Positions 1-64,000 of a stretch of 64,000 nt of DNA are shown in pieces. The translations under genes were made by a program, and so were the position numbers. Each line of letters starts with the position of its first letter. Position 1 is the first letter of the stretch. The notes below the pieces were generated by a model. It made no database searches and had not been told where the DNA came from. It saw only the letters and a list, made by a program, of their open reading frames with translations. Origin of the DNA: a virus; the IMG/VR virus record IMGVR_UViG_3300009159_000062, positions 6,348-70,347 of that record, one strand, 5' to 3'.

Positions 1-404
1 ATTGGAGGACTTGAACTAACCACTTTAAACTCTGTGGTATTTTCTATTTCTTTTGTTTTAGGGTTTTCCTTTTGGAATACCTGGGCAATGCCAGAATCTA
101 GCAACGCCTTTTCAATTCTGCTATGAGATAAAACTCCACTGCTCATATTTGCTATGTCATACGGAGTGCTGTAAGTTTCAAATATTGCGCCTTCAAATGC
201 CAAATACCAATATCTTGGGCAAACACCATTTCCATCGCTATAAGTTAAGGTTGACGGAGCAAATGTCTTCTTAGTCATAAACTTTGGATCCTGATTTGCA
301 ATATACCCGCTGTTAATTTTTTCCGCTATACCAGAAACGTCAAACGCTGGTGGTGGTGCGCTGTCTTTTTTAATCATAACCTGCTGTAATAAGTTTTTAG
401 TCAT
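1..404 (-). CDS. Cas4-like/PD-(D/E)XK exonuclease, N-terminal part (runs off window)
   Basis: Manually translated, not in ORF track: MTKNLLQQVMIKK...TFAPSTLTYSDGNGVCPRYWYLAFEG...SGVLSHSRIEK. The xPS..CPR.W..G...H pattern is typical of phage Cas4-like nucleases. AAGGA SD upstream. Confidence 0.65.
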   Translation of the reverse strand, partial: MTKNLLQQVMIKKDSAPPPAFDVSGIAEKINSGYIANQDPKFMTKKTFAPSTLTYSDGNGVCPRYWYLAFEGAIFETYSTPYDIANMSSGVLSHSRIEKALLDSGIAQVFQKENPKTKEIENTTEFKVVSSSPP

Positions 405-439
405 TTTATCCTTTTCTGTTTAATTAATTATATCAGTTA

Positions 440-745
440 TCAGCGAGTTATGTATTTGAGTGCTGAGACCAAGTTGTTTACGGATTCTGCTGCTGTGTAG
501 TAAATATTTTTTTTAGCCCTATTGTTTTTATCTACATTGGCCATCCAGGTTGCCTTTAAAGAAAGTTTAGCAGCAATAGCCTGAAGCCTTACAATTTCAA
601 CAGTTGCCACAGCAATAGGAATGTCTGGCTTTATAATAAGTTTAGCGATCATCTCAAGAGATGTTGTTAATTCTTTATCATCCATGTATTCAGCAATTTC
701 TGCCAATCCATTAATAGATTCAAGTGTTGTCTTTTCTGGCTCCAT
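440..745 (-). CDS. hypothetical helical phage protein
   Basis: 101-aa ORF, start overlaps upstream stop, co-oriented in operon. Confidence 0.7.
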   Translation of the reverse strand: MEPEKTTLESINGLAEIAEYMDDKELTTSLEMIAKLIIKPDIPIAVATVEIVRLQAIAAKLSLKATWMANVDKNNRAKKNIYYTAAESVNNLVSALKYITR

Positions 746-1401
746 TATTTATTTCCCTTCAATGCCTCTAGTTGTTCGAAAAACTTTTTTCTATATTCTT
801 TCATTTTTGGCATACTGTTATGCCTTTTGATAATTACGTCTCGCTCTTCTTTACTCATTTGTTTTTCAGCATAAGGCTGATGTTCAAGTTTATTGGAAAA
901 ATGAAATACAATAACTTCGCATCTATCATTTTCTTTTAATATAATTGGGTCTCTCCAATGAATTCTATCTGAAGCCTCGAATACCAAAACCTCATTATTC
1001 TGTAATATAAATCCTTCATCTTCAACAACAATTGGCCAATCAATATTGCTTGACATTTGATAATCAATACTAACTTTTGTATAGTAGTTTTCAACATCAA
1101 GGTGTGGTGGAAGATTTGGAGAATTGCCATTTCCATATTTACCAAAGTAGTCCAGATACTGATAATGTGTTAGTTCTAAATCTGGATCATCAACAAACTG
1201 TTTTGCTAGTGTTATTAATTTTTCTTCAATGTTTTTTGGAATAGCAAATTCAATTTGAGATCTTGACATTGACTCAATAGTCATTGGAGCGTACCTGCTA
1301 GATCCAGGCTCCAACATTCTATTTGTTTCTATTAACTCTCTTAATATTCTTTCTTCTTCTAAAGTAAAGAAATTTTTAAAAATACCGCTTTTTGTTTCCA
1401 T
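745..1401 (-). CDS. 2OG-Fe(II) oxygenase-like protein (PHxD...HWR family)
   Basis: LPPHLD...WPIVVE...DRIHWRDP: HxD plus distal His facial triad. Confidence 0.7.
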   Translation of the reverse strand: METKSGIFKNFFTLEEERILRELIETNRMLEPGSSRYAPMTIESMSRSQIEFAIPKNIEEKLITLAKQFVDDPDLELTHYQYLDYFGKYGNGNSPNLPPHLDVENYYTKVSIDYQMSSNIDWPIVVEDEGFILQNNEVLVFEASDRIHWRDPIILKENDRCEVIVFHFSNKLEHQPYAEKQMSKEERDVIIKRHNSMPKMKEYRKKFFEQLEALKGNK

Positions 1402-1407
1402 CTTACT

Positions 1408-1436
1408 ATATTACCACAAAAGCGGTTTATTGTCAA
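1408..1436 (-). promoter_or_regulatory. sigma70/SigA promoter, leaderless
   Basis: TTGACA-17 nt-TAATAT with TGG extension, 6 nt before ATG at 1401. Confidence 0.7.
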
Positions 1437-1443
1437 TTCTATA

Positions 1444-2046
1444 TCAATTTTTATTTAAAAGCCCTTGTATGGTTGTTCTAGCAAAGTTATTACAAGCAAC
1501 AACTAATCTTTCCGCAATATCGCTTTTATGATTTTCTTTATAGGATGGCTCACTATCTATTGAAAAATGAGCAAAAATCATTTCAATAAAATCATCATCT
1601 TTAAATTCTTTATATTCTCTCCAATGTATTTGATTGGTTCCAGAAAAGGTTAGGGCCTCATTATTCTTTAAAGTAAATGATCTGTTATCGACAATAATTG
1701 CCCAGTCTATATTTGATTTTACTTGAATATCAATTGTTACTCTTGGAGTGGAAAAGGCATTGTCAAAATGTGGAGTTAATATTGGCATTTCTCCATACTG
1801 TTTTGAATATCTTGCAAAAGAAATTTCTTGAAGTTTAACTGGCTCATCATATATTTCTTTAGCAATAGAGTTAATTTTATTTATTACTGACTCTGGCAAT
1901 TGATTAAACCATACTTTTTGTGCATAGATTGAGGTAGTTGAAGTTTTTTCTTTTTGGTTTATATCAATTGTTTGGTATAAGTCTTCTATTTCTTGATTTG
2001 TAAAAACATCTTTATATACAGAATTCTTAAGTAATTTACTTTGCAT
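1444..2046 (-). CDS. 2OG-Fe(II) oxygenase-like protein (PHxD...HWR family)
   Basis: LTPHFD...NQIHWRE. Start trimmed to MQSKLL, overlapping the end of the upstream gene. Confidence 0.7.
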   Translation of the reverse strand: MQSKLLKNSVYKDVFTNQEIEDLYQTIDINQKEKTSTTSIYAQKVWFNQLPESVINKINSIAKEIYDEPVKLQEISFARYSKQYGEMPILTPHFDNAFSTPRVTIDIQVKSNIDWAIIVDNRSFTLKNNEALTFSGTNQIHWREYKEFKDDDFIEMIFAHFSIDSEPSYKENHKSDIAERLVVACNNFARTTIQGLLNKN

Positions 2047-2740
2047 TATCTTTAGGCTTAACTTTAACCTCAGTATCAACTATTTCTGTTTCTACCTTAT
2101 CGCTGTTTATACCAGTTTCGTCCATTAGCATGCTTGATCTAAATCTCATTATTCGATCGTGATCTTTTCTTTTATACTTAGGAGGAATATGTGTAAACCA
2201 ACAGAACATCATATTTATGTCTGTGTGTGCTGGCAAAACCTTTTTTTCTCGCCAATGCATCTGACTAGTGCCAGAAAATAGAAGACCTTGATTATCTTCT
2301 AAATGAAAGGTTTCTCCCTCTACAATAACTCCCCATTTTTCATTTGTTTTTAACTGAACATCTATCAAAAACATATCTACTGGGCGTGTGTCATAATGAG
2401 GAAAAAGTTTTACCATGTAATCAAATTGCGGACTGTACTTTACTATTGAGATTTGCTCTACTTTCATTTCTTCACCCATAGTGTCACTCATTAGTTTTGT
2501 AAGTTTTTCTTTTACCTGATCGCTGGGCTGAAGGTCAGTGTATACTCCTTGTCCACCCCAAGTTTGAATTTTAATTTTATCTTTTGGGTATTCTTCCATA
2601 TCTTTTAGAATAGTGTCTATTTCTTCTTGGGTTAGTACATTATCAAAAATTATTGGCTTAAAATCACTATCTCTAATGTGCTCTTGGCTTTCAATTAAAG
2701 CCTTATATCTAGGTAAGTGGTCATAGTTAAAAGTTGACAT
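2036..2740 (-). CDS. 2OG-Fe(II) oxygenase-like protein (PHxD...HWR family)
   Basis: LFPHYD...SQMHWRE. Confidence 0.7.
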   Translation of the reverse strand: MSTFNYDHLPRYKALIESQEHIRDSDFKPIIFDNVLTQEEIDTILKDMEEYPKDKIKIQTWGGQGVYTDLQPSDQVKEKLTKLMSDTMGEEMKVEQISIVKYSPQFDYMVKLFPHYDTRPVDMFLIDVQLKTNEKWGVIVEGETFHLEDNQGLLFSGTSQMHWREKKVLPAHTDINMMFCWFTHIPPKYKRKDHDRIMRFRSSMLMDETGINSDKVETEIVDTEVKVKPKDNAK

Positions 2741-2742
2741 AA

Positions 2743-3075
2743 TTATATTATACCACTACCCTGGTCTAAAGGATTGCTCTTTTGGCTTGTATTTTTAGTG
2801 ACTACTATGTCTTCTAATACTGATAACTCTATAATGGCAAGCCTAACCTTAGATTTTTCGTCCCCTATAGAAACAAAAAGGGCTGGGTCTTTATGATTTT
2901 TTATAGAGTCTGTTGTTATTTTTGCCCAAACATCTTTATTTAAAGTAAAAGATTTTTTAACTTCTTTAAAGTCAACAGTAAAGTTTTCCCAGGTTGCGTC
3001 GCCCTTTTGATTATTTCTTCCAGAGTTTTTATGTTGCTTGGCGCCAATTCTTTTACTTTCTGATCTTTCACTCAT
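2743..3075 (-). CDS. Hjc-type Holliday junction resolvase-like nuclease
   Basis: MSERSE...NSG...KGD...VDFK, PD-(D/E)XK-like, near recA. Start trimmed to MSERS. Confidence 0.55.
   Translation of the reverse strand: MSERSESKRIGAKQHKNSGRNNQKGDATWENFTVDFKEVKKSFTLNKDVWAKITTDSIKNHKDPALFVSIGDEKSKVRLAIIELSVLEDIVVTKNTSQKSNPLDQGSGII
2747..2755 (-). promoter_or_regulatory. extended -10 promoter TGGTATAAT, leaderless
   Basis: TGGTATAAT-6 nt-ATG(2740), embedded in the last codons of the upstream gene. Confidence 0.65.
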
Positions 3076-3250
3076 TAGCAAAGTCCTTTTTCTTTTTCTT
3101 TTTAGGAACAAGCGATACTCTTGATATGTGTTTTTTACTACACATCCAAGTAGCATCTCCCGTTTCTATCCATAATCTCAATGAAGAAACTTCTTCTTGG
3201 CATGTTTTACACGGCCACTTTCCTGGATAAATAGAGTATTTATTTTGCAA
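3068..3250 (-). CDS. small zinc-ribbon protein
   Basis: CKTC...CSKKH, basic tail, translationally coupled. Confidence 0.55.
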   Translation of the reverse strand: MQNKYSIYPGKWPCKTCQEEVSSLRLWIETGDATWMCSKKHISRVSLVPKKKKKKDFANE

Positions 3251-3255
3251 AATTA

Positions 3256-4446
3256 TTAGTCGTCATCCTTTATTGAAAAATTAAAGAATAGTAAGTCAGA
3301 GCCACGGCTATCCTGATCAGAAAGAATAATTTTACAATCTTGAGACGTTGGAGATAGGGTAAGCGCATAATGTTGTTTTACTGTAAATGGCTTATCGTTA
3401 ATCAAATATTTACAGTTATTGTCTGTTAACGGTATCATTAAACTAACTAACTTTTTGTTAGATTGGTTTTCATATCCTTTCATTATGCTTTCATTATTTA
3501 CTAAATTTTTAACTAAATAAGCATTTTCGAATACAAGATCAAATTCAGCATGGACATGCTTCATAAATGTGATTACTTTGTTTTTGGCTTCTTCTGTAAT
3601 ATCGACAATTTTACTTTCTAAATTATTCATATTGTCTGGATTGTAAAAATCAAAAATATCTTTTCCATTAATTGGAGCCCTATACATTGTATTATGTGTA
3701 AGTGGTGTTGAGCCATCTAGACTAATTTTTTTAAAATCAGGGTATTGATTTGACAATTCTGATATTTGTATTTTCTTCCACCAATCTTCTTTTTTGAGTG
3801 ATGGTGGCGCTTCAATTTTTTTATTAATAAAACTTGATCTTATTTTCATTATGTCTGAATTTTCTTTAGACATTGCTCTTGGACTCTTATGCTGTAACCA
3901 AAAAAATAAAAGATCAATCTTTGCATTTTCTTTTAATTTAATAGGCTCTCTCCAATGAATTCTGCCAGTGCCACAAAATAAAAGTGCCTCGTTATCTCCA
4001 AAGTCAAATCTTTTTCCTTCCATAAACAATCCCCAATTTTCCGTAGACTGAACATGATAGTCAAATACATACATTTCTACTGGACGTGCATCATAGTGTG
4101 GACCGAACTTTGGGTACCATCCAAAATCTGGGCTATACCTATTGCCCCCCACCTCTAAAACTTCCAACTCTTCTCCTACTGCATCGCTAGCCATTTTTTC
4201 AATTTTTTCAATAATGCTTTTTCTATTTAAAAAATTAATATCTAAAGTTCCCAAACCGTTGTATGCCTGAACATTTATATTTTCTGCTGTTACATTATTA
4301 AATTGATCTTTGATGTATTCTAATTCTTCATCTGGTAAAACATTTGTAAAAAGAATTGGTTCAAAATCTTGGCCATTTATTTTTGGTTGACTTTGAACTA
4401 GGCGAATATACTCTGGAAACGTTTCTTCATTATAATACTCATTCAT
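3256..4446 (-). CDS. 2OG-Fe(II) oxygenase-like protein (PHxD...HWR) with second, apparently degenerate domain
   Basis: FGPHYD...GRIHWRE, clearly similar to 2036..2740. Own TATAAT-6 nt-ATG promoter. Confidence 0.7.
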   Translation of the reverse strand: MNEYYNEETFPEYIRLVQSQPKINGQDFEPILFTNVLPDEELEYIKDQFNNVTAENINVQAYNGLGTLDINFLNRKSIIEKIEKMASDAVGEELEVLEVGGNRYSPDFGWYPKFGPHYDARPVEMYVFDYHVQSTENWGLFMEGKRFDFGDNEALLFCGTGRIHWREPIKLKENAKIDLLFFWLQHKSPRAMSKENSDIMKIRSSFINKKIEAPPSLKKEDWWKKIQISELSNQYPDFKKISLDGSTPLTHNTMYRAPINGKDIFDFYNPDNMNNLESKIVDITEEAKNKVITFMKHVHAEFDLVFENAYLVKNLVNNESIMKGYENQSNKKLVSLMIPLTDNNCKYLINDKPFTVKQHYALTLSPTSQDCKIILSDQDSRGSDLLFFNFSIKDDD

Positions 4447-4481
4447 AATAAGATTATACTCTATCTATAAAAAATAAAAGA

Positions 4482-5495
4482 CTATGCATTTAGTTTATCC
4501 ATAATAGACTCTTGAAGATCTAGATCCTCTTTTACACGATTAATAAATCCTTCTCTGCCCTGGACTTTTGAGCCATCTGGTAATATATACCAGGCTCCTG
4601 TGCGCTCTACTATGCCCCTTAATTCAGCAGTATCAATAAGATCAGCGATGCTGTCAACCCCAACTGAGTCACCTCTAAAGTAAAAATCATACTCTCCAGA
4701 CTGAAACCCTGGACTTGTTTTTGAAAATTGCAAGTCCCACCTAATCTTACGACCAACCTTTTCTTCAATTAATTTATCACCTACAGGAATCTTCCCTTTA
4801 ATTGCTTGATTGTCCGATTCTGAAGAAAATAACTTAATAACTGTTGAAGAGTAGAATTTAGTAGCCTGACCGCCAGTAGGCTGCTGGCTAGTATACATAG
4901 CAGAAATATTATTACGGCTTTGACTAATAAGAATAAAAAGAGTTGGCTTAACTTTATTATTAGCATAATTAATCATTTTCCAGGCATTGGAAAAGTCTCT
5001 TGATTCTGCTCCAATTTGTTTTGTATTTTCAAGTTGTTTAAGTTCATCTGAATCTTTTTCAAAATAGATTGCTGGAAGAAGTGATGTAATTGAATCAACA
5101 ACAATTAAATCAACTCCAGCATTCATCAAATTTGTTCCAATATCTACCATTTCATTTATTGTTCGGCACTGAGAAACAATAAGTTTTGAAGAGTCTACTC
5201 CAAGTAACTCAGCCCAAACTTTATCATATGACATTTCTGCATCAATCCATGCACAAATTTTTCCTTCTTTTTGTGCAAGTGCTACTGTTTGTAAGCATAG
5301 GGACGATTTAGCACTTGATTTACTTCCCCATATTAAAACTTGGCGTCCATACGGCAAGCCACCGTTTAATGCTTTGTTTAACCCATAACTTGGTGTTGCA
5401 GCATATTGTGTTGGTGGAATCGTGTCTCCCGACATTACAGTCTTTCTTAACTTTGGATTAAGTTGCGCTAATACATCTTCTATGGTCATTGTCAT
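4482..5495 (-). CDS. recA: RecA/UvsX-like recombinase
   Basis: GGLPYGR, Walker A variant GSKSSAKS, WIDAE, VVDS, TGGQATKFYSS, GAWY. Confidence 0.92.
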   Translation of the reverse strand: MTMTIEDVLAQLNPKLRKTVMSGDTIPPTQYAATPSYGLNKALNGGLPYGRQVLIWGSKSSAKSSLCLQTVALAQKEGKICAWIDAEMSYDKVWAELLGVDSSKLIVSQCRTINEMVDIGTNLMNAGVDLIVVDSITSLLPAIYFEKDSDELKQLENTKQIGAESRDFSNAWKMINYANNKVKPTLFILISQSRNNISAMYTSQQPTGGQATKFYSSTVIKLFSSESDNQAIKGKIPVGDKLIEEKVGRKIRWDLQFSKTSPGFQSGEYDFYFRGDSVGVDSIADLIDTAELRGIVERTGAWYILPDGSKVQGREGFINRVKEDLDLQESIMDKLNA

Positions 5496-5516
5496 TTTTT
5501 ATTACCCCTTATCACT

Positions 5517-8500
5517 TTAAACTAACACATCCTCTAATATAATTGTTCCATCTTTTGTTTTTCCCAAAACAAACTTATAGGCTTTTCCTTCTTCAATATG
5601 CATGTATGCTCTTGCAAAAGATGTTGGAAATACTGTAATAGAATGCAAATCTCTTGATGTATCTGCTAAAGTTAATGATGCCATTTTTTTGCCAGCCTTA
5701 GTTGTTCTAGGTTTAAATGCTACCACAAACATTTCTTCTTCTGTAAAAGGCAATTGTTTGTATCCTAAAAATTTAACTAAAGCATTTTGAGACCCCTTTA
5801 ACTGATCGACAGGGATAGCAGAAAGAATCCTATTATCATTAGCAAGAATGAGATACGTGTTACCTGCCTCAATAGTTGTCTGTTCTTCATCGAATATACC
5901 TACACTTCCTGTTTTATCTAATACTTCTACTCGTGACCAGCCAGTGCCTCGTTTAATATTTTTTACCATACCCATTAATACATATGATCCCTTTTCTTCA
6001 AAGTCCGAAACGTCTTGAATAAAGGCATGATAGTGTGATGGAAGCACAGTATTGAACTCAGGCAAATTCAAATACTCATAAAGATTTTCTTTAATTCTTT
6101 TATCGTCTCGTGGATTATCTTGAAATGTTAATGCTCCGACAGAGTTCATTGCCGTAAGGGCTCTACTATTTACCCCATTGCCTTTTGTAAAGGTAAAAGT
6201 TTCAACGTCCTTATATGTGTTAAATGGCCTTGCACTAATATATTTATCTGCAATCTTATCTGAAATAAACTTAATTGCTGTTAATCCAAAACGTATACCC
6301 TTGCCCTCAATTTCAAAATCTTTTGCAGAGTCATTGATGTGCGGCAATTTAACTGGAATGCCCATTCTTTTAGCCTCAATTAAATACTCTGTTCTATTGT
6401 CTGGGCTTTTTTCATTTTTTAATAAAGCAAACATAAATTCAATTGGATAGTAATACTTTAGCCACGCCGTCCAAAACGAGAGTGTAGAGTAAGCAACCGC
6501 ATGACTCTTGTTGAACGAGTATCCCGCATGCGCTTCAAAGTCATGCCATAAATCACGAGCCAAATTGGGGCTAATATAATTAGAAGCACCACTAATAAAC
6601 TTTTCTTGAAAAACATCAAACTCCCTAGCATTTTTTTTCTTACCGATAATTTTACGAACCTGATCGGCCTCAGACATTGTCATTCCACCAAGTTCTACGC
6701 AGGCTTGCATAACTTGTTCCTGATATAAAATACATCCGTACGTATCAGATGTTATTGTTTTTATTTTATCATGAAGATATGTAACTTTTTGTTTACCATG
6801 TTTACGTAAAATATAATCTTTTCCAATAGTATTCATTGCTCCTGGTCTTACTAGAGCGTTTGATGCTGCAAGTTCTGAAAGATTTTTTACACCCATCTTA
6901 ACAAGAAGGTTTGTGTATGGTGTTGCTTCACACTGAAACACACCCTTTGTATATCCTGACGAAATCATTTCATAAATATTTTGATCAGTTAAATCAATTT
7001 CTAATAAATTAATTTTTATAAAGTGTCTTTTTTCAACCTCATCAATTGTATCTTTAATTACACTTAATGTCTTTAAGCCAAGAGCATCAATTTTAATTAA
7101 GCCAATTTTTTCAGCCTCTTCCATATTAACTGCCACAACAGGTATGCGCTCATCGGAACCAGGAGAAGAGCGTGTTTCCAGCGGTGCGTACCTAAAAATA
7201 GGATCTTTACTAGTGACAACCCCAGCAGCATGAATGCCAGTACCTCTAATACGTCCACGTAATTGTTCCCCCAATTTTTCTATCTCTGGATATTTTTCTC
7301 TAAACCAATGAGTTGTTTTACTCATACAGTATTCATCCCATGTATCTACTAACTTTAAAACTTTATTAACATCTGACAATGGAACATTCAGTGCTCTTGC
7401 AACATCCCTAACAACTCCCTTATCTTTAAATTCTAAGAAAGTTGTAATTGATGCAACGTGGCGATATTGTCTAACAAGATAATCTTTTACTTCATCACGT
7501 CTTGAATCTTGAATGTCAGTATCAATATCTGGAAAGTCATTTCTATCTGGGTTAATAAAACGAAAAAACAAAAGTCCGTGTTCGATTGGATCAATGTCTG
7601 TAATACTAAGTAAAAAACAAAGAAGAGACCCTGCAGAAGAACCACGACCAGGGCCAACCATAATGTCTTCTTTTTTGGCCCAGTTAATCATATTACTAAC
7701 AACAAGAAAATATGGAGCAAAGTTTTTTTCACGAATAACCTCAAGTTCTTCCATTAAGCGAACTTCGTAAACATCGTTGCCAAGCCAATTACTGGTAAGT
7801 TTTTTTTCTTCCAAACCAGCAAAGGCTAAATTTGATAATTCTTGGTCTGGATTTTTATACTGAACTGGCAATAAATTTAAATGTTCTTTGATGTTATAGT
7901 CTTCAATTTTTGCAGCAATCTCTAATGTATTTTCATATATATCTTCTCTATATATATCTTGCTTTAGCATAGCGCTTTTAATTTCATCATATGAAAGTAG
8001 ATGAATGTCAAACTTATTAAAACTCATCATTCTTTCTTTGCCATACAAATAGTCTAAGCGTCTCATCATATCTTTATGAGTTTTAGATTTTTCATATGTA
8101 ACGCCTTTTTCTAATTTTGCGTGTGTATTTAAAATTAACATAAGTTCTTGAATTTCTTTTTGATCTGTTGTTGAGTGGTGGCAATCTGGTGTAACAACTA
8201 CTTTAATGTTAAATTCGTCTGCTAAATCAATTAAAGCGATATTAATTTGTGCTGGATTGTGGGGCATCACTTCGATATAATAATCATCATTAAAAACTCT
8301 TTTAAACCATTGTATTTTTTCTTTTGCAACTGCATAATTTTCTTGCTCAACAGCCTTTGTAACTATTCCACTGAGGCATGCAGAAGTAACAATAATCCCC
8401 TCTTTATACTTTTCTAATGTCTCAAAGTCAAACCTAGGTTTTCTAAAATATCCCTCAGTCCAAGCAATTTCGTTTATCTTGTTTAAATTTTCCAAACCTT

Positions 8501-8801
8501 TTTCATTCTTAGCCAATAGAACAATGTGATTATAGTTATTGTCTAATGGGTCAGTGCGTTCTGCCTTTTCACGACGATCAAACCTATCATTAGTCATATA
8601 TCCTTCTATGCCAAGAATTGGTTTGATTCCCCTTGATTTTGCCTCACGAGCAAATTCACGATGGCCTGAAAGCGTTCCGTGGTCTGTGATCGCTAGAGAG
8701 GTCATCCCTAGCGCCACAGCACGGTCTAAGTATTCTACTGGAGTAGCAACCCCATCCATTAATGAGTAATGTGTATGTACATGCAGTCCAGTGTAACTCA
8801 T
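5517..8801 (-). CDS. dnaE: DNA polymerase III alpha subunit (family C)
   Basis: LHVHTHYSLMDG, AITDHG (PHP), GPGRGSSAGS, PDIDTD, GIHAAG, GYSFNKSHA. Start trimmed to MSYTG. Confidence 0.95.
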   Translation of the reverse strand: MSYTGLHVHTHYSLMDGVATPVEYLDRAVALGMTSLAITDHGTLSGHREFAREAKSRGIKPILGIEGYMTNDRFDRREKAERTDPLDNNYNHIVLLAKNEKGLENLNKINEIAWTEGYFRKPRFDFETLEKYKEGIIVTSACLSGIVTKAVEQENYAVAKEKIQWFKRVFNDDYYIEVMPHNPAQINIALIDLADEFNIKVVVTPDCHHSTTDQKEIQELMLILNTHAKLEKGVTYEKSKTHKDMMRRLDYLYGKERMMSFNKFDIHLLSYDEIKSAMLKQDIYREDIYENTLEIAAKIEDYNIKEHLNLLPVQYKNPDQELSNLAFAGLEEKKLTSNWLGNDVYEVRLMEELEVIREKNFAPYFLVVSNMINWAKKEDIMVGPGRGSSAGSLLCFLLSITDIDPIEHGLLFFRFINPDRNDFPDIDTDIQDSRRDEVKDYLVRQYRHVASITTFLEFKDKGVVRDVARALNVPLSDVNKVLKLVDTWDEYCMSKTTHWFREKYPEIEKLGEQLRGRIRGTGIHAAGVVTSKDPIFRYAPLETRSSPGSDERIPVVAVNMEEAEKIGLIKIDALGLKTLSVIKDTIDEVEKRHFIKINLLEIDLTDQNIYEMISSGYTKGVFQCEATPYTNLLVKMGVKNLSELAASNALVRPGAMNTIGKDYILRKHGKQKVTYLHDKIKTITSDTYGCILYQEQVMQACVELGGMTMSEADQVRKIIGKKKNAREFDVFQEKFISGASNYISPNLARDLWHDFEAHAGYSFNKSHAVAYSTLSFWTAWLKYYYPIEFMFALLKNEKSPDNRTEYLIEAKRMGIPVKLPHINDSAKDFEIEGKGIRFGLTAIKFISDKIADKYISARPFNTYKDVETFTFTKGNGVNSRALTAMNSVGALTFQDNPRDDKRIKENLYEYLNLPEFNTVLPSHYHAFIQDVSDFEEKGSYVLMGMVKNIKRGTGWSRVEVLDKTGSVGIFDEEQTTIEAGNTYLILANDNRILSAIPVDQLKGSQNALVKFLGYKQLPFTEEEMFVVAFKPRTTKAGKKMASLTLADTSRDLHSITVFPTSFARAYMHIEEGKAYKFVLGKTKDGTIILEDVLV

Positions 8802-8802
8802 A

Positions 8803-9453
8803 CTACCAATCAGTATTGGTTGATGAGGTTGTTGATGGTGAATCAAAGCCAAGATAAAATGCCTCTTGCTCTGCATATGGAACACGACGTAGAGCCATTT
8901 CTAATGGGTATGGTGTAACACCCTCCCAAGTGAATGGTTCTTTGTCTGGAGAAGATGGGATCATAGTATAACTAGTTTCTGTACTTTGTCCATTTCTCTT
9001 TAATTTCCAAGTTAGGTTTGAGATGCTTCCTGTCTCCAAGGCATACTCACGAATTGTATTGAATGATGACTGCTTGCTAACACCCATTGACCAAATGGCT
9101 ACGTATGGTGGCTCAATGCCATCATCTACAAGAACGTTGCAATAAAAACGAAGGCGTGCTCTCCAGCCAGCCTTTGGATCCTTGCGATGCATTTCTTCTG
9201 CCCAGTCACGGCCTTCGCCATCCATGGTGTCTACTGCTTTTCGCTTATAGTCTTTTGGATTAACGTGTTCTTTTACAACAAGAGCAAGGCCACGATCTGC
9301 ATTGTAATTTGCAGAGTCTTCGTCTAACTCTTCAATAAAGCGAATTTTAACTGCTTGTCCGTCAGCAAGTTTTAGCCAGCGAACTTTTGGTATGTCTGAT
9401 TTTGGCTTGTCGAGCAGGGCGTTGATATTCTTTAGTCCCTTAATAACGCTCAT
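8803..9453 (-). CDS. single-stranded DNA-binding protein (gp32-like)
   Basis: Lies between primase and polymerase, KLKRNG...TSY motif, short C-terminal tail ending DW, strong AAGGAG SD. Confidence 0.6.
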   Translation of the reverse strand: MSVIKGLKNINALLDKPKSDIPKVRWLKLADGQAVKIRFIEELDEDSANYNADRGLALVVKEHVNPKDYKRKAVDTMDGEGRDWAEEMHRKDPKAGWRARLRFYCNVLVDDGIEPPYVAIWSMGVSKQSSFNTIREYALETGSISNLTWKLKRNGQSTETSYTMIPSSPDKEPFTWEGVTPYPLEMALRRVPYAEQEAFYLGFDSPSTTSSTNTDW

Positions 9454-9480
9454 ATGTTTTCTCCTTTTGTGTTTGTATAT

Positions 9481-10422
9481 TTATTCTAGCATAGAAGATA
9501 TGGACTTGTCAAACTGGAACTCAAGATTCCTGATTGCCTTATCATCCATATCCCCTATATCTTTATATTCTATATTAAGTTGTATAACAGAAGCACGAGA
9601 TTTTAATTTTTCAATTATTCTATCTCTCATGTTTCCTCCTGCTTCATCGTTATCTGCAATAATAATAATATTATTGAAATATCTTTGAAGCAATTCTATT
9701 TGTGTATTTGATACATTTGCACCCAGGGTTGCTACTGCAGAAAAACCAACTTGGTCTAATCTAATTGCATCAAATGATGACTCAACAACATATACCTTGC
9801 TAGATGCCTTCACTCTGTGCAAATTAAAAAGAACTTTAGATTTTGGCAATCCTGGAGTATTCTTAAATTCTTTTCCTTCTATAGACCTACCAACAAAACC
9901 AACTGGAAGTCCATCTGGAGCGTGCACTGGTATCGTTATCATATCTTGTTTTTCTGAATACCCTAAATTAAATTTAACAATAGAATCTCTTGTTATTCTT
10001 CTTCTTTCATAATAAGACATTGACCTTGGAGAGTTTAATGCCTGATTGTTAAGTCTTTTAATTATCAACTCATCAAAAACTTTATATTCTGGAATATGGA
10101 TTAATGCTTTATTTACTGCAGTCTCAATATCTATATTTTGACTTTTGCTAGTTACAAACCTAATAGCCTCAAAATAAGTCCTGTGAGTTATTTCACTAAC
10201 AAATGATATAAGATCTCTTGTTGTCTGACAAGAAAAACATAGGAATGTTCCTTTAGTTTTAGAAACTTCCCCAGCGGGGGTTCTAAAATTATTGTGATAT
10301 GGGCAAAAAATTATAAAATCTGTATCTAGTTCTTTTTGAATATCAATACCAGATCCCTCTAAAACTCTACGCACTTGAGAGTCGGTATAAAGATCCTTCG
10401 AATATCTTTTATTGTTTGACAT
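9481..10422 (-). CDS. dnaG: DNA primase (zinc finger + TOPRIM)
   Basis: CPYH...CFSC zinc finger, VVESSFDA, ADNDEAG, KDIGD. Confidence 0.88.
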   Translation of the reverse strand: MSNNKRYSKDLYTDSQVRRVLEGSGIDIQKELDTDFIIFCPYHNNFRTPAGEVSKTKGTFLCFSCQTTRDLISFVSEITHRTYFEAIRFVTSKSQNIDIETAVNKALIHIPEYKVFDELIIKRLNNQALNSPRSMSYYERRRITRDSIVKFNLGYSEKQDMITIPVHAPDGLPVGFVGRSIEGKEFKNTPGLPKSKVLFNLHRVKASSKVYVVESSFDAIRLDQVGFSAVATLGANVSNTQIELLQRYFNNIIIIADNDEAGGNMRDRIIEKLKSRASVIQLNIEYKDIGDMDDKAIRNLEFQFDKSISSMLE

Positions 10423-11641
10423 TTGCATCCTCAAAATCTTTATATCTATAATAGCCCTTGTCAAAATCAACTTGAACTAAAAAATCCCCCATAAACCCAT
10501 TGCGATTCTTTCTAAAGGCACATTCAATAATATCGCTATTGGTTGCCCTACCGAGGGCTAGGACCCAGTCAGCATCGTATGCAATCTGTCTAGACCAAGC
10601 AGTTTGTCCAAGGGTTGGAACAGTATTTAAATTAGTAACATCATCGGGAGTAGCAGATGAGATAGCAATAATAGGAACCTCTTCGCTAATAGCCATAAGT
10701 TTAAGTTCTCTTGAAAGGTTTTTCATTCGTACCGTTTCATTTTCAGATTTTTGGTTTGGAGACATTAGTTGTAAATAATCTACAATAACAAAATCTGGCT
10801 TATATTGATCAATTTTTCCACGTACAACGGATGGGTTTACTTCTCCACCGCTATCATTTGAAATAATGTGAAACTCTGGCTTTCCAGCAACATGCTTTTC
10901 ATGCCAAGACTTTAACATGTCCAACTCTATTTCACCATTACTTATCTTTCTGTGAGACCAAACGCCTTCTCCCATAATCGCAAAGATGCGATTTCTAACT
11001 TCAACCTCTGACATCTCAAGACTAATTATAAGTGGAGATCTTCCTTGTTTCCATGCCTGAACCGCAAAATAAAGAGCAAGCCAAGATTTGCCAATTCCTG
11101 GATACGCTAAAAACACACCAAGTTGTCCTGGCATAATTCCAGATGGGAGATAATTGTCAAATCCTGGCAAACCTGTTTTAATTCCGATGCTTCCAGTTTC
11201 TTTCATTTTTTGCATTTGTGTATAGTATGCAATAGCAGATTCTAAATCTGTTGCATCAATATCTTTAATTGCTGCAGTATTCTTTTTTAATTCAGATGTT
11301 TTAGTTATTAGTCCGTTAAGGGCATTATCGCCATTTCCATTTTGAACATCAGATGCAGCAGATCTTAATATATCCTTTAAACTATCGTTTAGGTATTCTG
11401 ATTGCAATTCTTCTAAGTGATATTTGGTAGCACCAACACCTTCAACAATTTGAAAGTCTCTAAATTTTTCTACAATTAAAGAATATGGCGGAACTGAATT
11501 ATTTGCCTCATGATATTTTCTAATAAATGCCCACAGGTCCGTGTGGGTTCTTAATAAGTTTTCTACATTTGCTTGCAACAAAACGTGCATTTGTTTATCG
11601 CCTAATAAGGCGGATATTAATTTAGCCTCTGTATTATTCAC
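10409..11641 (-). CDS. dnaB: DnaB-like replicative helicase
   Basis: AYPGIGKS, SLEMS, IVDYLQLM, SRELK, QIAYDAD, KNRNG. Confidence 0.92.
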   Translation of the reverse strand: MNNTEAKLISALLGDKQMHVLLQANVENLLRTHTDLWAFIRKYHEANNSVPPYSLIVEKFRDFQIVEGVGATKYHLEELQSEYLNDSLKDILRSAASDVQNGNGDNALNGLITKTSELKKNTAAIKDIDATDLESAIAYYTQMQKMKETGSIGIKTGLPGFDNYLPSGIMPGQLGVFLAYPGIGKSWLALYFAVQAWKQGRSPLIISLEMSEVEVRNRIFAIMGEGVWSHRKISNGEIELDMLKSWHEKHVAGKPEFHIISNDSGGEVNPSVVRGKIDQYKPDFVIVDYLQLMSPNQKSENETVRMKNLSRELKLMAISEEVPIIAISSATPDDVTNLNTVPTLGQTAWSRQIAYDADWVLALGRATNSDIIECAFRKNRNGFMGDFLVQVDFDKGYYRYKDFEDANVKQ

Positions 11642-11942
11642 TTAACCATTCCTTTGCTAATCTTCTTCTTTCTAATCTGTCTTGATCATCTTTAATTTTA
11701 TCTAATTTTGCTTGTAATATTTTCTCACAATTGTACGCAAAGTAATTCCAAGAAGGGGACATAGAAACATTAAAATAATAATCCAATAGATCATAACATT
11801 CTCCAATTCCGTAAGACTCTACAAGGGCATCCGCAGCCCACTGCTCTACATTTAAGTTTAGCATAGGCTTTTTTTCGTATTTAGCAGTGTGCAATTTGCT
11901 ATAACGACTTAACAAAGCCATACGCTCTTTGCGTTCAGCCAT
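11634..11942 (-). CDS. hypothetical protein (possible helicase partner)
   Basis: Coupled ORF directly upstream of helicase. Confidence 0.6.
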   Translation of the reverse strand: MAERKERMALLSRYSKLHTAKYEKKPMLNLNVEQWAADALVESYGIGECYDLLDYYFNVSMSPSWNYFAYNCEKILQAKLDKIKDDQDRLERRRLAKEWLSE

Positions 11943-12148
11943 TACTCAGAAATTTCTACTTTAGCCTCTTTGATTTTTTCTGCAAGTTTATTTTCAACAA
12001 AACTATAAACTCTTTCAAAAGCATCGCTAATATTTTCGCCTTCTTTGCGATTATCAACAACGCCAAGATCTAATCTTAAAGATTGAAAATTTCCTAAATT
12101 TAAAGTATAACCCAGTGTAACATTTATTTTTGTTTCTTCGTTATTCAT
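11942..12148 (-). CDS. small hypothetical phage protein (TLNLGNFQSLR motif)
   Basis: SD GGAG, coupled to next gene. Confidence 0.65.
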   Translation of the reverse strand: MNNEETKINVTLGYTLNLGNFQSLRLDLGVVDNRKEGENISDAFERVYSFVENKLAEKIKEAKVEISE

Positions 12149-12164
12149 TATTGTCTCCCAACAA

Positions 12165-12710
12165 CTAGTTTATTGATTCGTTCCAGACTGGAATAAATCT
12201 TCCATCTTCAGTTTTTGTATAAGTAAGTATACCATCGCCCATTTTTCTTGTCAACTCTTGTTTTGTTGGCGTCATATTATTTGTTACCAAACCATCTTTC
12301 CTTGGTTGCCCAATATGTATACTTGCAAGTATATCACGGATCTCTTTTATTTGACTTTCAGAGTAGTATGCTCTAATTTGAAAACCACGCTTTCCATTTT
12401 CAGAACATCCAAGCGGAGGAGGAATCACTCCTCGTCTTATTAGACTTGGCATATACTTTCTATGTCTATTGACAAGTTTAGCAGTTTCTGCTATAGTGTA
12501 TGCCTTTTCTCTATTTTTTTTAAAGTCTAAAATAAAACAAAGTTCAAGTTTATTTTTAATAATATTGTATAACGCAATTGTTCCGTCTGATCTATTATAG
12601 TGGTGAACTCTGACTAGGTCTTTATTTAAAAACCAAACAGCCCTGCTACCTTTAATTATAGATGACTGATTGTACTCTTGGCTTTCAATATTTCCTTTTG
12701 AAGTAGCCAT
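12165..12710 (-). CDS. MerR-like HTH DNA-binding protein
   Basis: YTIAETAKLVNRHRKYM...RRGVIPPP...RAYYSESQI. Confidence 0.6.
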   Translation of the reverse strand: MATSKGNIESQEYNQSSIIKGSRAVWFLNKDLVRVHHYNRSDGTIALYNIIKNKLELCFILDFKKNREKAYTIAETAKLVNRHRKYMPSLIRRGVIPPPLGCSENGKRGFQIRAYYSESQIKEIRDILASIHIGQPRKDGLVTNNMTPTKQELTRKMGDGILTYTKTEDGRFIPVWNESIN

Positions 12711-12847
12711 GCTCCCTCACTCGACGCTGATGGTGGATTATAAAATTTTCTATTTCCACAGGTTAAACAAAAAACTTCTAAATGTTCTGGTCGACTATAT
12801 TGCCTATCAAGAAACATCCTAGACTTACATCTTGAGCATTTAATCAT
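12656..12847 (-). CDS. small zinc-finger protein
   Basis: CSRC...CLTCG. Start MIKC overlaps upstream stop (TAATG). Confidence 0.6.
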   Translation of the reverse strand: MIKCSRCKSRMFLDRQYSRPEHLEVFCLTCGNRKFYNPPSASSEGAWLLQKEILKAKSTISHL

Positions 12848-13290
12848 TAATTGGGAACGCCCACTATAATTAGATTTACCCACAAAGATAAATCTCCAGC
12901 GCTTCCAAACCTTACAACTCCCTCAACACGAGAAGTAGTTACATTCTTTAAAATTACTGAAACATTTTTACCTGCTGGAGTATTACCCACGTTTACTGGA
13001 GTTGCTGTGACAATAGGGGCATACTTAAAATTATTAGTAAAGTTATATGAAAAATCTTTTTCTTGTGCAACAGTTACGGTAGCATTATTATATACCTCTA
13101 CACGACCTGCAACTAAGCCTATCTCGGATGTCTTTAAATTAATCTTATCTTGACTTGTTGTATCAATAGAAGCATAATTAGAGGTGCTTACAGATACCTG
13201 ATTGTACAGAGTATTAACTGCATCGGCTAATGAATTTATATAGGTCAAATCTAAGGGTTGACCTCTTTCTGGTAGTGGTATTTTTGCCAT
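12847..13290 (-). CDS. tail-tip/fibre-associated protein
   Basis: End of tail operon, beta-rich C-terminal domain (FKYAPIVTAT...VNLIIVG). Confidence 0.5.
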   Translation of the reverse strand: MAKIPLPERGQPLDLTYINSLADAVNTLYNQVSVSTSNYASIDTTSQDKINLKTSEIGLVAGRVEVYNNATVTVAQEKDFSYNFTNNFKYAPIVTATPVNVGNTPAGKNVSVILKNVTTSRVEGVVRFGSAGDLSLWVNLIIVGVPN

Positions 13291-13314
13291 TTTTCTCCTT
13301 ATACTATTATAGCA

Positions 13315-13866
13315 TTACAGGTTTTCTGAAGTGCTAATTAAATATGTTGCTGAATCAAATGGACCTTTTATAATAGTTACCTTTTGAATTCTAAATTTAA
13401 TCTCATCTGGTGCGCCTTGTCCGTGTGGATAGGACAGAGAATAACTAGTTCCAGTTGATTTACCAACCCAAATCCAACTACTTAGTGCAGACCCAGTTTT
13501 CCACTGTACATACACGTCAAATTCTGATATTGCTGCTTCTTGCAATTGTAAAATTTGCTCTTCTGGTGACGGGTCGGCAATTAATAATGAGGGCATAGTC
13601 CAAGAAATAGATGCCGTATGTGCTTGATTATTTATATTAATGCTGTACGGAATGTTTGTGGCAACAATATTGTTTGGATCAAATCCAGTCTCATCGCCTG
13701 TATTATTTACGGTAAGTGTAGTAATTGGAGACCAGTGGGAAAACCTATTTTGATCTTCTGAGATAACTCTATATCTTATATTATAGTCTAGGGTTGTGTT
13801 ATTTCCAACAGGGTTTGGCAAGTCTGATTTTTTTATTCTAACCTTCTTTATACCAATATCTACCAT
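13315..13866 (-). CDS. minor tail protein
   Basis: Position in tail operon, beta-rich. Confidence 0.5.
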   Translation of the reverse strand: MVDIGIKKVRIKKSDLPNPVGNNTTLDYNIRYRVISEDQNRFSHWSPITTLTVNNTGDETGFDPNNIVATNIPYSININNQAHTASISWTMPSLLIADPSPEEQILQLQEAAISEFDVYVQWKTGSALSSWIWVGKSTGTSYSLSYPHGQGAPDEIKFRIQKVTIIKGPFDSATYLISTSENL

Positions 13867-14990
13867 TATCCAACACCTATATTAAATTTAAATTCAACAT
13901 AATTACTAGTATTGGTTGACTTAATAATAGTTTTTGCTGTATCGTTTTGAATTACTGAATACCCCACTAATCCGTAGAGTGGGTTTGGAGTATTTAAATT
14001 TTCAAATCTTAAAGCATCTAACACTACATAAAAATTACTTGACACTGAGCCTGAGTCAACTACTGATGCATAAACGTTAACAGTATCTACCGATGTCCAA
14101 GAAAAAGTTGACGACCTGTATAACTGCTGAAGTTGTTTTGTTATAACGCAGTATCTATTATTTTCAAAATCATGCTGGCCACTGGCTGTTCCATTATCTA
14201 TTACAGTTTCAAACCTAGAAAATTTTCCACTGTCTGTACTGTTTGTAAATTCTACAATAATCTTAACTGTATCTGGGACTGATAAAGAATCTCCATCTTT
14301 ATTTATTACAGAAAATGCAAGACGTAACTCATCTGATGGAGAGTTTTTCTCAAAATTTACAGACATCCCACTTGTCTTTATATATTCTGGATTAGATTCA
14401 ACTACAAGGTGTCCAGAAGATGTGGTCATTGTAGAAGAGTCTCCACGGAGAATAATAATATTATTAAAATACCTACATCTTTCATATCTATCTACTCTAT
14501 TAGCATTATAAAAAATTCTATTGTCTGCATTACTTTCAAAAACCTTGGATGTAGTATCTATAACATTATTAGAAAGTTCAGAATCTAGGGGGACTGTAAT
14601 TCTTTCAATATCGCTTGCTGCTGAAGGGGTAATATGTTGCCAATTTTCACCTTGAGAAAAAACAAGAACAGGTCGACTATCATTTGCAGAAGCGCTTGGA
14701 TTTGAACCAGCAGAATATATTCCTACCTCAGATATTTCATATCTTTCATCTGTTGGTAACTCTGCAGTTAATACTAATTTAGATTGACCATTTTCTACAA
14801 CGTATCCCCTCGAACTAATTGGAATACGAAACATTTCAAAATCAAGATTTTGCTTTTCAGAAAAATCTTCTGGAGTATCCATAGTGTCTAGGGGTTTAGA
14901 GCCACAGCCCAAGGCCATATACGAAGCATATGCTGGTGTTTGACCCAATAAATATTTTGCAATAATATACTTACCAGTATTAGTTATCAT
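13866..14990 (-). CDS. minor tail/baseplate protein
   Basis: MITNTG...MALG.G...LTAELP...ISEVGIY resembles fibre/baseplate N-terminal domains. Confidence 0.55.
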   Translation of the reverse strand: MITNTGKYIIAKYLLGQTPAYASYMALGCGSKPLDTMDTPEDFSEKQNLDFEMFRIPISSRGYVVENGQSKLVLTAELPTDERYEISEVGIYSAGSNPSASANDSRPVLVFSQGENWQHITPSAASDIERITVPLDSELSNNVIDTTSKVFESNADNRIFYNANRVDRYERCRYFNNIIILRGDSSTMTTSSGHLVVESNPEYIKTSGMSVNFEKNSPSDELRLAFSVINKDGDSLSVPDTVKIIVEFTNSTDSGKFSRFETVIDNGTASGQHDFENNRYCVITKQLQQLYRSSTFSWTSVDTVNVYASVVDSGSVSSNFYVVLDALRFENLNTPNPLYGLVGYSVIQNDTAKTIIKSTNTSNYVEFKFNIGVG

Positions 14991-15841
14991 GATTCTATCA
15001 CCCCAAGAGTTATACTATATATTGTACCACCTATGCTTATTTGAACTTCTAGTCTTTCGTCTATTTCCATATTTACTAGGTCTATAACTATATCTTGAGT
15101 AGTGGAGTCAACGTAAATGTTTGATCCAGATGGGCCAGAGCCGTTGACTGGAATTTTAGAGTCAAGTTTAATGCTAAAGTTAGAAAAATATTTGTCAGAT
15201 GTGTTCTGTAAGCCAAGTATATTTTTAGAAGAATATTCCTGATTTAAAAACGTTAAATTTTTAATTAATTGATTAGATACGCTATCTCCACTTATCGTAT
15301 CGTGTCTAATTAGTGATAACAACTCTTGCCCACCAATATCTTCAAAAATAAGATCAGTTAATATCTCTACAGGCATTATTGTTGGGTCCCACAATATATT
15401 CTCTGGTGTTGCAGTTTTTATTTTAACTGTGGTTGGGGGTGGCGGTGGTGGTGGCAATTGCGGTATTGGATTTACAAATGCAGAGTACCCACCAAAATTT
15501 CCACTAAAATCATTGCCACCATTGTTATCATTGTTATCATTGTTATTTGGCTGTTCATATTTTACTGCTGGCTCAAGTGGTTGTCCAGGCAGATTTACTT
15601 TTGTTCCAGACCAAATCATATTTCCATTTTTGTATTTTGGATCTGAAGTAAATTTAGGATTTAAATCTTTTAATTCTTTTAAAGATATGCCAGCATCTTT
15701 AGCAATTTGGGAAAGGGTATCTCCTTTTTGAACTGTGTATTTTTCTATTGACTGTTGTTGTGGTGGTGGGGTTGGAGTAGCGGGAGTATAAGTTTGTGCA
15801 GCAGCATGTCTTTCCCAGTTTGCGGAGTCTAAGGCACCCAT
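14987..15841 (-). CDS. LysM-domain minor tail protein
   Basis: YTVQKGDTLSQIAK...LNP...G...LP, Pro-rich linkers. Confidence 0.75.
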   Translation of the reverse strand: MGALDSANWERHAAAQTYTPATPTPPPQQQSIEKYTVQKGDTLSQIAKDAGISLKELKDLNPKFTSDPKYKNGNMIWSGTKVNLPGQPLEPAVKYEQPNNNDNNDNNGGNDFSGNFGGYSAFVNPIPQLPPPPPPPTTVKIKTATPENILWDPTIMPVEILTDLIFEDIGGQELLSLIRHDTISGDSVSNQLIKNLTFLNQEYSSKNILGLQNTSDKYFSNFSIKLDSKIPVNGSGPSGSNIYVDSTTQDIVIDLVNMEIDERLEVQISIGGTIYSITLGVIES

Positions 15842-15842
15842 A

Positions 15843-18800
15843 TTACACCTCCGCCAAATATACTGTCATTTCTGGGCCAGAACCCTTTCTGGAGTATTCA
15901 ATACTATAAACAACAAATTGTGTATCTGGGCTAGAGACAATATCAACATCATCTTTTACATAGTCAACATTAACAAGGTCTCCAAGTTGAAGTATGGGTA
16001 ATGAAAATATGTTGGCTCCTACCATTTTTTTAGGCCTCATAGATTTTTCAATAATCCATCCCAATAAACTTTCTGCATCTGCCGAGGTTTGTATGTATGG
16101 AGTTTCTAAAGAAAAACTATTTATGCCATGGTTTAGCCTGCTTTGTTTAATATAATTATAATCTTTTATGGCAAATAAAGATGATCTAACCGTGGTATTG
16201 TCTAAATTATTTTCTTCTATAAAATTAGACTTTTTATTAAAATAATCATCAACTGAAAATGTATATGTAGTGTCTTGAGTAAAAGTTATTCCCTGAATTC
16301 TTAAATAATTTCCACTAGTTTCATCTAAGTTTAGAGCAGAGTCAGTTGCATTAAATACTAAAAATTCTGCACCATAGGAGTCTGCCTGAAATCCAGAAAC
16401 AACATACCCTTTAATTGTGCTTGGAGTTGGAGAGATTTGTGCATATAGTGCTGGGAAGGCCTTGTCATATTTAATATCAAAATAAGAAACCTCTCTAAAG
16501 ATAGAGCCAAATTCATCATAGTATAGATTATATTGTGGTGGCTGAACCCCAGAAACTCCTTGTAAATATGTAGACTGAATAACACCGCTAAGTGCATATT
16601 TTTTAAAAGAATCATTAGCGTTAATTTTTGTATCTCCGAATATAGCAGATATTGGCCCCGCTACATCAAAGACTGTATTTTGTGAATAGTTTTTGCCTAA
16701 AGCATAAATATTTTCAAACATACATTTTGATGATCCTCGTACAAATAAACACATATTATTGTAGGCTGTTAGTGGCTCTGCATCATCGACAATACCAACC
16801 ATTTTATTATTTACATATAAGTAAAATTTTCTTGTAGTTCCAATATCTACATACTCTACAGATAGATCGTATACTGTAGGATTCTCCTCTCCAGCCAATC
16901 TATATTGACCAGTGAATCTTCCATCATCTACCAAGATGCTAGACAAACCAGACCACATCCTAATTGGAACCGCATTTCCAGAACTATCCTTTTTAATTTT
17001 ATAAAATACAATATTGTATAAATTGATGTCTGTGGAGCCATCAGGACGAATCTTCATGTATGACTCTATATTTTTTTCTGTAAGAGCAACAATTTCAAAA
17101 TAGTATCCGTTATTGGTTTCTGGGTTTACCATAATTCCCATTCCTCCAGAACCACCGCCAATGTTTGCATTTTGGTTAGGCTGTGTAACTGGCAATTGGT
17201 AATAGGTTGTGCTGCCAGATGGGGTCTGTAGTCTGTCTGCACTATTTTCAACTCTTCCAATAATTCTCATTCTTGTGCCAAAACTTTTAAATGAGTTGTT
17301 TAGTGGTTTATAAACATATGATATAAAATCTAATGGTGACACCCCAGACTCAAAAGATGGACCAGACATAACGAGAGCAGAGGACTGAATAGTTCCGCTT
17401 TGAGTAGATAGCAAACTGTTTAATTCAGTTTCTGTTGAATAGTTAGTTGCCATAAAGTTTTTAATTATTCCAGTTCTAGAAGACTTCTTAGCCAAAAGAT
17501 TGTTTACTCCAGCAGCCCCTTCTGTAAGATTTATAGGATACTCTATTTCAGAATTAACGTTAAACAACAAACTAGAGTTCATGTTGCATCCACGAAGATT
17601 TGTATCACTGGTCCAATCAGTTGACAGTCCAGATGTATGCAAAGTTATTGGTGTTCCAAATTGCCCTCTGCCGTGCTCAAACACTGGTCCATTTTTTATT
17701 CTAGTTTCTCCATCTATGATTTCGTAATATGGGTTGCAAAGGATTCTAATTAATCCAGTTGGATATATTTTTCCATTAAAAGGCAAATTACTAAAGTAGT
17801 CCTGATATTCTTGATTACTAGAGATCCATATATTTCCAGTGCCAGAAATATTATACTCAACTGCATCGTATCTGATTATTTCCCCGCTAGAATAAAAATA
17901 TCCTTTATAACGACTTATCCAATATATATTTTCACCAACGTCAAAGGTGTTATTTATTACTGTTCCATTCTCAACAACTGGAGGAGTGTTTGCTAGGTTA
18001 GAATTAAGTGGCAATGCAGCCAATAGAAAGTTTGATTGCTTAGATACTTTATCATTGATTGTTTTTGTTGAGTCATCTCCAGAGGCTTCCCAAAGTAATG
18101 CTGGCTTATATATCCAGGTTTTTTCTTGATCTACTAATGCACTCTGCTTTACTGTACCGTATGACCTTTGAATGTATCGTGATGTATAGTTAATTTTTCC
18201 ATCGTTATATACTTTTTTATCTTGAGACGATATAGAAATGATATTTGGAAGTTGATCTGTTATTGATTTATTTTTAATTGCACCTACAGTAGACTGGTTA
18301 TTACTGCCAATTAATTTTAAGTCAGTTGCCCTCTCATCCTGTTCTGGCATAACATAATTTTTACTCATAATAACAAAATTATTGTATTCATCAAAGAACA
18401 TAGCGGTCTGTGTTGAAATAGCAAGTTGATTTAAAACCTCGGCTAAACTTTGTTCTGGGGCAACAAAAAAATAAGGAATAATTGGGTCTTTTTCTGATCC
18501 TAACCTTTTAAAGGTATAATTAGTAAACCCAACAGAATCTAAAATTGTTGATATTGCAAAACTTAAAGATACATCTGTTAATAAAATTCTTGGTGCTGTA
18601 ATTGACTCAAAATAAAAATAAAAATCACGCAAAGTAATAGAGACGGAAGATCCATCGTTTCCTGTTTGTGGGAAATTGTCAGAGTACAATGTTTTAATTG
18701 GAACAAAATAATTAACGGATAAATCGCCGTTATAGATATTTTCATAAAAAACAAACTTAATATTTTTATTTAAATAATTTTTAATTATGCTATTACTGTT

Positions 18801-19973
18801 ATTTTCATTAAAAGCAAAATCTTCATCAAAAATTGTCACATCTCCTGTAGATGAAAGTAACTGTCCTACAGGAATTGCGCCTTGTGATAAATCTGATAGA
18901 GTTTTGTTAATTTTAAAATCAAGTATTTTATTTGACATATTTACAACAAGTCTGGGAGATAATTCAATTAAATCAAAAGTTGAATCAAATTTGTTCATAG
19001 ACATTACTACAACTCTTATTCCATCTATATAGTCAAACTCGTTATAAAAAAATGTTCCATCTGACTTAGTGGTTTTTAAAGGGTTAGACAGTTCTGTTAC
19101 AAATGGTGTTGAATAATCGATAACCTCAGAGTTTAAAAACCATTCATTATTTGAATAAAATATTTCTAAATATCCATTCGGACCAATAATATCTGAATTA
19201 TCACTACGCCTAGAGTTTTGATTGATATCTAAAATATCAGTCCAGTTATTATTTTTTAATACTTGAACTTTAAATCTGTCTGGGGTTGTTTTATTTAAAT
19301 TTCCATAAAAGGGGTCTTGACGTATTTCTGTGATAGTATTAAAAGATCCCTTGTCTGTGTATCCAACGTTGGTTTGCATTTTAATTACAATTCTATTGCA
19401 AGGAACGCTGTCCTTATAAACAACAAACGGGCAGGCATCGTCTATATAGTTAATATTGTTAACTTTAACCTTGGCAATACCCCTTTCTTTCCCCTCTTCT
19501 TTTCTATAAGATGTCCAGTACTTGAAATCGTCATATCTAGAAGACATGTAATATCTTGGAGAATTATTTCCAAAAATTGTATTTGTAGGAAGATATTTAT
19601 TATTAAAATATGTTGTTTTATTTATGCCAGATCGTGGCCTAAAAGGTTTTAGGCAATCCTCTAAAGAATAATATAGAGATCTTTTTTGATCTTGTGATTT
19701 AAAAACCTGCAAGGTATCATCAATATTATAGGTGTTTTGTATTTGCTCATATGACAACGTTGCGTCGTTATAATAATTTCCATTATCCTCTTGATCAAAA
19801 GTATTTGGAATGTTTTTATATAAACTTTCTGGCTCGTTTGGTCTGTATCGATAGTTTCCTATTGTTTTAATATTTCCTGGTACATTCATATTCCACTCTG
19901 ACAAAATTACAGATCTCATAAACACATCATTTGACTCTGTTAAATATTGGACTAGGTCTCCATTTTGGAACAC
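15843..19973 (-). CDS. large minor tail (hub/central fibre) protein
   Basis: 1376 aa, second gene after tape measure, C-terminal P.LQLGDLV...IEYS. Confidence 0.65.
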   Translation of the reverse strand: MFQNGDLVQYLTESNDVFMRSVILSEWNMNVPGNIKTIGNYRYRPNEPESLYKNIPNTFDQEDNGNYYNDATLSYEQIQNTYNIDDTLQVFKSQDQKRSLYYSLEDCLKPFRPRSGINKTTYFNNKYLPTNTIFGNNSPRYYMSSRYDDFKYWTSYRKEEGKERGIAKVKVNNINYIDDACPFVVYKDSVPCNRIVIKMQTNVGYTDKGSFNTITEIRQDPFYGNLNKTTPDRFKVQVLKNNNWTDILDINQNSRRSDNSDIIGPNGYLEIFYSNNEWFLNSEVIDYSTPFVTELSNPLKTTKSDGTFFYNEFDYIDGIRVVVMSMNKFDSTFDLIELSPRLVVNMSNKILDFKINKTLSDLSQGAIPVGQLLSSTGDVTIFDEDFAFNENNSNSIIKNYLNKNIKFVFYENIYNGDLSVNYFVPIKTLYSDNFPQTGNDGSSVSITLRDFYFYFESITAPRILLTDVSLSFAISTILDSVGFTNYTFKRLGSEKDPIIPYFFVAPEQSLAEVLNQLAISTQTAMFFDEYNNFVIMSKNYVMPEQDERATDLKLIGSNNQSTVGAIKNKSITDQLPNIISISSQDKKVYNDGKINYTSRYIQRSYGTVKQSALVDQEKTWIYKPALLWEASGDDSTKTINDKVSKQSNFLLAALPLNSNLANTPPVVENGTVINNTFDVGENIYWISRYKGYFYSSGEIIRYDAVEYNISGTGNIWISSNQEYQDYFSNLPFNGKIYPTGLIRILCNPYYEIIDGETRIKNGPVFEHGRGQFGTPITLHTSGLSTDWTSDTNLRGCNMNSSLLFNVNSEIEYPINLTEGAAGVNNLLAKKSSRTGIIKNFMATNYSTETELNSLLSTQSGTIQSSALVMSGPSFESGVSPLDFISYVYKPLNNSFKSFGTRMRIIGRVENSADRLQTPSGSTTYYQLPVTQPNQNANIGGGSGGMGIMVNPETNNGYYFEIVALTEKNIESYMKIRPDGSTDINLYNIVFYKIKKDSSGNAVPIRMWSGLSSILVDDGRFTGQYRLAGEENPTVYDLSVEYVDIGTTRKFYLYVNNKMVGIVDDAEPLTAYNNMCLFVRGSSKCMFENIYALGKNYSQNTVFDVAGPISAIFGDTKINANDSFKKYALSGVIQSTYLQGVSGVQPPQYNLYYDEFGSIFREVSYFDIKYDKAFPALYAQISPTPSTIKGYVVSGFQADSYGAEFLVFNATDSALNLDETSGNYLRIQGITFTQDTTYTFSVDDYFNKKSNFIEENNLDNTTVRSSLFAIKDYNYIKQSRLNHGINSFSLETPYIQTSADAESLLGWIIEKSMRPKKMVGANIFSLPILQLGDLVNVDYVKDDVDIVSSPDTQFVVYSIEYSRKGSGPEMTVYLAEV

Positions 19974-19974
19974 A

Positions 19975-20577
19975 CTATACCTCTTCTAAAACAACATTAA
20001 TGTTCCATAAATCTTTTCCATTAAGACCATTTCTCTTAATAACAGAATATGAAAAATCTTTAAAATACATCTGAATTACTTGACTATACTTAGTTTGATT
20101 CACGTATTGATCGTACGCCAAAAATACCCAGAATGGCCCCTGGTTATTGTTATACCAATTTAATAAATCTAGCCCACCTGCTCCACCATCGACCGTGTAT
20201 TGATCTTGACTAGTTATTTCGGTTTGACCAGTTGCATCAAAGTTTGGATATTGTTTAAATGATCTAGATGGCAACATTTGCCAAGAAGTAGCGAGTACAA
20301 TTTTATCAGCAATATTATATGCCCTCATATTTCCATTAATCATTCTTTGTCTATTTTGAATTCTTTCAGATGCAAATGATAACTCTGATCTATTATGGTC
20401 TGATAATATTAAAAAGTTTGCTCTTTCTGATTCTGGGGCATCTTGAAAGTCTGCTCCTGATTCATAACCATCTGGATAATAAAATCCATCAACTAGAGTT
20501 CCTGAATTTTTAGACCATAGTATTGCTTGCGGGGCACCGTATTTTCTTCTGCCATCTAAATATGCTGAATTGGCCAT
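19975..20577 (-). CDS. distal tail-like minor tail protein
   Basis: Directly after tape measure, ends in LEEV. Confidence 0.55.
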   Translation of the reverse strand: MANSAYLDGRRKYGAPQAILWSKNSGTLVDGFYYPDGYESGADFQDAPESERANFLILSDHNRSELSFASERIQNRQRMINGNMRAYNIADKIVLATSWQMLPSRSFKQYPNFDATGQTEITSQDQYTVDGGAGGLDLLNWYNNNQGPFWVFLAYDQYVNQTKYSQVIQMYFKDFSYSVIKRNGLNGKDLWNINVVLEEV

Positions 20578-23500
20578 TAGTATTTATTCCCCCTAATTCT
20601 TTGTGAATCTACATTTTTAATTTGAGCCATAACTATTCTTGCAATATCATTTGGATTTGCAGAAGTGCCGCTAGCATCAACCTTTAAACTATAATTATAC
20701 ACTGAGGTAGAGTTATTATTGATAGAATTAGTGCTCATGGCCATAAGTTTTGATGATGACATTGGAGACATTGATCCAGGATATTTTGACTCGTTAATAG
20801 ATGTTAGCAATGGGCCAAATCTTTTTGCTGCATTTTTATTAACTACAAATTCTCCTGGGGTAAGCATGGTAGGCACTTTATCTAACATACCATTACCAGC
20901 AACTATACCGCCATACATCTTCCCTGGAATTTTAACTGTTGTACCGCTGAAAATTGTATTTCCACCATTGTATTTTGCCTGCTCTGTAAATTTTGGATTG
21001 GCTGCAAGAATTTTTGCAACAGTTGTATTATTTGCCTTGGCAATACCAGATAGCGTCTGACCGCTCTTGACTGTAACGCTTGTAGATGTTGTTTTGGTTG
21101 TGCCAGTACCAACAGTACCAGCAACTACGGCATCGCCCAGATCGGCTCCTGGCCCCCCGTCAGGACCTGCTCCTACACCACCTGCGCCACCGCCAGTGGT
21201 TAAAAATACGTTTCTAAGATTTTGCAATTCTGCAAATAGGTTTCTTGCTTCTGTTTGCAAATCAACCATTACGGTTTTAAGTGCAGATGAATCTCCAGTT
21301 GCTGCCTTAAGTATATTGTTTAAAAATGTAGCGTTATTAATATTAACTCCTGCTTCATTGGCAAGATCAAGAGCCTTTGCAGCATCTCTAATTTGATCAG
21401 CAGTCATTCCAAAATATTTAATGCTTTCTTTTTGTTTTGTAATAGTATCTTCAATAACAGTTTTTTGTTTATTTAGTGCATCAATTTGTAATTGAATTTG
21501 TTTAGCACCAAGAGACGCAATAGCATTTTCTTTACCAGTTGTAAGTCCTTGTTGTGCTGCTTCCATTGACGCTGATGCTTGCTGTGATCTGGCTTCTTGA
21601 ACTGCAGCGGCTGCTGCAGAAATATCACCACGACTTAGTGCATCTGCAATTGTTAATCTTTGTTTTTCTTGATTAGCAATATTTTCATTAAGTGTTTTTA
21701 TTGTATTTAATGCGCCAATTTGTTTATCAAATTTTTCATTAATTTGATCTTCTTGTAATTTAACATTATCAAGTTGATCTCCTAAAGCCTTGGCCTGAAG
21801 ATCAATACTTTTTAGTTGATCTTTATATTGCATATCAATAAGGTGTTCTTGTAAACTAATAAATGCCTCTGCTTTCTTAAACAGATATTGCTGATACTCT
21901 CCTGCACCGCCACCTACGGCAATTGTTTTTTCTAACTCTTTTTGCTTTTTCCCATAATCTTTAATTGCTGCAACAGCATTTTTCCAATTATTACCAAGAT
22001 ATTTTGTTTTCTCAAGAATTTTAACCAAATCAACATTTCCAGCCATCTCTTCTGCAAGTGCTGCATTTATACCTTGTTTACGTAATTCTTTAAATGCTGT
22101 AGTTTGTGCTTGTATTTCTTTAGTTTTATCCTTTAGCAATTGCAAAGCATTTTTATCTCCAGCATTGGGAATTGTTGTTTCGCCTAATGCTTTTTGCATT
22201 TCTTTTACAGAACTTAATATAGCATCTTGAGTCAATTTAGTATCTTTTGTAATTCTTCCCCTTACTCTTGAAGCAGCACGTTGTGCTCCGCCATCTGCAA
22301 ACTCTTCTGCTGCTTTAAGGGCTGCAATCATTGCTGGCGTAATTGTTGTAACTCCAATTGCTGCTGCCTTAAGCACCAACATTTTATCTCCTACGTTTCC
22401 AAGACCAAGCGCAGCCTTAGCAGTTTCTGATCCCATTTGCTTTAATGCTGCATCAACAAGCATTAGTTGGTTTTGTGTATTTGGCATTTTTTTCATTGTT
22501 GTTGAAAGATTTTCAAACATAGCGTCAAATTGTTTACCGCTAATAGTTCCATTTGCAAACATTCCAGATAAACCATTTACGTATGACGTAATGATTGAAC
22601 CCTGACTTTTAAAATCTGCCCTTGCTTTCTTTCCAGCCTTTCCAGTTCCCCAAAGTGCTTCTGTCCACATTTTTCCATCTTTAAATTTTCCAAGACCAAT
22701 AGAAATATCTGATGCCAATTTTGTAATATTTACAGAAACATCTTTAAAGTCCAACTTAATACTATTTTTTCCAGCCTCTTCCTGAATTGCCTGAATCATT
22801 AATTTGACCTGTTCTTTAGAAAATCCTTGCCCAATTAACTCAACACCTTTTGCATTTAATGCAGTTGCTGCTTGTGTATTATTTAACTTTTTAACAGCAT
22901 TAATTGTTGGAATCAAAGTTTTAAATGTATCTGATTGTTTAAATTTATCAAGTTCTGTTTGTGCTTGTTGAGATCTTGGGGTAACTAATTTATTTCTTTC
23001 AAGTGGTGTTTGAGCAGCAGTTATACCAAAATAATCGCCAAGTGATTTTAGTTGATCTTTGGTTGTTACTACTGCATCAGACAAAGCCTCATATTTTTGC
23101 CTTTGCTCTTCCTGCAGGCTATTTATTTTTTTATTTCCAAGATATAATAATGTTGCTGCGGTTGCTGCAAGACCAATTGGACCAATAAACTTTGTCAATC
23201 CTACAGTGACCCTTGACAGAGATCCTACAATGCCTGATTTAGATGCAAGGCCACCTCTGCCAACTGCGGTTTCAATTGCTGATGCTGCAATTCCTTTGCG
23301 CTTTGTTAAAAGTTCCATTGCTGATGCCTGTGTAAGTAGTTGTGTAACACTCATCAATCCAAAAAGCAAACCAGAGTATTTCATAACCTGTTGTGATAAA
23401 TCTCCAATTTTTCCACCAGCCATTGATCCCATAGCAGCCATTGATGTAAGTGCAAAAGTTCCAGACATTAGTGCACTGTTCATACCTTTTAAATTTCTAC

Positions 23501-26500
23501 TGCTTTGTTTTACTTGCTTGTCTTGTTCTCCGTTTGCCCCACCTAACCCATATGCTCCAAGCATGCCACCAGTAACCGACATGTTGGCTGATAAGTCTTT
23601 TAGCCTTCTGTCATTGTTTCTTCTAATAGATTTATCTATTGCTGATACTGGACCAGTTGTCCCGTAAGTGAGAAGTCTACTAGATTTTGCTTTTTGATAT
23701 GCCTGTGCGTCATCTCTACCATCTTGTGAAGCAAGTGGGTGTGGGCTTTTTCGTTCTCGTGATTCTACATAAATATCCTGAAGTCCGCCCTGCTCTAAGC
23801 CTGAAGAATATGCTGTAGCGTATTTTCTTCCAGCAACTATTGCTCCTTTTCTTTGTATTTCTTCTCTTGCTGCTATCTGCTTGTCCATAGGAAGTTTTAA
23901 TGCAGCGCCTTGCAGTGGTGCCTGTCCAGAAATAATTCCAAGATTTTCTGGAACAATATGTGCTTTAGTTACAACCCCTGAAGCCTGAATTGGCTGTGTT
24001 CTTGTTACAGATTTTAGCCTTCTGTCAAATGATCCAGCCTTGCCACCCTTGTTACTATATATAGTGCTCTTTACAACACGACCAGTTGCGGGATCAACTG
24101 TTACGCCAGGAACTCTTGCATATCCACCAGATGTTATGTCTTCTTGTGTTGGATATGCAAATTTTCTTAATCCTTCTCCAGCACTGCCTATTCTTCCCCC
24201 TTGCGATTTCATGGAGGTTAATATTTTTCTAATATCCATTTCAGCAGCAGCGAACAATTCGCTAATGTGTTTTGCTGGAGTTCCTGCTTCTGTTAAACGC
24301 TTGCTCGTATCTCTAAGTGTATTTGTTATTTGTTCTGCATATGGCATAACTTCCTGAGCCATATCATTAATTGCAGATTGTGTTAACTTTATGTCACCTT
24401 CTACTGACCCTGCAGCAATAGCAGTGTTTCTCAGTGATTCAATAAAGCCCATTTGATTTATAAAATCTGGAGACATTCCGAAACCGCCAGCATTATTTCC
24501 AGGAGCAAACATTGTATATGGGGCAAGCATTCTTTGAGTTCCACCCTGCATTGATGGGAATTTACCATCTGCAAATCCAGGAATATTATCTGCAATCATT
24601 CCCTTAATTAAAGGGCCATACTTTTTAACCATTGGGGCTGGAACAACTGCTTCCCCAGGGGTTAACAATGATGGAACATTGTCTTTGTTTCCAGATCCTG
24701 GGACAATAGAAATACCTTTTGCATATTTCTTTGGAGTTGACATTAATCCTGGATTGTTAACTGCAAATTTTAATGCTGCTCCAGTTGCCTGTATATATGC
24801 ATTTTTTAATTGATCAATAGCAACTCTTTCTACGTTAAATGTTTGTGTAAGCCTTGCATGGGTTTGATCTAAAGAACTTGCAACGGCTGCTGCGTCAATC
24901 TGTTCACTTGTTAAGTATTGAGTTTGTTCTCCTAAAACAGTTGACTGTCCACCAAGTTTTAAATAACCACCACGGAGCATTCCAAATAGTTTTAGGATAT
25001 TTGCCAAACCATTTGCCAGCAAACCAAATGTCATCAAAAGAATTGGGCCAAGACCGCCAATGACTGTTATTAATATAGTAATAGCCCTTTTAGATCCAGA
25101 AGACATATCTTTAAATTTAGAAAGAATGTTATTAACACTTTCTAGGATTGGGGTAATTGCTTCTAAAAATGCCTGACCAACTGGGATCAATGAGACCTTT
25201 AAGTCTTCAACTGTTTTCTTAAATTTATTCATAGCAGAATCAGCGGTAATTCCTAATTCCTTGTCTGCGGTTGTTGCAAGATCGGACATAGACATTTGTG
25301 TTAAATCTAATACACGAGATGCCTGAGTTCCATCATTAACAATGTTAGCAAATAATGTTGATATACGAGAAAATTGGAACTTTCCAAATAGTTGTTCTAT
25401 TGCTCTTGCACGATCTAGTGGTCTTAGAGTATTTAGTGCATCTGCAATTCCTAGAACGGTTGCTCTTAAATCCCCCTTGTTTTTTTCAACAATTCCACGA
25501 ATATTAATTCCGACAGTTGCAAGCATATCTGATGCTTTTTTACTTGGATTAATGATAGATGCTAGACCAGACTTTAATGCATTTGCGCCTTCTGCTGCAT
25601 TGATACCGCCTTCTTTCATTGCAGTCATAAAGAATGCTAAGTCTTTAACATCTCCGCCAAGAGATTTTACAATAGGGGCTGCAATTGGAATTGCTGTTGT
25701 TACATCATCAAGAGATAAAACTGTTTGGTTTTCAACAGAGTTAAGGAAATTAATTGAGTCTGCAAGGTCTTGACTAGAAATTTGAAATGCATTTTGTAAA
25801 GCAATTGTAGTTTCTAGTGCTTTTTGTTGATCAATTTGTCCAAGTACAGAAAGTCTTGTTGCCTGCTCTGTTTGTGCTTGTAAATCAAGTCCTTTAAAAC
25901 CTGCTGCTGCAGCATCTGCTGCAAGACTAACTGTTTGAGAAGCAGCAATTCCATACTTTGTGTATGAATTTGCTAAAGCATTTACGCCATCTAATGCTGC
26001 TTGAGTTTCTTCTTTTGGAGTTAATAAATCTCCATAAACCTTTCTAAATTTAAGCGCTGCAGTTTCCATATCCATAAATGCTTTTGATGCAGTAGATCCA
26101 AGCATTGCTAGTGGTAATGTAAAGCCGACCATTAACTGGCGACCAGCCCACTGAGTGTTCTTACCAAAATTTAATAGGTTGGTTGAGCCTTGCTTTAATA
26201 ATTGATTAAATAGTTGTTGCTTTTGTGCAGCAATTTGCATTTTTGTTGCATAATCAGACATATTAAGTTGTTTTGGAGTGATCGCCATTGCTTGCATAGC
26301 GCCTTTGGCATCTCTACCCATTTTAATATATTGGGTTTGCATTTTCTTAACACGATCTTCTGCAACCTGTGAGATCGTGTCAAACTCTGTTCTAAATAAT
26401 TTACCAAACGTCCTTGTTGATCCTGCTGCATATCTAAAATATTGCCTTATGCTAAATTTATTTTTTTCTAAAGAATTCGTAAACGCTTCTGTAGATGTTT

Positions 26501-26711
26501 TAATTGTTCGCATCTCAGCAGAAAATCTGCCCGTTGCATTAATAGCATTGAGCAGATCTGTCTGTAATGTGCGTTGTGCCAGTGCTGCCTGAGCACTAGA
26601 CTTTGCTATATTAGTATGGAATAAAGATATCTGTCGTTGTAGAGACTTTAATTCCGAGAGTGCCTGAGAGGAGTCAATACTGACTTTAATGTTAGCATTA
26701 ACATCACTCAT
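20577..26711 (-). CDS. tape measure protein with C-terminal LysM
   Basis: 2044 aa, Ala/Gln-rich helical, follows tail chaperones, LTPGE motifs, VKSGQTLSGIAK LysM. Confidence 0.92.
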   Translation of the reverse strand: MSDVNANIKVSIDSSQALSELKSLQRQISLFHTNIAKSSAQAALAQRTLQTDLLNAINATGRFSAEMRTIKTSTEAFTNSLEKNKFSIRQYFRYAAGSTRTFGKLFRTEFDTISQVAEDRVKKMQTQYIKMGRDAKGAMQAMAITPKQLNMSDYATKMQIAAQKQQLFNQLLKQGSTNLLNFGKNTQWAGRQLMVGFTLPLAMLGSTASKAFMDMETAALKFRKVYGDLLTPKEETQAALDGVNALANSYTKYGIAASQTVSLAADAAAAGFKGLDLQAQTEQATRLSVLGQIDQQKALETTIALQNAFQISSQDLADSINFLNSVENQTVLSLDDVTTAIPIAAPIVKSLGGDVKDLAFFMTAMKEGGINAAEGANALKSGLASIINPSKKASDMLATVGINIRGIVEKNKGDLRATVLGIADALNTLRPLDRARAIEQLFGKFQFSRISTLFANIVNDGTQASRVLDLTQMSMSDLATTADKELGITADSAMNKFKKTVEDLKVSLIPVGQAFLEAITPILESVNNILSKFKDMSSGSKRAITILITVIGGLGPILLMTFGLLANGLANILKLFGMLRGGYLKLGGQSTVLGEQTQYLTSEQIDAAAVASSLDQTHARLTQTFNVERVAIDQLKNAYIQATGAALKFAVNNPGLMSTPKKYAKGISIVPGSGNKDNVPSLLTPGEAVVPAPMVKKYGPLIKGMIADNIPGFADGKFPSMQGGTQRMLAPYTMFAPGNNAGGFGMSPDFINQMGFIESLRNTAIAAGSVEGDIKLTQSAINDMAQEVMPYAEQITNTLRDTSKRLTEAGTPAKHISELFAAAEMDIRKILTSMKSQGGRIGSAGEGLRKFAYPTQEDITSGGYARVPGVTVDPATGRVVKSTIYSNKGGKAGSFDRRLKSVTRTQPIQASGVVTKAHIVPENLGIISGQAPLQGAALKLPMDKQIAAREEIQRKGAIVAGRKYATAYSSGLEQGGLQDIYVESRERKSPHPLASQDGRDDAQAYQKAKSSRLLTYGTTGPVSAIDKSIRRNNDRRLKDLSANMSVTGGMLGAYGLGGANGEQDKQVKQSSRNLKGMNSALMSGTFALTSMAAMGSMAGGKIGDLSQQVMKYSGLLFGLMSVTQLLTQASAMELLTKRKGIAASAIETAVGRGGLASKSGIVGSLSRVTVGLTKFIGPIGLAATAATLLYLGNKKINSLQEEQRQKYEALSDAVVTTKDQLKSLGDYFGITAAQTPLERNKLVTPRSQQAQTELDKFKQSDTFKTLIPTINAVKKLNNTQAATALNAKGVELIGQGFSKEQVKLMIQAIQEEAGKNSIKLDFKDVSVNITKLASDISIGLGKFKDGKMWTEALWGTGKAGKKARADFKSQGSIITSYVNGLSGMFANGTISGKQFDAMFENLSTTMKKMPNTQNQLMLVDAALKQMGSETAKAALGLGNVGDKMLVLKAAAIGVTTITPAMIAALKAAEEFADGGAQRAASRVRGRITKDTKLTQDAILSSVKEMQKALGETTIPNAGDKNALQLLKDKTKEIQAQTTAFKELRKQGINAALAEEMAGNVDLVKILEKTKYLGNNWKNAVAAIKDYGKKQKELEKTIAVGGGAGEYQQYLFKKAEAFISLQEHLIDMQYKDQLKSIDLQAKALGDQLDNVKLQEDQINEKFDKQIGALNTIKTLNENIANQEKQRLTIADALSRGDISAAAAAVQEARSQQASASMEAAQQGLTTGKENAIASLGAKQIQLQIDALNKQKTVIEDTITKQKESIKYFGMTADQIRDAAKALDLANEAGVNINNATFLNNILKAATGDSSALKTVMVDLQTEARNLFAELQNLRNVFLTTGGGAGGVGAGPDGGPGADLGDAVVAGTVGTGTTKTTSTSVTVKSGQTLSGIAKANNTTVAKILAANPKFTEQAKYNGGNTIFSGTTVKIPGKMYGGIVAGNGMLDKVPTMLTPGEFVVNKNAAKRFGPLLTSINESKYPGSMSPMSSSKLMAMSTNSINNNSTSVYNYSLKVDASGTSANPNDIARIVMAQIKNVDSQRIRGNKY

Positions 26712-26731
26712 TCATTTCTACCCCCTATTTA

Positions 26732-27052
26732 TTAATTACCAAGCGCAGTATTAAGAAGATTACTTTCTCCTAGATTCGTGCCACTTGCTGCTTCAATAAT
26801 TTTATATAGAGTTGGAAGATCTAAATTTTCTTCTAACGCCTCTCTGTCTTTAGCCAGTTCTGGCTTATACTGTTCCATTGCAATTTGTACACAATCTAGT
26901 AGGATATCCATAGATTTATCATTATCTTCTGATACCTTTGCAATACCCTCAAATGTAACTAAAAATTTTCTCAATAAAGAAATTTTAAGTGGACGTACCT
27001 CAATTTGAGTTCCATCAATTAATGTGATTTTATCTTTAGTGCCTGTTGCCAC
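26732..27052 (-). CDS. tail assembly chaperone (short, G-like)
   Basis: Immediately before tape measure, GTG start with AGGAGG SD. Confidence 0.7.
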   Translation of the reverse strand: MATGTKDKITLIDGTQIEVRPLKISLLRKFLVTFEGIAKVSEDNDKSMDILLDCVQIAMEQYKPELAKDREALEENLDLPTLYKIIEAASGTNLGESNLLNTALGN

Positions 27053-27107
27053 TATTCCTCCTTAAGGATTTGTTTATAACAATTATAGCATGAATCGTCT
27101 TATTTTT

Positions 27108-27788
27108 TTACGTTAAATTTTCGTAATCTAGACCCATTCCTATTCCAAACCCTGCACGTGCTGCTTTTGAGCCTTTAAAAGATAAAATATCTTTGTCGTC
27201 TCTACCCTCATTGAATACTTTATTTTTTAGTTTGACCCATGCATCTTCTTCTTTTGGCTTGTCCTTTTCAAGATCTACCCCTTGAATTGCAGCCAAGAAT
27301 TTTTTTTCTTCATAATCCATTTCTCTTTTTGATTCTAAGATGGCCATTAACTCTGGCATAGATATAGAAGATTCAAGTTCTCTGTAGTCTTTCCAGATTC
27401 CAAGCAGAAATGCCTCTGATTCTAATTTAACCAAATCTAAAGTTTCCCAGGTTTGTCCGCTATCCACTGCTTGATCTTTTACTGACTCTTCAGATTTTTT
27501 ATTAATTTTAATTCCTGCACCAAAGTCAACAATATCATAAATAGTTGGTAGGTCAAAATTATCTTCTATGTCATCTGTGGATCTAGAAAAAGTTGGATGA
27601 AATTGTTTCATTGATATCTGAGCACACTTTACCAAAATTGCAATGGATTCGTCATCGCTATTAGATTTTTTAATAGGTTCAAAAGTTGTCATAAATTCTC
27701 TTAAATATTTTATTTTTAACGGAGATATTTCAATTTCTACTCCATCAAGAGTATTGATATTTTTACTTTCATATACTGTAGTTGGCAT
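27108..27788 (-). CDS. tail assembly chaperone (long, GT-like)
   Basis: N-terminal half homologous to 26732..27052. C-terminal half LLGIWKDYRELESSISMPEL is T-like. Confidence 0.7.
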   Translation of the reverse strand: MPTTVYESKNINTLDGVEIEISPLKIKYLREFMTTFEPIKKSNSDDESIAILVKCAQISMKQFHPTFSRSTDDIEDNFDLPTIYDIVDFGAGIKINKKSEESVKDQAVDSGQTWETLDLVKLESEAFLLGIWKDYRELESSISMPELMAILESKREMDYEEKKFLAAIQGVDLEKDKPKEEDAWVKLKNKVFNEGRDDKDILSFKGSKAARAGFGIGMGLDYENLT

Positions 27789-27802
27789 TCTTATATTATA
27801 TC

Positions 27803-27836
27803 AAAAAAGACCCACCAGTGTAACCAGTGGGCCTTT
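27803..27836 (-). terminator. intrinsic terminator after major tail gene
   Basis: GGCCCACTGG-TTACA-CTGGTGGGTC followed by TTTTTT. Confidence 0.75.
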
Positions 27837-27856
27837 CCTGTTTTGCTTTGTTAAGA

Positions 27857-28501
27857 TTATGAACTTTGTACTGTGCGATCGATAATCTTTCCGTATGAAC
27901 CAGAGTTATCTTCTGGTAGAAGACGGAATGTAACGTCAAACATTGTTGCTGTGTCACGCTTTGCAGATACTGTAACATTTTCAATAGAAAGTGCACGGTA
28001 TGCAATATAAACACGCTCAACAGATGATGAGTCCTCACAGTCGCCTGTTCCTGGACCAACTGCAATTAAAGCACGCTCTACTGGACATTCACCAATATCG
28101 CCTGACGCAAGGTTAAGTGAGCGTCCTGCTGATGTTGACTTTGTTCCTGAAAGATCATCGCTTTGTCCTGCAATTGAAAATAGTAGATTTTCTAAAGTTG
28201 CTTCTGCAAAAGAGGTAGCAAGAGTTACCTGCATTCCTTGTTTGTAGAGTTTAGCAACGTCAAGAATTTGATCTACTTGTACTTCGCCGAAATCAGGTTG
28301 GAATGTGATTTCGATACCATTACTTGTATAGCCGACGTTTTCGATTCCAGCAGCAATATTTGCTGTGTTAGACAAAGTCTCTTTGTAAGACTGTGTCGAG
28401 ACAAACGCAGGAATAGTACCTGGTGTCAATGTACTATCTGCTGTAAATAATGCAGCAGCGCCAACGATAATATCGCTAGATGTACCTCTTGTATATGCCA
28501 T
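27857..28501 (-). CDS. major tail protein
   Basis: NVGYTSNG.EI.F.P...VDQ...AEATLENL; precedes terminator and chaperones. Confidence 0.8.
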   Translation of the reverse strand: MAYTRGTSSDIIVGAAALFTADSTLTPGTIPAFVSTQSYKETLSNTANIAAGIENVGYTSNGIEITFQPDFGEVQVDQILDVAKLYKQGMQVTLATSFAEATLENLLFSIAGQSDDLSGTKSTSAGRSLNLASGDIGECPVERALIAVGPGTGDCEDSSSVERVYIAYRALSIENVTVSAKRDTATMFDVTFRLLPEDNSGSYGKIIDRTVQSS

Positions 28502-28586
28502 TTATTTCACCTCTTTTTTTGGTTAATATATGGACGATTTGTTTCCTCGCCATAATTATACAACCTTTTTGTTATAGTTATTTTGT

Positions 28587-29159
28587 CTATCCTTCAAGAA
28601 ATTCTGGATTATCCTTAAGGTGGTAGTCATATTCAACTATATATTTATGAATGCTACCCCTTCTATAGTCGTCTAGGTCTACTAAGTCTTGCGATTCATC
28701 TGCCTGGAACACCCTCATGCTTCTAAAAAATACCTTCATTGGCAAACCTTTATTTTGCAGGGCTGTCTTATTTTCATGCATCCATTGATTAAGGTCTTGG
28801 CCAGAATAGTCTTCTCTATCTAAGACCTGAAAAATAACACTTCCCATGTTTGTAACATTAGATATATCTCCATAGATTGTATACAAAACCTGCTCTCTTT
28901 TTCCGACAGGGAAAGAATTATTTCTTAGTCTTATCATTCTGTCATAAAAGACAATTGCTGGTAGGTTTTGAGATTCTGATAACTGCAACTGCTCATAAAT
29001 ATCGGAAACGTTTACTGCTTGACCAGCAGGAAAAAATGGTATAAAACTAGGGAGATCAGACTTAGCCATATTTATATCTTCATATTTACTAAACTGCTCA
29101 TATAGATACTCATTGATGTACGATGCTGGAAAGTCAAAGGTGTCTCTTGCTAATACCAT
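28587..29159 (-). CDS. tail terminator-like protein
   Basis: Position and size in neck module. Confidence 0.5.
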   Translation of the reverse strand: MVLARDTFDFPASYINEYLYEQFSKYEDINMAKSDLPSFIPFFPAGQAVNVSDIYEQLQLSESQNLPAIVFYDRMIRLRNNSFPVGKREQVLYTIYGDISNVTNMGSVIFQVLDREDYSGQDLNQWMHENKTALQNKGLPMKVFFRSMRVFQADESQDLVDLDDYRRGSIHKYIVEYDYHLKDNPEFLEG

Positions 29160-29163
29160 GTTA

Positions 29164-29841
29164 CTATTCTACCTCAACTTTTGCATTAGTGATCCATCTA
29201 AATCCCGTCGATTGTCCGACTGACTTTCCTGCCTTTACGCCTGCTCTAAAATTTTTCTTATATATCTGAGGGTTGCTTAAATAATCATATAGACCAGTTA
29301 CTGTTAAAAATGATTGAGCAAAATATCTTGTTATAAAGGTGTCAAATGTTTGTTCGTAAGAACCTTTGACTTCTCTTCCTCCAGGAAATTGATTAACAAT
29401 AGGGTTTTTAGTATAAACTAAAGTTCCATTATTTTCAAATACTAAAGGCTTATTTCCTTTGGGTCTAATTACAACTGGAACTCCATCTTCCATTATTTTT
29501 GCCTTATTGTAAAATGGTTCATAAGATCCAGACTGCACTGATGTTGATTGTCTAAAGTTAGAATCAATAGATAGCCCTAAATTAGTTATCCTATACTGAA
29601 CATCAAATAATCGTGCATCTCTGCTTCCAGGTTTAGACCATTCATATACGTGATGCAAAGATTGTGGATTGCTTCTTGCCATTGCATCAATGTATAACTT
29701 TAAAGCCTCTACTGTTCCTTTGCCAAGATTATCTAAAAATATCTTTTTACCAGACTCAGCGCCTTCTAAAAATCCTAAAGAGTATTCAACTAGATTGTCT
29801 ATTTGTCTTTCAAATTCTAAGGTATTTAATCTAACACGCAT
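29164..29841 (-). CDS. neck/tail completion protein
   Basis: Neck module position. Start trimmed to MRVRL (TAATG overlap). Confidence 0.5.
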   Translation of the reverse strand: MRVRLNTLEFERQIDNLVEYSLGFLEGAESGKKIFLDNLGKGTVEALKLYIDAMARSNPQSLHHVYEWSKPGSRDARLFDVQYRITNLGLSIDSNFRQSTSVQSGSYEPFYNKAKIMEDGVPVVIRPKGNKPLVFENNGTLVYTKNPIVNQFPGGREVKGSYEQTFDTFITRYFAQSFLTVTGLYDYLSNPQIYKKNFRAGVKAGKSVGQSTGFRWITNAKVEVE

Positions 29842-30287
29842 TAGTCTACCGATGCTTGGCTTTCCGTACGTCGCCAAACCATCTGATAAGATTCAATATT
29901 TCCAAATGGTCCAACGAATGGCTGTATTGTTGCAATTTCATATATTGTTCCTTTGCCTGCACGAATACCAGATGTTTCCTTATATATTAAATTATTATGT
30001 CTATCTCTTACATTAGTAATAACAATATCTGTAATTCCATACGACTTGTCTAGGGATGAAACTCTTAAATCTGTTAGCGATCTGGAATTGAGTTTATTGT
30101 TAAGTTGTGAAATCATTTTCGGGTCTAGTTCTTCAATATTTTTTCTAGCAGCGGGGGCAGCATTACATGCAATAGTTCTATCAAGAACCCATTCTTTTTT
30201 TATTTCTCCAAAGCCACCTTGACTAGATATTGCATAATAAATATCCGCACACATTGGATGAACAAAGTCGTTTGGTTCGCATATCAT
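29841..30287 (-). CDS. head closure (stopper)-like protein
   Basis: Position, ADIYY...GFGEIKKEW. Confidence 0.5.
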   Translation of the reverse strand: MICEPNDFVHPMCADIYYAISSQGGFGEIKKEWVLDRTIACNAAPAARKNIEELDPKMISQLNNKLNSRSLTDLRVSSLDKSYGITDIVITNVRDRHNNLIYKETSGIRAGKGTIYEIATIQPFVGPFGNIESYQMVWRRTESQASVD

Positions 30288-31198
30288 TAAATCATCCCTG
30301 GCCTAACAACGTTCTTTAAATATTTATCTAAAATTTTATCAACTATCAGATTTCCAGTTCCTGACAATACGCTCTTATCAAATTGAATTTTATATTGATC
30401 GGTATTGTATGATGTTACGTATCTCTTGTAATAATCTAATTTACCGCATTTTAAATCCTCAATTAATAACTTTGTTGCATATTCAACATCAGAAGGAACT
30501 GTTTTATATCCAGAATCTAATACAAATATATAATCATAGCCTCTTGGGAAATCAACAATTCTTCCGTTGCCAACAGAGCCTAAATCGCCATAGGCTGGTG
30601 GCAAAACTATTGCTCCTTGCTCTATACGATTATATTCTGAATCAAAAACACGTTGAACTCCAGAGTTATCTGCTGTAATATTAAATGAATAGATGTTGTC
30701 TTCTGGTGTTTCAAAATCAAAGATTAAAACATTGTTTTCATAAACTTTTAGTATTTTGTTAAAGTTGTTCCAGATGTTAAAGTAATCTGACCCCTGGCCT
30801 ACACCTTGTACTACCTGCTTTGAATTATAAAAGCCATCGGTAACAATGGTGTCAATAATTGATCTAGCGACCATTTCTAACTGTGTATATTCCGCAATTT
30901 CTGAAGCAGTAGATCCTAAAGAATTTGGGTCTACGTATGGCCTTGTAATCTCAACAACGTCTTCTATTACAATGTCTTCATCTTCATCTAAAATTTGAAA
31001 TAAAAACTTTCTATCTAGCAATAAATCTGTTTTATCAAAAGTATAAGAAACAACCTTGGAGTTGGCTGTAGTTGTTACGTTTGAAGTTTCCATTACGTGA
31101 TCTACTAAATCTTCAACATAAATTGTATAGTCAGAGTTTAACTCTGGCATTTCCCAGGTAGTTAATTTTGGATATGGGGGTACTCTTAAAATGTCCAT
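30287..31198 (-). CDS. head-tail adaptor-like protein
   Basis: GY..VP.DV..A..LI ... TGNLIVDKILDKY. Confidence 0.6.
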   Translation of the reverse strand: MDILRVPPYPKLTTWEMPELNSDYTIYVEDLVDHVMETSNVTTTANSKVVSYTFDKTDLLLDRKFLFQILDEDEDIVIEDVVEITRPYVDPNSLGSTASEIAEYTQLEMVARSIIDTIVTDGFYNSKQVVQGVGQGSDYFNIWNNFNKILKVYENNVLIFDFETPEDNIYSFNITADNSGVQRVFDSEYNRIEQGAIVLPPAYGDLGSVGNGRIVDFPRGYDYIFVLDSGYKTVPSDVEYATKLLIEDLKCGKLDYYKRYVTSYNTDQYKIQFDKSVLSGTGNLIVDKILDKYLKNVVRPGMI

Positions 31199-31199
31199 T

Positions 31200-31490
31200 T
31201 TATAGACCGTATTCCTTTGCTACCTCTTCAGGATTAGCGATTCTGACTCCTGGCTTAGTCATCCATTTTTCTGCATTATGTCGTTCTACAATATTAAATC
31301 CTTTTAAAATTTTACCTACGCCAGACCAGTATATATTTTTAGGAGAGTGTATTGCTACTAAATCTTTTATTGCTTTTTCTTTTTTCTCTTTTGCTTCTAA
31401 GATGGGTTCTGAAGATACCGAAACGGTGCCAAATATGCCATTACCAATAGAGCCAAGGGCTTGTTTATTTTTTTCTTTGACATCAGACAT
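31200..31490 (-). CDS. small hypothetical (capsid-associated?) protein
   Basis: AGGAGG SD and TGATATAAT promoter upstream. Confidence 0.65.
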   Translation of the reverse strand: MSDVKEKNKQALGSIGNGIFGTVSVSSEPILEAKEKKEKAIKDLVAIHSPKNIYWSGVGKILKGFNIVERHNAEKWMTKPGVRIANPEEVAKEYGL

Positions 31491-31520
31491 AGTATCCTCC
31501 TTGTTGTATTATATCATTAT

Positions 31521-31562
31521 AAAATAGAAAGGGGGACAAGAGAATTAACTCTCATCCCCCCT
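31521..31562 (-). terminator. intrinsic terminator after major capsid gene
   Basis: AGGGGGGATGAGAG-TTAA-TTCTCTTGTCCCCCT then TTCTATTTT. Confidence 0.75.
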
Positions 31563-31577
31563 AAAACTGTTTACAGA

Positions 31578-32723
31578 TTAGGAATCTGAAGCAGCATCAG
31601 CGAATGCAATTGCATCCTGCTCTTCCCATTGAAGTCCGAAACGAACAAATACAGTATATTCTACTGTGTCTTTCTTCGCTACATATTCACGGTTTACTGT
31701 GATGTCTCTTTGGAAACCCCATACACGGTTGGCAGGGAATGTTAAGTCAACATATCCTGCTGGGTAGTAAGGAACTTCTTGAACGTCAACACCTAGAACA
31801 CGAGTTGTACGTGCTCCACCGAATGTTTGACCCATACCATCTAAGTAGTTTTGACGATTTGCTTGTGTGCTTCCTGGTACTTGACCAGCAAAAGCCTCGG
31901 CAACTGCATCTGCAAGAGTACCATTGTTCTTAACAATACCCTGGAAAGCATCTGTACCAGCATAGAACTTTAGGTTCTGCTTGATAGCACGATACTTACG
32001 TGGCATTGCTAGGATGATGTCTTGCATAACGCCTGTTGTCCAAGCATTGTCTGTTACAGTGACTTCTGCTTCGTGAGCATCGCCATCTGTCTTAACTTTA
32101 TTAACGAAACCTTCCATAATTGAAAGGAATGATCCTGTTGCACCGTCACCATTAATGGCTAGATCTTCAATATCATTACCAAATGCGTTTGTCATAAGAC
32201 GAACAACATGGTCTTCTAGGGCTGCACCTTCGATGTTATCTTCTAGTGCTTCTGCAGAAACTTCCCAATCTAGACGAATCTTCTTGGTTGTAAGTTCTAC
32301 CTTACTGAATGTTGCTCCAGCGTTGGTATAGTCACCAACTGCTTGTGAAGCAGCACGAATTACACGCTCACCAACGTTAACTTTTTCAAGTTCCATTGTG
32401 TTAGCACGCATTGTTACACGACGGCCATCCTGTGCTAGTACTGTTGCGTCCCAAACATAGTCGATAAAACGACGTGCTTGTTCTGGACGAAGAATACCGC
32501 TGCCAGCATCACCTGAAGGGTTTACTGCGTTTGCACCTGTTGTGACTCCTGATAGAGCAACTGGAATATTTCCAATTACGCCACCGTCAGAGTAATTGCC
32601 TGGTACGTTTGAACCTGCGTCTGATCCTGATGCGAATGCGCCTTGGCCTTGATAAAGACCTGGAGCAGTTCCACCAAGTTGACCAGATGTACCTGGCTGA
32701 TTTTTCTTGATTTCTTCCGACAT
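31578..32723 (-). CDS. major capsid protein (HK97 fold)
   Basis: GILRPEQARRFID, EALEDNIEG, DIEDLAINGD. True start MSEEIKK after AGGAGG. Confidence 0.88.
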   Translation of the reverse strand: MSEEIKKNQPGTSGQLGGTAPGLYQGQGAFASGSDAGSNVPGNYSDGGVIGNIPVALSGVTTGANAVNPSGDAGSGILRPEQARRFIDYVWDATVLAQDGRRVTMRANTMELEKVNVGERVIRAASQAVGDYTNAGATFSKVELTTKKIRLDWEVSAEALEDNIEGAALEDHVVRLMTNAFGNDIEDLAINGDGATGSFLSIMEGFVNKVKTDGDAHEAEVTVTDNAWTTGVMQDIILAMPRKYRAIKQNLKFYAGTDAFQGIVKNNGTLADAVAEAFAGQVPGSTQANRQNYLDGMGQTFGGARTTRVLGVDVQEVPYYPAGYVDLTFPANRVWGFQRDITVNREYVAKKDTVEYTVFVRFGLQWEEQDAIAFADAASDS

Positions 32724-32748
32724 TATTACACCTCCTAGTGATTTAAAC

Positions 32749-34080
32749 TTATCGAAATAAGTCGGCTGTTTTGAGGAAACGACCGCCCCATAGGGATTTT
32801 TCAACCATTTCTGGTTGTTCCTGAATAATCTCTCCGAGATCTCCAGATTTTCGGAATGCGGTATCTGCTTCAACAGCGTCAACACGTTTTCCAAACTCAT
32901 TAAATTCATCTTTTGCTGCAGAAACATCTTGTGATACTGCGTCAATAGATTTTGTTATTGCATTTACCTGCTCTTGTAGAGACTTAACGGTTGCAACTAG
33001 ATCGCTAAAGGCTGATGTAAGAGTATTATTAATTTCTGTAACTGCTTCTGCAATCACTACGTCATTTTTGGATACTTCTTCAGTTTTTACTTCTTCCACT
33101 ACTGAATCAGACTTTTCAATTTCTTCTACTACGACTTCTTCAGCCTTAGTAACTTCTGCTGTAATCTGATTATCTAATGAAGTTGCTTCTGCTACAACGT
33201 CTTCTGACTTTGTAACTTCAGCAGTTTCAACTGTGGCTTCTGCCTCTGGAGCGACCTGAACATCTTCAACTACAACATCAGTCTTCTCTACGATTTCTTC
33301 TGTTGTGTTTTTTGTTGATTTTGCCATAGGATTTTCCTCCTTTTGTATCTTAGAAGTATCAGTGCCTTTAGCACTTGCAACTAAGAATTTGATCATGTTT
33401 GTTTTCTCGTTGTCTGTTTTTTCAACGAAACCTATATTTTGCATTTGATTGCCAGTTGTTGGGCTAACCTCTGAATCATTTTCTGAAACCATAACAACTC
33501 CAGATTCTTTATCCCAAAAAACGTTTTCAATAACAGTGTCCATACCCTTAACAATATCTACGCCGTCAACTTTTTCTACAGAAACAATATTTGCAAATTG
33601 ATTTGCAGGACTATCCACTAAAGATAGTTCAACTAAATCGTAATCTTTAATAATTCTAATTTGTTTGTCCATTTTTTCATCATATCCATCATCCCAAGTA
33701 TTCATTCTTCCACCAATTGAAAAGCCTGTGTATGTTCCGTCAAGAACTTTTTCCCATGCATCTTGTGCGCCTTTTGAAATGTATGCAGATACAACTACAC
33801 CGTTGTACATTTTTTCTGAATCTGAATCATAATATTTATCTTCTTTAAATGAAACCATTTTTCCAACAGCAGATGGCTGATGCATTTCACGAATGTTTCC
33901 ACGAAATTTTTTAAATGCTTTAATGCTTGCTTCTGTTGTAACAATGTCATCTTGTTTATCTACATTGTCAAGTGTGGCAAAGCCTGAAACTGTACGTCTT
34001 TCTTTATCTACCTTACTAAAAGGCATTGAAAGACGAAGTTGTTCGCCCTGGGTATCCCAATGGGCTTTTGATATAATCAT
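32749..34080 (-). CDS. prohead protease fused to acidic scaffold
   Basis: DKQDD, REMH, TGFSIGG, ELSLVDSPAN, then E/V-rich region and coiled coil. Confidence 0.85.
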   Translation of the reverse strand: MIISKAHWDTQGEQLRLSMPFSKVDKERRTVSGFATLDNVDKQDDIVTTEASIKAFKKFRGNIREMHQPSAVGKMVSFKEDKYYDSDSEKMYNGVVVSAYISKGAQDAWEKVLDGTYTGFSIGGRMNTWDDGYDEKMDKQIRIIKDYDLVELSLVDSPANQFANIVSVEKVDGVDIVKGMDTVIENVFWDKESGVVMVSENDSEVSPTTGNQMQNIGFVEKTDNEKTNMIKFLVASAKGTDTSKIQKEENPMAKSTKNTTEEIVEKTDVVVEDVQVAPEAEATVETAEVTKSEDVVAEATSLDNQITAEVTKAEEVVVEEIEKSDSVVEEVKTEEVSKNDVVIAEAVTEINNTLTSAFSDLVATVKSLQEQVNAITKSIDAVSQDVSAAKDEFNEFGKRVDAVEADTAFRKSGDLGEIIQEQPEMVEKSLWGGRFLKTADLFR

Positions 34081-34120
34081 ACTAGTATATATTATAGGGC
34101 AATTTTTTTCATTATCTCAC

Positions 34121-35710
34121 TTATTGAGATGCCCTGCCCTCTCCCTTTGGATTTCTTCCAGCAACTGTTGCTGCGCCATCGGATTGATTATTAACTCTTT
34201 CAGAATCTCTTTGCCTGTTGGCAGTTTCAGTTGCTGCGTCTTGTGGCTTTAATTGAAATGGCTCATCTCCATATGATACCTGTGGCAAACCAAGTTGCTG
34301 TCTTGCCTCGTTAGGGAGCATGACCTGTGTTTTTACATATCTTTCAAGTATCTGTGACTGAGCAATTTCATCTGTAAGTGTTAACTCGTTAAACTTAAAC
34401 TCTAAAATATCTGTTCTTTCACGAATTACTTTATTGATCATTTTTTCAAGTTGGCGTTGTGCTGGACGAGCAACTTGCTCTTTGAATGTACGATCTTGTG
34501 ATAAGGCTGCTGCAATTCCAGAAGCATCGGAACCGCCTAACTTTGAAAGAGGAACTTGGTGAGCAACTAAAATATCATCACGATTTTGTTTTCTATATTC
34601 TTTGAAAGATCCATCCTGGATACCATTTTCAATTGGCTCCATCTTAAATTCAACCTTGCTGTTATCACTATCACCTGGAAGTGGTATATACAAAGTTCTA
34701 TGTGACTGACCCTTTAAGTTTGTTTGTAAAAATCTAAACATTTTGTCTTCGGCATCGGCAGATAGTTTAGCCCCTTTAAGAGTTACAACATATCTTGGTA
34801 CCGCTTTATTAGAAAAATAATCAATATTATACTGAGATGCTAACTGATCACCATGCAAAGATGATATAGCAGAAATAATGTCTGGCACTCCATAAAATGT
34901 ATTTAGCGGTGAGTATTGTTTAAAATGAATAATTTCATTTGGACGATTATCTGATGTTACTGGGTTAGGATTTTTTGCTCCAAAGTTTCTAAAATAAACA
35001 ACCTTGTTTGCAATAATCTGAACAAATCCATCACGCATGCGACGCACACGCATAGTTGTTGATGGTATATGTCCAATATAACCAATCTCTCCTCTTATTG
35101 TTCTGCCAACTTCCAAGTATCCATTTCCAGTCGCCTGAACATCTGTATAAACCTTTTCCATTGTTGTTGTAAAGGAATCATCATTGTTTAAACTTTCTAG
35201 CCAGTCTGTAAGTTCAATTTTTGATCTTTCAATTCTTTTACGAGCACGGCCTGTAGCCTCTCCATCAATTGAAGATTCTAATTTAAGCATTGTTCTAGGA
35301 GAAATTTCAAATTTATATCCTAAACCAACAATATTTTCTACCTTAGCATCAATTGCTGCATGGTTAGCAAAAGATGTATCATAAAAATTTGCAAGTTCAT
35401 AAACATTCCATGGAGGGGTGATAACATCAAAAAGTCCATAAGCATTACGATATAAAACTCCTGGGTTGATTTCTTTAGATTGTGCACCATTAACTCCTGA
35501 GTTAACTGCAAGAGCGCTATCTAGGTATGCTGGTGATGCCTCTACCTTGGACATTCGTGCTGCACGTCTTTTAAAGTTATTGTCCAATCCAGATAAATTT
35601 TTTAATTCTTCCCAGGTGTTGTTAAACGGATCGCTTTTTTTAAATTCATTTGCAGGCTCTTCGATGTCGTCAATCCTTGCGCCAATTCTATACTCTACTT
35701 GATCACTCAT
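34121..35710 (-). CDS. portal protein
   Basis: GNGYLE, EIIHFK, FYGVP, AHQVP, PNEARQQLGLP. Confidence 0.88.
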   Translation of the reverse strand: MSDQVEYRIGARIDDIEEPANEFKKSDPFNNTWEELKNLSGLDNNFKRRAARMSKVEASPAYLDSALAVNSGVNGAQSKEINPGVLYRNAYGLFDVITPPWNVYELANFYDTSFANHAAIDAKVENIVGLGYKFEISPRTMLKLESSIDGEATGRARKRIERSKIELTDWLESLNNDDSFTTTMEKVYTDVQATGNGYLEVGRTIRGEIGYIGHIPSTTMRVRRMRDGFVQIIANKVVYFRNFGAKNPNPVTSDNRPNEIIHFKQYSPLNTFYGVPDIISAISSLHGDQLASQYNIDYFSNKAVPRYVVTLKGAKLSADAEDKMFRFLQTNLKGQSHRTLYIPLPGDSDNSKVEFKMEPIENGIQDGSFKEYRKQNRDDILVAHQVPLSKLGGSDASGIAAALSQDRTFKEQVARPAQRQLEKMINKVIRERTDILEFKFNELTLTDEIAQSQILERYVKTQVMLPNEARQQLGLPQVSYGDEPFQLKPQDAATETANRQRDSERVNNQSDGAATVAGRNPKGEGRASQ

Positions 35711-36114
35711 TATTCTTCACTTCCCCATTTTTTGACAGTTTGCTGTGCTGCGTGCACTGCTCCCAAATCATTCATGCTTGGGATCAAACCTTCTGCCATT
35801 CTTTGCTTTTGCTCTGAGTACTCTTCTTCTGATATACGATTAAGCCCTGGAACAAAAACACAGTCACCATCTCCAGGATCTCCATAATGTCTTGCTGCCT
35901 CTTTTAATTTTGACATACTGGATAGGTCCCCCTTCATTGATGGAATGTTTAAAACTGATCCAGTGCCGTCAGTAAACCATTTTCCGTCAGCCTTTTTGTA
36001 TACATACAGGCCCCAATCATACATTTTATCTATAACTTTAATGCGAGATTCGCCAATTTGGCCCTTCATTTTGGGCAGTTGTTTACGCTTTTTATTATTA
36101 TTTGCAGATTTCAT
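35710..36114 (-). CDS. hypothetical protein upstream of portal
   Basis: Coupled to portal. TGGTATACT lies 7 nt before ATG 36114 (track start is 36120). Confidence 0.65.
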   Translation of the reverse strand: MKSANNNKKRKQLPKMKGQIGESRIKVIDKMYDWGLYVYKKADGKWFTDGTGSVLNIPSMKGDLSSMSKLKEAARHYGDPGDGDCVFVPGLNRISEEEYSEQKQRMAEGLIPSMNDLGAVHAAQQTVKKWGSEE

Positions 36115-36132
36115 AACCATCAGTATACCATA

Positions 36133-39100
36133 CTATACTGGTATTTCAGTCTTTGTTTGCCACGCAGTATCCGAAAATATCTTAATTGAGTCTCCTACAA
36201 AATTTAGACTTTCTGTAGTGTTGCTATCAACAACAATCTTATTTCTTCCTATGTATTTTTTATAAACAATGGATGGATCAACTCCATATAACTCTGAAGA
36301 CTCCGCAACTAAAACTCCATTCCAGTTGTAGGAAGAGTACCAGTATGACCAAAATAGGTCAAATATTCCGTTATTTTTAATCCTGAGCCAAGGCCTATAA
36401 ATTTTACTTTGAATTTCCTGCAAGTCTGTAGCCTGATAATTTGTAATACTATTAAATACAAAAGGCCCATTTAAATTTATTGAGCCCAGAAAATTATTTA
36501 AATCAAGGCTGTTGGCAAATGAAACACCAAAAACTGCCCACTCTTTTGCCTCAATTACTGGATCTTTTACCAGGTTGCCATTAATATAAAATGCTAGCCC
36601 GTTTACTGCCTGACCAGTGCTTTTATTAAGTGCAAATAATTTTCCTCTGTCGCCCTTTTCGCTTACAGCAGAAACATAGAATTGAATAGTATCGTTTTTA
36701 TGCTGTAACTCGCAAACTTGAGTTGCTCCATATGGGAATTTGTCAAAATCATACCTTAGCCACATCTGGAATGCAGATATTTTATAATTATTGGATGTGC
36801 TTCTATTTAATGGAATTCCTATTCCCCTGTTAATAAATGGGCTAAAAGAACCTCTTATTTCTATTCCACTTTTTCGTGTTGAGTATAAATATGGAACGCT
36901 TTCTTTTGTAATGCTGATTGGATTCTTTGCTTTATAATCAAAATAAATACCCGTTTTTTTGTATGGATAAATAGGAAGGCCAAATCTAGTTCCTATACTT
37001 TTTGCAGAGTTGTGATCAAATGCCTGAGAAGATATTTCTAATTTTTTTAGTCCAATATTTTTATATTGTGTACCCTGAAGATTTGTAACTAAATGAACAA
37101 CTATTGCCAAGTCATTAAAGTTTAGCCCTGCGGGTGGGTAAATTATTGTGTTATCTGCAACTTCAAATACAGTATTTTGCCAATTGGAGTAGTTTGACAT
37201 GTTTAAAATTTTGTCATTTCTAATTGGGCTAACATATGTAAAATTTTTAAAGTTTTTATTTGCTCCAGCAGTTATATACTGAAAACTTATGTAACTCTTT
37301 ATACTTGAACTTTCCGTATTATAGAAGTATGTCTTTGTAGATTTTTGCTCAATATCTTGATAATTTTCCCAACCAGAGAACAGGGCATTGTCTAATTGTG
37401 CATATGTTCTTTGAACTGTATGATCATACTCTAATTCTAAAGAGTCATAGTCCCAACTAGCGGTTTGTTCTGTTGAGTAAACAATAGTAGGAGATGGGTA
37501 GTCTATATTAAACTGTAACATATCAAGATCATAAATTCTCTTTCCACTGGGGTCATCTACGTAGGAAGCAAAATATGACAAAGGAATGTAGTCTTCCCAA
37601 TATCCTGCTGAAGAAATATCTAAATAGTAATTATTGTAATGAAGGAATCCTTGTAGAGTGTATGTGGCTATGTGATTTAAAAAATCTTCTCCTAAATCAA
37701 TATTGCATAACCCATTATTTAAAAAATGTTGACTTACTGTGTTTACGTTGTAATTGCTAAAAATATGAAATTTATAAAATTTTCCTTCAAAATTTTCATT
37801 TCCATTTTGATTTGCGCCAATATATATCTTTAATGAATTCTTGTTTCCAAAAAACTCATCAAGATTTGAGCCAAAATAAGATATCATTTTGTCAAGTTTA
37901 AACCCTACGGGAATATAAGTATCTAAACTTATTTCATCAAATACGTTTAATGTGGTTAGATTGTTGTCATAATAAAAATAATATTTTATTTCTAGATCTT
38001 CTAGAGTGGCTTTAAAATAATTTTCAGTATTTAAATCATAAACTGTAAATATTGTTTGTACATTGTCTTTGTTTAAGTCAAACTTAATGACAGCAGACAA
38101 TCCATGGATCTCGTCGTCAATCATTGAAAAATTATCGAAATATGCGTAGGTCTTTTTGTTATTCCATGCTGAGTTTGGCCTAAAAGAAAAATATGTTTTT
38201 GTTTCATCTTGAATATCATAATTATCACTTACAAAATTTAATTCTGTTTTATCGTCTAAAAATAACGTTGGAAGTTTATGTGTAGACAAAGACAATGTTT
38301 TTTCTGTTGCAGACATATTGTCAGAGATTCCTTGATTCCAACTTCCATTATTTGGATATGAATAATTTGAAGTATATTCTGAATATGGATAATCTATATA
38401 AATTGATGATGCCCCGTAGGCTGAGTTAATTGTTTCTGGAGATATAACCGCCTGCCCGTAAGCCAGTCTTTTTTTAGCAATTAATGTGGGTACTATATAA
38501 GAGTATACTGCAATACAATCTATCTCATATGGGCTAACGTCTTCATAAGAATAAAATCCAAGCCAGTCTAATTCTTTTCCTGAATCATTAAATTCTAATG
38601 GTAATTCTAACTCTGATTGTTTTAAGTTTAAAATAATTACTTGTTCGCCATTAACAATTAACGATGCTGTGTTTTGTGTAATTGTAATCTGAATAAGCAT
38701 TGGTCTATACCACTCGCCAACATAATGAGAAGCAAAGTGTTTGCCAATAGATAAACTAATAAAAGCATCTTCAACATATAGGCCATCTTCTGATCCTATT
38801 GGACCAAAAATTCTTGTTGGCTCTTTAATATCAGAGTTTATTCTCATCCACATTTCAACTGTGTAGTCTTTGTACCTTCCAGTTTCATTTAAAAAGCCAA
38901 AACCTGGAATAATTAACGATGGCATCCCTGCATTTGGAATAATCTTAGTAACACTATCTGATCCGTATGCCATAGGAACACTTGTGTTTTTAGCACAAAG
39001 TCTATTATTATTTATTAAATAGTAGCCATTTTTTATTCCAGAGATATACGAGTTTGCCTCTACGCATTTGGTAATTCCTGATAAAGCAATAGTACTTGGA

Positions 39101-39723
39101 AGTGGTAAAGATGTTGCCCCTAAAGAAGTTGTATTAAAATTTTCTGAGCATTGGCCTAGCGTAAATCCATTAGTAAAAATCTTATAGTTGTCAATATTGG
39201 ATGCGCCACCATTAAACTCAATTTTTATTAATGGCCTAAAAGATGTGCTCTGAGATGGGTATGTGGAGTTGTGAGATAAAAAAATCCATTTTTGTGAAAT
39301 ATCAGTTACATACTTTGTAATGCTTTCTACTGTTTCTCCAGAGGATGTGTCATTATATTCAAACCCTATCGATATTGACTTTAAGTATGCACTTTCAGTA
39401 TAAAAATAACATCCAGATGTTAGGGTTGCTAGGCTGGAATTTAATTCATCTAAATCAATTAGGTCTGCACCTACAAATTTTATTTCCTTAGAAACTTCTA
39501 GGAAATCATCAAATTGTATTTCATTTAAGTAACTACTTAAAAATGGTTTGTTTAAATCTGTATTGCTTGTAGTTACAGATGAGTCTAAAAAGTTCCATCC
39601 AGCCAAATTTCTTTGATTATTGGATACTAAAGATAAATAATCAACATTATCATCTAGCGACCACAACCCTATTGGATGTTCGGCAAAAATTTTTTCTGCA
39701 TAAAGGTTTGATTGAATAGACAT
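36133..39723 (-). CDS. large beta-rich virion protein with LamG/concanavalin-like segments
   Basis: EHPIGLWSLD, YTVEMW, LIVNGE, FYINGNLV motifs. Confidence 0.55.
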   Translation of the reverse strand: MSIQSNLYAEKIFAEHPIGLWSLDDNVDYLSLVSNNQRNLAGWNFLDSSVTTSNTDLNKPFLSSYLNEIQFDDFLEVSKEIKFVGADLIDLDELNSSLATLTSGCYFYTESAYLKSISIGFEYNDTSSGETVESITKYVTDISQKWIFLSHNSTYPSQSTSFRPLIKIEFNGGASNIDNYKIFTNGFTLGQCSENFNTTSLGATSLPLPSTIALSGITKCVEANSYISGIKNGYYLINNNRLCAKNTSVPMAYGSDSVTKIIPNAGMPSLIIPGFGFLNETGRYKDYTVEMWMRINSDIKEPTRIFGPIGSEDGLYVEDAFISLSIGKHFASHYVGEWYRPMLIQITITQNTASLIVNGEQVIILNLKQSELELPLEFNDSGKELDWLGFYSYEDVSPYEIDCIAVYSYIVPTLIAKKRLAYGQAVISPETINSAYGASSIYIDYPYSEYTSNYSYPNNGSWNQGISDNMSATEKTLSLSTHKLPTLFLDDKTELNFVSDNYDIQDETKTYFSFRPNSAWNNKKTYAYFDNFSMIDDEIHGLSAVIKFDLNKDNVQTIFTVYDLNTENYFKATLEDLEIKYYFYYDNNLTTLNVFDEISLDTYIPVGFKLDKMISYFGSNLDEFFGNKNSLKIYIGANQNGNENFEGKFYKFHIFSNYNVNTVSQHFLNNGLCNIDLGEDFLNHIATYTLQGFLHYNNYYLDISSAGYWEDYIPLSYFASYVDDPSGKRIYDLDMLQFNIDYPSPTIVYSTEQTASWDYDSLELEYDHTVQRTYAQLDNALFSGWENYQDIEQKSTKTYFYNTESSSIKSYISFQYITAGANKNFKNFTYVSPIRNDKILNMSNYSNWQNTVFEVADNTIIYPPAGLNFNDLAIVVHLVTNLQGTQYKNIGLKKLEISSQAFDHNSAKSIGTRFGLPIYPYKKTGIYFDYKAKNPISITKESVPYLYSTRKSGIEIRGSFSPFINRGIGIPLNRSTSNNYKISAFQMWLRYDFDKFPYGATQVCELQHKNDTIQFYVSAVSEKGDRGKLFALNKSTGQAVNGLAFYINGNLVKDPVIEAKEWAVFGVSFANSLDLNNFLGSINLNGPFVFNSITNYQATDLQEIQSKIYRPWLRIKNNGIFDLFWSYWYSSYNWNGVLVAESSELYGVDPSIVYKKYIGRNKIVVDSNTTESLNFVGDSIKIFSDTAWQTKTEIPV

Positions 39724-39743
39724 TGTTAGTCTATTTTATCATA

Positions 39744-40343
39744 TTAAAGGTTTTTAAACCTTGGATTTCCCCAAGTGATCTCGTTGTATTTTAATCCAGG
39801 GTACGGAGACTCTCCTACTGGAGCATTCCAAAAATCAGAAACAAATAAGTCGCCCTCATCTATTGTGGTTATCTCTCTTTGAAACTCTTCTGTCTCTGGA
39901 AATATAACGCAGTCTCCTGGCTTTAGATCTACGGCAATTTTATAGTTTTTAAATTTAAGTTCTCCCCCCGTATGTGAGTCTGTCCATTTTAAGATAGACC
40001 TAAATACATTCTTTGGTCTATTTGTAGACCATTGCATAGGAAAAGTTCTTTCATTGGTAAGTCTAAAAATATAACTTTTTCCAAGAATTGGAGGATCATA
40101 AAAAATTTTAGTCATGTCACTAACCGCAACCCCTATTGCAGTTGCATATTTTTCAAAAACAGCAACAACCTCTCTTGTCATATCTCCATATGTGGCGATG
40201 TCAAATTCAACATTATGTTGTGAGTATAGTGGATCATGAAGAGGAATGTGATCCTCTTTGGTTTGAAACTTTACACTATTAATAAAGTCTTGAACTAACT
40301 GAATATCTTCTGCTGTAGCAACATTAATTATTTGATAGTTCAT
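39744..40343 (-). CDS. 2OG-Fe(II) oxygenase-fold protein lacking obvious metal ligands
   Basis: TGGELKF...KPGDCVIFP...EITTIDEG. Start ATGA overlaps RNR stop. Confidence 0.55.
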   Translation of the reverse strand: MNYQIINVATAEDIQLVQDFINSVKFQTKEDHIPLHDPLYSQHNVEFDIATYGDMTREVVAVFEKYATAIGVAVSDMTKIFYDPPILGKSYIFRLTNERTFPMQWSTNRPKNVFRSILKWTDSHTGGELKFKNYKIAVDLKPGDCVIFPETEEFQREITTIDEGDLFVSDFWNAPVGESPYPGLKYNEITWGNPRFKNL

Positions 40344-42370
40344 GATGTTTTTATCTCGCAATAGTCTGTAGTGCAATACATTTCGCCTTGAGCCTCAAGG
40401 TTTTCTGCTCCATCATAAATAGCAGACCAGTTAATCTTGCCAATTTTGCCAACATACTCACTGTAATCTTTTTCTGTAATTTCTGTGTATGGTTGCTGTG
40501 GATAAGTTTTATTTCCCATTGGAAGAAATGAAACTGCCTTTAATTGGCCTTCGTACATATTAAGGGCTGGAGCAATAAACTTTGTCTCTTCTTCTTTATC
40601 AAAAGAAAGAGTTACAGAAACACCATTGTCTGACCAATATTTTTGAGCAGTTGCTGCCAAACCAATTTTCTCAAATAGGCTAACTTGTTTCTCAGAACGT
40701 TTGTGTCCTGATGCTACTGGGAAATAAACTACTTGAGTATTTGCTGAAACAAGGTCTGGTTCAATTTTATATCCCGCTGCTTTAAATAAATGTATCATTG
40801 GGTCAGTGTTACCAAAACGAATTGCACGAAGATAAAATGCACCGCCTGGCCCCCAGTGAACTCCAGGGGTGGCACCAGAGAGAAGTGAAACAGATCCTGA
40901 TGGCTTAACTGTTGTTACACGAACCGACTCACGAACACATAGCCATTCTGAATAGGAATGGTCATACTTACGAATTGTTTTGTAACCTTCATCCATCCAT
41001 TCACGAATAACTGGAAGTCCATGCTCGTCAGCAAATGCAGCAATACCTGTAAGAGATGTGCCAATGCGTCGATTACGTTGCATGATACCGTTTGTAATTG
41101 GCCAGTGTGTTGGCATAAGCGTAACAGTTTTTCCATACAAGTAAGCAAACTTCAATGTCTTTAAAAAATCTTCTTTTGAATTATGGCGATTAAGGTGAAC
41201 CTCTACCAAAGTACAAAGTTCATAAGATTCTAATGGTTGTTCTGCACAGGGATTAAAACCCATAACACGTGCATCTTTGTAGTCTGGGGCATCTGCAAGA
41301 CGGCCATAGTCACGAGCAACTCCAAGCCAAATAAAACCTGGCTCTCCATTATCGGCAATTAAATCTACATAGTCTTCATATTTTGTTCCAACCTCGGCAG
41401 CAATAGAATTATTACTCATCCATGCCCAACCTGGTTTATCTGGATTATAGGAGTTTCTCTCTGCAAAAACTTCTGGATTCTTGAGATTAATGAAGTCTTT
41501 ATCTTCTGGGGTTCCTAGTGCAAGAGTTGCAGAACGGCGAACATTTCCAGAAACAACACAAGTTCCAATAAGGTTTACAATGTCAACAATTGCACGACTA
41601 TCAAGTGGCTCAGTCGCTCTAGAGCCTACAACATTCCTGATACGTGTATGAAGGTCAATAAGTGGTTCAGGACCGCTAGCGACCCCTCCAAAGCCCTTAA
41701 TTGGTGCTCCTAGAGGACGGATAAGGTCGTAATTAAATTCCTGGATTGATTGATTTTGACGCAAAAATGAATTAATCAAAAGTCTTACTGACTCTACCCA
41801 GCCTTCACGAGTATCTGGAATTTCATAAATGGATGCTGGTTCTGTTGGGGCATAAATAAACATTTGTTTTTCTTGTCCAAGGGTATCAAATCCAACTCCA
41901 ATGCCTAGCATTAAAGCATCCATAACCCATGCAAATAATGCTCCTGGATCGTTACGATCAATATCTCTTGTTGAGACCATTGCACAATTTTGAAGGGATG
42001 CAGAGTTGCGCTTCTCCATAGTCATAGGAGTACCAAATGCCCAAAGACCTCGACCTGGCGGAGTCCATTTAAGATTAAACATTCTTTCGTAAGCCTCTTG
42101 TGCTGACTTTTGAGCCTTATAGTCATTCCAGGGAAGGCGGTTTTCTTTGGCATGATTTTTTTGTACTGAGTACATGCCTTCAATTACACGCTTACAAACC
42201 TCGTACCATCTTTCTTTAGTTCCATCTTCTTTCATTCGAGAATATGTTCGAATAAAGGTGATCTCTCCTAGTGAGTTAGTAGCAGCATCTTTAAAACCAA
42301 AGGGTGCTTCAAGTTTTTGATAACTCTCTATAAAATCTGATGATAGTTTAAAAGAAAAAAAGTCTGACAT
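40340..42370 (-). CDS. nrdJ: class II (adenosylcobalamin) ribonucleotide reductase
   Basis: PPGRGLW, LQNC, GNVRRSA, NPCAEQ, TTVKPSG, C-terminal CTTDYC. Confidence 0.93.
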   Translation of the reverse strand: MSDFFSFKLSSDFIESYQKLEAPFGFKDAATNSLGEITFIRTYSRMKEDGTKERWYEVCKRVIEGMYSVQKNHAKENRLPWNDYKAQKSAQEAYERMFNLKWTPPGRGLWAFGTPMTMEKRNSASLQNCAMVSTRDIDRNDPGALFAWVMDALMLGIGVGFDTLGQEKQMFIYAPTEPASIYEIPDTREGWVESVRLLINSFLRQNQSIQEFNYDLIRPLGAPIKGFGGVASGPEPLIDLHTRIRNVVGSRATEPLDSRAIVDIVNLIGTCVVSGNVRRSATLALGTPEDKDFINLKNPEVFAERNSYNPDKPGWAWMSNNSIAAEVGTKYEDYVDLIADNGEPGFIWLGVARDYGRLADAPDYKDARVMGFNPCAEQPLESYELCTLVEVHLNRHNSKEDFLKTLKFAYLYGKTVTLMPTHWPITNGIMQRNRRIGTSLTGIAAFADEHGLPVIREWMDEGYKTIRKYDHSYSEWLCVRESVRVTTVKPSGSVSLLSGATPGVHWGPGGAFYLRAIRFGNTDPMIHLFKAAGYKIEPDLVSANTQVVYFPVASGHKRSEKQVSLFEKIGLAATAQKYWSDNGVSVTLSFDKEEETKFIAPALNMYEGQLKAVSFLPMGNKTYPQQPYTEITEKDYSEYVGKIGKINWSAIYDGAENLEAQGEMYCTTDYCEIKTS

Positions 42371-42602
42371 ATGCGTAATCTCCATTTACTGTAATTGCTT
42401 AAGTATAGCAGAGTTTTATAAAACTAAAAACTCTACATAAAGTATAGATATAGAGTTATTGAAATCTAACAACTGAACTATCTTTAGACCTACACTTATT
42501 ACATACATTATACATTGTTTTTGTATAAGGACAATGAATTTTTTCTTTTTTATGTAAACTGAATAGGCAAATTAATTTATTTATACTTATTTTTTTCATA
42601 AA

Positions 42603-43253
42603 TTATAAAGGCATCCATTTATTTGGCTTTACTCCAACTAGACTATTCATTGGTGTAATATCATATGCAATTGTTATTCTCTTACTATCAAAAAACCAGT
42701 CATCTCTTCCATGTGGGTGCCCAGTTTCTGAAAGAATTGCTCGATTATTTTTATTCACATTCTCAAAAACATTATTCTTTTCTTTGTTAATTTGATAAAA
42801 AGTAGAAGATGGCTCTGCCTCTACACAATAATATCCATGAAACCAAGGAGCCCCTAGGCCATCAGAATGATCATGAAAATGAGAAGGATGTTTTAATGGA
42901 TTGACACCATTGCTTCCAATTGTTTTAAGGTCTGAGTTAAACCATCCATGAATTAGATATTTTTGACTATCAAAATCAATGCCATAGTATTCACAGGCCT
43001 GCATAGTTAATTTTTTTAATGCTTCTTTTAGTTTAAATATTTCTGGATTAACAAAAGTAAATATGTTATAGTAATTAATTCCCAATTGAGTGAGTGTGCC
43101 TGGCTGATTCCTATCATACTTTTTTAAAATATCACTTGGAACTGATAAAATATTCTCTGTAAAAATTTTTTCTTCTATTTCAGATAAATATTGTTTTAAT
43201 GACTCTAAGTCATTGTCTAATGTAACATCAAAAAACTTATGGCTTGGTTTCAT
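42603..43253 (-). CDS. putative 2OG-Fe(II) oxygenase
   Basis: GWFN...HFHDH...FHGYYCV...GHPHG...RITIAYD. Confidence 0.65.
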   Translation of the reverse strand: MKPSHKFFDVTLDNDLESLKQYLSEIEEKIFTENILSVPSDILKKYDRNQPGTLTQLGINYYNIFTFVNPEIFKLKEALKKLTMQACEYYGIDFDSQKYLIHGWFNSDLKTIGSNGVNPLKHPSHFHDHSDGLGAPWFHGYYCVEAEPSSTFYQINKEKNNVFENVNKNNRAILSETGHPHGRDDWFFDSKRITIAYDITPMNSLVGVKPNKWMPL

Positions 43254-43897
43254 GCTAGTGGAATCCAATGCTGTTCCCATTCTGGCATTATTCCCTTATG
43301 TGGTATTACGTCATAGGCTACTGTTATTCTTGGGCCTTCCCAATTCCAGTCTGCCATAGCATGAGGGTGCCCAGTTTCTGAAAGAATGGCTCTATTATTT
43401 TTATTGATATTCTCAAAATCTTTATCAAAAACTTTATAATGAGTTGTTGATGGCTCTGCCTTTACACAATAATAACCGTGAAACCATGGTGCTCCAGAGC
43501 CTCCATGTTCATGCCAATCTAATTTTCCAACATGATTGTAGTTAATATTAAACCAACCCTGAACCCAAAAATCTTCTTTTTCAAAGTCAATTCCGTAGTA
43601 TTCACAGGCTTCGAATGTCATTGATCTTACTGATCTAAATAATTTATGAATTGCTGGATGATAAAATTGAAATACATTGTACTTGTTCCATTTGCTAGTC
43701 GTTATGCTTCCAGAGGTATCCCAGAGTGTTTTTTCTCCCTGATCATTTTTTAATATTTCCCCATTTTTAATGCGGTCATATTGTTTTCCTAAAAATAATG
43801 ACAAATCGTCTAAGTCAGAGTTTAAATTTCTTTCAAAAAATTTATGCGTAACGCTAGTATTAATGCTAGTGCTTTTTAAAGGTACGTTGTCGTACAT
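43250..43897 (-). CDS. putative 2OG-Fe(II) oxygenase (paralogue of 42603..43253)
   Basis: GWFN...WHEH...FHGYYCV...GHPHA...RITVAYD. Confidence 0.65.
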   Translation of the reverse strand: MYDNVPLKSTSINTSVTHKFFERNLNSDLDDLSLFLGKQYDRIKNGEILKNDQGEKTLWDTSGSITTSKWNKYNVFQFYHPAIHKLFRSVRSMTFEACEYYGIDFEKEDFWVQGWFNINYNHVGKLDWHEHGGSGAPWFHGYYCVKAEPSTTHYKVFDKDFENINKNNRAILSETGHPHAMADWNWEGPRITVAYDVIPHKGIMPEWEQHWIPLA

Positions 43898-43945
43898 TTT
43901 ATCTCCCGTCTTTTTATATTAGTATATCATATAAAAAAATGAGAT

Positions 43946-45169
43946 TTATTTATTGTGAGTTAAATAATCTCCAGCAATAAACCAGTCTTGTGGTTCACAA
44001 CTAAATGATAGAACGGTATGTGATGTATCGTCTGTGTCTATTGATGTTACTGGAACTTCAATAATTGACCCATCTTCTGCTACCTTGATTAATGTGTCTC
44101 CGATAGCAACTCCACCTGCTTCAATAAATACATAGAACGGATTGCCTTTAATAAACATTGGGTGATTTAAAGAAAACTTTGAGTTGCTTTCTCCGTTAAA
44201 ATAAATAACCTCTTGGACAATTGATGGGACTATTGCGGTAACAGTTACGTCAACAAGACCAGTACTAGTTGTAGTTGGTATTGCAATACTTCTCCAGTCA
44301 GAATCTGTTTGATCTCCATCGCCCAATGGTAACTCTGCTATGCCTATTGTTCTCATTTGATCATCAATTTGTATATCTTTTGCTGCAATTGTTCCACCTG
44401 GTACTCTAATTAAAGTGTCTTCATGAACGCATGGTCCAACTGACCAAGGCGTAAAGCCAAATGCGCCGAATGGAGTGAATCCAAACGGGGTGAATCCAAA
44501 CGGGGTGAATCCAAACGGGGTGAATCCAAAAGCACCGAATGGAGCAAATCCAAATGGTGTGAATGAGAATGATGTAAGTGTTGCAGAATATTCAGAGTAT
44601 TCTGAATTTCCATTAGCATTATTTGCTCTTACACGATAAGCCTGAGCAGTTCCTGCTTCTTGTCCCACAGAAACAGAAGTTGATCCTGTGTTGCCAGATT
44701 TGCTATCATTTGATTCCCAATCATAACTAGTAATTGCTGAGCCACCAGTTGCAGGGGCTGTCCAAGAAACATCATCTGTTGCTGCTGAGCCTTGAGCAGT
44801 TGCAGTAGGTGCTGATGGTTTATTTGGAACAGTTGTTGCAGTAATGCTATTAGATGCTGCGGATGCTGGAGAATTTCCAATTGAGTTTGTTGCTATGACT
44901 GTAAATGTATATGCTGTGTCTGATTGTAAACCAGTTACAGATATAGGAGAAGATGATCCAGTACCAGTATATGATCCTGGAGTGGATGTTACTGTATAAG
45001 ATGTGGCAGCAAGTGAGTTTGCTGGCAAAGAAAATGTTACATCTGCCCGTCCATTATTGTATGCACGTCCAGATGGGACATTTGTTGCGCTAACTGACTC
45101 TGGGGCTAATGGCTCCACAAAGTCATTTGATGCTTGGGACTTTCTGCCCGTTCTCTTACCTGATGCCAT
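43946..45169 (-). CDS. FN3x2 + (FTPFG)n + C-terminal Hint-domain protein
   Basis: GLQSDTAYTFTVIATN and YRVRANNANG FN3 motifs, FTPFG repeats, GP|CVHEDT...SLNH...WFIAGDYLTHNK-stop. Confidence 0.8.
   Translation of the reverse strand: MASGKRTGRKSQASNDFVEPLAPESVSATNVPSGRAYNNGRADVTFSLPANSLAATSYTVTSTPGSYTGTGSSSPISVTGLQSDTAYTFTVIATNSIGNSPASAASNSITATTVPNKPSAPTATAQGSAATDDVSWTAPATGGSAITSYDWESNDSKSGNTGSTSVSVGQEAGTAQAYRVRANNANGNSEYSEYSATLTSFSFTPFGFAPFGAFGFTPFGFTPFGFTPFGFTPFGAFGFTPWSVGPCVHEDTLIRVPGGTIAAKDIQIDDQMRTIGIAELPLGDGDQTDSDWRSIAIPTTTSTGLVDVTVTAIVPSIVQEVIYFNGESNSKFSLNHPMFIKGNPFYVFIEAGGVAIGDTLIKVAEDGSIIEVPVTSIDTDDTSHTVLSFSCEPQDWFIAGDYLTHNK
44444..44569 (-). repeat. coding tandem repeat FTPFG; perfect 15-bp unit GTGAATCCAAACGGG x3 plus a partial copy at 44475-44530
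   Basis: Read directly. Confidence 0.95.
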
Positions 45170-45193
45170 TATCTACTCCTTTAATTTTGTTTG

Positions 45194-46927
45194 TTATGCT
45201 GAAAGATCGCCGAATACTACCCAAGAATCAGTTGCACGCTTAAATAGTGTACAAGATGACCACCGTGTTCGTAGTTTTAGGCCTGGGGTAGAGTTAACAG
45301 TAACTCCGCTATCTCCTGCAATTGTAACCTGTCCTGTTCCTGTCTGAAGAATATCCAGAGTAGTTCCGACTGGGTAAGCAACTGCGCTATTTAGTGGGAT
45401 AGTAATTGTTGTTCCTGATGCTGAATTTACTTCAATTAAAGAATCTCTTTCAGATGTTGCTGAAAGTGTGTATGAAGCAGTCTTAGAAATAATTGGTGTC
45501 CGTGAAGGCACGCCTTCTTTTGTTTGTGTTCCATCTGTATACGCAATACCATTTGCAGCAACAGTTACAAGACCTGTAAATGTTGGGCTAGCAATCGGGG
45601 CTTTTGCAGAAAGATCTGTTGTGAGACCTGAAATTTTAGACTGTGCAATTGCTGCTGAAGCATTAATATCTTCGTTAAGAATTGTTCCATCAAGAATCAT
45701 TGTTGAAGTTACTGTTCCTGTTGGAAGAGTGACTGTTCCTGTAAATGTTGGTGAAGCAAGTGGTGCTTTTAATGCAATTGCGTTTGCAGTTGTTGCTGCA
45801 AAATTAGCATCATCACCCAGTGCTGCTGCAAGTTCATCAAGAGTATTTAGAAGTCCTGGTGCAGAATTAGTTAATATAGCAATTTCTTGCTGCACAAACG
45901 CTGTAGTAGCAATCTGTGTTGTATTAGTTAATGTATTTGCTGTTGGTGCAGTTGGAGTACCAGTAAGTGTTGGTGAAGCAAGTGGAGCCTTAAGATCAAG
46001 GGCTGTTTGTGTAGCACTTGAAACTGGCTTGTTGGCATCTGTTGTATTATCAACATTTCCAAGACCTACATGTGACTTTGTAACACCAGATACTGTTCCA
46101 GTAAATGTTGGTGAAGCAATAGGTGCATATGTGGTTGCTGCTGTTGAAGACTCAAGTTTTGCTGAAAGATTAGAAACTAAATCTGTAATCTTAGATTGAG
46201 CAATTCCATTTGCTAATTTAGCATCTGTTACTGCTCCGTCTTTAATTTTTGCTGTTTCTACAGAATCAGTAGCAAGTTTTGCTGCTGTAACTGCTCCGCT
46301 TGCAATCTTTGCTGTCTCTACTGCATCAGAAGCAATCTTTGCTGCTGTTACTGCGGTGTTGGCAATCTTGGCATCAGTTACAGATCCGTTTACTGGTGTA
46401 CGCTCATTAGTAAGTGCTGCGTTGTCATTATAAACAAGGTTTAGAGTATTAGAAATACCGTGAACACTTGTATTTGCTGATGTATGTGCACTTGCATTGC
46501 CAGTCAGCCAAGATATTTCTGAAGTTGTGTTGGCAGTTAAGTTAGTAACATTACTTGTTAGGTCTGATATTGAGTTTGAATTTATTGCTATAGTATTCTG
46601 TAAACCATTTAAACTTGTTGTAACGGTATATGCATAGTTTGCATCTCCGTTAATCGAATTTGCTAACTCCCAAATACTATTAAGGGCGTTTGGAGCATTT
46701 CCAACTAGGTCTGCGACTGCTGCGTCTACTAGGCCTTGAACTTCTGATGAGTCAAATACTATAGATGCATCTACGAAGTATGCTAGGCTTGTCCAAGCAC
46801 TTGATCCGTTACCCATTTTAAATTTATTTGTATCTGTTTCAAAACCAATTTCACCTGCTGCTAGAGTTGGGTTTGCTGCAGTCCATTGTGCTGCAGTTCC
46901 TCTGCGCTGTTGCATTCTTGTTGCCAT
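45194..46927 (-). CDS. fibre protein (Mtd_N/hyaluronidase-like N-terminus, VT.AK(I/L)A repeats, C-terminal adapter domain)
   Basis: MQQRRGTAAQW...LAAGEIGFETDT, APLASPTFTG repeats, LNTLDELAAALGDD. Confidence 0.75.
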   Translation of the reverse strand: MATRMQQRRGTAAQWTAANPTLAAGEIGFETDTNKFKMGNGSSAWTSLAYFVDASIVFDSSEVQGLVDAAVADLVGNAPNALNSIWELANSINGDANYAYTVTTSLNGLQNTIAINSNSISDLTSNVTNLTANTTSEISWLTGNASAHTSANTSVHGISNTLNLVYNDNAALTNERTPVNGSVTDAKIANTAVTAAKIASDAVETAKIASGAVTAAKLATDSVETAKIKDGAVTDAKLANGIAQSKITDLVSNLSAKLESSTAATTYAPIASPTFTGTVSGVTKSHVGLGNVDNTTDANKPVSSATQTALDLKAPLASPTLTGTPTAPTANTLTNTTQIATTAFVQQEIAILTNSAPGLLNTLDELAAALGDDANFAATTANAIALKAPLASPTFTGTVTLPTGTVTSTMILDGTILNEDINASAAIAQSKISGLTTDLSAKAPIASPTFTGLVTVAANGIAYTDGTQTKEGVPSRTPIISKTASYTLSATSERDSLIEVNSASGTTITIPLNSAVAYPVGTTLDILQTGTGQVTIAGDSGVTVNSTPGLKLRTRWSSCTLFKRATDSWVVFGDLSA

Positions 46928-46979
46928 TTATATTGCCTCCGTGGGTAATAAACTTATGATGTAATTATAACAGATATTT

Positions 46980-47435
46980 TTAATTAAAATTATCTGTTGC
47001 AACTCCACCGTCGTATGTTGCTGTCCAACTGTTAGTGCTTGGTAGTCCGCCTTCTGCTGGAGTACCTTGTGGAGCATTATAAAATCCACTAGATACAAAT
47101 TGGCTTACTATAAATCCAGTTCCATCAATCGCTGTATCGTGAATGTGGTCTGGAAGGCTTGTTGTGTCATCTACTGCTGCTTGTGTATACCATGTTCCAT
47201 TGTAGTAAACGTTAACTCTTGAAGTTAATGTATCAAACCATAATTGTCCATTAACTGGTGTTGCTGGGGCTGTAGCACCTGATGGCATTGCCCCAGTAAC
47301 AGAGTCTACGTATGCTTTTGTAGCAGCATGTGTGCTTTCAGTAGGAGTGGCAACAGTAACTGTGCCTCCAAATGTACCGCCAAGTGTGACAGAAAGTCCA
47401 TTCTTGACTTTGAAGTCTTTATTTACTGTTGCCAT
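46980..47435 (-). CDS. fibre-associated structural protein
   Basis: KDFKVKNGL, HAATKAYVD, GQLWFDT. Confidence 0.6.
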   Translation of the reverse strand: MATVNKDFKVKNGLSVTLGGTFGGTVTVATPTESTHAATKAYVDSVTGAMPSGATAPATPVNGQLWFDTLTSRVNVYYNGTWYTQAAVDDTTSLPDHIHDTAIDGTGFIVSQFVSSGFYNAPQGTPAEGGLPSTNSWTATYDGGVATDNFN

Positions 47436-47458
47436 CTTTTACTCCTCGTATTTTTTAG

Positions 47459-48826
47459 TTATTTTAAGATTGTTCCGACAATCATAACATCGGAGTTATT
47501 ATTGGCGGTTGTAACACGAACACGAACATCGTTGCCAGAAACATCTGCTGTAACTGATCCAAGAGAACCGTTTGTTCCTACCATTGCATATTCTGTGATT
47601 GCAACGTTATCTGATGTATCAAGTGTTAAGATAACTTTTGAAACATCTGTGTGAGATCCATTGGCAATTTTAACCAAAAACTCACCTGAGCGGTAGTCTG
47701 CCTTGGCCCATGATGCTGCTGTGCTTGTGCTTGCTGTTGCTACAGTTGCCTGTGCTGCTATTTGCTTTGCAACATTGTTAATCTCTACTGCTACAAAGTC
47801 TGGAACTACTGCTTCAAGAGCAGCAACTGCACGAGCATTTGTAAAGTATAGATTTGAAGTACCTTCTGAAAGGTCATCTGTATCAGAATCTGCCACTCCG
47901 TTTTCTGCGGAAATAGTAAGTCCTGAACCTGAACCTGTGATAGTAATGTTTGTAAGTGTTGCACCAGTTAAAAGTTCTGCTGCAGAAGTCTTTGCACGGG
48001 TATTTGTGTAATATAGATTTGTTGAACCTTCTTCAATTGCATCTGTATCAAGTGCGTCGATTGCAGAAGAAATTGCATTGGACATGCCAATTACAGAGAT
48101 TGTATTTCCTGTAATATCGATATTGTCTCCTGCAGTTAAAATATTTTGCTTTAATGCAACTGAGTTAGCAAGTGTTGTTGCAAAGTTTGCGTCATCACCA
48201 ATTGCTTGTGCCAACTCATTGAGAGTGTTAAGAAGATCTGGTGCTGAATCAACAAGACTTGATACTGCTCCATCAACATACGCAGTTGTTGCAAGAACAT
48301 TTGAGTTTGTTCCAGCAGCAGCGGTTGGTGCTGTTGGTGTACCAGTTAGGTCTGGCGAAGCAAGTGGTGCCTTATCGTTAAGTTGTGCTTGAACGTTTGA
48401 GGCTGCTCCACTTAAATAATTAAGTTCAGTTGTTGTTGCTGTAATGCCATCTAAAACATTAACTTCTGCTGCTGTAGCAGTTACGTTTGTTAGGTTTGTT
48501 GTAGCAATGTCAATATTTGATGAACCATCAAATGAAACACCAGCAATATTTCTTGCTGTTTCTAATGTTGTGGCTGTATCTGCATTACCAGTAACATCTC
48601 CAACTAGGTTTGCTGTAATAACGTTTGCTGAAAAACTTGCACTTCCATTACGCTTTACAACTGTGTTTGCGGTTGCAGCATCTGTTGCTGTTCCGCCGAT
48701 TAATCCAATGATGTAGTTTTGATCATCGGTTTTCTTTGTTAAAACGTCAAAATTGTTTACGGTTGCTGTAGAACCTTCAACAATAAGACCATTTTTTACT
48801 TTAAAGTCTTTTGATACTGTTGCCAT
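47459..48826 (-). CDS. fibre protein
   Basis: KDFKVKNGL, LNTLNELAQAIGDD, D.(I/L).EG..NLY(Y/F)TN.RA repeats. Confidence 0.7.
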   Translation of the reverse strand: MATVSKDFKVKNGLIVEGSTATVNNFDVLTKKTDDQNYIIGLIGGTATDAATANTVVKRNGSASFSANVITANLVGDVTGNADTATTLETARNIAGVSFDGSSNIDIATTNLTNVTATAAEVNVLDGITATTTELNYLSGAASNVQAQLNDKAPLASPDLTGTPTAPTAAAGTNSNVLATTAYVDGAVSSLVDSAPDLLNTLNELAQAIGDDANFATTLANSVALKQNILTAGDNIDITGNTISVIGMSNAISSAIDALDTDAIEEGSTNLYYTNTRAKTSAAELLTGATLTNITITGSGSGLTISAENGVADSDTDDLSEGTSNLYFTNARAVAALEAVVPDFVAVEINNVAKQIAAQATVATASTSTAASWAKADYRSGEFLVKIANGSHTDVSKVILTLDTSDNVAITEYAMVGTNGSLGSVTADVSGNDVRVRVTTANNNSDVMIVGTILK

Positions 48827-48841
48827 TTTCTATCTCCTTGA

Positions 48842-49288
48842 TTAGGCCTTAAGTCCAATTCGTGCATAACGAACTGTGACTGGCTTGATTGCTGGATCTG
48901 GGGTCACAGTTATTGCAACTGTATTTCCAGTCCTTGAGACACTAACGGTTCCAATATTCCCATTGTTGTCAATTGTTCCATATTCGCTAACGTTTACATT
49001 TGAACCGTCAACCAATATTGTCATTTCTGTAGCATAGTATTTGTTATCGCCAGCAGAAGTCTTTGCAATAGAGATGATATATTTAACCATTCTCCATACT
49101 GTTGCGTCAAAACTATCAATTACTGTAGCATTTTCAATGCCAGAAATTGTGTTTTCATTGTTACCAGAAGATCCCAAATCTGTAGACTGGGCAGCGGTAG
49201 AGTCAATTAATTTCTCGTAATCAGTCTGTGTTGGACGATCACCAGTTTGAAATAAGGTCTTTACTGTGGATAAGGATACGATTGCCAT
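48842..49288 (-). CDS. fibre-associated structural protein
   Basis: FQTGDRPTQ.DY..LIDS, C-terminal domain similar to that of 47459..48826. Confidence 0.6.
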   Translation of the reverse strand: MAIVSLSTVKTLFQTGDRPTQTDYEKLIDSTAAQSTDLGSSGNNENTISGIENATVIDSFDATVWRMVKYIISIAKTSAGDNKYYATEMTILVDGSNVNVSEYGTIDNNGNIGTVSVSRTGNTVAITVTPDPAIKPVTVRYARIGLKA

Positions 49289-49303
49289 GTTGTTATTATA
49301 ACA

Positions 49304-49873
49304 TTATTTTTTAATACTTTTTATCCAAAACTGATAGTTATTAATTATAATTTCAACACTGCCTTTATTCTCTTCTAAAAACTTGTCAATACCCAATTTT
49401 GGTTCTAATTCAATGTTTTTAGTATCATGTTTCCATTGATAGTCATCGAAGGCTAATACTCCATCCCGCTTTAAAAGCGGTAAAGAATGAACTGCATCCT
49501 GATAAACTGCTTCTGCCGTATGATCTCCATCAATATATATGAAGTCAAACTTTTCAGTACAAGACTGTAGATATGAAATGCTTGTACCTTTGTGTTTTTT
49601 AATATTTGAAAATTTGGACATTCTTTTGTCATAGAAAGACTCAACATTAGACCAGTCAAATTCTTTATGAATAAGTTCTTCAGATCCTTCCCAAGTATCA
49701 ACATCTGTTAAAGTAGATGTTGGATCTGTAAGTATATTTTTTAATATCCATTCTGAGGCATCGCCAGTATAGGCACCTATCTGTAAAAAATTAAGGTTTG
49801 GCATATGCCTATATCGGCTTAAGCCATATTCAAAATTTTTATTATGTGGCTCAAACCAATTAGGATACTCCAT
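49304..49873 (-). CDS. class I SAM-dependent methyltransferase (Methyltransf_24-like)
   Basis: LQIGAYTG, VDTW, FDFIYIDGDH, GVLAFDDY. Confidence 0.82.
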   Translation of the reverse strand: MEYPNWFEPHNKNFEYGLSRYRHMPNLNFLQIGAYTGDASEWILKNILTDPTSTLTDVDTWEGSEELIHKEFDWSNVESFYDKRMSKFSNIKKHKGTSISYLQSCTEKFDFIYIDGDHTAEAVYQDAVHSLPLLKRDGVLAFDDYQWKHDTKNIELEPKLGIDKFLEENKGSVEIIINNYQFWIKSIKK

Positions 49874-50597
49874 TTTGCTCCCAAAAAGATATTACATCTC
49901 TTCTGGATTTGTGATGTATTCCGTCTGGGTGCTCCTTATTCTCTTTTGTATTATGGGGAGAGGTAACTGATGTTTCAAAATCCATAGAATAGGTAAATAG
50001 TGGCTTGGAGTAACTTTTAACTCCGTGGTAAATAATAAAGTCTGCAAGGGCTCTATAGTCAGATGGCAAAACATATTTTCCGTCAACAAAGTATTTGTCA
50101 ACTATTTTTTTTGCACCTTCTTTGGTTATTAGATAGCAGGCTGCAGACCAATTTCTATGTTCTCTCATGTGGAATGAGGTGTTGACTTGAAAATTATGAA
50201 TAATGCAAAACTGCAAAACATCATATTTAGGTTTTATGGAATTAAGAAAATCTTCAAAGGTAAAGTTCCAATATTTTACTGTTTCAAAACTAAGATCATC
50301 TTCTATGATAATTGCATAGTCAGAGTCTGAGGTTTCAAGCCATTTTTTTATTGTGCTTAAATGTGAAATAGTGGCTCCTAGTTCTGAATCAGTTAGAGAT
50401 AAGTGATGTCTGTTAAAAACAAGGCTTTCCCAATCTGTACTATTTCCGTCAACGGCCTCTATAATATTATAATTAGATAAATTGCTTTCTTCTAGTTGAT
50501 TTTTTATATAGTCAAATCTATCTGTCCTTGATTTTAAATTAATAACGTATACAGGCTCAAAGCCTTTTAATTTATTTAAACCAGTATGTTCCGACAT
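49860..50597 (-). CDS. glycosyltransferase family 25-like
   Basis: YVINL..RTDR, EAVDG, ELGATISH, IIEDD, AACYLIT. Confidence 0.82.
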   Translation of the reverse strand: MSEHTGLNKLKGFEPVYVINLKSRTDRFDYIKNQLEESNLSNYNIIEAVDGNSTDWESLVFNRHHLSLTDSELGATISHLSTIKKWLETSDSDYAIIIEDDLSFETVKYWNFTFEDFLNSIKPKYDVLQFCIIHNFQVNTSFHMREHRNWSAACYLITKEGAKKIVDKYFVDGKYVLPSDYRALADFIIYHGVKSYSKPLFTYSMDFETSVTSPHNTKENKEHPDGIHHKSRRDVISFWEQNGVS

Positions 50598-51285
50598 GTT
50601 GAACCCTCACATAAGGAGCAAGGTAAATTTTACCACCGCTCATTTTCCATAATTTACAAAATTGATAATCTTCCGATAATAGCCTTTCGCTATCGTGATC
50701 AATTATTGCTTGCCAAAAATCATAAATTGGATCTCCAAAAACAATAGACCCCACTTCTTGCTGATCACATCTGTATTGTGGGATATCTTTTTTAATTGTT
50801 TCAAAAACTTTACGAGAGATTAGCATAAGGCCAGTACCCATATAATCAACCTCAACTATGTTTTTTGGATTTTCTCTTAATTTTTCTCTTTGATTAGGGT
50901 TCATGTTTACATTATAAATAGCAGTAAAGTTTTCTAAATCTGGCTTATCCTCTTTTGCAGCCTTTCTAACTCTTTCCCAGTTAATTCCTTTCATTGGCAC
51001 AGCAGCACCAATCAAATCAGCCCCCTCTGAAATCATCTTTATAATTCCGTCTGCTCCAAAACCTTCATCTGCATCAATAAATAAAAGATAGTCGCTATTA
51101 GATCTTAAAAACATTTCAGTTAATAGATTTCGTGCTCGTGTGATTAAAGACTCATTAGCAATATCTATAAAGTTTGCGGTGTGGCCTGAATTTGACAATG
51201 CCTTAACTAATTCAAGAACACTTTTCATGTATACGCCACTGCACATTCCACCGTACATTGGTGTTGCAATTGTAATATGTGCCAT
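50572..51285 (-). CDS. GT-A fold glycosyltransferase-like protein
   Basis: IATPMYGG, ESLITRARN, LFIDAD, GTGLMLI, LSEDYQFC. Confidence 0.75.
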   Translation of the reverse strand: MAHITIATPMYGGMCSGVYMKSVLELVKALSNSGHTANFIDIANESLITRARNLLTEMFLRSNSDYLLFIDADEGFGADGIIKMISEGADLIGAAVPMKGINWERVRKAAKEDKPDLENFTAIYNVNMNPNQREKLRENPKNIVEVDYMGTGLMLISRKVFETIKKDIPQYRCDQQEVGSIVFGDPIYDFWQAIIDHDSERLLSEDYQFCKLWKMSGGKIYLAPYVRVQHVGTYWFK

Positions 51286-51296
51286 ACACTTCCTAT

Positions 51297-51521
51297 CTAT
51301 AGAATGTAGTTACTAAACCCAATAACTTGCAATGGAATTGGCGGTGGATTAGTAGAACTATATCCTTCAACTCCAACATTAATAAACCTTATGCGAAACG
51401 GTAAAACATCATTAATCCTTACAACTCTTGTTTCTGGAACAATCTTTGTAATTGAATAATTCTCTAAAGTTATACTTCTTGTTTTATTAGCACCCTTGTT
51501 GGATAGGACTGCTTTTGCCAT
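51297..51521 (-). CDS. small hypothetical structural protein
   Basis: Coupled ORF. Confidence 0.55.
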   Translation of the reverse strand: MAKAVLSNKGANKTRSITLENYSITKIVPETRVVRINDVLPFRIRFINVGVEGYSSTNPPPIPLQVIGFSNYIL

Positions 51522-51931
51522 TAATCTGTTACATCTTCTAGGATAATCATGCTACCCTGAGCAACTGTCCAAACCTGAAGATTACCAGCAGAGGAAAGTT
51601 GTATGTCAAAGATGTCTCCTGTTTGAAGAGATACTGATTCTGATGCTTCTAGTGAAACTGTAAATTCGCCATCTCCATCATCTGCATCGTGAATTGGTGT
51701 TAATGCCATAATGGTAGTTGCATCATCTGTAATTACCCCCAAATTTTTAGAAAGATTTGGACGTTTAATTTTCATTGTAATTGTCCAATCTGGAATATTC
51801 AATGGTTGTTTAGCATCATCAGTTACGTAAACACGAAATGCAGACGTGTCTCCACGAACCACTGTCCATGTTACTGTTGGAGGCTTATTGCCAACCTCAT
51901 ACTGACCGCTACTACTTCTTGTTGTTGCCAT
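51521..51931 (-). CDS. BppU-N-like structural protein (RGDT family)
   Basis: WTVVRGDTS...FDIQL...WT, similar to 58191..58568 and 56894..57244. Confidence 0.55.
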   Translation of the reverse strand: MATTRSSSGQYEVGNKPPTVTWTVVRGDTSAFRVYVTDDAKQPLNIPDWTITMKIKRPNLSKNLGVITDDATTIMALTPIHDADDGDGEFTVSLEASESVSLQTGDIFDIQLSSAGNLQVWTVAQGSMIILEDVTD

Positions 51932-51947
51932 GATTTAATTATAACAC

Positions 51948-52478
51948 TTAAAGTCCGTTTTTAACAGCACCCCAAGTGGCATTTCCTCCTTTAATTGGTG
52001 ACACTAATAATTTTCCATTGGTTGCGTGGGAATATGCAACCACAGCAATAACGGAAGATCCTGATGCTGGCTTGGTGGTAGTGAGTCCGCCAGATGATCC
52101 AACATATAACTTATCACCCTCATCATAAGAAGAAGTATTGATATTTTCTAAAACTCCAACGGTGACCACAACTCCATCATTTGCGTCTTGCATCGTGGCT
52201 TTTGCCAAACCAATGCATGGAAATGTGTCAATATTGCTTGCTTGAGATTTTGATATGGTGGTCCTGCTGTTTGCATATCCTGTTATATATACAGGAGTTC
52301 CTTTTGTTATTTCTGCCCCGCTAACATTTCTTACGTCTAGAGACAGGTATGGAACCTGCAGAGCAGTTAATAAATCATTAACCTTTTCTGCCAATTCCTG
52401 CATATCAGAGTGAACATTAACAGGATCATCTGATATAGGATATGGTATTTCTTGAGGATTTGTTAAACCAGTAGCCAT
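51948..52478 (-). CDS. structural/decoration protein
   Basis: IPYP..DPVNVHSDM, KGTPVYITG, GDKLYVG..GGLT. Confidence 0.55.
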   Translation of the reverse strand: MATGLTNPQEIPYPISDDPVNVHSDMQELAEKVNDLLTALQVPYLSLDVRNVSGAEITKGTPVYITGYANSRTTISKSQASNIDTFPCIGLAKATMQDANDGVVVTVGVLENINTSSYDEGDKLYVGSSGGLTTTKPASGSSVIAVVAYSHATNGKLLVSPIKGGNATWGAVKNGL

Positions 52479-52511
52479 GATTTTACATTATACCATTAAA
52501 AGTATACCTAC

Positions 52512-52541
52512 TTGACTTTTACCAATTTCACTTGGTATAAT
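52512..52541 (+). promoter_or_regulatory. sigma70/SigA promoter for transglycosylase
   Basis: TTGACT-18 nt-TATAAT with TGG extension, then leader hairpin GACACC-GTAA-GGTGTC and AGGAGG SD. Confidence 0.7.
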
Positions 52542-52589
52542 TAATGTATTGACACCGTAAGGTGTCATTTTGTTCTAGGAGGCACTACT

Positions 52590-53126
52590 ATGACGAAAGA
52601 CGATTTTGTAGTTGGAGGCTTAGCATTTTTAATGGTTGTTTCAACTTTGTTTAATGCAACCAACGCTCAAGCAGTAAAGAAAGAAGAGTTTCTGGCACGG
52701 GTTGCTTCCCAGCAGGCATTGGAGCAAACCTCACACATAGAAATTATGAAAAAATACAAGAATGCCAAATCTTTAAATGAAGAACAATGCAAAGAACTTT
52801 TATCGGCAGTTGGTTTTGAAGGAAAAGCCTTAAAGGTTGCTTGGGCGGTGGCTCAAAAAGAATCAAACTGTAGACCTGTGGCTATAAACAATAACCACAA
52901 TACTGGAGATAACTCTTATGGCATATTCCAAATAAACATGATTGGTGAATTGGGACAGGCTAGACTAGAAAAATTCGATCTTGATTCTAAAAAAGATCTT
53001 CTTGATCCAGTTACAAATGCAAAAATTGCTTTCTATATGACCAATAAAGGGGTAGACTGGTCTTCTTGGACATATTTAGATGGAGAAAGATTTAAACAGT
53101 TATTGCTGGAATACCCGAAATACTAA
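52590..53126 (+). CDS. secreted/anchored lytic transglycosylase (SLT-like)
   Basis: N-terminal hydrophobic segment, AQKES, YGIFQIN, LLDPVTNAKIA, WSSW. Confidence 0.82.
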   Translation: MTKDDFVVGGLAFLMVVSTLFNATNAQAVKKEEFLARVASQQALEQTSHIEIMKKYKNAKSLNEEQCKELLSAVGFEGKALKVAWAVAQKESNCRPVAINNNHNTGDNSYGIFQINMIGELGQARLEKFDLDSKKDLLDPVTNAKIAFYMTNKGVDWSSWTYLDGERFKQLLLEYPKY

Positions 53127-53767
53127 AAATAAGCGATTGCTAGATATTGACTTCCAGTAGTTATTGGGTAAAATTTATGAGACCAGTCACTACCAGATGG
53201 GTAGATGATGACATCTCCTTCGTTAAGAGTTGTTGGATCATTACCAACTCTATCTTTAAATTGAATCTCCCCTCCAGAATAACCGCTGCTTAAGCAAATT
53301 ATTATTGTATTTTCATGTAAGGCGCTATTCCTGCTTTGATCATCAATAAACTCTGAAGCCTTTATATTTTTACATATAGTCCATGGCTTGATCGTCTTTG
53401 CTGTTTGTTCTTTTATTTTTAAATAATCAATAATAAATGGGAAAGCAAAAAAATTTAAAGTGCTTTCTAGTTTTAGTTTTTTTATGTGAAACTCTGACTG
53501 TTTATTCATTATGTCAAAATAAGGGTTAAAAAATGGAGCCTTATTCTTTATTTTTTTTTGAGATTTTAAAAAAACTCTTGTATCTTTTATTGTAAAAATT
53601 TCACTAAAGTCTGTTAAATTAGTATTGTTTATATTTTTTTTAGATGATATTTCCCACATATTTTCTGCACAATCTGAATCTTCTAAATCTTTTAAAATTG
53701 TAAAAAAATCAAACATTGAATTATTTTTATATAACAAAATATCAGTATCTAATTGTATTTTATTCAT
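53123..53767 (-). CDS. prolyl-hydroxylase-type 2OG-Fe(II) oxygenase-fold protein
   Basis: YSGGEIQF...GDVIIYPS...SHKFYPITTG; HxD motif not evident. Confidence 0.6.
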   Translation of the reverse strand: MNKIQLDTDILLYKNNSMFDFFTILKDLEDSDCAENMWEISSKKNINNTNLTDFSEIFTIKDTRVFLKSQKKIKNKAPFFNPYFDIMNKQSEFHIKKLKLESTLNFFAFPFIIDYLKIKEQTAKTIKPWTICKNIKASEFIDDQSRNSALHENTIIICLSSGYSGGEIQFKDRVGNDPTTLNEGDVIIYPSGSDWSHKFYPITTGSQYLAIAYF

Positions 53768-53770
53768 AAG

Positions 53771-54355
53771 TTATCCGATTCCGTTAGCGAGTACTATAAA
53801 ATTTTTTGTAAAATAAAAATGTCCTTCGTTTAATTTTAAAGAGTAGGCCTGGTCAAAAACTGTACGTCCTGGAGGTACAACTGCTTCTGTTTCTGTAAAA
53901 GATGACTCTGTATTTTTTTTTAATATAGAACTACGACTGTAGCCTTTCTGTGTGCCTTTTGCTATCTCGTCAATATTTGCAATAGTAAAAGCAGCAAGAG
54001 CATTTTCTTTATCTTTTATTTTGTTATATTTTGCTTCATAGCCGTCGAATCCTAAATCATTTAATTTTATAGCAATATATTGATTTTTCTGTATTCTATT
54101 TTGATTTACGTATGTAAAATCTGTCATGTTGTTGCTTTCTGCAGAATACAGCGATGCTTCACAGATTTCATATTCATGAACAATTCTATCTCCTGCAATT
54201 ATTTTTGTAAAAATATCAGAAACATCTTCTATCCCATCTTGAGTAACCTTTATAGATAAAACTTTATCTCCCGCATTTAAATCTTGCGGATAAGACAGGC
54301 TTCCATTGCTTAAATATACTTTTTCTGAAAGTGGCAAAGATGAATCGTAAAACAT
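53771..54355 (-). CDS. stand-alone degenerate Hint-like protein
   Basis: SLPLSEKVYLSNGS...DLNAGDKVLS (block A-like) and AYSLKLNEGHFYFTKNFIVLAN (block F/G-like). Start trimmed to MFYD. Confidence 0.5.
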   Translation of the reverse strand: MFYDSSLPLSEKVYLSNGSLSYPQDLNAGDKVLSIKVTQDGIEDVSDIFTKIIAGDRIVHEYEICEASLYSAESNNMTDFTYVNQNRIQKNQYIAIKLNDLGFDGYEAKYNKIKDKENALAAFTIANIDEIAKGTQKGYSRSSILKKNTESSFTETEAVVPPGRTVFDQAYSLKLNEGHFYFTKNFIVLANGIG

Positions 54356-54356
54356 T

Positions 54357-55205
54357 TTACTTGTTATGTACCAAAAGATTACCAGCAATAAACCAATCTT
54401 GTGGTTCACAACTAAATTGATATACATTGTGGGATGTGTCGTCTGTGTCAATAGAAGTTACTGGTAATTCTGTAATTGATCCGTCAAGTCCAATTTTGAT
54501 TAAAACATCTCCAATTGCAACTCCTCCAGCCTCTACAAAAACATAAAATGGATCACCTTTTATAAACATTGGATGATTTAAAGAAAACTTTGAACCAATA
54601 TCTCCATTAAACCAAACAACCTCTTGAACAATAGATGGAACTATAGCCGTAATTTTTGTTACAGAAATTCCTTGACTAGTTAAGGTTGGGATTGCGATAG
54701 ATCTCCAATCTACCTCTGTATAGTCTGTACCGCTTAAAGGAATTTCTTCTATATTGATTGTTGAGATTTCCTGATCTATCTCTATATCTTTGGCTGGAAC
54801 ATCTCCCGTTGGAGTTCTAACTAAAGTATCTTCATGCACGCAAGGGCCAACTACCCATGGAGTAAAGCCAAAAGGTGTAAATCCAAATGGAGTAAAGCCA
54901 AAAGGTGTAAAGCCAAAAGGGGTAAATCCAAAAGGGGTAAATCCAAATGCTCCAAATGGAGCAAAACTAAATGTATAGTTAACCAAATTTACAATTTGGC
55001 CTAATTCTTCAACTGTTCCAGCGGGGATGTCTTGTGACTTAATTTTATTATTTAAATTAGAATCGCCAGTGCCTTCATTTGTTGTATTGTAGTTAAATCC
55101 TAGTCCGCTCAATGTAGACTCTGCTGTAGTTTTATCAACCCCGACTAAATTGGGAATTGAATTTCTACGAAATATTTTATTTCCACGGCCAGGATTTTTT
55201 GCCAT
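54357..55205 (-). CDS. PASTA + (FTPFG)n + C-terminal Hint-domain protein
   Basis: IPNLVG...AESTL...KSQDIPAGT...VNL PASTA, FTPFG repeats, GP|CVHEDT...SLNH...NLLVHNK-stop. Confidence 0.8.
   Translation of the reverse strand: MAKNPGRGNKIFRRNSIPNLVGVDKTTAESTLSGLGFNYNTTNEGTGDSNLNNKIKSQDIPAGTVEELGQIVNLVNYTFSFAPFGAFGFTPFGFTPFGFTPFGFTPFGFTPFGFTPWVVGPCVHEDTLVRTPTGDVPAKDIEIDQEISTINIEEIPLSGTDYTEVDWRSIAIPTLTSQGISVTKITAIVPSIVQEVVWFNGDIGSKFSLNHPMFIKGDPFYVFVEAGGVAIGDVLIKIGLDGSITELPVTSIDTDDTSHNVYQFSCEPQDWFIAGNLLVHNK
54855..54971 (-). repeat. coding tandem repeat FTPFG with synonymously varied codons
   Basis: Read directly. Confidence 0.9.
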
Positions 55206-55825
55206 TATGGAACCATATCTCCCATTGCAAGCCAGGTGTTAGTATCTCGTTTAATTAGTGTGGCACTAGACCATTGAGTTCTTAATTTTAATCCTGGAGT
55301 TGCGTTTATAGTTACCCCACTTGCACCAGCAAGAGTAACTTGTGATGAGCCAGTTTGTAGAATATCTATTGCAGTGCCAATTGGAAATGCCACAGAACTA
55401 TTAAGTGGTACGGTAACGGTTCCACCAGCAGACATTTCAACCATCTTAAAAGAGTCTGCAATTGCCAATGTATATGAAGATGATTGTTGATTAAATGTAT
55501 AAACTGGATCTGTAATTGATTGCCAAGTAGATCCATCATACACTTGTAAATCATTAATTGTGTTGCCAATACTGTCTTGTTTTAAAAATACAACTGTTCC
55601 ATATATTGGTGTCGGAATTGCCACATTTCTAGCAGATGGATTAAGGAAAATATTTAAATTCTTTGCAACAATTACAGAGGAAAAGTTTACTGGACTTGAA
55701 AACTCTTGTGCTGCTGTCCATGTGTACGCTGCTGATGTGTTTACAATTCCTGCAATTGGATACCACTGGCTTGTTGCTTCATCATAAACATATGCTGGTC
55801 TTGCGGTTGGATTAATTGTTGCCAT
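55205..55825 (-). CDS. fibre-associated protein with the same C-terminal adapter domain as 45194..46927
   Basis: SYTL...PLNS.VA(F/Y)P.GT..DILQTG..QVT.AG.SGVT.N.TPGLKLRT.WSS.TL.KR.T..W...GD shared. Confidence 0.7.
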   Translation of the reverse strand: MATINPTARPAYVYDEATSQWYPIAGIVNTSAAYTWTAAQEFSSPVNFSSVIVAKNLNIFLNPSARNVAIPTPIYGTVVFLKQDSIGNTINDLQVYDGSTWQSITDPVYTFNQQSSSYTLAIADSFKMVEMSAGGTVTVPLNSSVAFPIGTAIDILQTGSSQVTLAGASGVTINATPGLKLRTQWSSATLIKRDTNTWLAMGDMVP

Positions 55826-56268
55826 TAGATCACCCTCAAAAAAGTATTAGCACTTACATCATAAACAGACATCTCTAAAGGACTACTTCCCTTTTTAATC
55901 CAAAGCAAGCCATCAACAAGTCCTGATGTTGGCGTAGTGTTTTGATAAATAGATGTGGCAGATAAAGGCATGCCCGTATACTCAGCATCTGTGTTTACCC
56001 ATAAAAAACCATCTACTGGAGATGTTGGCTCTGTATCTTGAACTTCTGCTGCTGCTGCTGGGTTTAATAAATTATCATTAATTTGAGTTTGTAAATCATT
56101 AAGAGTGTAAGCCATAGATGGGTTTGTTAATGATTCTAAGTTGGTATTGTTTACATCATAGGTTGAAGATCCGTAGTGATACAGTCTTAGGGCAGCCTGA
56201 ATGTCTGCGGCATCATCATAGCCAGGTATTTTAGTCGGATATACATTTCCTATATTTTCAGAAGCCAT
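55825..56268 (-). CDS. structural protein
   Basis: TKIPGYDDAADIQAALRLYHYG, two P....DG.LW motifs. Confidence 0.6.
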   Translation of the reverse strand: MASENIGNVYPTKIPGYDDAADIQAALRLYHYGSSTYDVNNTNLESLTNPSMAYTLNDLQTQINDNLLNPAAAAEVQDTEPTSPVDGFLWVNTDAEYTGMPLSATSIYQNTTPTSGLVDGLLWIKKGSSPLEMSVYDVSANTFLRVI

Positions 56269-56291
56269 TATTCACCACCTTGCTCATTATA

Positions 56292-56894
56292 TCACGATTC
56301 CTCTGACGGGTTTAAGACAATTGTAATTAGCATATGCACAGTTACCGTTTCGGATAAACTACTCCAGGTTCCAGCATCTAGTTCTGCTGCTTTTAAAGAT
56401 ATTGAAAGAGTATCGCTACTTGCCCCCACAATTGACACGGCATTTATAGATGATGCGGTTGGATTGGAGTGACCTATAGAAAATTTAATTGAAAAATTTT
56501 CTTCGGTAAGCGGAGTTCCTGTTGTTTCAACTATATCGGCAATTGGAATTAAAATACTTGTTGTTCCGCTAGTAAAAGTTTGTAAAAAATTTCTAGAGTA
56601 TACTGTTGGGTTAATTTTTAAAATTGGAACCCATGTGTTTGTCCCAAGACTTGAAATGTATTGGTACATGTACGAGTACTCTTCGCCAGGGGCATTATTT
56701 ATATATAAATCGTTTAAATATAAGGTTTGGCTAAAAATACTGCCACTAGAAGTAAATAGACTTGGAGAGCCAGTTCCAACAAAAACTTTGCTTCCTCTTA
56801 TACCAGTGGCGCCTATGTCTAGTTGAACATTTACGACTGGTGGTGGTCCAAGAACTGTAATTTCTTCGGTGTTAACTAAAACCTCAACAGCCAT
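56292..56894 (-). CDS. structural protein
   Basis: GATGIRGS...GTGSP...NDLYIN. Confidence 0.6.
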   Translation of the reverse strand: MAVEVLVNTEEITVLGPPPVVNVQLDIGATGIRGSKVFVGTGSPSLFTSSGSIFSQTLYLNDLYINNAPGEEYSYMYQYISSLGTNTWVPILKINPTVYSRNFLQTFTSGTTSILIPIADIVETTGTPLTEENFSIKFSIGHSNPTASSINAVSIVGASSDTLSISLKAAELDAGTWSSLSETVTVHMLITIVLNPSEES

Positions 56895-57244
56895 TAAACT
56901 GCCCCAGTTATATCATCTGTGACAGTGATTGATCCAGTAAGAATTGTAATAATATTTGTAGCGCTTGAGTTAATTTGAACGTCATAAACATAGGTTCCAG
57001 ATGAAAGGGTTCTGCCTACGGCTGGAAGAATTGTACAAACTATTGTGTCATTAGTTATATTAATAATCGCCTGTGCTGTTGTTTTGACTCCAGTAGTTCC
57101 TCTGGCTGTTGCAATTGTATATGCTCCATTTCCAAGGTAACTATCTAACTGAAAGGTTGTTCCATCAGAATTTTTGGGGGATATAACAAACTCATGTGTA
57201 TCACCACGATAGTAATTAAAATTATATGTGCCTGGAAATGCCAT
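56894..57244 (-). CDS. BppU-N-like structural protein (RGDT family)
   Basis: True start MAFPGTYNF after AAGGAG SD; the track's N-terminal extension is the tRNA. Confidence 0.65.
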   Translation of the reverse strand: MAFPGTYNFNYYRGDTHEFVISPKNSDGTTFQLDSYLGNGAYTIATARGTTGVKTTAQAIINITNDTIVCTILPAVGRTLSSGTYVYDVQINSSATNIITILTGSITVTDDITGAV

Positions 57245-57265
57245 GGTTCTCCTTTTGCTTTTGTC

Positions 57266-57336
57266 CTTTGGGTGCGGGAATCGAACCAACATTATCCGCT
57301 TCGGAGGCGGAAGTCCGACCATTAGACGAACCCAAA
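57266..57336 (-). tRNA. tRNA-Arg(CCG), no encoded CCA
   Basis: TTTGGGT/ACCCAAA acceptor stem, D arm GTC-TAATGGTCG-GAC, anticodon arm TCCGC-CTCCGAA-GCGGA, T loop TTCGATT with one T-stem mismatch. Confidence 0.8.
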
Positions 57337-57361
57337 ATTTTAAAGCATTATCATTATACCA

Positions 57362-58084
57362 TTAAGAAACAAAAACTGTGATGCTTTTTACAATCATTTC
57401 TGCAGGAAAGTCTGTCCTAATCTGTGGTTTGGCATAACATTTAAAAGCCTCACTTTCAATATAAAAGGTTTGTGGAATTGAAAAACTATAGGTATTCTGA
57501 TATTTTAAAGTTCCAACGAAGTTAACTGGTCCGTCATTCTTTTTTGTAAAAAATGTCTTTATCCAGACATCTGTGTTGCTAGACTGTGTAGATAACTCCA
57601 CCTCATACAAAACTTCTACTTTTGCACCTACAGACAAACCTAAAAAATTTAAAGATCTAATGTCATTTCCCCAAAGAGAATCTCCCTGTCGTGGAAGAAA
57701 TTTGTTAATTGGGTTTTTACTATCAACGTATAAAGAAACCCACCCATTCTCTCCTTCTGTAATTCCAAGAATAAAAATATCATTTCTGTCATTATAATAT
57801 TTTGCCCAACCAGGCTGTTGTCCAGATAAAGTTATTCCGTCTACACCATCTTTTCCTGGAATTCCTCTTTCTCCCCTTGGCCCAATGTCACCTTTATTTC
57901 CTTTTTCTCCAGTGTCGCCTTTTTCACCCTTCTCTCCTTTTTGGCCCTGTGGTCCTGGGGTTGGGATATGCATTACTTGTGTTATTGGAGTATTGGATGG
58001 ATTGTTTTGCTGTGCCTCAATTACCTGCTGAATATATTTATCTTTACTATCAAATGGGGTTGGGACGCTCTTACTTACAGCCAT
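57362..58084 (-). CDS. collagen-like (GXY) repeat structural protein
   Basis: GPQGQKGEKGEKGDTGEKGNKGDIGPRGERGIPGKDGVDG. Confidence 0.75.
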   Translation of the reverse strand: MAVSKSVPTPFDSKDKYIQQVIEAQQNNPSNTPITQVMHIPTPGPQGQKGEKGEKGDTGEKGNKGDIGPRGERGIPGKDGVDGITLSGQQPGWAKYYNDRNDIFILGITEGENGWVSLYVDSKNPINKFLPRQGDSLWGNDIRSLNFLGLSVGAKVEVLYEVELSTQSSNTDVWIKTFFTKKNDGPVNFVGTLKYQNTYSFSIPQTFYIESEAFKCYAKPQIRTDFPAEMIVKSITVFVS

Positions 58085-58092
58085 CTCTCAGC

Positions 58093-58191
58093 CTACTTCT
58101 TTATTTTTACCGTTTTAGCAGATCCAGATGCAGTTATTTTAATTACGTCTGGCAAATTTGTTTTTACATTACTAACTTTAATGACAGCCAT
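58093..58191 (-). CDS. 32-aa basic microprotein MAVIKVSNVKTNLPDVIKITASGSAKTVKIKK
   Basis: TAATG coupling, exactly fills the intergenic gap. Confidence 0.55.
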   Translation of the reverse strand: MAVIKVSNVKTNLPDVIKITASGSAKTVKIKK

Positions 58192-58568
58192 TATAGTCCC
58201 GCACTAACGTCACCAATTACAGATATTGTTCCTATCACTGGAGTCCAGACTGTTTCATCGATTGTTATTTCTAGGTCAAAACTTAACTCTGCAACTGTTC
58301 CACCATAAGTAGTTCCCCAAAGCGATGTGATTTCTGCGGGAGCAGTAACAATAACATACCCATCAAAAGACTCTACTTCTAATTCATCAAGAATATCCGT
58401 TTTACGGTCATATGCACTAGCAAGAAAACTCCATCCATCGGTGTCTAGACTAGTAGTTTCGTCATCATTTAAAAAATCAACCCTAATCGTAGATGTGTCA
58501 CCACGGACAACATTCCACCTTATAGTAACTGGATCGGCACCAAAAATCTCTGGTTCACAAGAAGACAT
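58191..58568 (-). CDS. BppU-N-like structural protein (RGDT family)
   Basis: WNVVRGDTS...FDLEI...VWTP; leaderless TGGTATAAT promoter. Confidence 0.6.
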   Translation of the reverse strand: MSSCEPEIFGADPVTIRWNVVRGDTSTIRVDFLNDDETTSLDTDGWSFLASAYDRKTDILDELEVESFDGYVIVTAPAEITSLWGTTYGGTVAELSFDLEITIDETVWTPVIGTISVIGDVSAGL

Positions 58569-58816
58569 AATAGGATTATACCATTAAATATCAAAAAGTG
58601 CCAAGGAGAGCATTTATAGAACTCCCAGGCACTACTTATTTTTGATTTTATTTGATATATTTTTTTTGTAACAATTGGGTAAACTTTGTAGGGGTCATCT
58701 CAGTATTTAAGATTTAGAACCAGAGTGTCAATTCGATAGTGTATACTTAAAATATATAAAGAGAAAAGAATATCTTTAAACCTTTAATATTATTTATATA
58801 TTATATATAGAGAAAA

Positions 58817-59095
58817 TTATTTATCAGTTTTTGATATATGTGTTAGTAAAGTTTCGAACATCTTATCTATTTTTTTATCCATATCTTTTCTCATTTCATT
58901 TGCTTCTGTCATCCGAACTTCTAATCTCGTAACTTGGTCCTTTAAACTTGAGCCAGAATTGGGGCGAATTTCAGATCGTATTTCGTCAAAATAATGTTTT
59001 GTTAACCATTTGACTGTTGCAACGAGTCCTGCTACAATAGTAGTAACACCTATGATGATCTCGATAGTAAGAGCAGATTGGCTTGAAAATAACAT
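58817..59095 (-). CDS. single-TM coiled-coil membrane protein (holin-like?)
   Basis: IIIGVTTIVAGLVATV TM, PNSGSSLKDQVTRLE. Confidence 0.55.
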   Translation of the reverse strand: MLFSSQSALTIEIIIGVTTIVAGLVATVKWLTKHYFDEIRSEIRPNSGSSLKDQVTRLEVRMTEANEMRKDMDKKIDKMFETLLTHISKTDK

Positions 59096-59135
59096 AACAT
59101 GAGTATTATAACATTATTATTTGGAGATATATAAA

Positions 59136-59894
59136 ATGCAAAGCGCTATATTGGAAACACTGCAGAAGTCGCAAAAAATTATTATCTCTCCAGATGTAGA
59201 TGGTTTTATGTCGGCGGAGTTATTGAATCGCAAATTCGGTTCGCAAATTGTTGGTACATACGATAAGAACATATTATGTCTTGCTGACGACGTTAAGCCT
59301 GAAGAATGTCTTTTCGTCGATTGTGATATGAATACGAAAGAGTTTGTTTCGATCGGAAATCATATGAGAATTGAAAATGACAATATGGCCGATGCGTCAT
59401 TCAATCCAAATCGTTTTTGGAAAACGAAAATGTATACCTCAAAGTTTCCTTACGCAACCTGTTTTTTAATTTCGTCGGCAATAGAGGTTGATCTTGATCT
59501 ATATGACCTTAAACGCATGGCTCACGCTGATTCAACACTAATCAATATGGAAAATTACAGCAGTAACATGCGTACATGGTCAACAAGGCTCAAAGAATCC
59601 GATGTAACTCCAATTATCGAACAAACCTTAGATATCTCAGACATTAGAGTGAAGTATCCAACACAATCTTTTGCATCAAAAAGGTTTGGCAAGGAAAGAT
59701 ATCTGGATACCCTAAATAAGGCCCTAGAAAGCGAGGGGACGGATTATCTCCCATTAACCAAGGGTACCAAGTATATGGCTGATAAAGTCGGCTTAAACAC
59801 CCTTATAAGGTATATGGATGATATCATTTCATATGCGGAAATATATTCAGGTGAGTATAGTGTCACGTATAACCAGGAGATTGAGTTTAGATGA
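59136..59894 (+). CDS. DHH-superfamily-like phosphoesterase (divergent)
   Basis: SPDVDGFMS (motif I), LFVDCD (motif II), GNH instead of DHH, NPN, AHAD; GGAG SD. Confidence 0.5.
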   Translation: MQSAILETLQKSQKIIISPDVDGFMSAELLNRKFGSQIVGTYDKNILCLADDVKPEECLFVDCDMNTKEFVSIGNHMRIENDNMADASFNPNRFWKTKMYTSKFPYATCFLISSAIEVDLDLYDLKRMAHADSTLINMENYSSNMRTWSTRLKESDVTPIIEQTLDISDIRVKYPTQSFASKRFGKERYLDTLNKALESEGTDYLPLTKGTKYMADKVGLNTLIRYMDDIISYAEIYSGEYSVTYNQEIEFR

Positions 59895-60091
59895 CCAAAG
59901 ATGTTAGGCCTTGGGATTTAATTAATCCTAATCAGCCAAAAAGCACAGATGAGATTGTTAAGTCCCGCCTAGAAATTTGTAAGTCTTGTGAATATTTTAG
60001 ACCTAAGACAGAGACTTGTCGCAAGTGTGGATGCTTTATGAAATTAAAAACTACTTTAGTAAATGCCAAATGCCCAATAGGCAAGTGGTAA
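59891..60091 (+). CDS. Cys-rich small protein (RL.IC..C...C.KCGCFM..K...CP.GKW)
   Basis: Six Cys, ATGA coupling. Confidence 0.7.
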   Translation: MTKDVRPWDLINPNQPKSTDEIVKSRLEICKSCEYFRPKTETCRKCGCFMKLKTTLVNAKCPIGKW

Positions 60092-60111
60092 AAGAATGTT
60101 ATAATCAGATT

Positions 60112-60834
60112 ATGAAAGTTAAAAGAATAGAGCCCTTTCAAGTTGAAAACTTTTTAGGAAAAAAAGAGATAGATCTTATTTACAAAAACGTAGATGCCTT
60201 GATTGATGAAGGCGTGCGTGAAAGTGGAGATAGGTATGCTAAATTTTTTAAATTTGTAAACAATGGTTTTATAACTACATACGGTCCGTGGCATCAAGAT
60301 ATATATGATTTCTTTATCAAGAAAGGTGAAGAATACGGACAGAATAAAATACCTTTTACAAATAATGCTTTGATCTTTGCTAGATACTCACACGAAAGTG
60401 GTGGTGTTCCAAACTTATCCCCTCATATAGATGTTGTTGCAAATAAGATTATCTATACCTGTACAGTTAGACTAAAGTCTAGCAAGCAATGGGATATTTA
60501 TGTGAAAGACGAAAAATTTGATATGCCAAACGAAGGTTCGGCTGTATGGTTTACTGGAAATCAAGATGCTCACTGGAGACCAGATATAGAATTTGGTCCA
60601 GATGATTATTATGACATTATGCTAGTCCAGGTTTGGTCTGATATAGAAAATGAAGAATACGTTCCAGACCATAAAGAAAAAGCAGAAGCCCAAGAAGAAG
60701 AATATAAAGCCAAATATGCACATCTATTGCAAACAAGTAAAAATGTTAGTCGAGACAACAATACAGACTGCATTGGAATTAGTGATGGACAAACTACAGA
60801 TGATGCCTACAGGGCTGCTGGCTATAAATTATAA
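60112..60834 (+). CDS. 2OG-Fe(II) oxygenase-like protein (PHxD...HWR family)
   Basis: LSPHID...DAHWRP. True start follows TGTTATAAT(60097-60105) by 6 nt. Confidence 0.7.
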   Translation: MKVKRIEPFQVENFLGKKEIDLIYKNVDALIDEGVRESGDRYAKFFKFVNNGFITTYGPWHQDIYDFFIKKGEEYGQNKIPFTNNALIFARYSHESGGVPNLSPHIDVVANKIIYTCTVRLKSSKQWDIYVKDEKFDMPNEGSAVWFTGNQDAHWRPDIEFGPDDYYDIMLVQVWSDIENEEYVPDHKEKAEAQEEEYKAKYAHLLQTSKNVSRDNNTDCIGISDGQTTDDAYRAAGYKL

Positions 60835-60841
60835 ATTCTAA

Positions 60842-61501
60842 TTAACGCTTTGCTATATAGATATCTGAAGTCATTCCTTCGTTAAACGCAAAGGCATAGA
60901 CATACCAGTCATTGTTCCTTTGTAAAAAATTATTTATAGAGTCAATAACTCCTATTTCTTTTATTTCCTTGTCGTCTTCCCCTGGATTTTCAAACCTACA
61001 GTAATCATTAAATCCAATTATTCCTCCTGGGTTTAATCTTAACAATGATTGTTCTATTGCATAGTCTGTCGCCTCTTTAGTGTGCAGATAATCTATATAT
61101 ATAAAGTCAAAGGCGTCTGATCTATTTTGACAGAAAAATTTAAATGTACCAGCATAAACCTCAACATGCAGCATATCTTTAAATCTATTTTTAACAAAAG
61201 CATAATGGTCTTTTGCCTCATCCCATCTTTTTATCCCATATTGTTTTGCAAAGTCATCTTCCATAAGATAAGGATCTACCAGAACTGCTTTACTTACAGA
61301 TGTTTTTTGTATTACGTCAATAGCAAAATCTCCAGCCAAAGTTCCAATCTCTAAGAATGATATATTTTTTGGCAATGACTCTATGAATGTTAGTCGATCT
61401 GAATATAGTTTTGCATTTGTCAATTGATCTTGACTTATTGTATTTTTTATTCTTAATGATTCTTTTTCATGCAGAATCTCAGGATTCTCTACAAACCACA
61501 T
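60842..61501 (-). CDS. class I SAM-dependent methyltransferase
   Basis: LEIGTLAGDF, LVDPY, FDFIYID..H, PGGIIGFNDY. Confidence 0.78.
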   Translation of the reverse strand: MWFVENPEILHEKESLRIKNTISQDQLTNAKLYSDRLTFIESLPKNISFLEIGTLAGDFAIDVIQKTSVSKAVLVDPYLMEDDFAKQYGIKRWDEAKDHYAFVKNRFKDMLHVEVYAGTFKFFCQNRSDAFDFIYIDYLHTKEATDYAIEQSLLRLNPGGIIGFNDYCRFENPGEDDKEIKEIGVIDSINNFLQRNNDWYVYAFAFNEGMTSDIYIAKR

Positions 61502-61644
61502 TAATTAGTTGTCTTATCGTGATCTGATTCAGATTTACAAGAACATCCATCACAGCAAAATTCTGAAAAAATTTTTAATGCCAAACCATCGTTTTTGACT
61601 TCGTCTTTCCACATTGCGTTTTCAAGATTGTCTAATATAGCCAT
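61501..61644 (-). CDS. 47-aa Cys-rich microprotein MAILDNLENAM...FCCDGCSC
   Basis: GGAGG SD, stop overlaps next start. Confidence 0.6.
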   Translation of the reverse strand: MAILDNLENAMWKDEVKNDGLALKIFSEFCCDGCSCKSESDHDKTTN

Positions 61645-61647
61645 TAG

Positions 61648-61770
61648 TTAGTGTCCTCCATAGGATCTCCAAAGAAATTCGTGTATTGCTGTTACTGTGT
61701 ATAGTGTTGATAGTAAAAGATGGAGTTCCATGGCTTTTGATACCCTCGATATTTTTACCTTAGATTCCAT
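61648..61770 (-). CDS. 40-aa microprotein MESKVKISRVSKAMELHLLL...
   Basis: Fills the gap between coupled ORFs. Confidence 0.4.
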   Translation of the reverse strand: MESKVKISRVSKAMELHLLLSTLYTVTAIHEFLWRSYGGH

Positions 61771-61903
61771 TATCTTCCATGTATTTTAATCGTTCCTCAA
61801 GATGTGGATCTTTGAGTATTTCTTTAATGGCTTCTAGTTCTTTTTGACTTGGCATCCCGCCATCATCTGCCATAGAGGCTTCTAGGTTATCTAGGATACC
61901 CAT
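61760..61903 (-). CDS. 47-aa acidic microprotein MGILDNLEASM...
   Basis: Starts 1 nt after upstream stop, shares N-terminus with 61501..61644. Confidence 0.6.
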   Translation of the reverse strand: MGILDNLEASMADDGGMPSQKELEAIKEILKDPHLEERLKYMEDNGI

Positions 61904-61904
61904 A

Positions 61905-62045
61905 TTAACTACAGGATGAGCAATAGTTATCAACACGAAGTTGCTCTTTTGTAACCCAGATAATCCTGGTGCAACGATAACAAGACTTCATAGAGTATTT
62001 CTTCTCTCTACGGTCTTTCCGAATTTCTAGTCCAAGTAAGTGCAT
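61905..62045 (-). CDS. 46-aa CxxC...CxxC zinc-finger microprotein
   Basis: CYRC...YCSSC; leaderless promoter 6 nt upstream. Confidence 0.6.
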   Translation of the reverse strand: MHLLGLEIRKDRREKKYSMKSCYRCTRIIWVTKEQLRVDNYCSSCS

Positions 62046-62051
62046 ATATTT

Positions 62052-62092
62052 ATTTTATCATACTTGACTCAAGTTGTCAAATAGTGTATACT
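62052..62092. promoter_or_regulatory. overlapping divergent sigma70 promoters
   Basis: Minus: TTGACA(62080-75)-17-TAAAAT(62057-52). Plus: TTGACT(62064-69)-17-TATACT(62087-92). Each is 6 nt from an ATG. Confidence 0.75.
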
Positions 62093-62098
62093 TTTAAG

Positions 62099-62215
62099 AT
62101 GATAAGCGCTACACACCTTGGAGATTATGATCATTCAGACAGGGCTATTCTCATAGTGGGTGTTGCCCTTCTTATAACGCTTGTAATTTATATTATAGAG
62201 AGGTTACGCAAATGA
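62099..62215 (+). CDS. 38-aa single-TM microprotein
   Basis: AILIVGVALLITLVIYII TM, ATGA overlap with next gene. Confidence 0.6.
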   Translation: MISATHLGDYDHSDRAILIVGVALLITLVIYIIERLRK

Positions 62216-62604
62216 TATTTCACAAACACCTACTTGTTAATGCCAAAGTAGAAAATCCTATTAATACCGAAGAGCAAGGAGTTGACTTTCTTACCCGCCT
62301 AGTTGAAAGTATTGACATGAAGATTATTAAAGGACCTTTTGCGTCCTATGTTGACAAACCAGGAAACCGAGGACTTACTGCTATCGTAATGATAGAGACT
62401 AGCCATATAGCATTTCATATATGGGATGAGATGGATCCATCGTTAGTTCAGTTTGACTTGTATACCTGCGGAGAATTAAATCTTGCCAAGGTTCTTCTTG
62501 CTTTTGGAGAAACCTTTAAAGTTGTAAGTCTGGATTATCAATTGTTCGATAGAGAGAATGGCTTTGTCTTAGAAGACAGAGGATCTTGGCCAGCAATAAT
62601 CTGA
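62212..62604 (+). CDS. speD: S-adenosylmethionine decarboxylase proenzyme-like (pyruvoyl)
   Basis: HKHLL, GLTAIVMIETSHIAFHIWDE, QFDLYTCG. Confidence 0.78.
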   Translation: MIFHKHLLVNAKVENPINTEEQGVDFLTRLVESIDMKIIKGPFASYVDKPGNRGLTAIVMIETSHIAFHIWDEMDPSLVQFDLYTCGELNLAKVLLAFGETFKVVSLDYQLFDRENGFVLEDRGSWPAII

Positions 62605-62719
62605 AAAAATTTTTATTTTCACTTTCATAAAAATCTGAATATTTTGTTCAGATGTACGATGCATGATTTGAAAAAATATAACAGAAAAAAATAGTGAGCA
62701 CATAAAAGGGGGAAGCCTT

Positions 62720-62833
62720 CTATGTGTCTTGCTGTGCGTCCTCTATGTAATGACTGCGATCATAGTTAGCAATAGTCCCACCATTTTCTAGGTGGGCTTT
62801 GCGTCTCAGTTGCTCAGCAGAATACTCAGCCAC
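62720..62833 (-). CDS. 37-aa microprotein MAEYSAEQLRRKAHL...
   Basis: GTG start overlapping upstream TAG. Confidence 0.5.
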   Translation of the reverse strand: MAEYSAEQLRRKAHLENGGTIANYDRSHYIEDAQQDT

Positions 62834-62979
62834 TACTTATCGTTTCTAATTAGTCTAATAGAATAAACTAATGAGATAGTGCCAACTAGCAACCATGTAG
62901 GTATTTCTATTGCTACACCGCTTGGGTATAGGTTGTTAATATAGAAAGAGATGTAATCTAAATCTGCGTAGAACTCCAT
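62833..62979 (-). CDS. 48-aa membrane microprotein MEFYADLDY...WLLVGTISLVYSI
   Basis: GAGG SD, C-terminal hydrophobic segment. Confidence 0.55.
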   Translation of the reverse strand: MEFYADLDYISFYINNLYPSGVAIEIPTWLLVGTISLVYSIRLIRNDK

Positions 62980-62981
62980 AA

Positions 62982-63134
62982 CTATTTAACCTCTACTTCT
63001 CTAATGTTGTAAGTGAAACCCTTACCTAGTTTATTTAATTCAGCGATAACCGCTAAGATTTCTTCAGGCTTGCTAGCCTTATTGCCTACGGATAGCAAAT
63101 TGCCACCCTGCCATAGTGAGTAAGTGATAGTCAT
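62982..63134 (-). CDS. 50-aa microprotein MTITYSLWQG...
   Basis: AAGGAG SD, TAATG coupling. Confidence 0.6.
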   Translation of the reverse strand: MTITYSLWQGGNLLSVGNKASKPEEILAVIAELNKLGKGFTYNIREVEVK

Positions 63135-63349
63135 TAGTTAGACTCCTTCATGTTATTCATAACCCAACGGCTTTCGTTAGGTGATAGGTAGCGGTGAGAT
63201 ACCACTCCGTTAGAGGCTACTAGCATTTCTAGATAAGCCTTTCTAGTCATGTAGTTGCCTACTGTATTGCGAAATACTAGGGGAGTATTCGTATTAGAGG
63301 AAGCCATAGGGTGGTTAGGCTCTAGAACCATTGTATTTAGTGATATCAT
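63134..63349 (-). CDS. 71-aa hypothetical protein
   Basis: GAAAGG SD, first gene after repeat-rich leader. Confidence 0.65.
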   Translation of the reverse strand: MISLNTMVLEPNHPMASSNTNTPLVFRNTVGNYMTRKAYLEMLVASNGVVSHRYLSPNESRWVMNNMKESN

Positions 63350-63407
63350 TTTGATACCCTTTCTTTTAATCTAGTTAGCGATTTGCTAACCTTTTTGCTG
63401 ACCTAGG

Positions 63408-63620
63408 TTATTTGCTCTTATTTGCTAGGCTCACCCTTTAGGGGGTTATTTGCTAGGCTCAGAGGCTCACTAGGATTTATTCTATATTTAATTTTCTATG
63501 TCGTAAGACTATCACACTTTAGTCGAAAAGTCAAGGGGACACGCCGTCTATTTGGTGTGATTTAGGCCACTTATTCGCTACGCTCATGCGAACACTTGTT
63601 CGCCTTATTTGGTAGGCTCA
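63408..63620 (-). repeat. four copies of 16-mer TGAGCcTAgCaAATAA (63418-33, 63446-61, 63571-86, 63605-20) plus partial copies
   Basis: Read directly. Confidence 0.85.
63506..63571 (-). promoter_or_regulatory. promoter unit 1: TTGACT-17-TAGTCT with upstream GACACGCCG and TGTGA-N6-CCACT
   Basis: Read directly; geometry identical to unit 2. Confidence 0.7.
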
Positions 63621-63656
63621 TTAGCCTTATCTATCTCTATTTATTTGTATAATGGA

Positions 63657-63722
63657 ATACTATCACACTACCCCCCAAAAGTCAAGTCCTAGCACGGCGT
63701 GTCGTATGTGATTTAGCCCACA
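63657..63722 (-). promoter_or_regulatory. promoter unit 2: TTGACT-17-TAGTAT with upstream CGGCGTGTC and TGTGA-N6-CCACA
   Basis: Read directly; 151-bp offset from unit 1. Confidence 0.7.
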
Positions 63723-63865
63723 TGACAAAAGGTGCAAAACGGACATGTACTCGGCGTGGTCGGGCGTGTCTTAGGTGGGCTTAAGTCCCCTTTATAGATC
63801 CCCCAAAAATGTGGTGTAACTCACAGTGGCATATATCCCATATGTCCGTTTTGTGGTACCAAAAA

Positions 63866-63887
63866 TGTCAGTGGTGCCTGTTATACT
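63866..63887 (+). promoter_or_regulatory. RecA-NDp/PafBC-type promoter
   Basis: TGTCAGTG-8 nt-TATACT fits the actinobacterial tTGTCRgtg-N8-TAnnnT pattern. Confidence 0.6.
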
Positions 63888-63937
63888 TCTAGTATAAAGA
63901 AAGTTGAGAAAGGTTCTCAAACTAGAAAGGAATTCAA

Positions 63938-64000
63938 ATGAATTCAAATGTAATAATCCAAGTGTGTAAATCACACGTTCCAAATAAGTCTGCTATCTCA
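63938..64000 (+). CDS. partial ORF MNSNVIIQVCKSHVPNKSAIS...
   Basis: GAAAGGA SD downstream of promoter, open to window end. Confidence 0.55.
   Translation, partial: MNSNVIIQVCKSHVPNKSAIS

Follow-up and report, generated by a model that had tools for sequence, protein, structure and literature searches.

Gene order at the locus

The window analyzed here is a stretch of 64,000 nucleotides from IMG/VR virus record IMGVR_UViG_3300009159_000062 (positions 6,348 to 70,347). Two cassettes on its minus strand have an identical gene order, in which an adapter-domain gene is followed by a repeat-Hint gene and then by genes of the DSBH (2OG-oxygenase) fold. A first-pass annotation, made from the sequence alone, had claimed this duplicated order; we recovered it, along with every ORF that had been listed, with unchanged coordinates and strand. 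The features discussed below are as follows.

39744..40376, minus strand: p210, a fourth DSBH gene in the window, beyond the ribonucleotide reductase (RNR) gene
42603..43280, minus strand: oxyA, DSBH, a paralogue of oxyB that overlaps it by 31 nt
43250..43897, minus strand: oxyB, DSBH, starting 48 nt after the Hint gene
43946..45169, minus strand: distal fiber piece, copy 1, 407 aa; basic N-terminus, FN3 x2, FSF-(FTPFG/AFG)n-FTPWSVGP, BIL-like Hint domain (Cys247–Asn406), then Lys407 and stop
45194..46927, minus strand: tail fiber of cassette 1, 577 aa; Mtd_N N-terminus, fiber repeats, adapter C-terminal domain (480–577)
49304..49873, minus strand: methyltransferase, between the cassettes
49860..50597, minus strand: GT25, between the cassettes
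50572..51285, minus strand: putative GT-A glycosyltransferase, between the cassettes
53123..53767, minus strand: oxyC, DSBH/PF13640-like, 3 nt past the end of the degenerate Hint gene
53771..54355, minus strand: stand-alone degenerate Hint-like protein, without Cys1 or the terminal His-Asn
54357..55205, minus strand: distal fiber piece, copy 2, 282 aa; basic N-terminus, PASTA (17–74), FSF-(FTPFG)n-FTPWVVGP (78–121), BIL-like Hint domain (Cys122–Asn281), then Lys282 and stop
55205..55825, minus strand: adapter of cassette 2, 206 aa; conserved C-terminal domain (~residues 100–205)
55825..56268, minus strand: p147, proximal (N-terminal) piece of the split fiber of cassette 2, overlapping the next gene by 1 nt
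57362..58084, minus strand: collagen-like (G-X-Y) tail fiber protein that heads cassette 2

From p147 through oxyC, neighboring genes overlap or lie 1–3 nt apart. The most likely start of the degenerate Hint gene is the ATG at 54355, 1 nt past the stop of the upstream gene.

Proposed proximal pieces

The 577-aa protein of cassette 1 matches PF18454 (Pfam, E 1.2e-14) and tail fiber (PHROG, E 3.6e-30), and the adapter-domain HMM matches its residues 480–577. Its C-terminus and that of the 206-aa adapter are identical at 54 of 94 residues (57%, E 3e-34), which bears out the earlier claim of a ~90-aa C-terminal domain common to the first genes. The domain spans ~95 aa, contains the stretch TPGLKLRT.WSS.TL.KR, and has two nearly invariant lysines, K180 and K192. 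The adapter family numbers 1828 proteins, none of them with a Pfam domain. By tblastn, the adapter matches 253 phage records, of which 223 are Gordonia phages, and the matches fall in the C-termini of “minor tail proteins”.

Four related loci (L014, L016, L019, and L020) encode 239- to 242-aa proteins in which residues 1–63/65 of p147 and the adapter domain are joined in one chain. The p147 N-terminus also matches that of two Hint proteins, P0154 (residues 1–59) and P0206 (residues 1–66), each of which unites the p147 N-terminus, the adapter domain, and the Hint domain in a single protein. These fusions, together with the position of the adapter domain at the end of Gordonia minor tail proteins, support the placement of the cassettes in a virion appendage that had been proposed at the outset.

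Proposed distal pieces and the Hint domain

The two repeat-Hint proteins are identical at 152 of 204 residues (75%, E 2e-113) across the repeat and the C-terminal domain. The modules upstream are fn3 in copy 1 (two stretches, Pfam E 3.2e-9) and PASTA (Pfam E 4e-7) in copy 2, a protein for which 207 relatives were found. The first-pass description of these binding modules as swappable is upheld, with fn3 in 23 and PASTA in 17 of 91 family members. The FTPFG units are encoded by 15-nt tandem repeats (44475–44530 and 54862–54947). In 55 of 86 representatives, no less than 40% of the last 50 aa ahead of Cys1 are aromatic or proline; the control stretch, 100–150 aa upstream, reaches that level in 2 of 62. 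The 161-aa C-terminal domain forms the extreme end of the protein, with tails of 0–8 aa in 75 of the 86 representatives.

In agreement with the first-pass annotation, this C-terminal domain belongs to the Hint fold; its nearest kin are bacterial intein-like (BIL) domains. Copy 1 matches the Hint HMM with E 8.2e-61. When a profile of 91 members was compared with the PDB, the BIL domain 2LWY came first (E 2e-12), with inteins next, and 28 of the 91 match PF14890 individually. A Foldseek search of the PDB with the AF2 model (pLDDT 92.9) returned as leading matches BIL2 of Tetrahymena BUBL1, the TvoVMA intein, 2LWY, and Ssp DnaB, with Hedgehog following at ranks 20–21; all have probability 1.00.

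Both window proteins have Cys1, S-L-N-H, and the terminal H-N. Counts over 222 full-domain members, pooled and with many close relatives among them, give Cys1 in 216, the terminal His in 201, and the terminal Asn in 202; block B has Ser/Thr in all 222, followed by His (94), Gln (115), or Glu (13). Counting against self-cleavage are the replacement of the block B His by Gln in half of the family, a missing His-Asn end in 31 of 142 representatives, and the Pro at −1 to Cys1 in both window proteins. In engineered inteins, Pro at −1 slows N-terminal cleavage.

The gene previously called a degenerate Hint is present at its reported position, and its Hint identity is suggested by weak matches to the local Hint HMM (E 7e-4; ortholog in L004, E 4.4e-5) and by Atlas feature matches to viral Hint/PT-HINT clusters (0.92–0.93).

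Oxygenase-fold and other neighboring genes

Neither oxyA nor oxyB has a Pfam or PHROG match. The AF2 model of oxyB (pLDDT 89) leads by Foldseek to 2OG oxygenases, including prolyl hydroxylases; the predicted structure that supports the oxygenase fold proposed for the cassette 1 genes is that of oxyB. The two proteins, whose family comprises at least 1028 members, share an invariant H-x-H...H...R-x-T motif. The H-x-H in place of the canonical H-x-D/E, along with the missing Pfam membership, counts against a hydroxylase role. For oxyC, the oxygenase fold claimed earlier agrees with a local PF13640-type HMM (E 4e-7; ortholog in L004, E 4.9e-9), but the match to PF13640 itself (E 0.022) falls short of the cut-off. 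The same local HMM matches p210 with E 7.3e-11; no Pfam match was found for p210 itself.

The first-pass annotation placed GT25 and methyltransferase genes between the cassettes, and both are confirmed (PF01755, E 8.8e-18; PF13578, E 2.3e-17). The third gene of this block, then named GT-A, is present, its assignment being limited to a PHROG glycosyltransferase match (phrog_34859, E 1.6e-8) and a weak Pfam match to Anp1 (E 0.0023). The block is conserved in L005 and L007–L012. The collagen-like protein has a G-X-Y run in its translation and matches PHROG tail fiber/collagen-like minor tail (E 1.4e-10). Its gene is kept in L004, L014, L016, L019, and L020, and it is a possible alternative substrate for the hydroxylases and GT25.

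Linkage in relatives

Of 18 IMG/VR loci that could be assessed, 16 have an adapter-domain gene directly before the Hint gene (11 distinct sequences; the misses are L021 and L022), as does L026. In L027, the adapter, linkers, repeat, and Hint domain are fused in one 688-aa protein. The conserved linkage on which the first-pass proposal had been staked beforehand as a refutation test holds.

The distance between the Hint gene and a DSBH gene is at most 100 nt in L005–L018, L021, L022, and L027, and 590 nt in L004, L026, and cassette 2. In three diverged records, all of the PF13640 matches (6, 8, and 10) form one array abutting the Hint gene, downstream of it in two records and upstream in one. 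Repeat type and enzyme type covary, FTPFG being paired with oxyAB-type genes and FFPP/HFPP with PF13640 arrays; this represents only about two lineages. The oxygenase link is one of adjacency, and all of the phages concerned have related tail modules. Two observations weigh against modification of the repeat: L019 and L020 (cassette 2, FFPP lineage) have no oxygenase beside the Hint gene, and the oxygenase arrays sit near a module boundary, between the fiber genes and RNR or portal, the kind of place in which accessory genes often accumulate.

Proposed mechanism

We think it fairly likely that an uncultured siphovirus encodes its host-recognition module here, with two split tail fibers. The products of the adapter-domain and Hint genes very probably form one fiber, with its distal piece encoded separately. 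Cassette 1 would supply the proximal protein as the 577-aa fiber, and cassette 2 as p147 together with the 206-aa adapter; in both, it would end in the conserved ~95-aa domain, which would serve for docking. The product of the next gene would be the distal piece, with its basic N-terminus, a putative sugar- or peptidoglycan-binding module (FN3 x2 or PASTA), (FTPFG)n, and the BIL-kind Hint domain. The Hint domain probably cleaves itself from this piece: Cys1 would attack the carbonyl of the preceding Gly-Pro in an N-to-S acyl shift assisted by S-x-x-H, and resolution of the thioester would release the domain, leaving the aromatic/proline repeat as the free C-terminal end of the fiber tip. We suggest more tentatively, at somewhat less than even odds, that the DSBH enzymes act on this repeat. 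If so, the enzymes encoded beside the Hint gene would most likely hydroxylate it, with proline as the common denominator, and GT25, GT-A, and the methyltransferase may add to the modification in this lineage. FTPFG tips are thereby a candidate, testable substrate for many unexplained hydroxylase genes of aquatic phages. The earlier label “RiPP-like” is a loose analogy, because the product would be a fiber piece of 120–250 aa and no peptide natural product.

Alternatives

The Hint domain may cut but pass its thioester to an amine, leaving the fiber tip covalently joined, an outcome that we consider unlikely. In a self-ligating decoration, a lysine in the adapter or in some other virion protein would be the acceptor; in splicing of the type A BIL style, it would be the conserved +1/+2 Lys or its short tail; a third candidate is a cell-wall amine of the host, met upon contact. 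The nearest solved structure, BIL2 of BUBL1, joins a C-terminus to a lysine through an isopeptide bond and needs no ATP to do so, according to excerpts of PMC8616854; by handing its upstream domain to a lysine, it provides a working precedent for BIL conjugation. Type A BILs ligate their flanks via a free amine (PMC4031507, in excerpt). In the phage family, Lys occupies +1 or +2 in 105 of 111 His-Asn-bearing representatives, and a subgroup has a conserved 13- to 19-aa tail (K.GxFQGPT.RD); the near-invariant K180 and K192 offer further candidates, and PASTA is peptidoglycan-binding, going by the Pfam family name. However, these acceptors are candidates only, HNK also closes the Hint domains of cellular tandem arrays (e.g., L030), such that the Lys may just belong to a motif of the wider clade, and hydrolysis is the default fate of a Hint thioester that has no dedicated nucleophile. 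We regard it as improbable that the Hint fold has lost its chemistry and remains on the virion, the folded domain capping the fiber tip or acting there as a receptor-binding knob. The Gln in block B, the Pro before Cys1, a subgroup ending in LVIS/IVIS without His-Asn, and the stand-alone degenerate copy are what such a cap might look like, but retention of Cys1 and His-Asn at the frequencies given above, down to ~25–30% identity, is hard to explain without catalysis, and both window copies have the full catalytic set.

It is also conceivable, at roughly one chance in three, that the tips self-cleave but the DSBH, GT25, GT-A, and methyltransferase enzymes have another role, either modifying the collagen-like fiber (lysyl/prolyl hydroxylation and glycosylation) or representing an accessory pile-up at the end of a structural module. 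The collagen-like protein, which has Lys in Y positions, is encoded in the same module, is kept in both lineages, and belongs to the classical substrates of hydroxylases and GT25; the GT25 family includes collagen hydroxylysine galactosyltransferases. Excerpts of PMC9301287 link a viral P4H to collagen in tail fibers and term its use cryptic. The oxygenase array of cassette 1 lies at the fiber/RNR boundary, that of L021 precedes genes leading to portal, and the oxyAB family outnumbers the Hint relatives found. Set against this, in the three array-bearing records the PF13640 matches abut the Hint gene, whereas the collagen-like gene, where present, is 4–5 genes upstream; the adjacency persists despite the switch of side in L021; and oxyC trails the Hint genes at 1–3 nt spacing, inside the structural module. 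GT25 is found in an FTPFG-lineage record and in none of three FFPP-lineage records with collagen-like genes or arrays, a weak point because those records are 29–43% complete.

Comparison with known systems

The self-cleaving fiber tip that we favor most resembles type A BIL domains such as that of Clostridium thermocellum (2LWY), the best profile match and among the best fold matches. Both have Cys1, block B, a C-terminal His-Asn, and a +1 residue that is not Cys/Ser/Thr (features of type A BILs in the excerpts of PMC4031507), and with its endonuclease absent, the phage domain is not a mobile intein. It differs in being phage-encoded at the extreme C-terminus of tail-fiber pieces, in following a low-complexity aromatic/proline repeat, and in having conserved motifs of its own (CEPxDWFIAGxxLVHNK); its C-flank is a single Lys, leaving hardly anything to splice on. 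BIL2 of Tetrahymena thermophila BUBL1 (6Y75, 6TMM) is the top Foldseek match (E 1e-7, TMt 0.73) but is eukaryotic, flanked on both sides by ubiquitin-like domains, and only 15–16% identical. The Hedgehog autoprocessing domain (1AT0, 6TYY) is likewise a terminal Hint domain, of a secreted/extracellular protein whose N-terminal fragment carries a modified C-terminus once the domain has cleaved itself off. Identity to Hedgehog is 9–10%, the 1-aa tail leaves the phage domain without a sterol-recognition region, and the hydrophobic element belongs to the phage protein itself, its aromatic repeat standing in place of an added lipid.

The proposed tips match the logic of two other phage fiber systems. 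Peptidase S74-type domains are C-terminal intramolecular chaperone/self-cleaving modules of tail spikes and fibers that remove themselves after assembly, although by a wholly different fold and chemistry (a Ser-Lys protease versus a Hint thioester). In T2/S16, gp38 is a separate distal adhesin that docks on the fiber end and is encoded directly downstream of the fiber gene. No Pfam match to S74- or gp38-type domains was found. Excerpts of PMC9301287 cite prolyl 4-hydroxylases of the virus PBCV-1 that act on proline-rich repeats. Here, too, PF13640-type genes lie beside genes for proline-rich repeat proteins, and the oxyB model matches prolyl hydroxylases; the phage arrays, with putative substrates, differ in that they run to as many as 10 paralogs, and a second DSBH family, unclassified and bearing H-x-H, occurs as well.

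Of 50,697 phage records, only that of phage NCTB (LT598654) matches this Hint domain (tblastn E 0.03). The tail module of this 258-kb jumbo phage encodes a “putative phage tail protein, contains intein domain”, an “intein domain protein”, and a “large intein domain protein”, which we found as annotations only, a literature search having returned no study of them. In the 12.5 kb inspected, no aromatic/proline repeat, adapter-domain gene, or oxygenase gene was found. The NCTB Hint proteins match the local HMM (E 5e-32, 5e-20, and 1e-28) and rank fourth, sixth, and seventh among fold matches (BFVD). One collagen-like tail protein of NCTB ends in a Hint domain placed after a GGGG linker; next come a stand-alone Hint gene, which parallels the degenerate Hint gene at 53771..54355, and tail fiber genes.

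Two related fibre cassettes

The first-pass annotation described a fibre or adapter gene, a repeat-Hint gene and oxygenase-like genes in the same order twice; all the ORFs that it named exist, on the minus strand. The two cassettes comprise the following genes.

Cassette 1
45194-46927, minus strand, fibre protein (577 aa)
43946-45169, minus strand, FN3-Hint protein (407 aa)
43250-43897, minus strand, oxyB
42603-43280, minus strand, oxyA
Cassette 2
55825-56268, minus strand, p147
55205-55825, minus strand, adapter (206 aa)
54357-55205, minus strand, PASTA-Hint protein (282 aa)
53771-54355, minus strand, degenerate Hint protein
53123-53767, minus strand, oxyC

The similarities proposed between the copies hold. 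The first genes share a C-terminus, with 57% identity over the last 94 residues (E 3e-34), which we call the adapter domain. In the 577-aa fibre, this domain follows an Mtd_N N-terminus, and the protein matches a tail fibre PHROG. The second genes are 75% identical over 204 residues (E 2e-113), and their binding module is indeed swapped, i.e., Pfam identifies fn3 (two stretches) in one copy and PASTA in the other. Pfam likewise supports the GT25 and methyltransferase genes placed between the copies, and the third gene there is a probable glycosyltransferase by PHROG match. Gene spacing is operon-like in both cassettes, with gaps of 24, 48 and −31 nt from the fibre gene through the FN3 protein and oxyB to oxyA, and of −1, −1, 1 and 3 nt from p147 through the adapter, PASTA protein and degenerate Hint to oxyC. 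The cassette arrangement is real and far beyond chance; an assembly artefact or chance repeat is ruled out because the architecture recurs in hundreds of independent contigs.

A Hint domain at the C-terminus

Taken alone, the C-terminal domains of the window Hint proteins pass no Pfam model, the best hit being Intein_splicing at E 0.051. The domain is nevertheless part of a sizeable family. Scanning 1.84 billion cluster representatives with residues 112-282 retrieved 231 proteins at E ≤ 0.001, 85 of them at E ≤ 1e-10, and the matched region runs to the protein's C-terminus almost always. At 50% identity the family falls into 231 clusters, and at 90% identity into 207. A profile from a 91-sequence alignment of family members, compared with the PDB, finds the bacterial intein-like (BIL) domain of C. 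thermocellum, 2LWY, first (E 2e-12), followed by more than 20 inteins. Singly, 28 of the 91 members match Intein_splicing (PF14890) at E ≤ 0.001, with further Pfam matches to PT-HINT (PF07591; three members), Hint_2 (three) and Hint (one). The AF2 model of the domain (pLDDT 92.9, pTM 0.87) has 61 Foldseek matches in the PDB at E ≤ 0.001, and all the matches listed are BIL domains, inteins or Hedgehog proteins, most with TMq of 0.53-0.67. The best match is BIL2 of Tetrahymena BUBL1; the TvoVMA intein, 2LWY and Ssp DnaB come next, and Hedgehog stands at ranks 20-21. Sequence profile and predicted fold together place the C-terminal domain in the HINT superfamily (Hedgehog/intein fold), as originally called.

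The residues associated with Hint chemistry are widely retained. In the 222 members whose domain is complete, many of them closely related to one another, Cys1 (the first Hint residue, after Gly-Pro) is present in 216 and the block B Ser/Thr in all 222. The block B His position is more variable (94 His, 115 Gln, 13 Glu), and the terminal His and Asn occur in 201 and 202 members, respectively. Both window proteins read C...S-L-N-H...H-N-K-stop. Lysine at +1 or +2 past His-Asn is found in 105 of the 111 representatives with His-Asn, and at +1 in both window proteins; since HNK also closes tandem Hint domains of cellular proteins (e.g., L030, a locus described below), we give this lysine no weight. 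C-terminal tails are short, with 0-1 aa in 29 of 86 representatives and 2-8 aa in 46.

Known settings of Hint domains are inteins, Hedgehog processors, BIL domains of bacterial surface proteins, and pretoxin modules. A mobile intein can be rejected, as the domain is terminal, is 161 aa long, has Lys at +1 and lacks an endonuclease insert. A Hedgehog-type processor is contradicted by the lack of a sterol-recognition region and by a protein that stops one residue past His-Asn. Three members do match PF07591 in sequence, but no toxin domain follows the Hint domain, and we reject the polymorphic-toxin pretoxin-HINT type. By the accessible text of PMC4031507, type A BIL domains have a C-terminal His-Asn and no Cys/Ser/Thr at +1; both features are found here. 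Lacking a +1 Cys/Ser/Thr, an endonuclease and any further domain on the C-terminal side, the window domains therefore match the type A BIL class as that text presents it, and not inteins, Hedgehog or pretoxin-HINT, except that their C-flank is one Lys before the stop codon, so that the second flank to ligate, expected of type A, is missing in both.

A fibre probably split over consecutive genes

Linkage between the adapter domain and the Hint gene is kept in relatives and is backed by gene fusions. Twenty IMG/VR loci were fetched with the Hint domain, 18 of which have enough upstream sequence to assess. In 16 of these (11 distinct sequences), the gene directly upstream of the Hint gene ends in the adapter domain; the other two, L021 and L022, both carry the same distant 588-aa type. 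In four loci (L014, L016, L019 and L020), p147 and the adapter are one protein of 239-242 aa. Longer fusions also occur: L027 encodes a single 688-aa protein consisting of adapter, Pro/Thr linkers, Cys-rich modules, an aromatic/proline stretch and Hint, while two relatives from sequence searches, P0154 (916 aa) and P0206 (745 aa), have the p147 N-terminus, the adapter domain at ~117-232, and repeat plus Hint at the end. These fusions indicate that a single fibre is made up, in order, of p147, the adapter and the Hint protein, the Hint domain lying at its distal end.

The adapter domain itself is widespread. It defines a family of 1828 proteins with no Pfam family, and 223 Gordonia phage records have it as the C-terminal end of “minor tail proteins”. 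Its profile has no meaningful match among PDB sequences. A predicted complex of the adapter with the PASTA-Hint protein scored 0.00 in two runs without controls, which counts neither for nor against docking.

The aromatic/proline repeat

The stretch preceding Cys1 has a distinctive composition. Over the 50 residues ahead of Cys1, 55 of 86 representatives have a share of aromatics plus Pro of at least 40%, a level seen in 2 of 62 for a control stretch further upstream. Repeat units include FTPFG, FFPP, YFPP, HFPP, YTFTP, PPII and VAPP, and sometimes GGGG after a Cys-rich module. It is the composition of the repeat that is conserved, not its sequence. In the window, FTPFG is encoded by near-perfect 15-nt tandem repeats.

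44475-44530, 3.7 copies at 100%
54862-54947, 5.7 copies at 88%

PASTA-type relatives range from 260 to 310 aa in length, as expected if repeat copy number shifts by slippage.

One relative, P0167 (283 aa), is differently built. Its N-terminal part (residues 1-84) corresponds to the first half of the oxyAB family (local HMM E 2e-29) and leads directly into the last part of an FN3 domain, then an FTPFG repeat and Hint; the core of the oxygenase fold is missing. P0167 is either a recombinant gene or a chimeric assembly.

Oxygenase-fold genes beside the Hint genes

Neither oxyA nor oxyB matches any Pfam family, even at E 10, or any PHROG, and the profile of their shared oxyAB family has no meaningful match among PDB sequences. 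The family contains at least 1028 proteins, all unnamed. Assignment comes instead from structure: the model of oxyB, built from 37 sequences (pLDDT 89), is a double-stranded beta-helix (DSBH) with 131 PDB matches at E ≤ 0.001. The top matches are 3BVC and 2RG4, uncharacterised structural-genomics proteins (TMt 0.68), followed by FtmOx1, ThoJ, proline hydroxylases, PHD2 and the P. putida P4H. The model of oxyB thus bears out the earlier oxygenase-fold call, with oxyA and oxyB predicted to have the DSBH fold of the 2OG-Fe(II) oxygenase superfamily. Invariant residues in the 37 sequences are H129-x-H131, H140, H179 and R190-x-T192, the first motif being H-x-H and not H-x-D/E. The pattern H-x-H...H...R-x-T reads as a variant of the usual H-x-D/E...H plus R-x-S/T.

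The remaining DSBH genes are of another kind. Against the Pfam family PF13640, oxyC scores 16.2 bits, below the cut-off of 27, and p210, a DSBH gene at 39744-40376, has no match. Against an HMM built from seven locus proteins that do pass PF13640, oxyC and p210 score E 4e-7 and E 7.3e-11, respectively, suggesting that both are weak relatives of PF13640 (P4H-like).

None of the four DSBH genes found in the 64-kb window is more than ~4 kb away from a Hint gene, and three of them lie inside the cassettes. Among the relatives, the association is tighter. In L005-L018, L021, L022 and L027, 6-95 nt separate the Hint gene from a DSBH gene; L019 and L020 have no oxygenase beside it. In three diverged records (29-43% complete), all PF13640 matches (6, 8 and 10) fall in a single array abutting the Hint gene, downstream of it in two records and upstream in the third. 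The oxygenase arrays also sit close to module borders. FTPFG-type repeats pair with oxyAB genes and FFPP/HFPP repeats with PF13640 arrays, and GT25 is present in the FTPFG-lineage record and was not found in the three FFPP-lineage fragments (29-43% complete). These covariations are suggestive and no more, since they involve about two lineages of related phages.

Across L013-L021, whose records span 31-47 kb, up to 10 PF13640 paralogs stand side by side; for a phage, it is unusual to see one enzyme family expanded locally in this way.

A proposed mechanism and competing readings

We propose that the fibre would be built from a proximal and a distal piece, the latter folding into the binding module and the Hint domain. 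Cys1 would then be joined to the Gly-Pro carbonyl as a thioester, after which release of the Hint domain would leave the aromatic/proline repeat as the free distal end of the fibre. Self-cleavage by the Hint domain is probable. That the adjacent enzymes hydroxylate the repeat is a possibility to which we give slightly less than even chances. P4H-type arrays directly against genes for long proline/aromatic repeats make a concrete candidate enzyme-substrate pair; the main rival is that the enzymes act on the collagen-like protein, or are unrelated accessory genes. A collagen-like fibre protein is encoded in the same module (57362-58084) and is a textbook substrate for such enzymes. The first-pass annotation had drawn a parallel with RiPP pathways, which we do not retain: the predicted N-terminal product is ~121 or 246 aa long and carries a folded PASTA or FN3 module, and is not a small modified peptide. 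RiPP pathways have a short leader-plus-core precursor and dedicated release enzymes, and the likeness ends at a repeat peptide with tailoring genes.

The fate of the thioester also admits more than one answer. Rather than being hydrolysed, it could be passed to an amine, with the +1 Lys, adapter K180/K192 or the host wall as candidate acceptors. K180 and K192 are conserved, and BIL2, the nearest solved relative, makes an isopeptide to lysine according to the accessible text of PMC8616854; we consider such transfer unlikely all the same. A further reading, which we regard as a long shot, keeps a latent-thioester Hint domain on the fibre. On contact, it would link the hydroxylated repeat covalently to a host-envelope amine or to the adapter lysines, with PASTA/FN3 positioning it on peptidoglycan or glycan, and up to 10 P4H-like paralogs would produce a hydroxyproline-rich glue, possibly with hydroxylated aromatics, comparable to mussel foot proteins. 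If this covalent-adhesive reading were true, the fibre would be the first phage covalent “harpoon” and would supply a substrate for the abundant, unexplained 2OG-oxygenase genes of aquatic phages.

Known relatives and significance

Neither the whole region (megablast) nor the 282-aa protein or oxyB (tblastn) has a match in a set of 50,697 phage records; with the Hint domain alone as query, tblastn found only Phage NCTB (E 0.03). In this 258-kb jumbo phage, tail genes are annotated as “putative phage tail protein, contains intein domain”, “intein domain protein” and “large intein domain protein”.

L024 (Phage NCTB), 4960-12219, three Hint-bearing genes in one tail-fibre module

Of the three products, one is collagen-like and carries a Hint domain at its C-terminus, the second is a stand-alone Hint protein of 153 aa, and the third, which ends in GGGGGG-Hint, is annotated as 1304 aa, with a longest ORF of 1375 aa. 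Family members of uncultured phages in BFVD are auto-named “Hint domain containing protein”, “Fibronectin type III” or “PASTA_pknB domain containing protein”.

Scans of genome contigs found no relative with single-protein patterns and nine loci with a 10-sequence alignment. The Hint domain also has cellular relatives. L028 (4337-7222), from a Patescibacteria MAG, encodes a 961-aa protein that has Tyr-rich SNYYAQ repeats as well as a signal-like N-terminus; its C-terminal Hint domain ends LVHNK. L030 (6872-7861), from a Planctomycetia MAG, encodes tandem Hint domains, each closing LVHNKG or AVHNKGGG before the next Cys.

Our search of the openly accessible full-text literature found no study that describes Hint domains at phage fibre tips or connects them with oxygenases; such a study may exist elsewhere. 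Papers on phiCbK, CBB and CL131 that contain both “Hint” and “tail fiber” concern, in their accessible text, ordinary inteins in terminase, RNR or dCTP deaminase, and the accessible part of a jumbo-phage overview does not discuss tail Hint domains. As far as we found, the fibre-tip family is known from automatic or one-line annotation only. What is new here is a BIL-type Hint domain in a new setting with new companions. A sizeable Hint family placed at the very tip of phage tail fibres goes beyond the known Hint settings and, for host recognition, would be a new means of completing or arming receptor-binding fibres. On a modular binding scaffold, it is also predicted to provide a natural tag that cleaves or ligates itself. 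One brackish-sea survey counts P4H-type genes with the most abundant auxiliary genes of viruses and, in its accessible text, calls their use cryptic (PMC9301287).

The phage and its host

The source record is linear, 70,347 bases long and 65% complete by CheckV estimate, and the window covers most of it. Phage genes in the window include portal, prohead protease, major head protein, tape measure, large polymerase (phrog_405) and ribonucleotide reductase.

20577-26711, minus strand, tape measure (2044 aa)
34121-35710, minus strand, portal; closest to Streptomyces siphophages of ~125-131 kb (46% identity)
5517-8885, minus strand, polymerase (1122 aa), matches phrog_405

The length of the tape measure implies a long non-contractile tail. 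The portal and the phrog_405 polymerase suggest that the phage is distantly related to large actinophages, even though its G+C content is ~35% (30-41% in 2-kb windows). Our guess is that the host is a low-G+C actinobacterium, based on the portal, the PASTA module and the fibre-end domain common to Gordonia phage minor tail proteins. WhiB (PF02467), a marker of actinobacterial phages, is not found in the 70-kb record (65% complete). Loci L026 and L027 are short, phage-looking contigs binned into Bacteroidota MAGs and were therefore not used for the host call.

Some smaller features deserve mention. Near its C-terminus, the tape measure has an endolysin-like stretch (phrog_380, residues 1870-1931, E 4.1e-8).

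57265-57337, minus strand, tRNA-Arg (CCG), between the collagen-like gene and the next structural gene
52590-53126, plus strand, sole plus-strand gene within the minus-strand structural module (178 aa, hydrophobic N-terminal stretch)

The 5' end of the ORF listed at 56894-57322 overlaps the tRNA gene; its relatives begin at the equivalent of Met27, so its true start is probably 57244. The only family match of the plus-strand gene is one weak PHROG of unknown function (E 1.4e-4), and its product has an SYGIFQIN segment that we take to be reminiscent of lytic transglycosylases.
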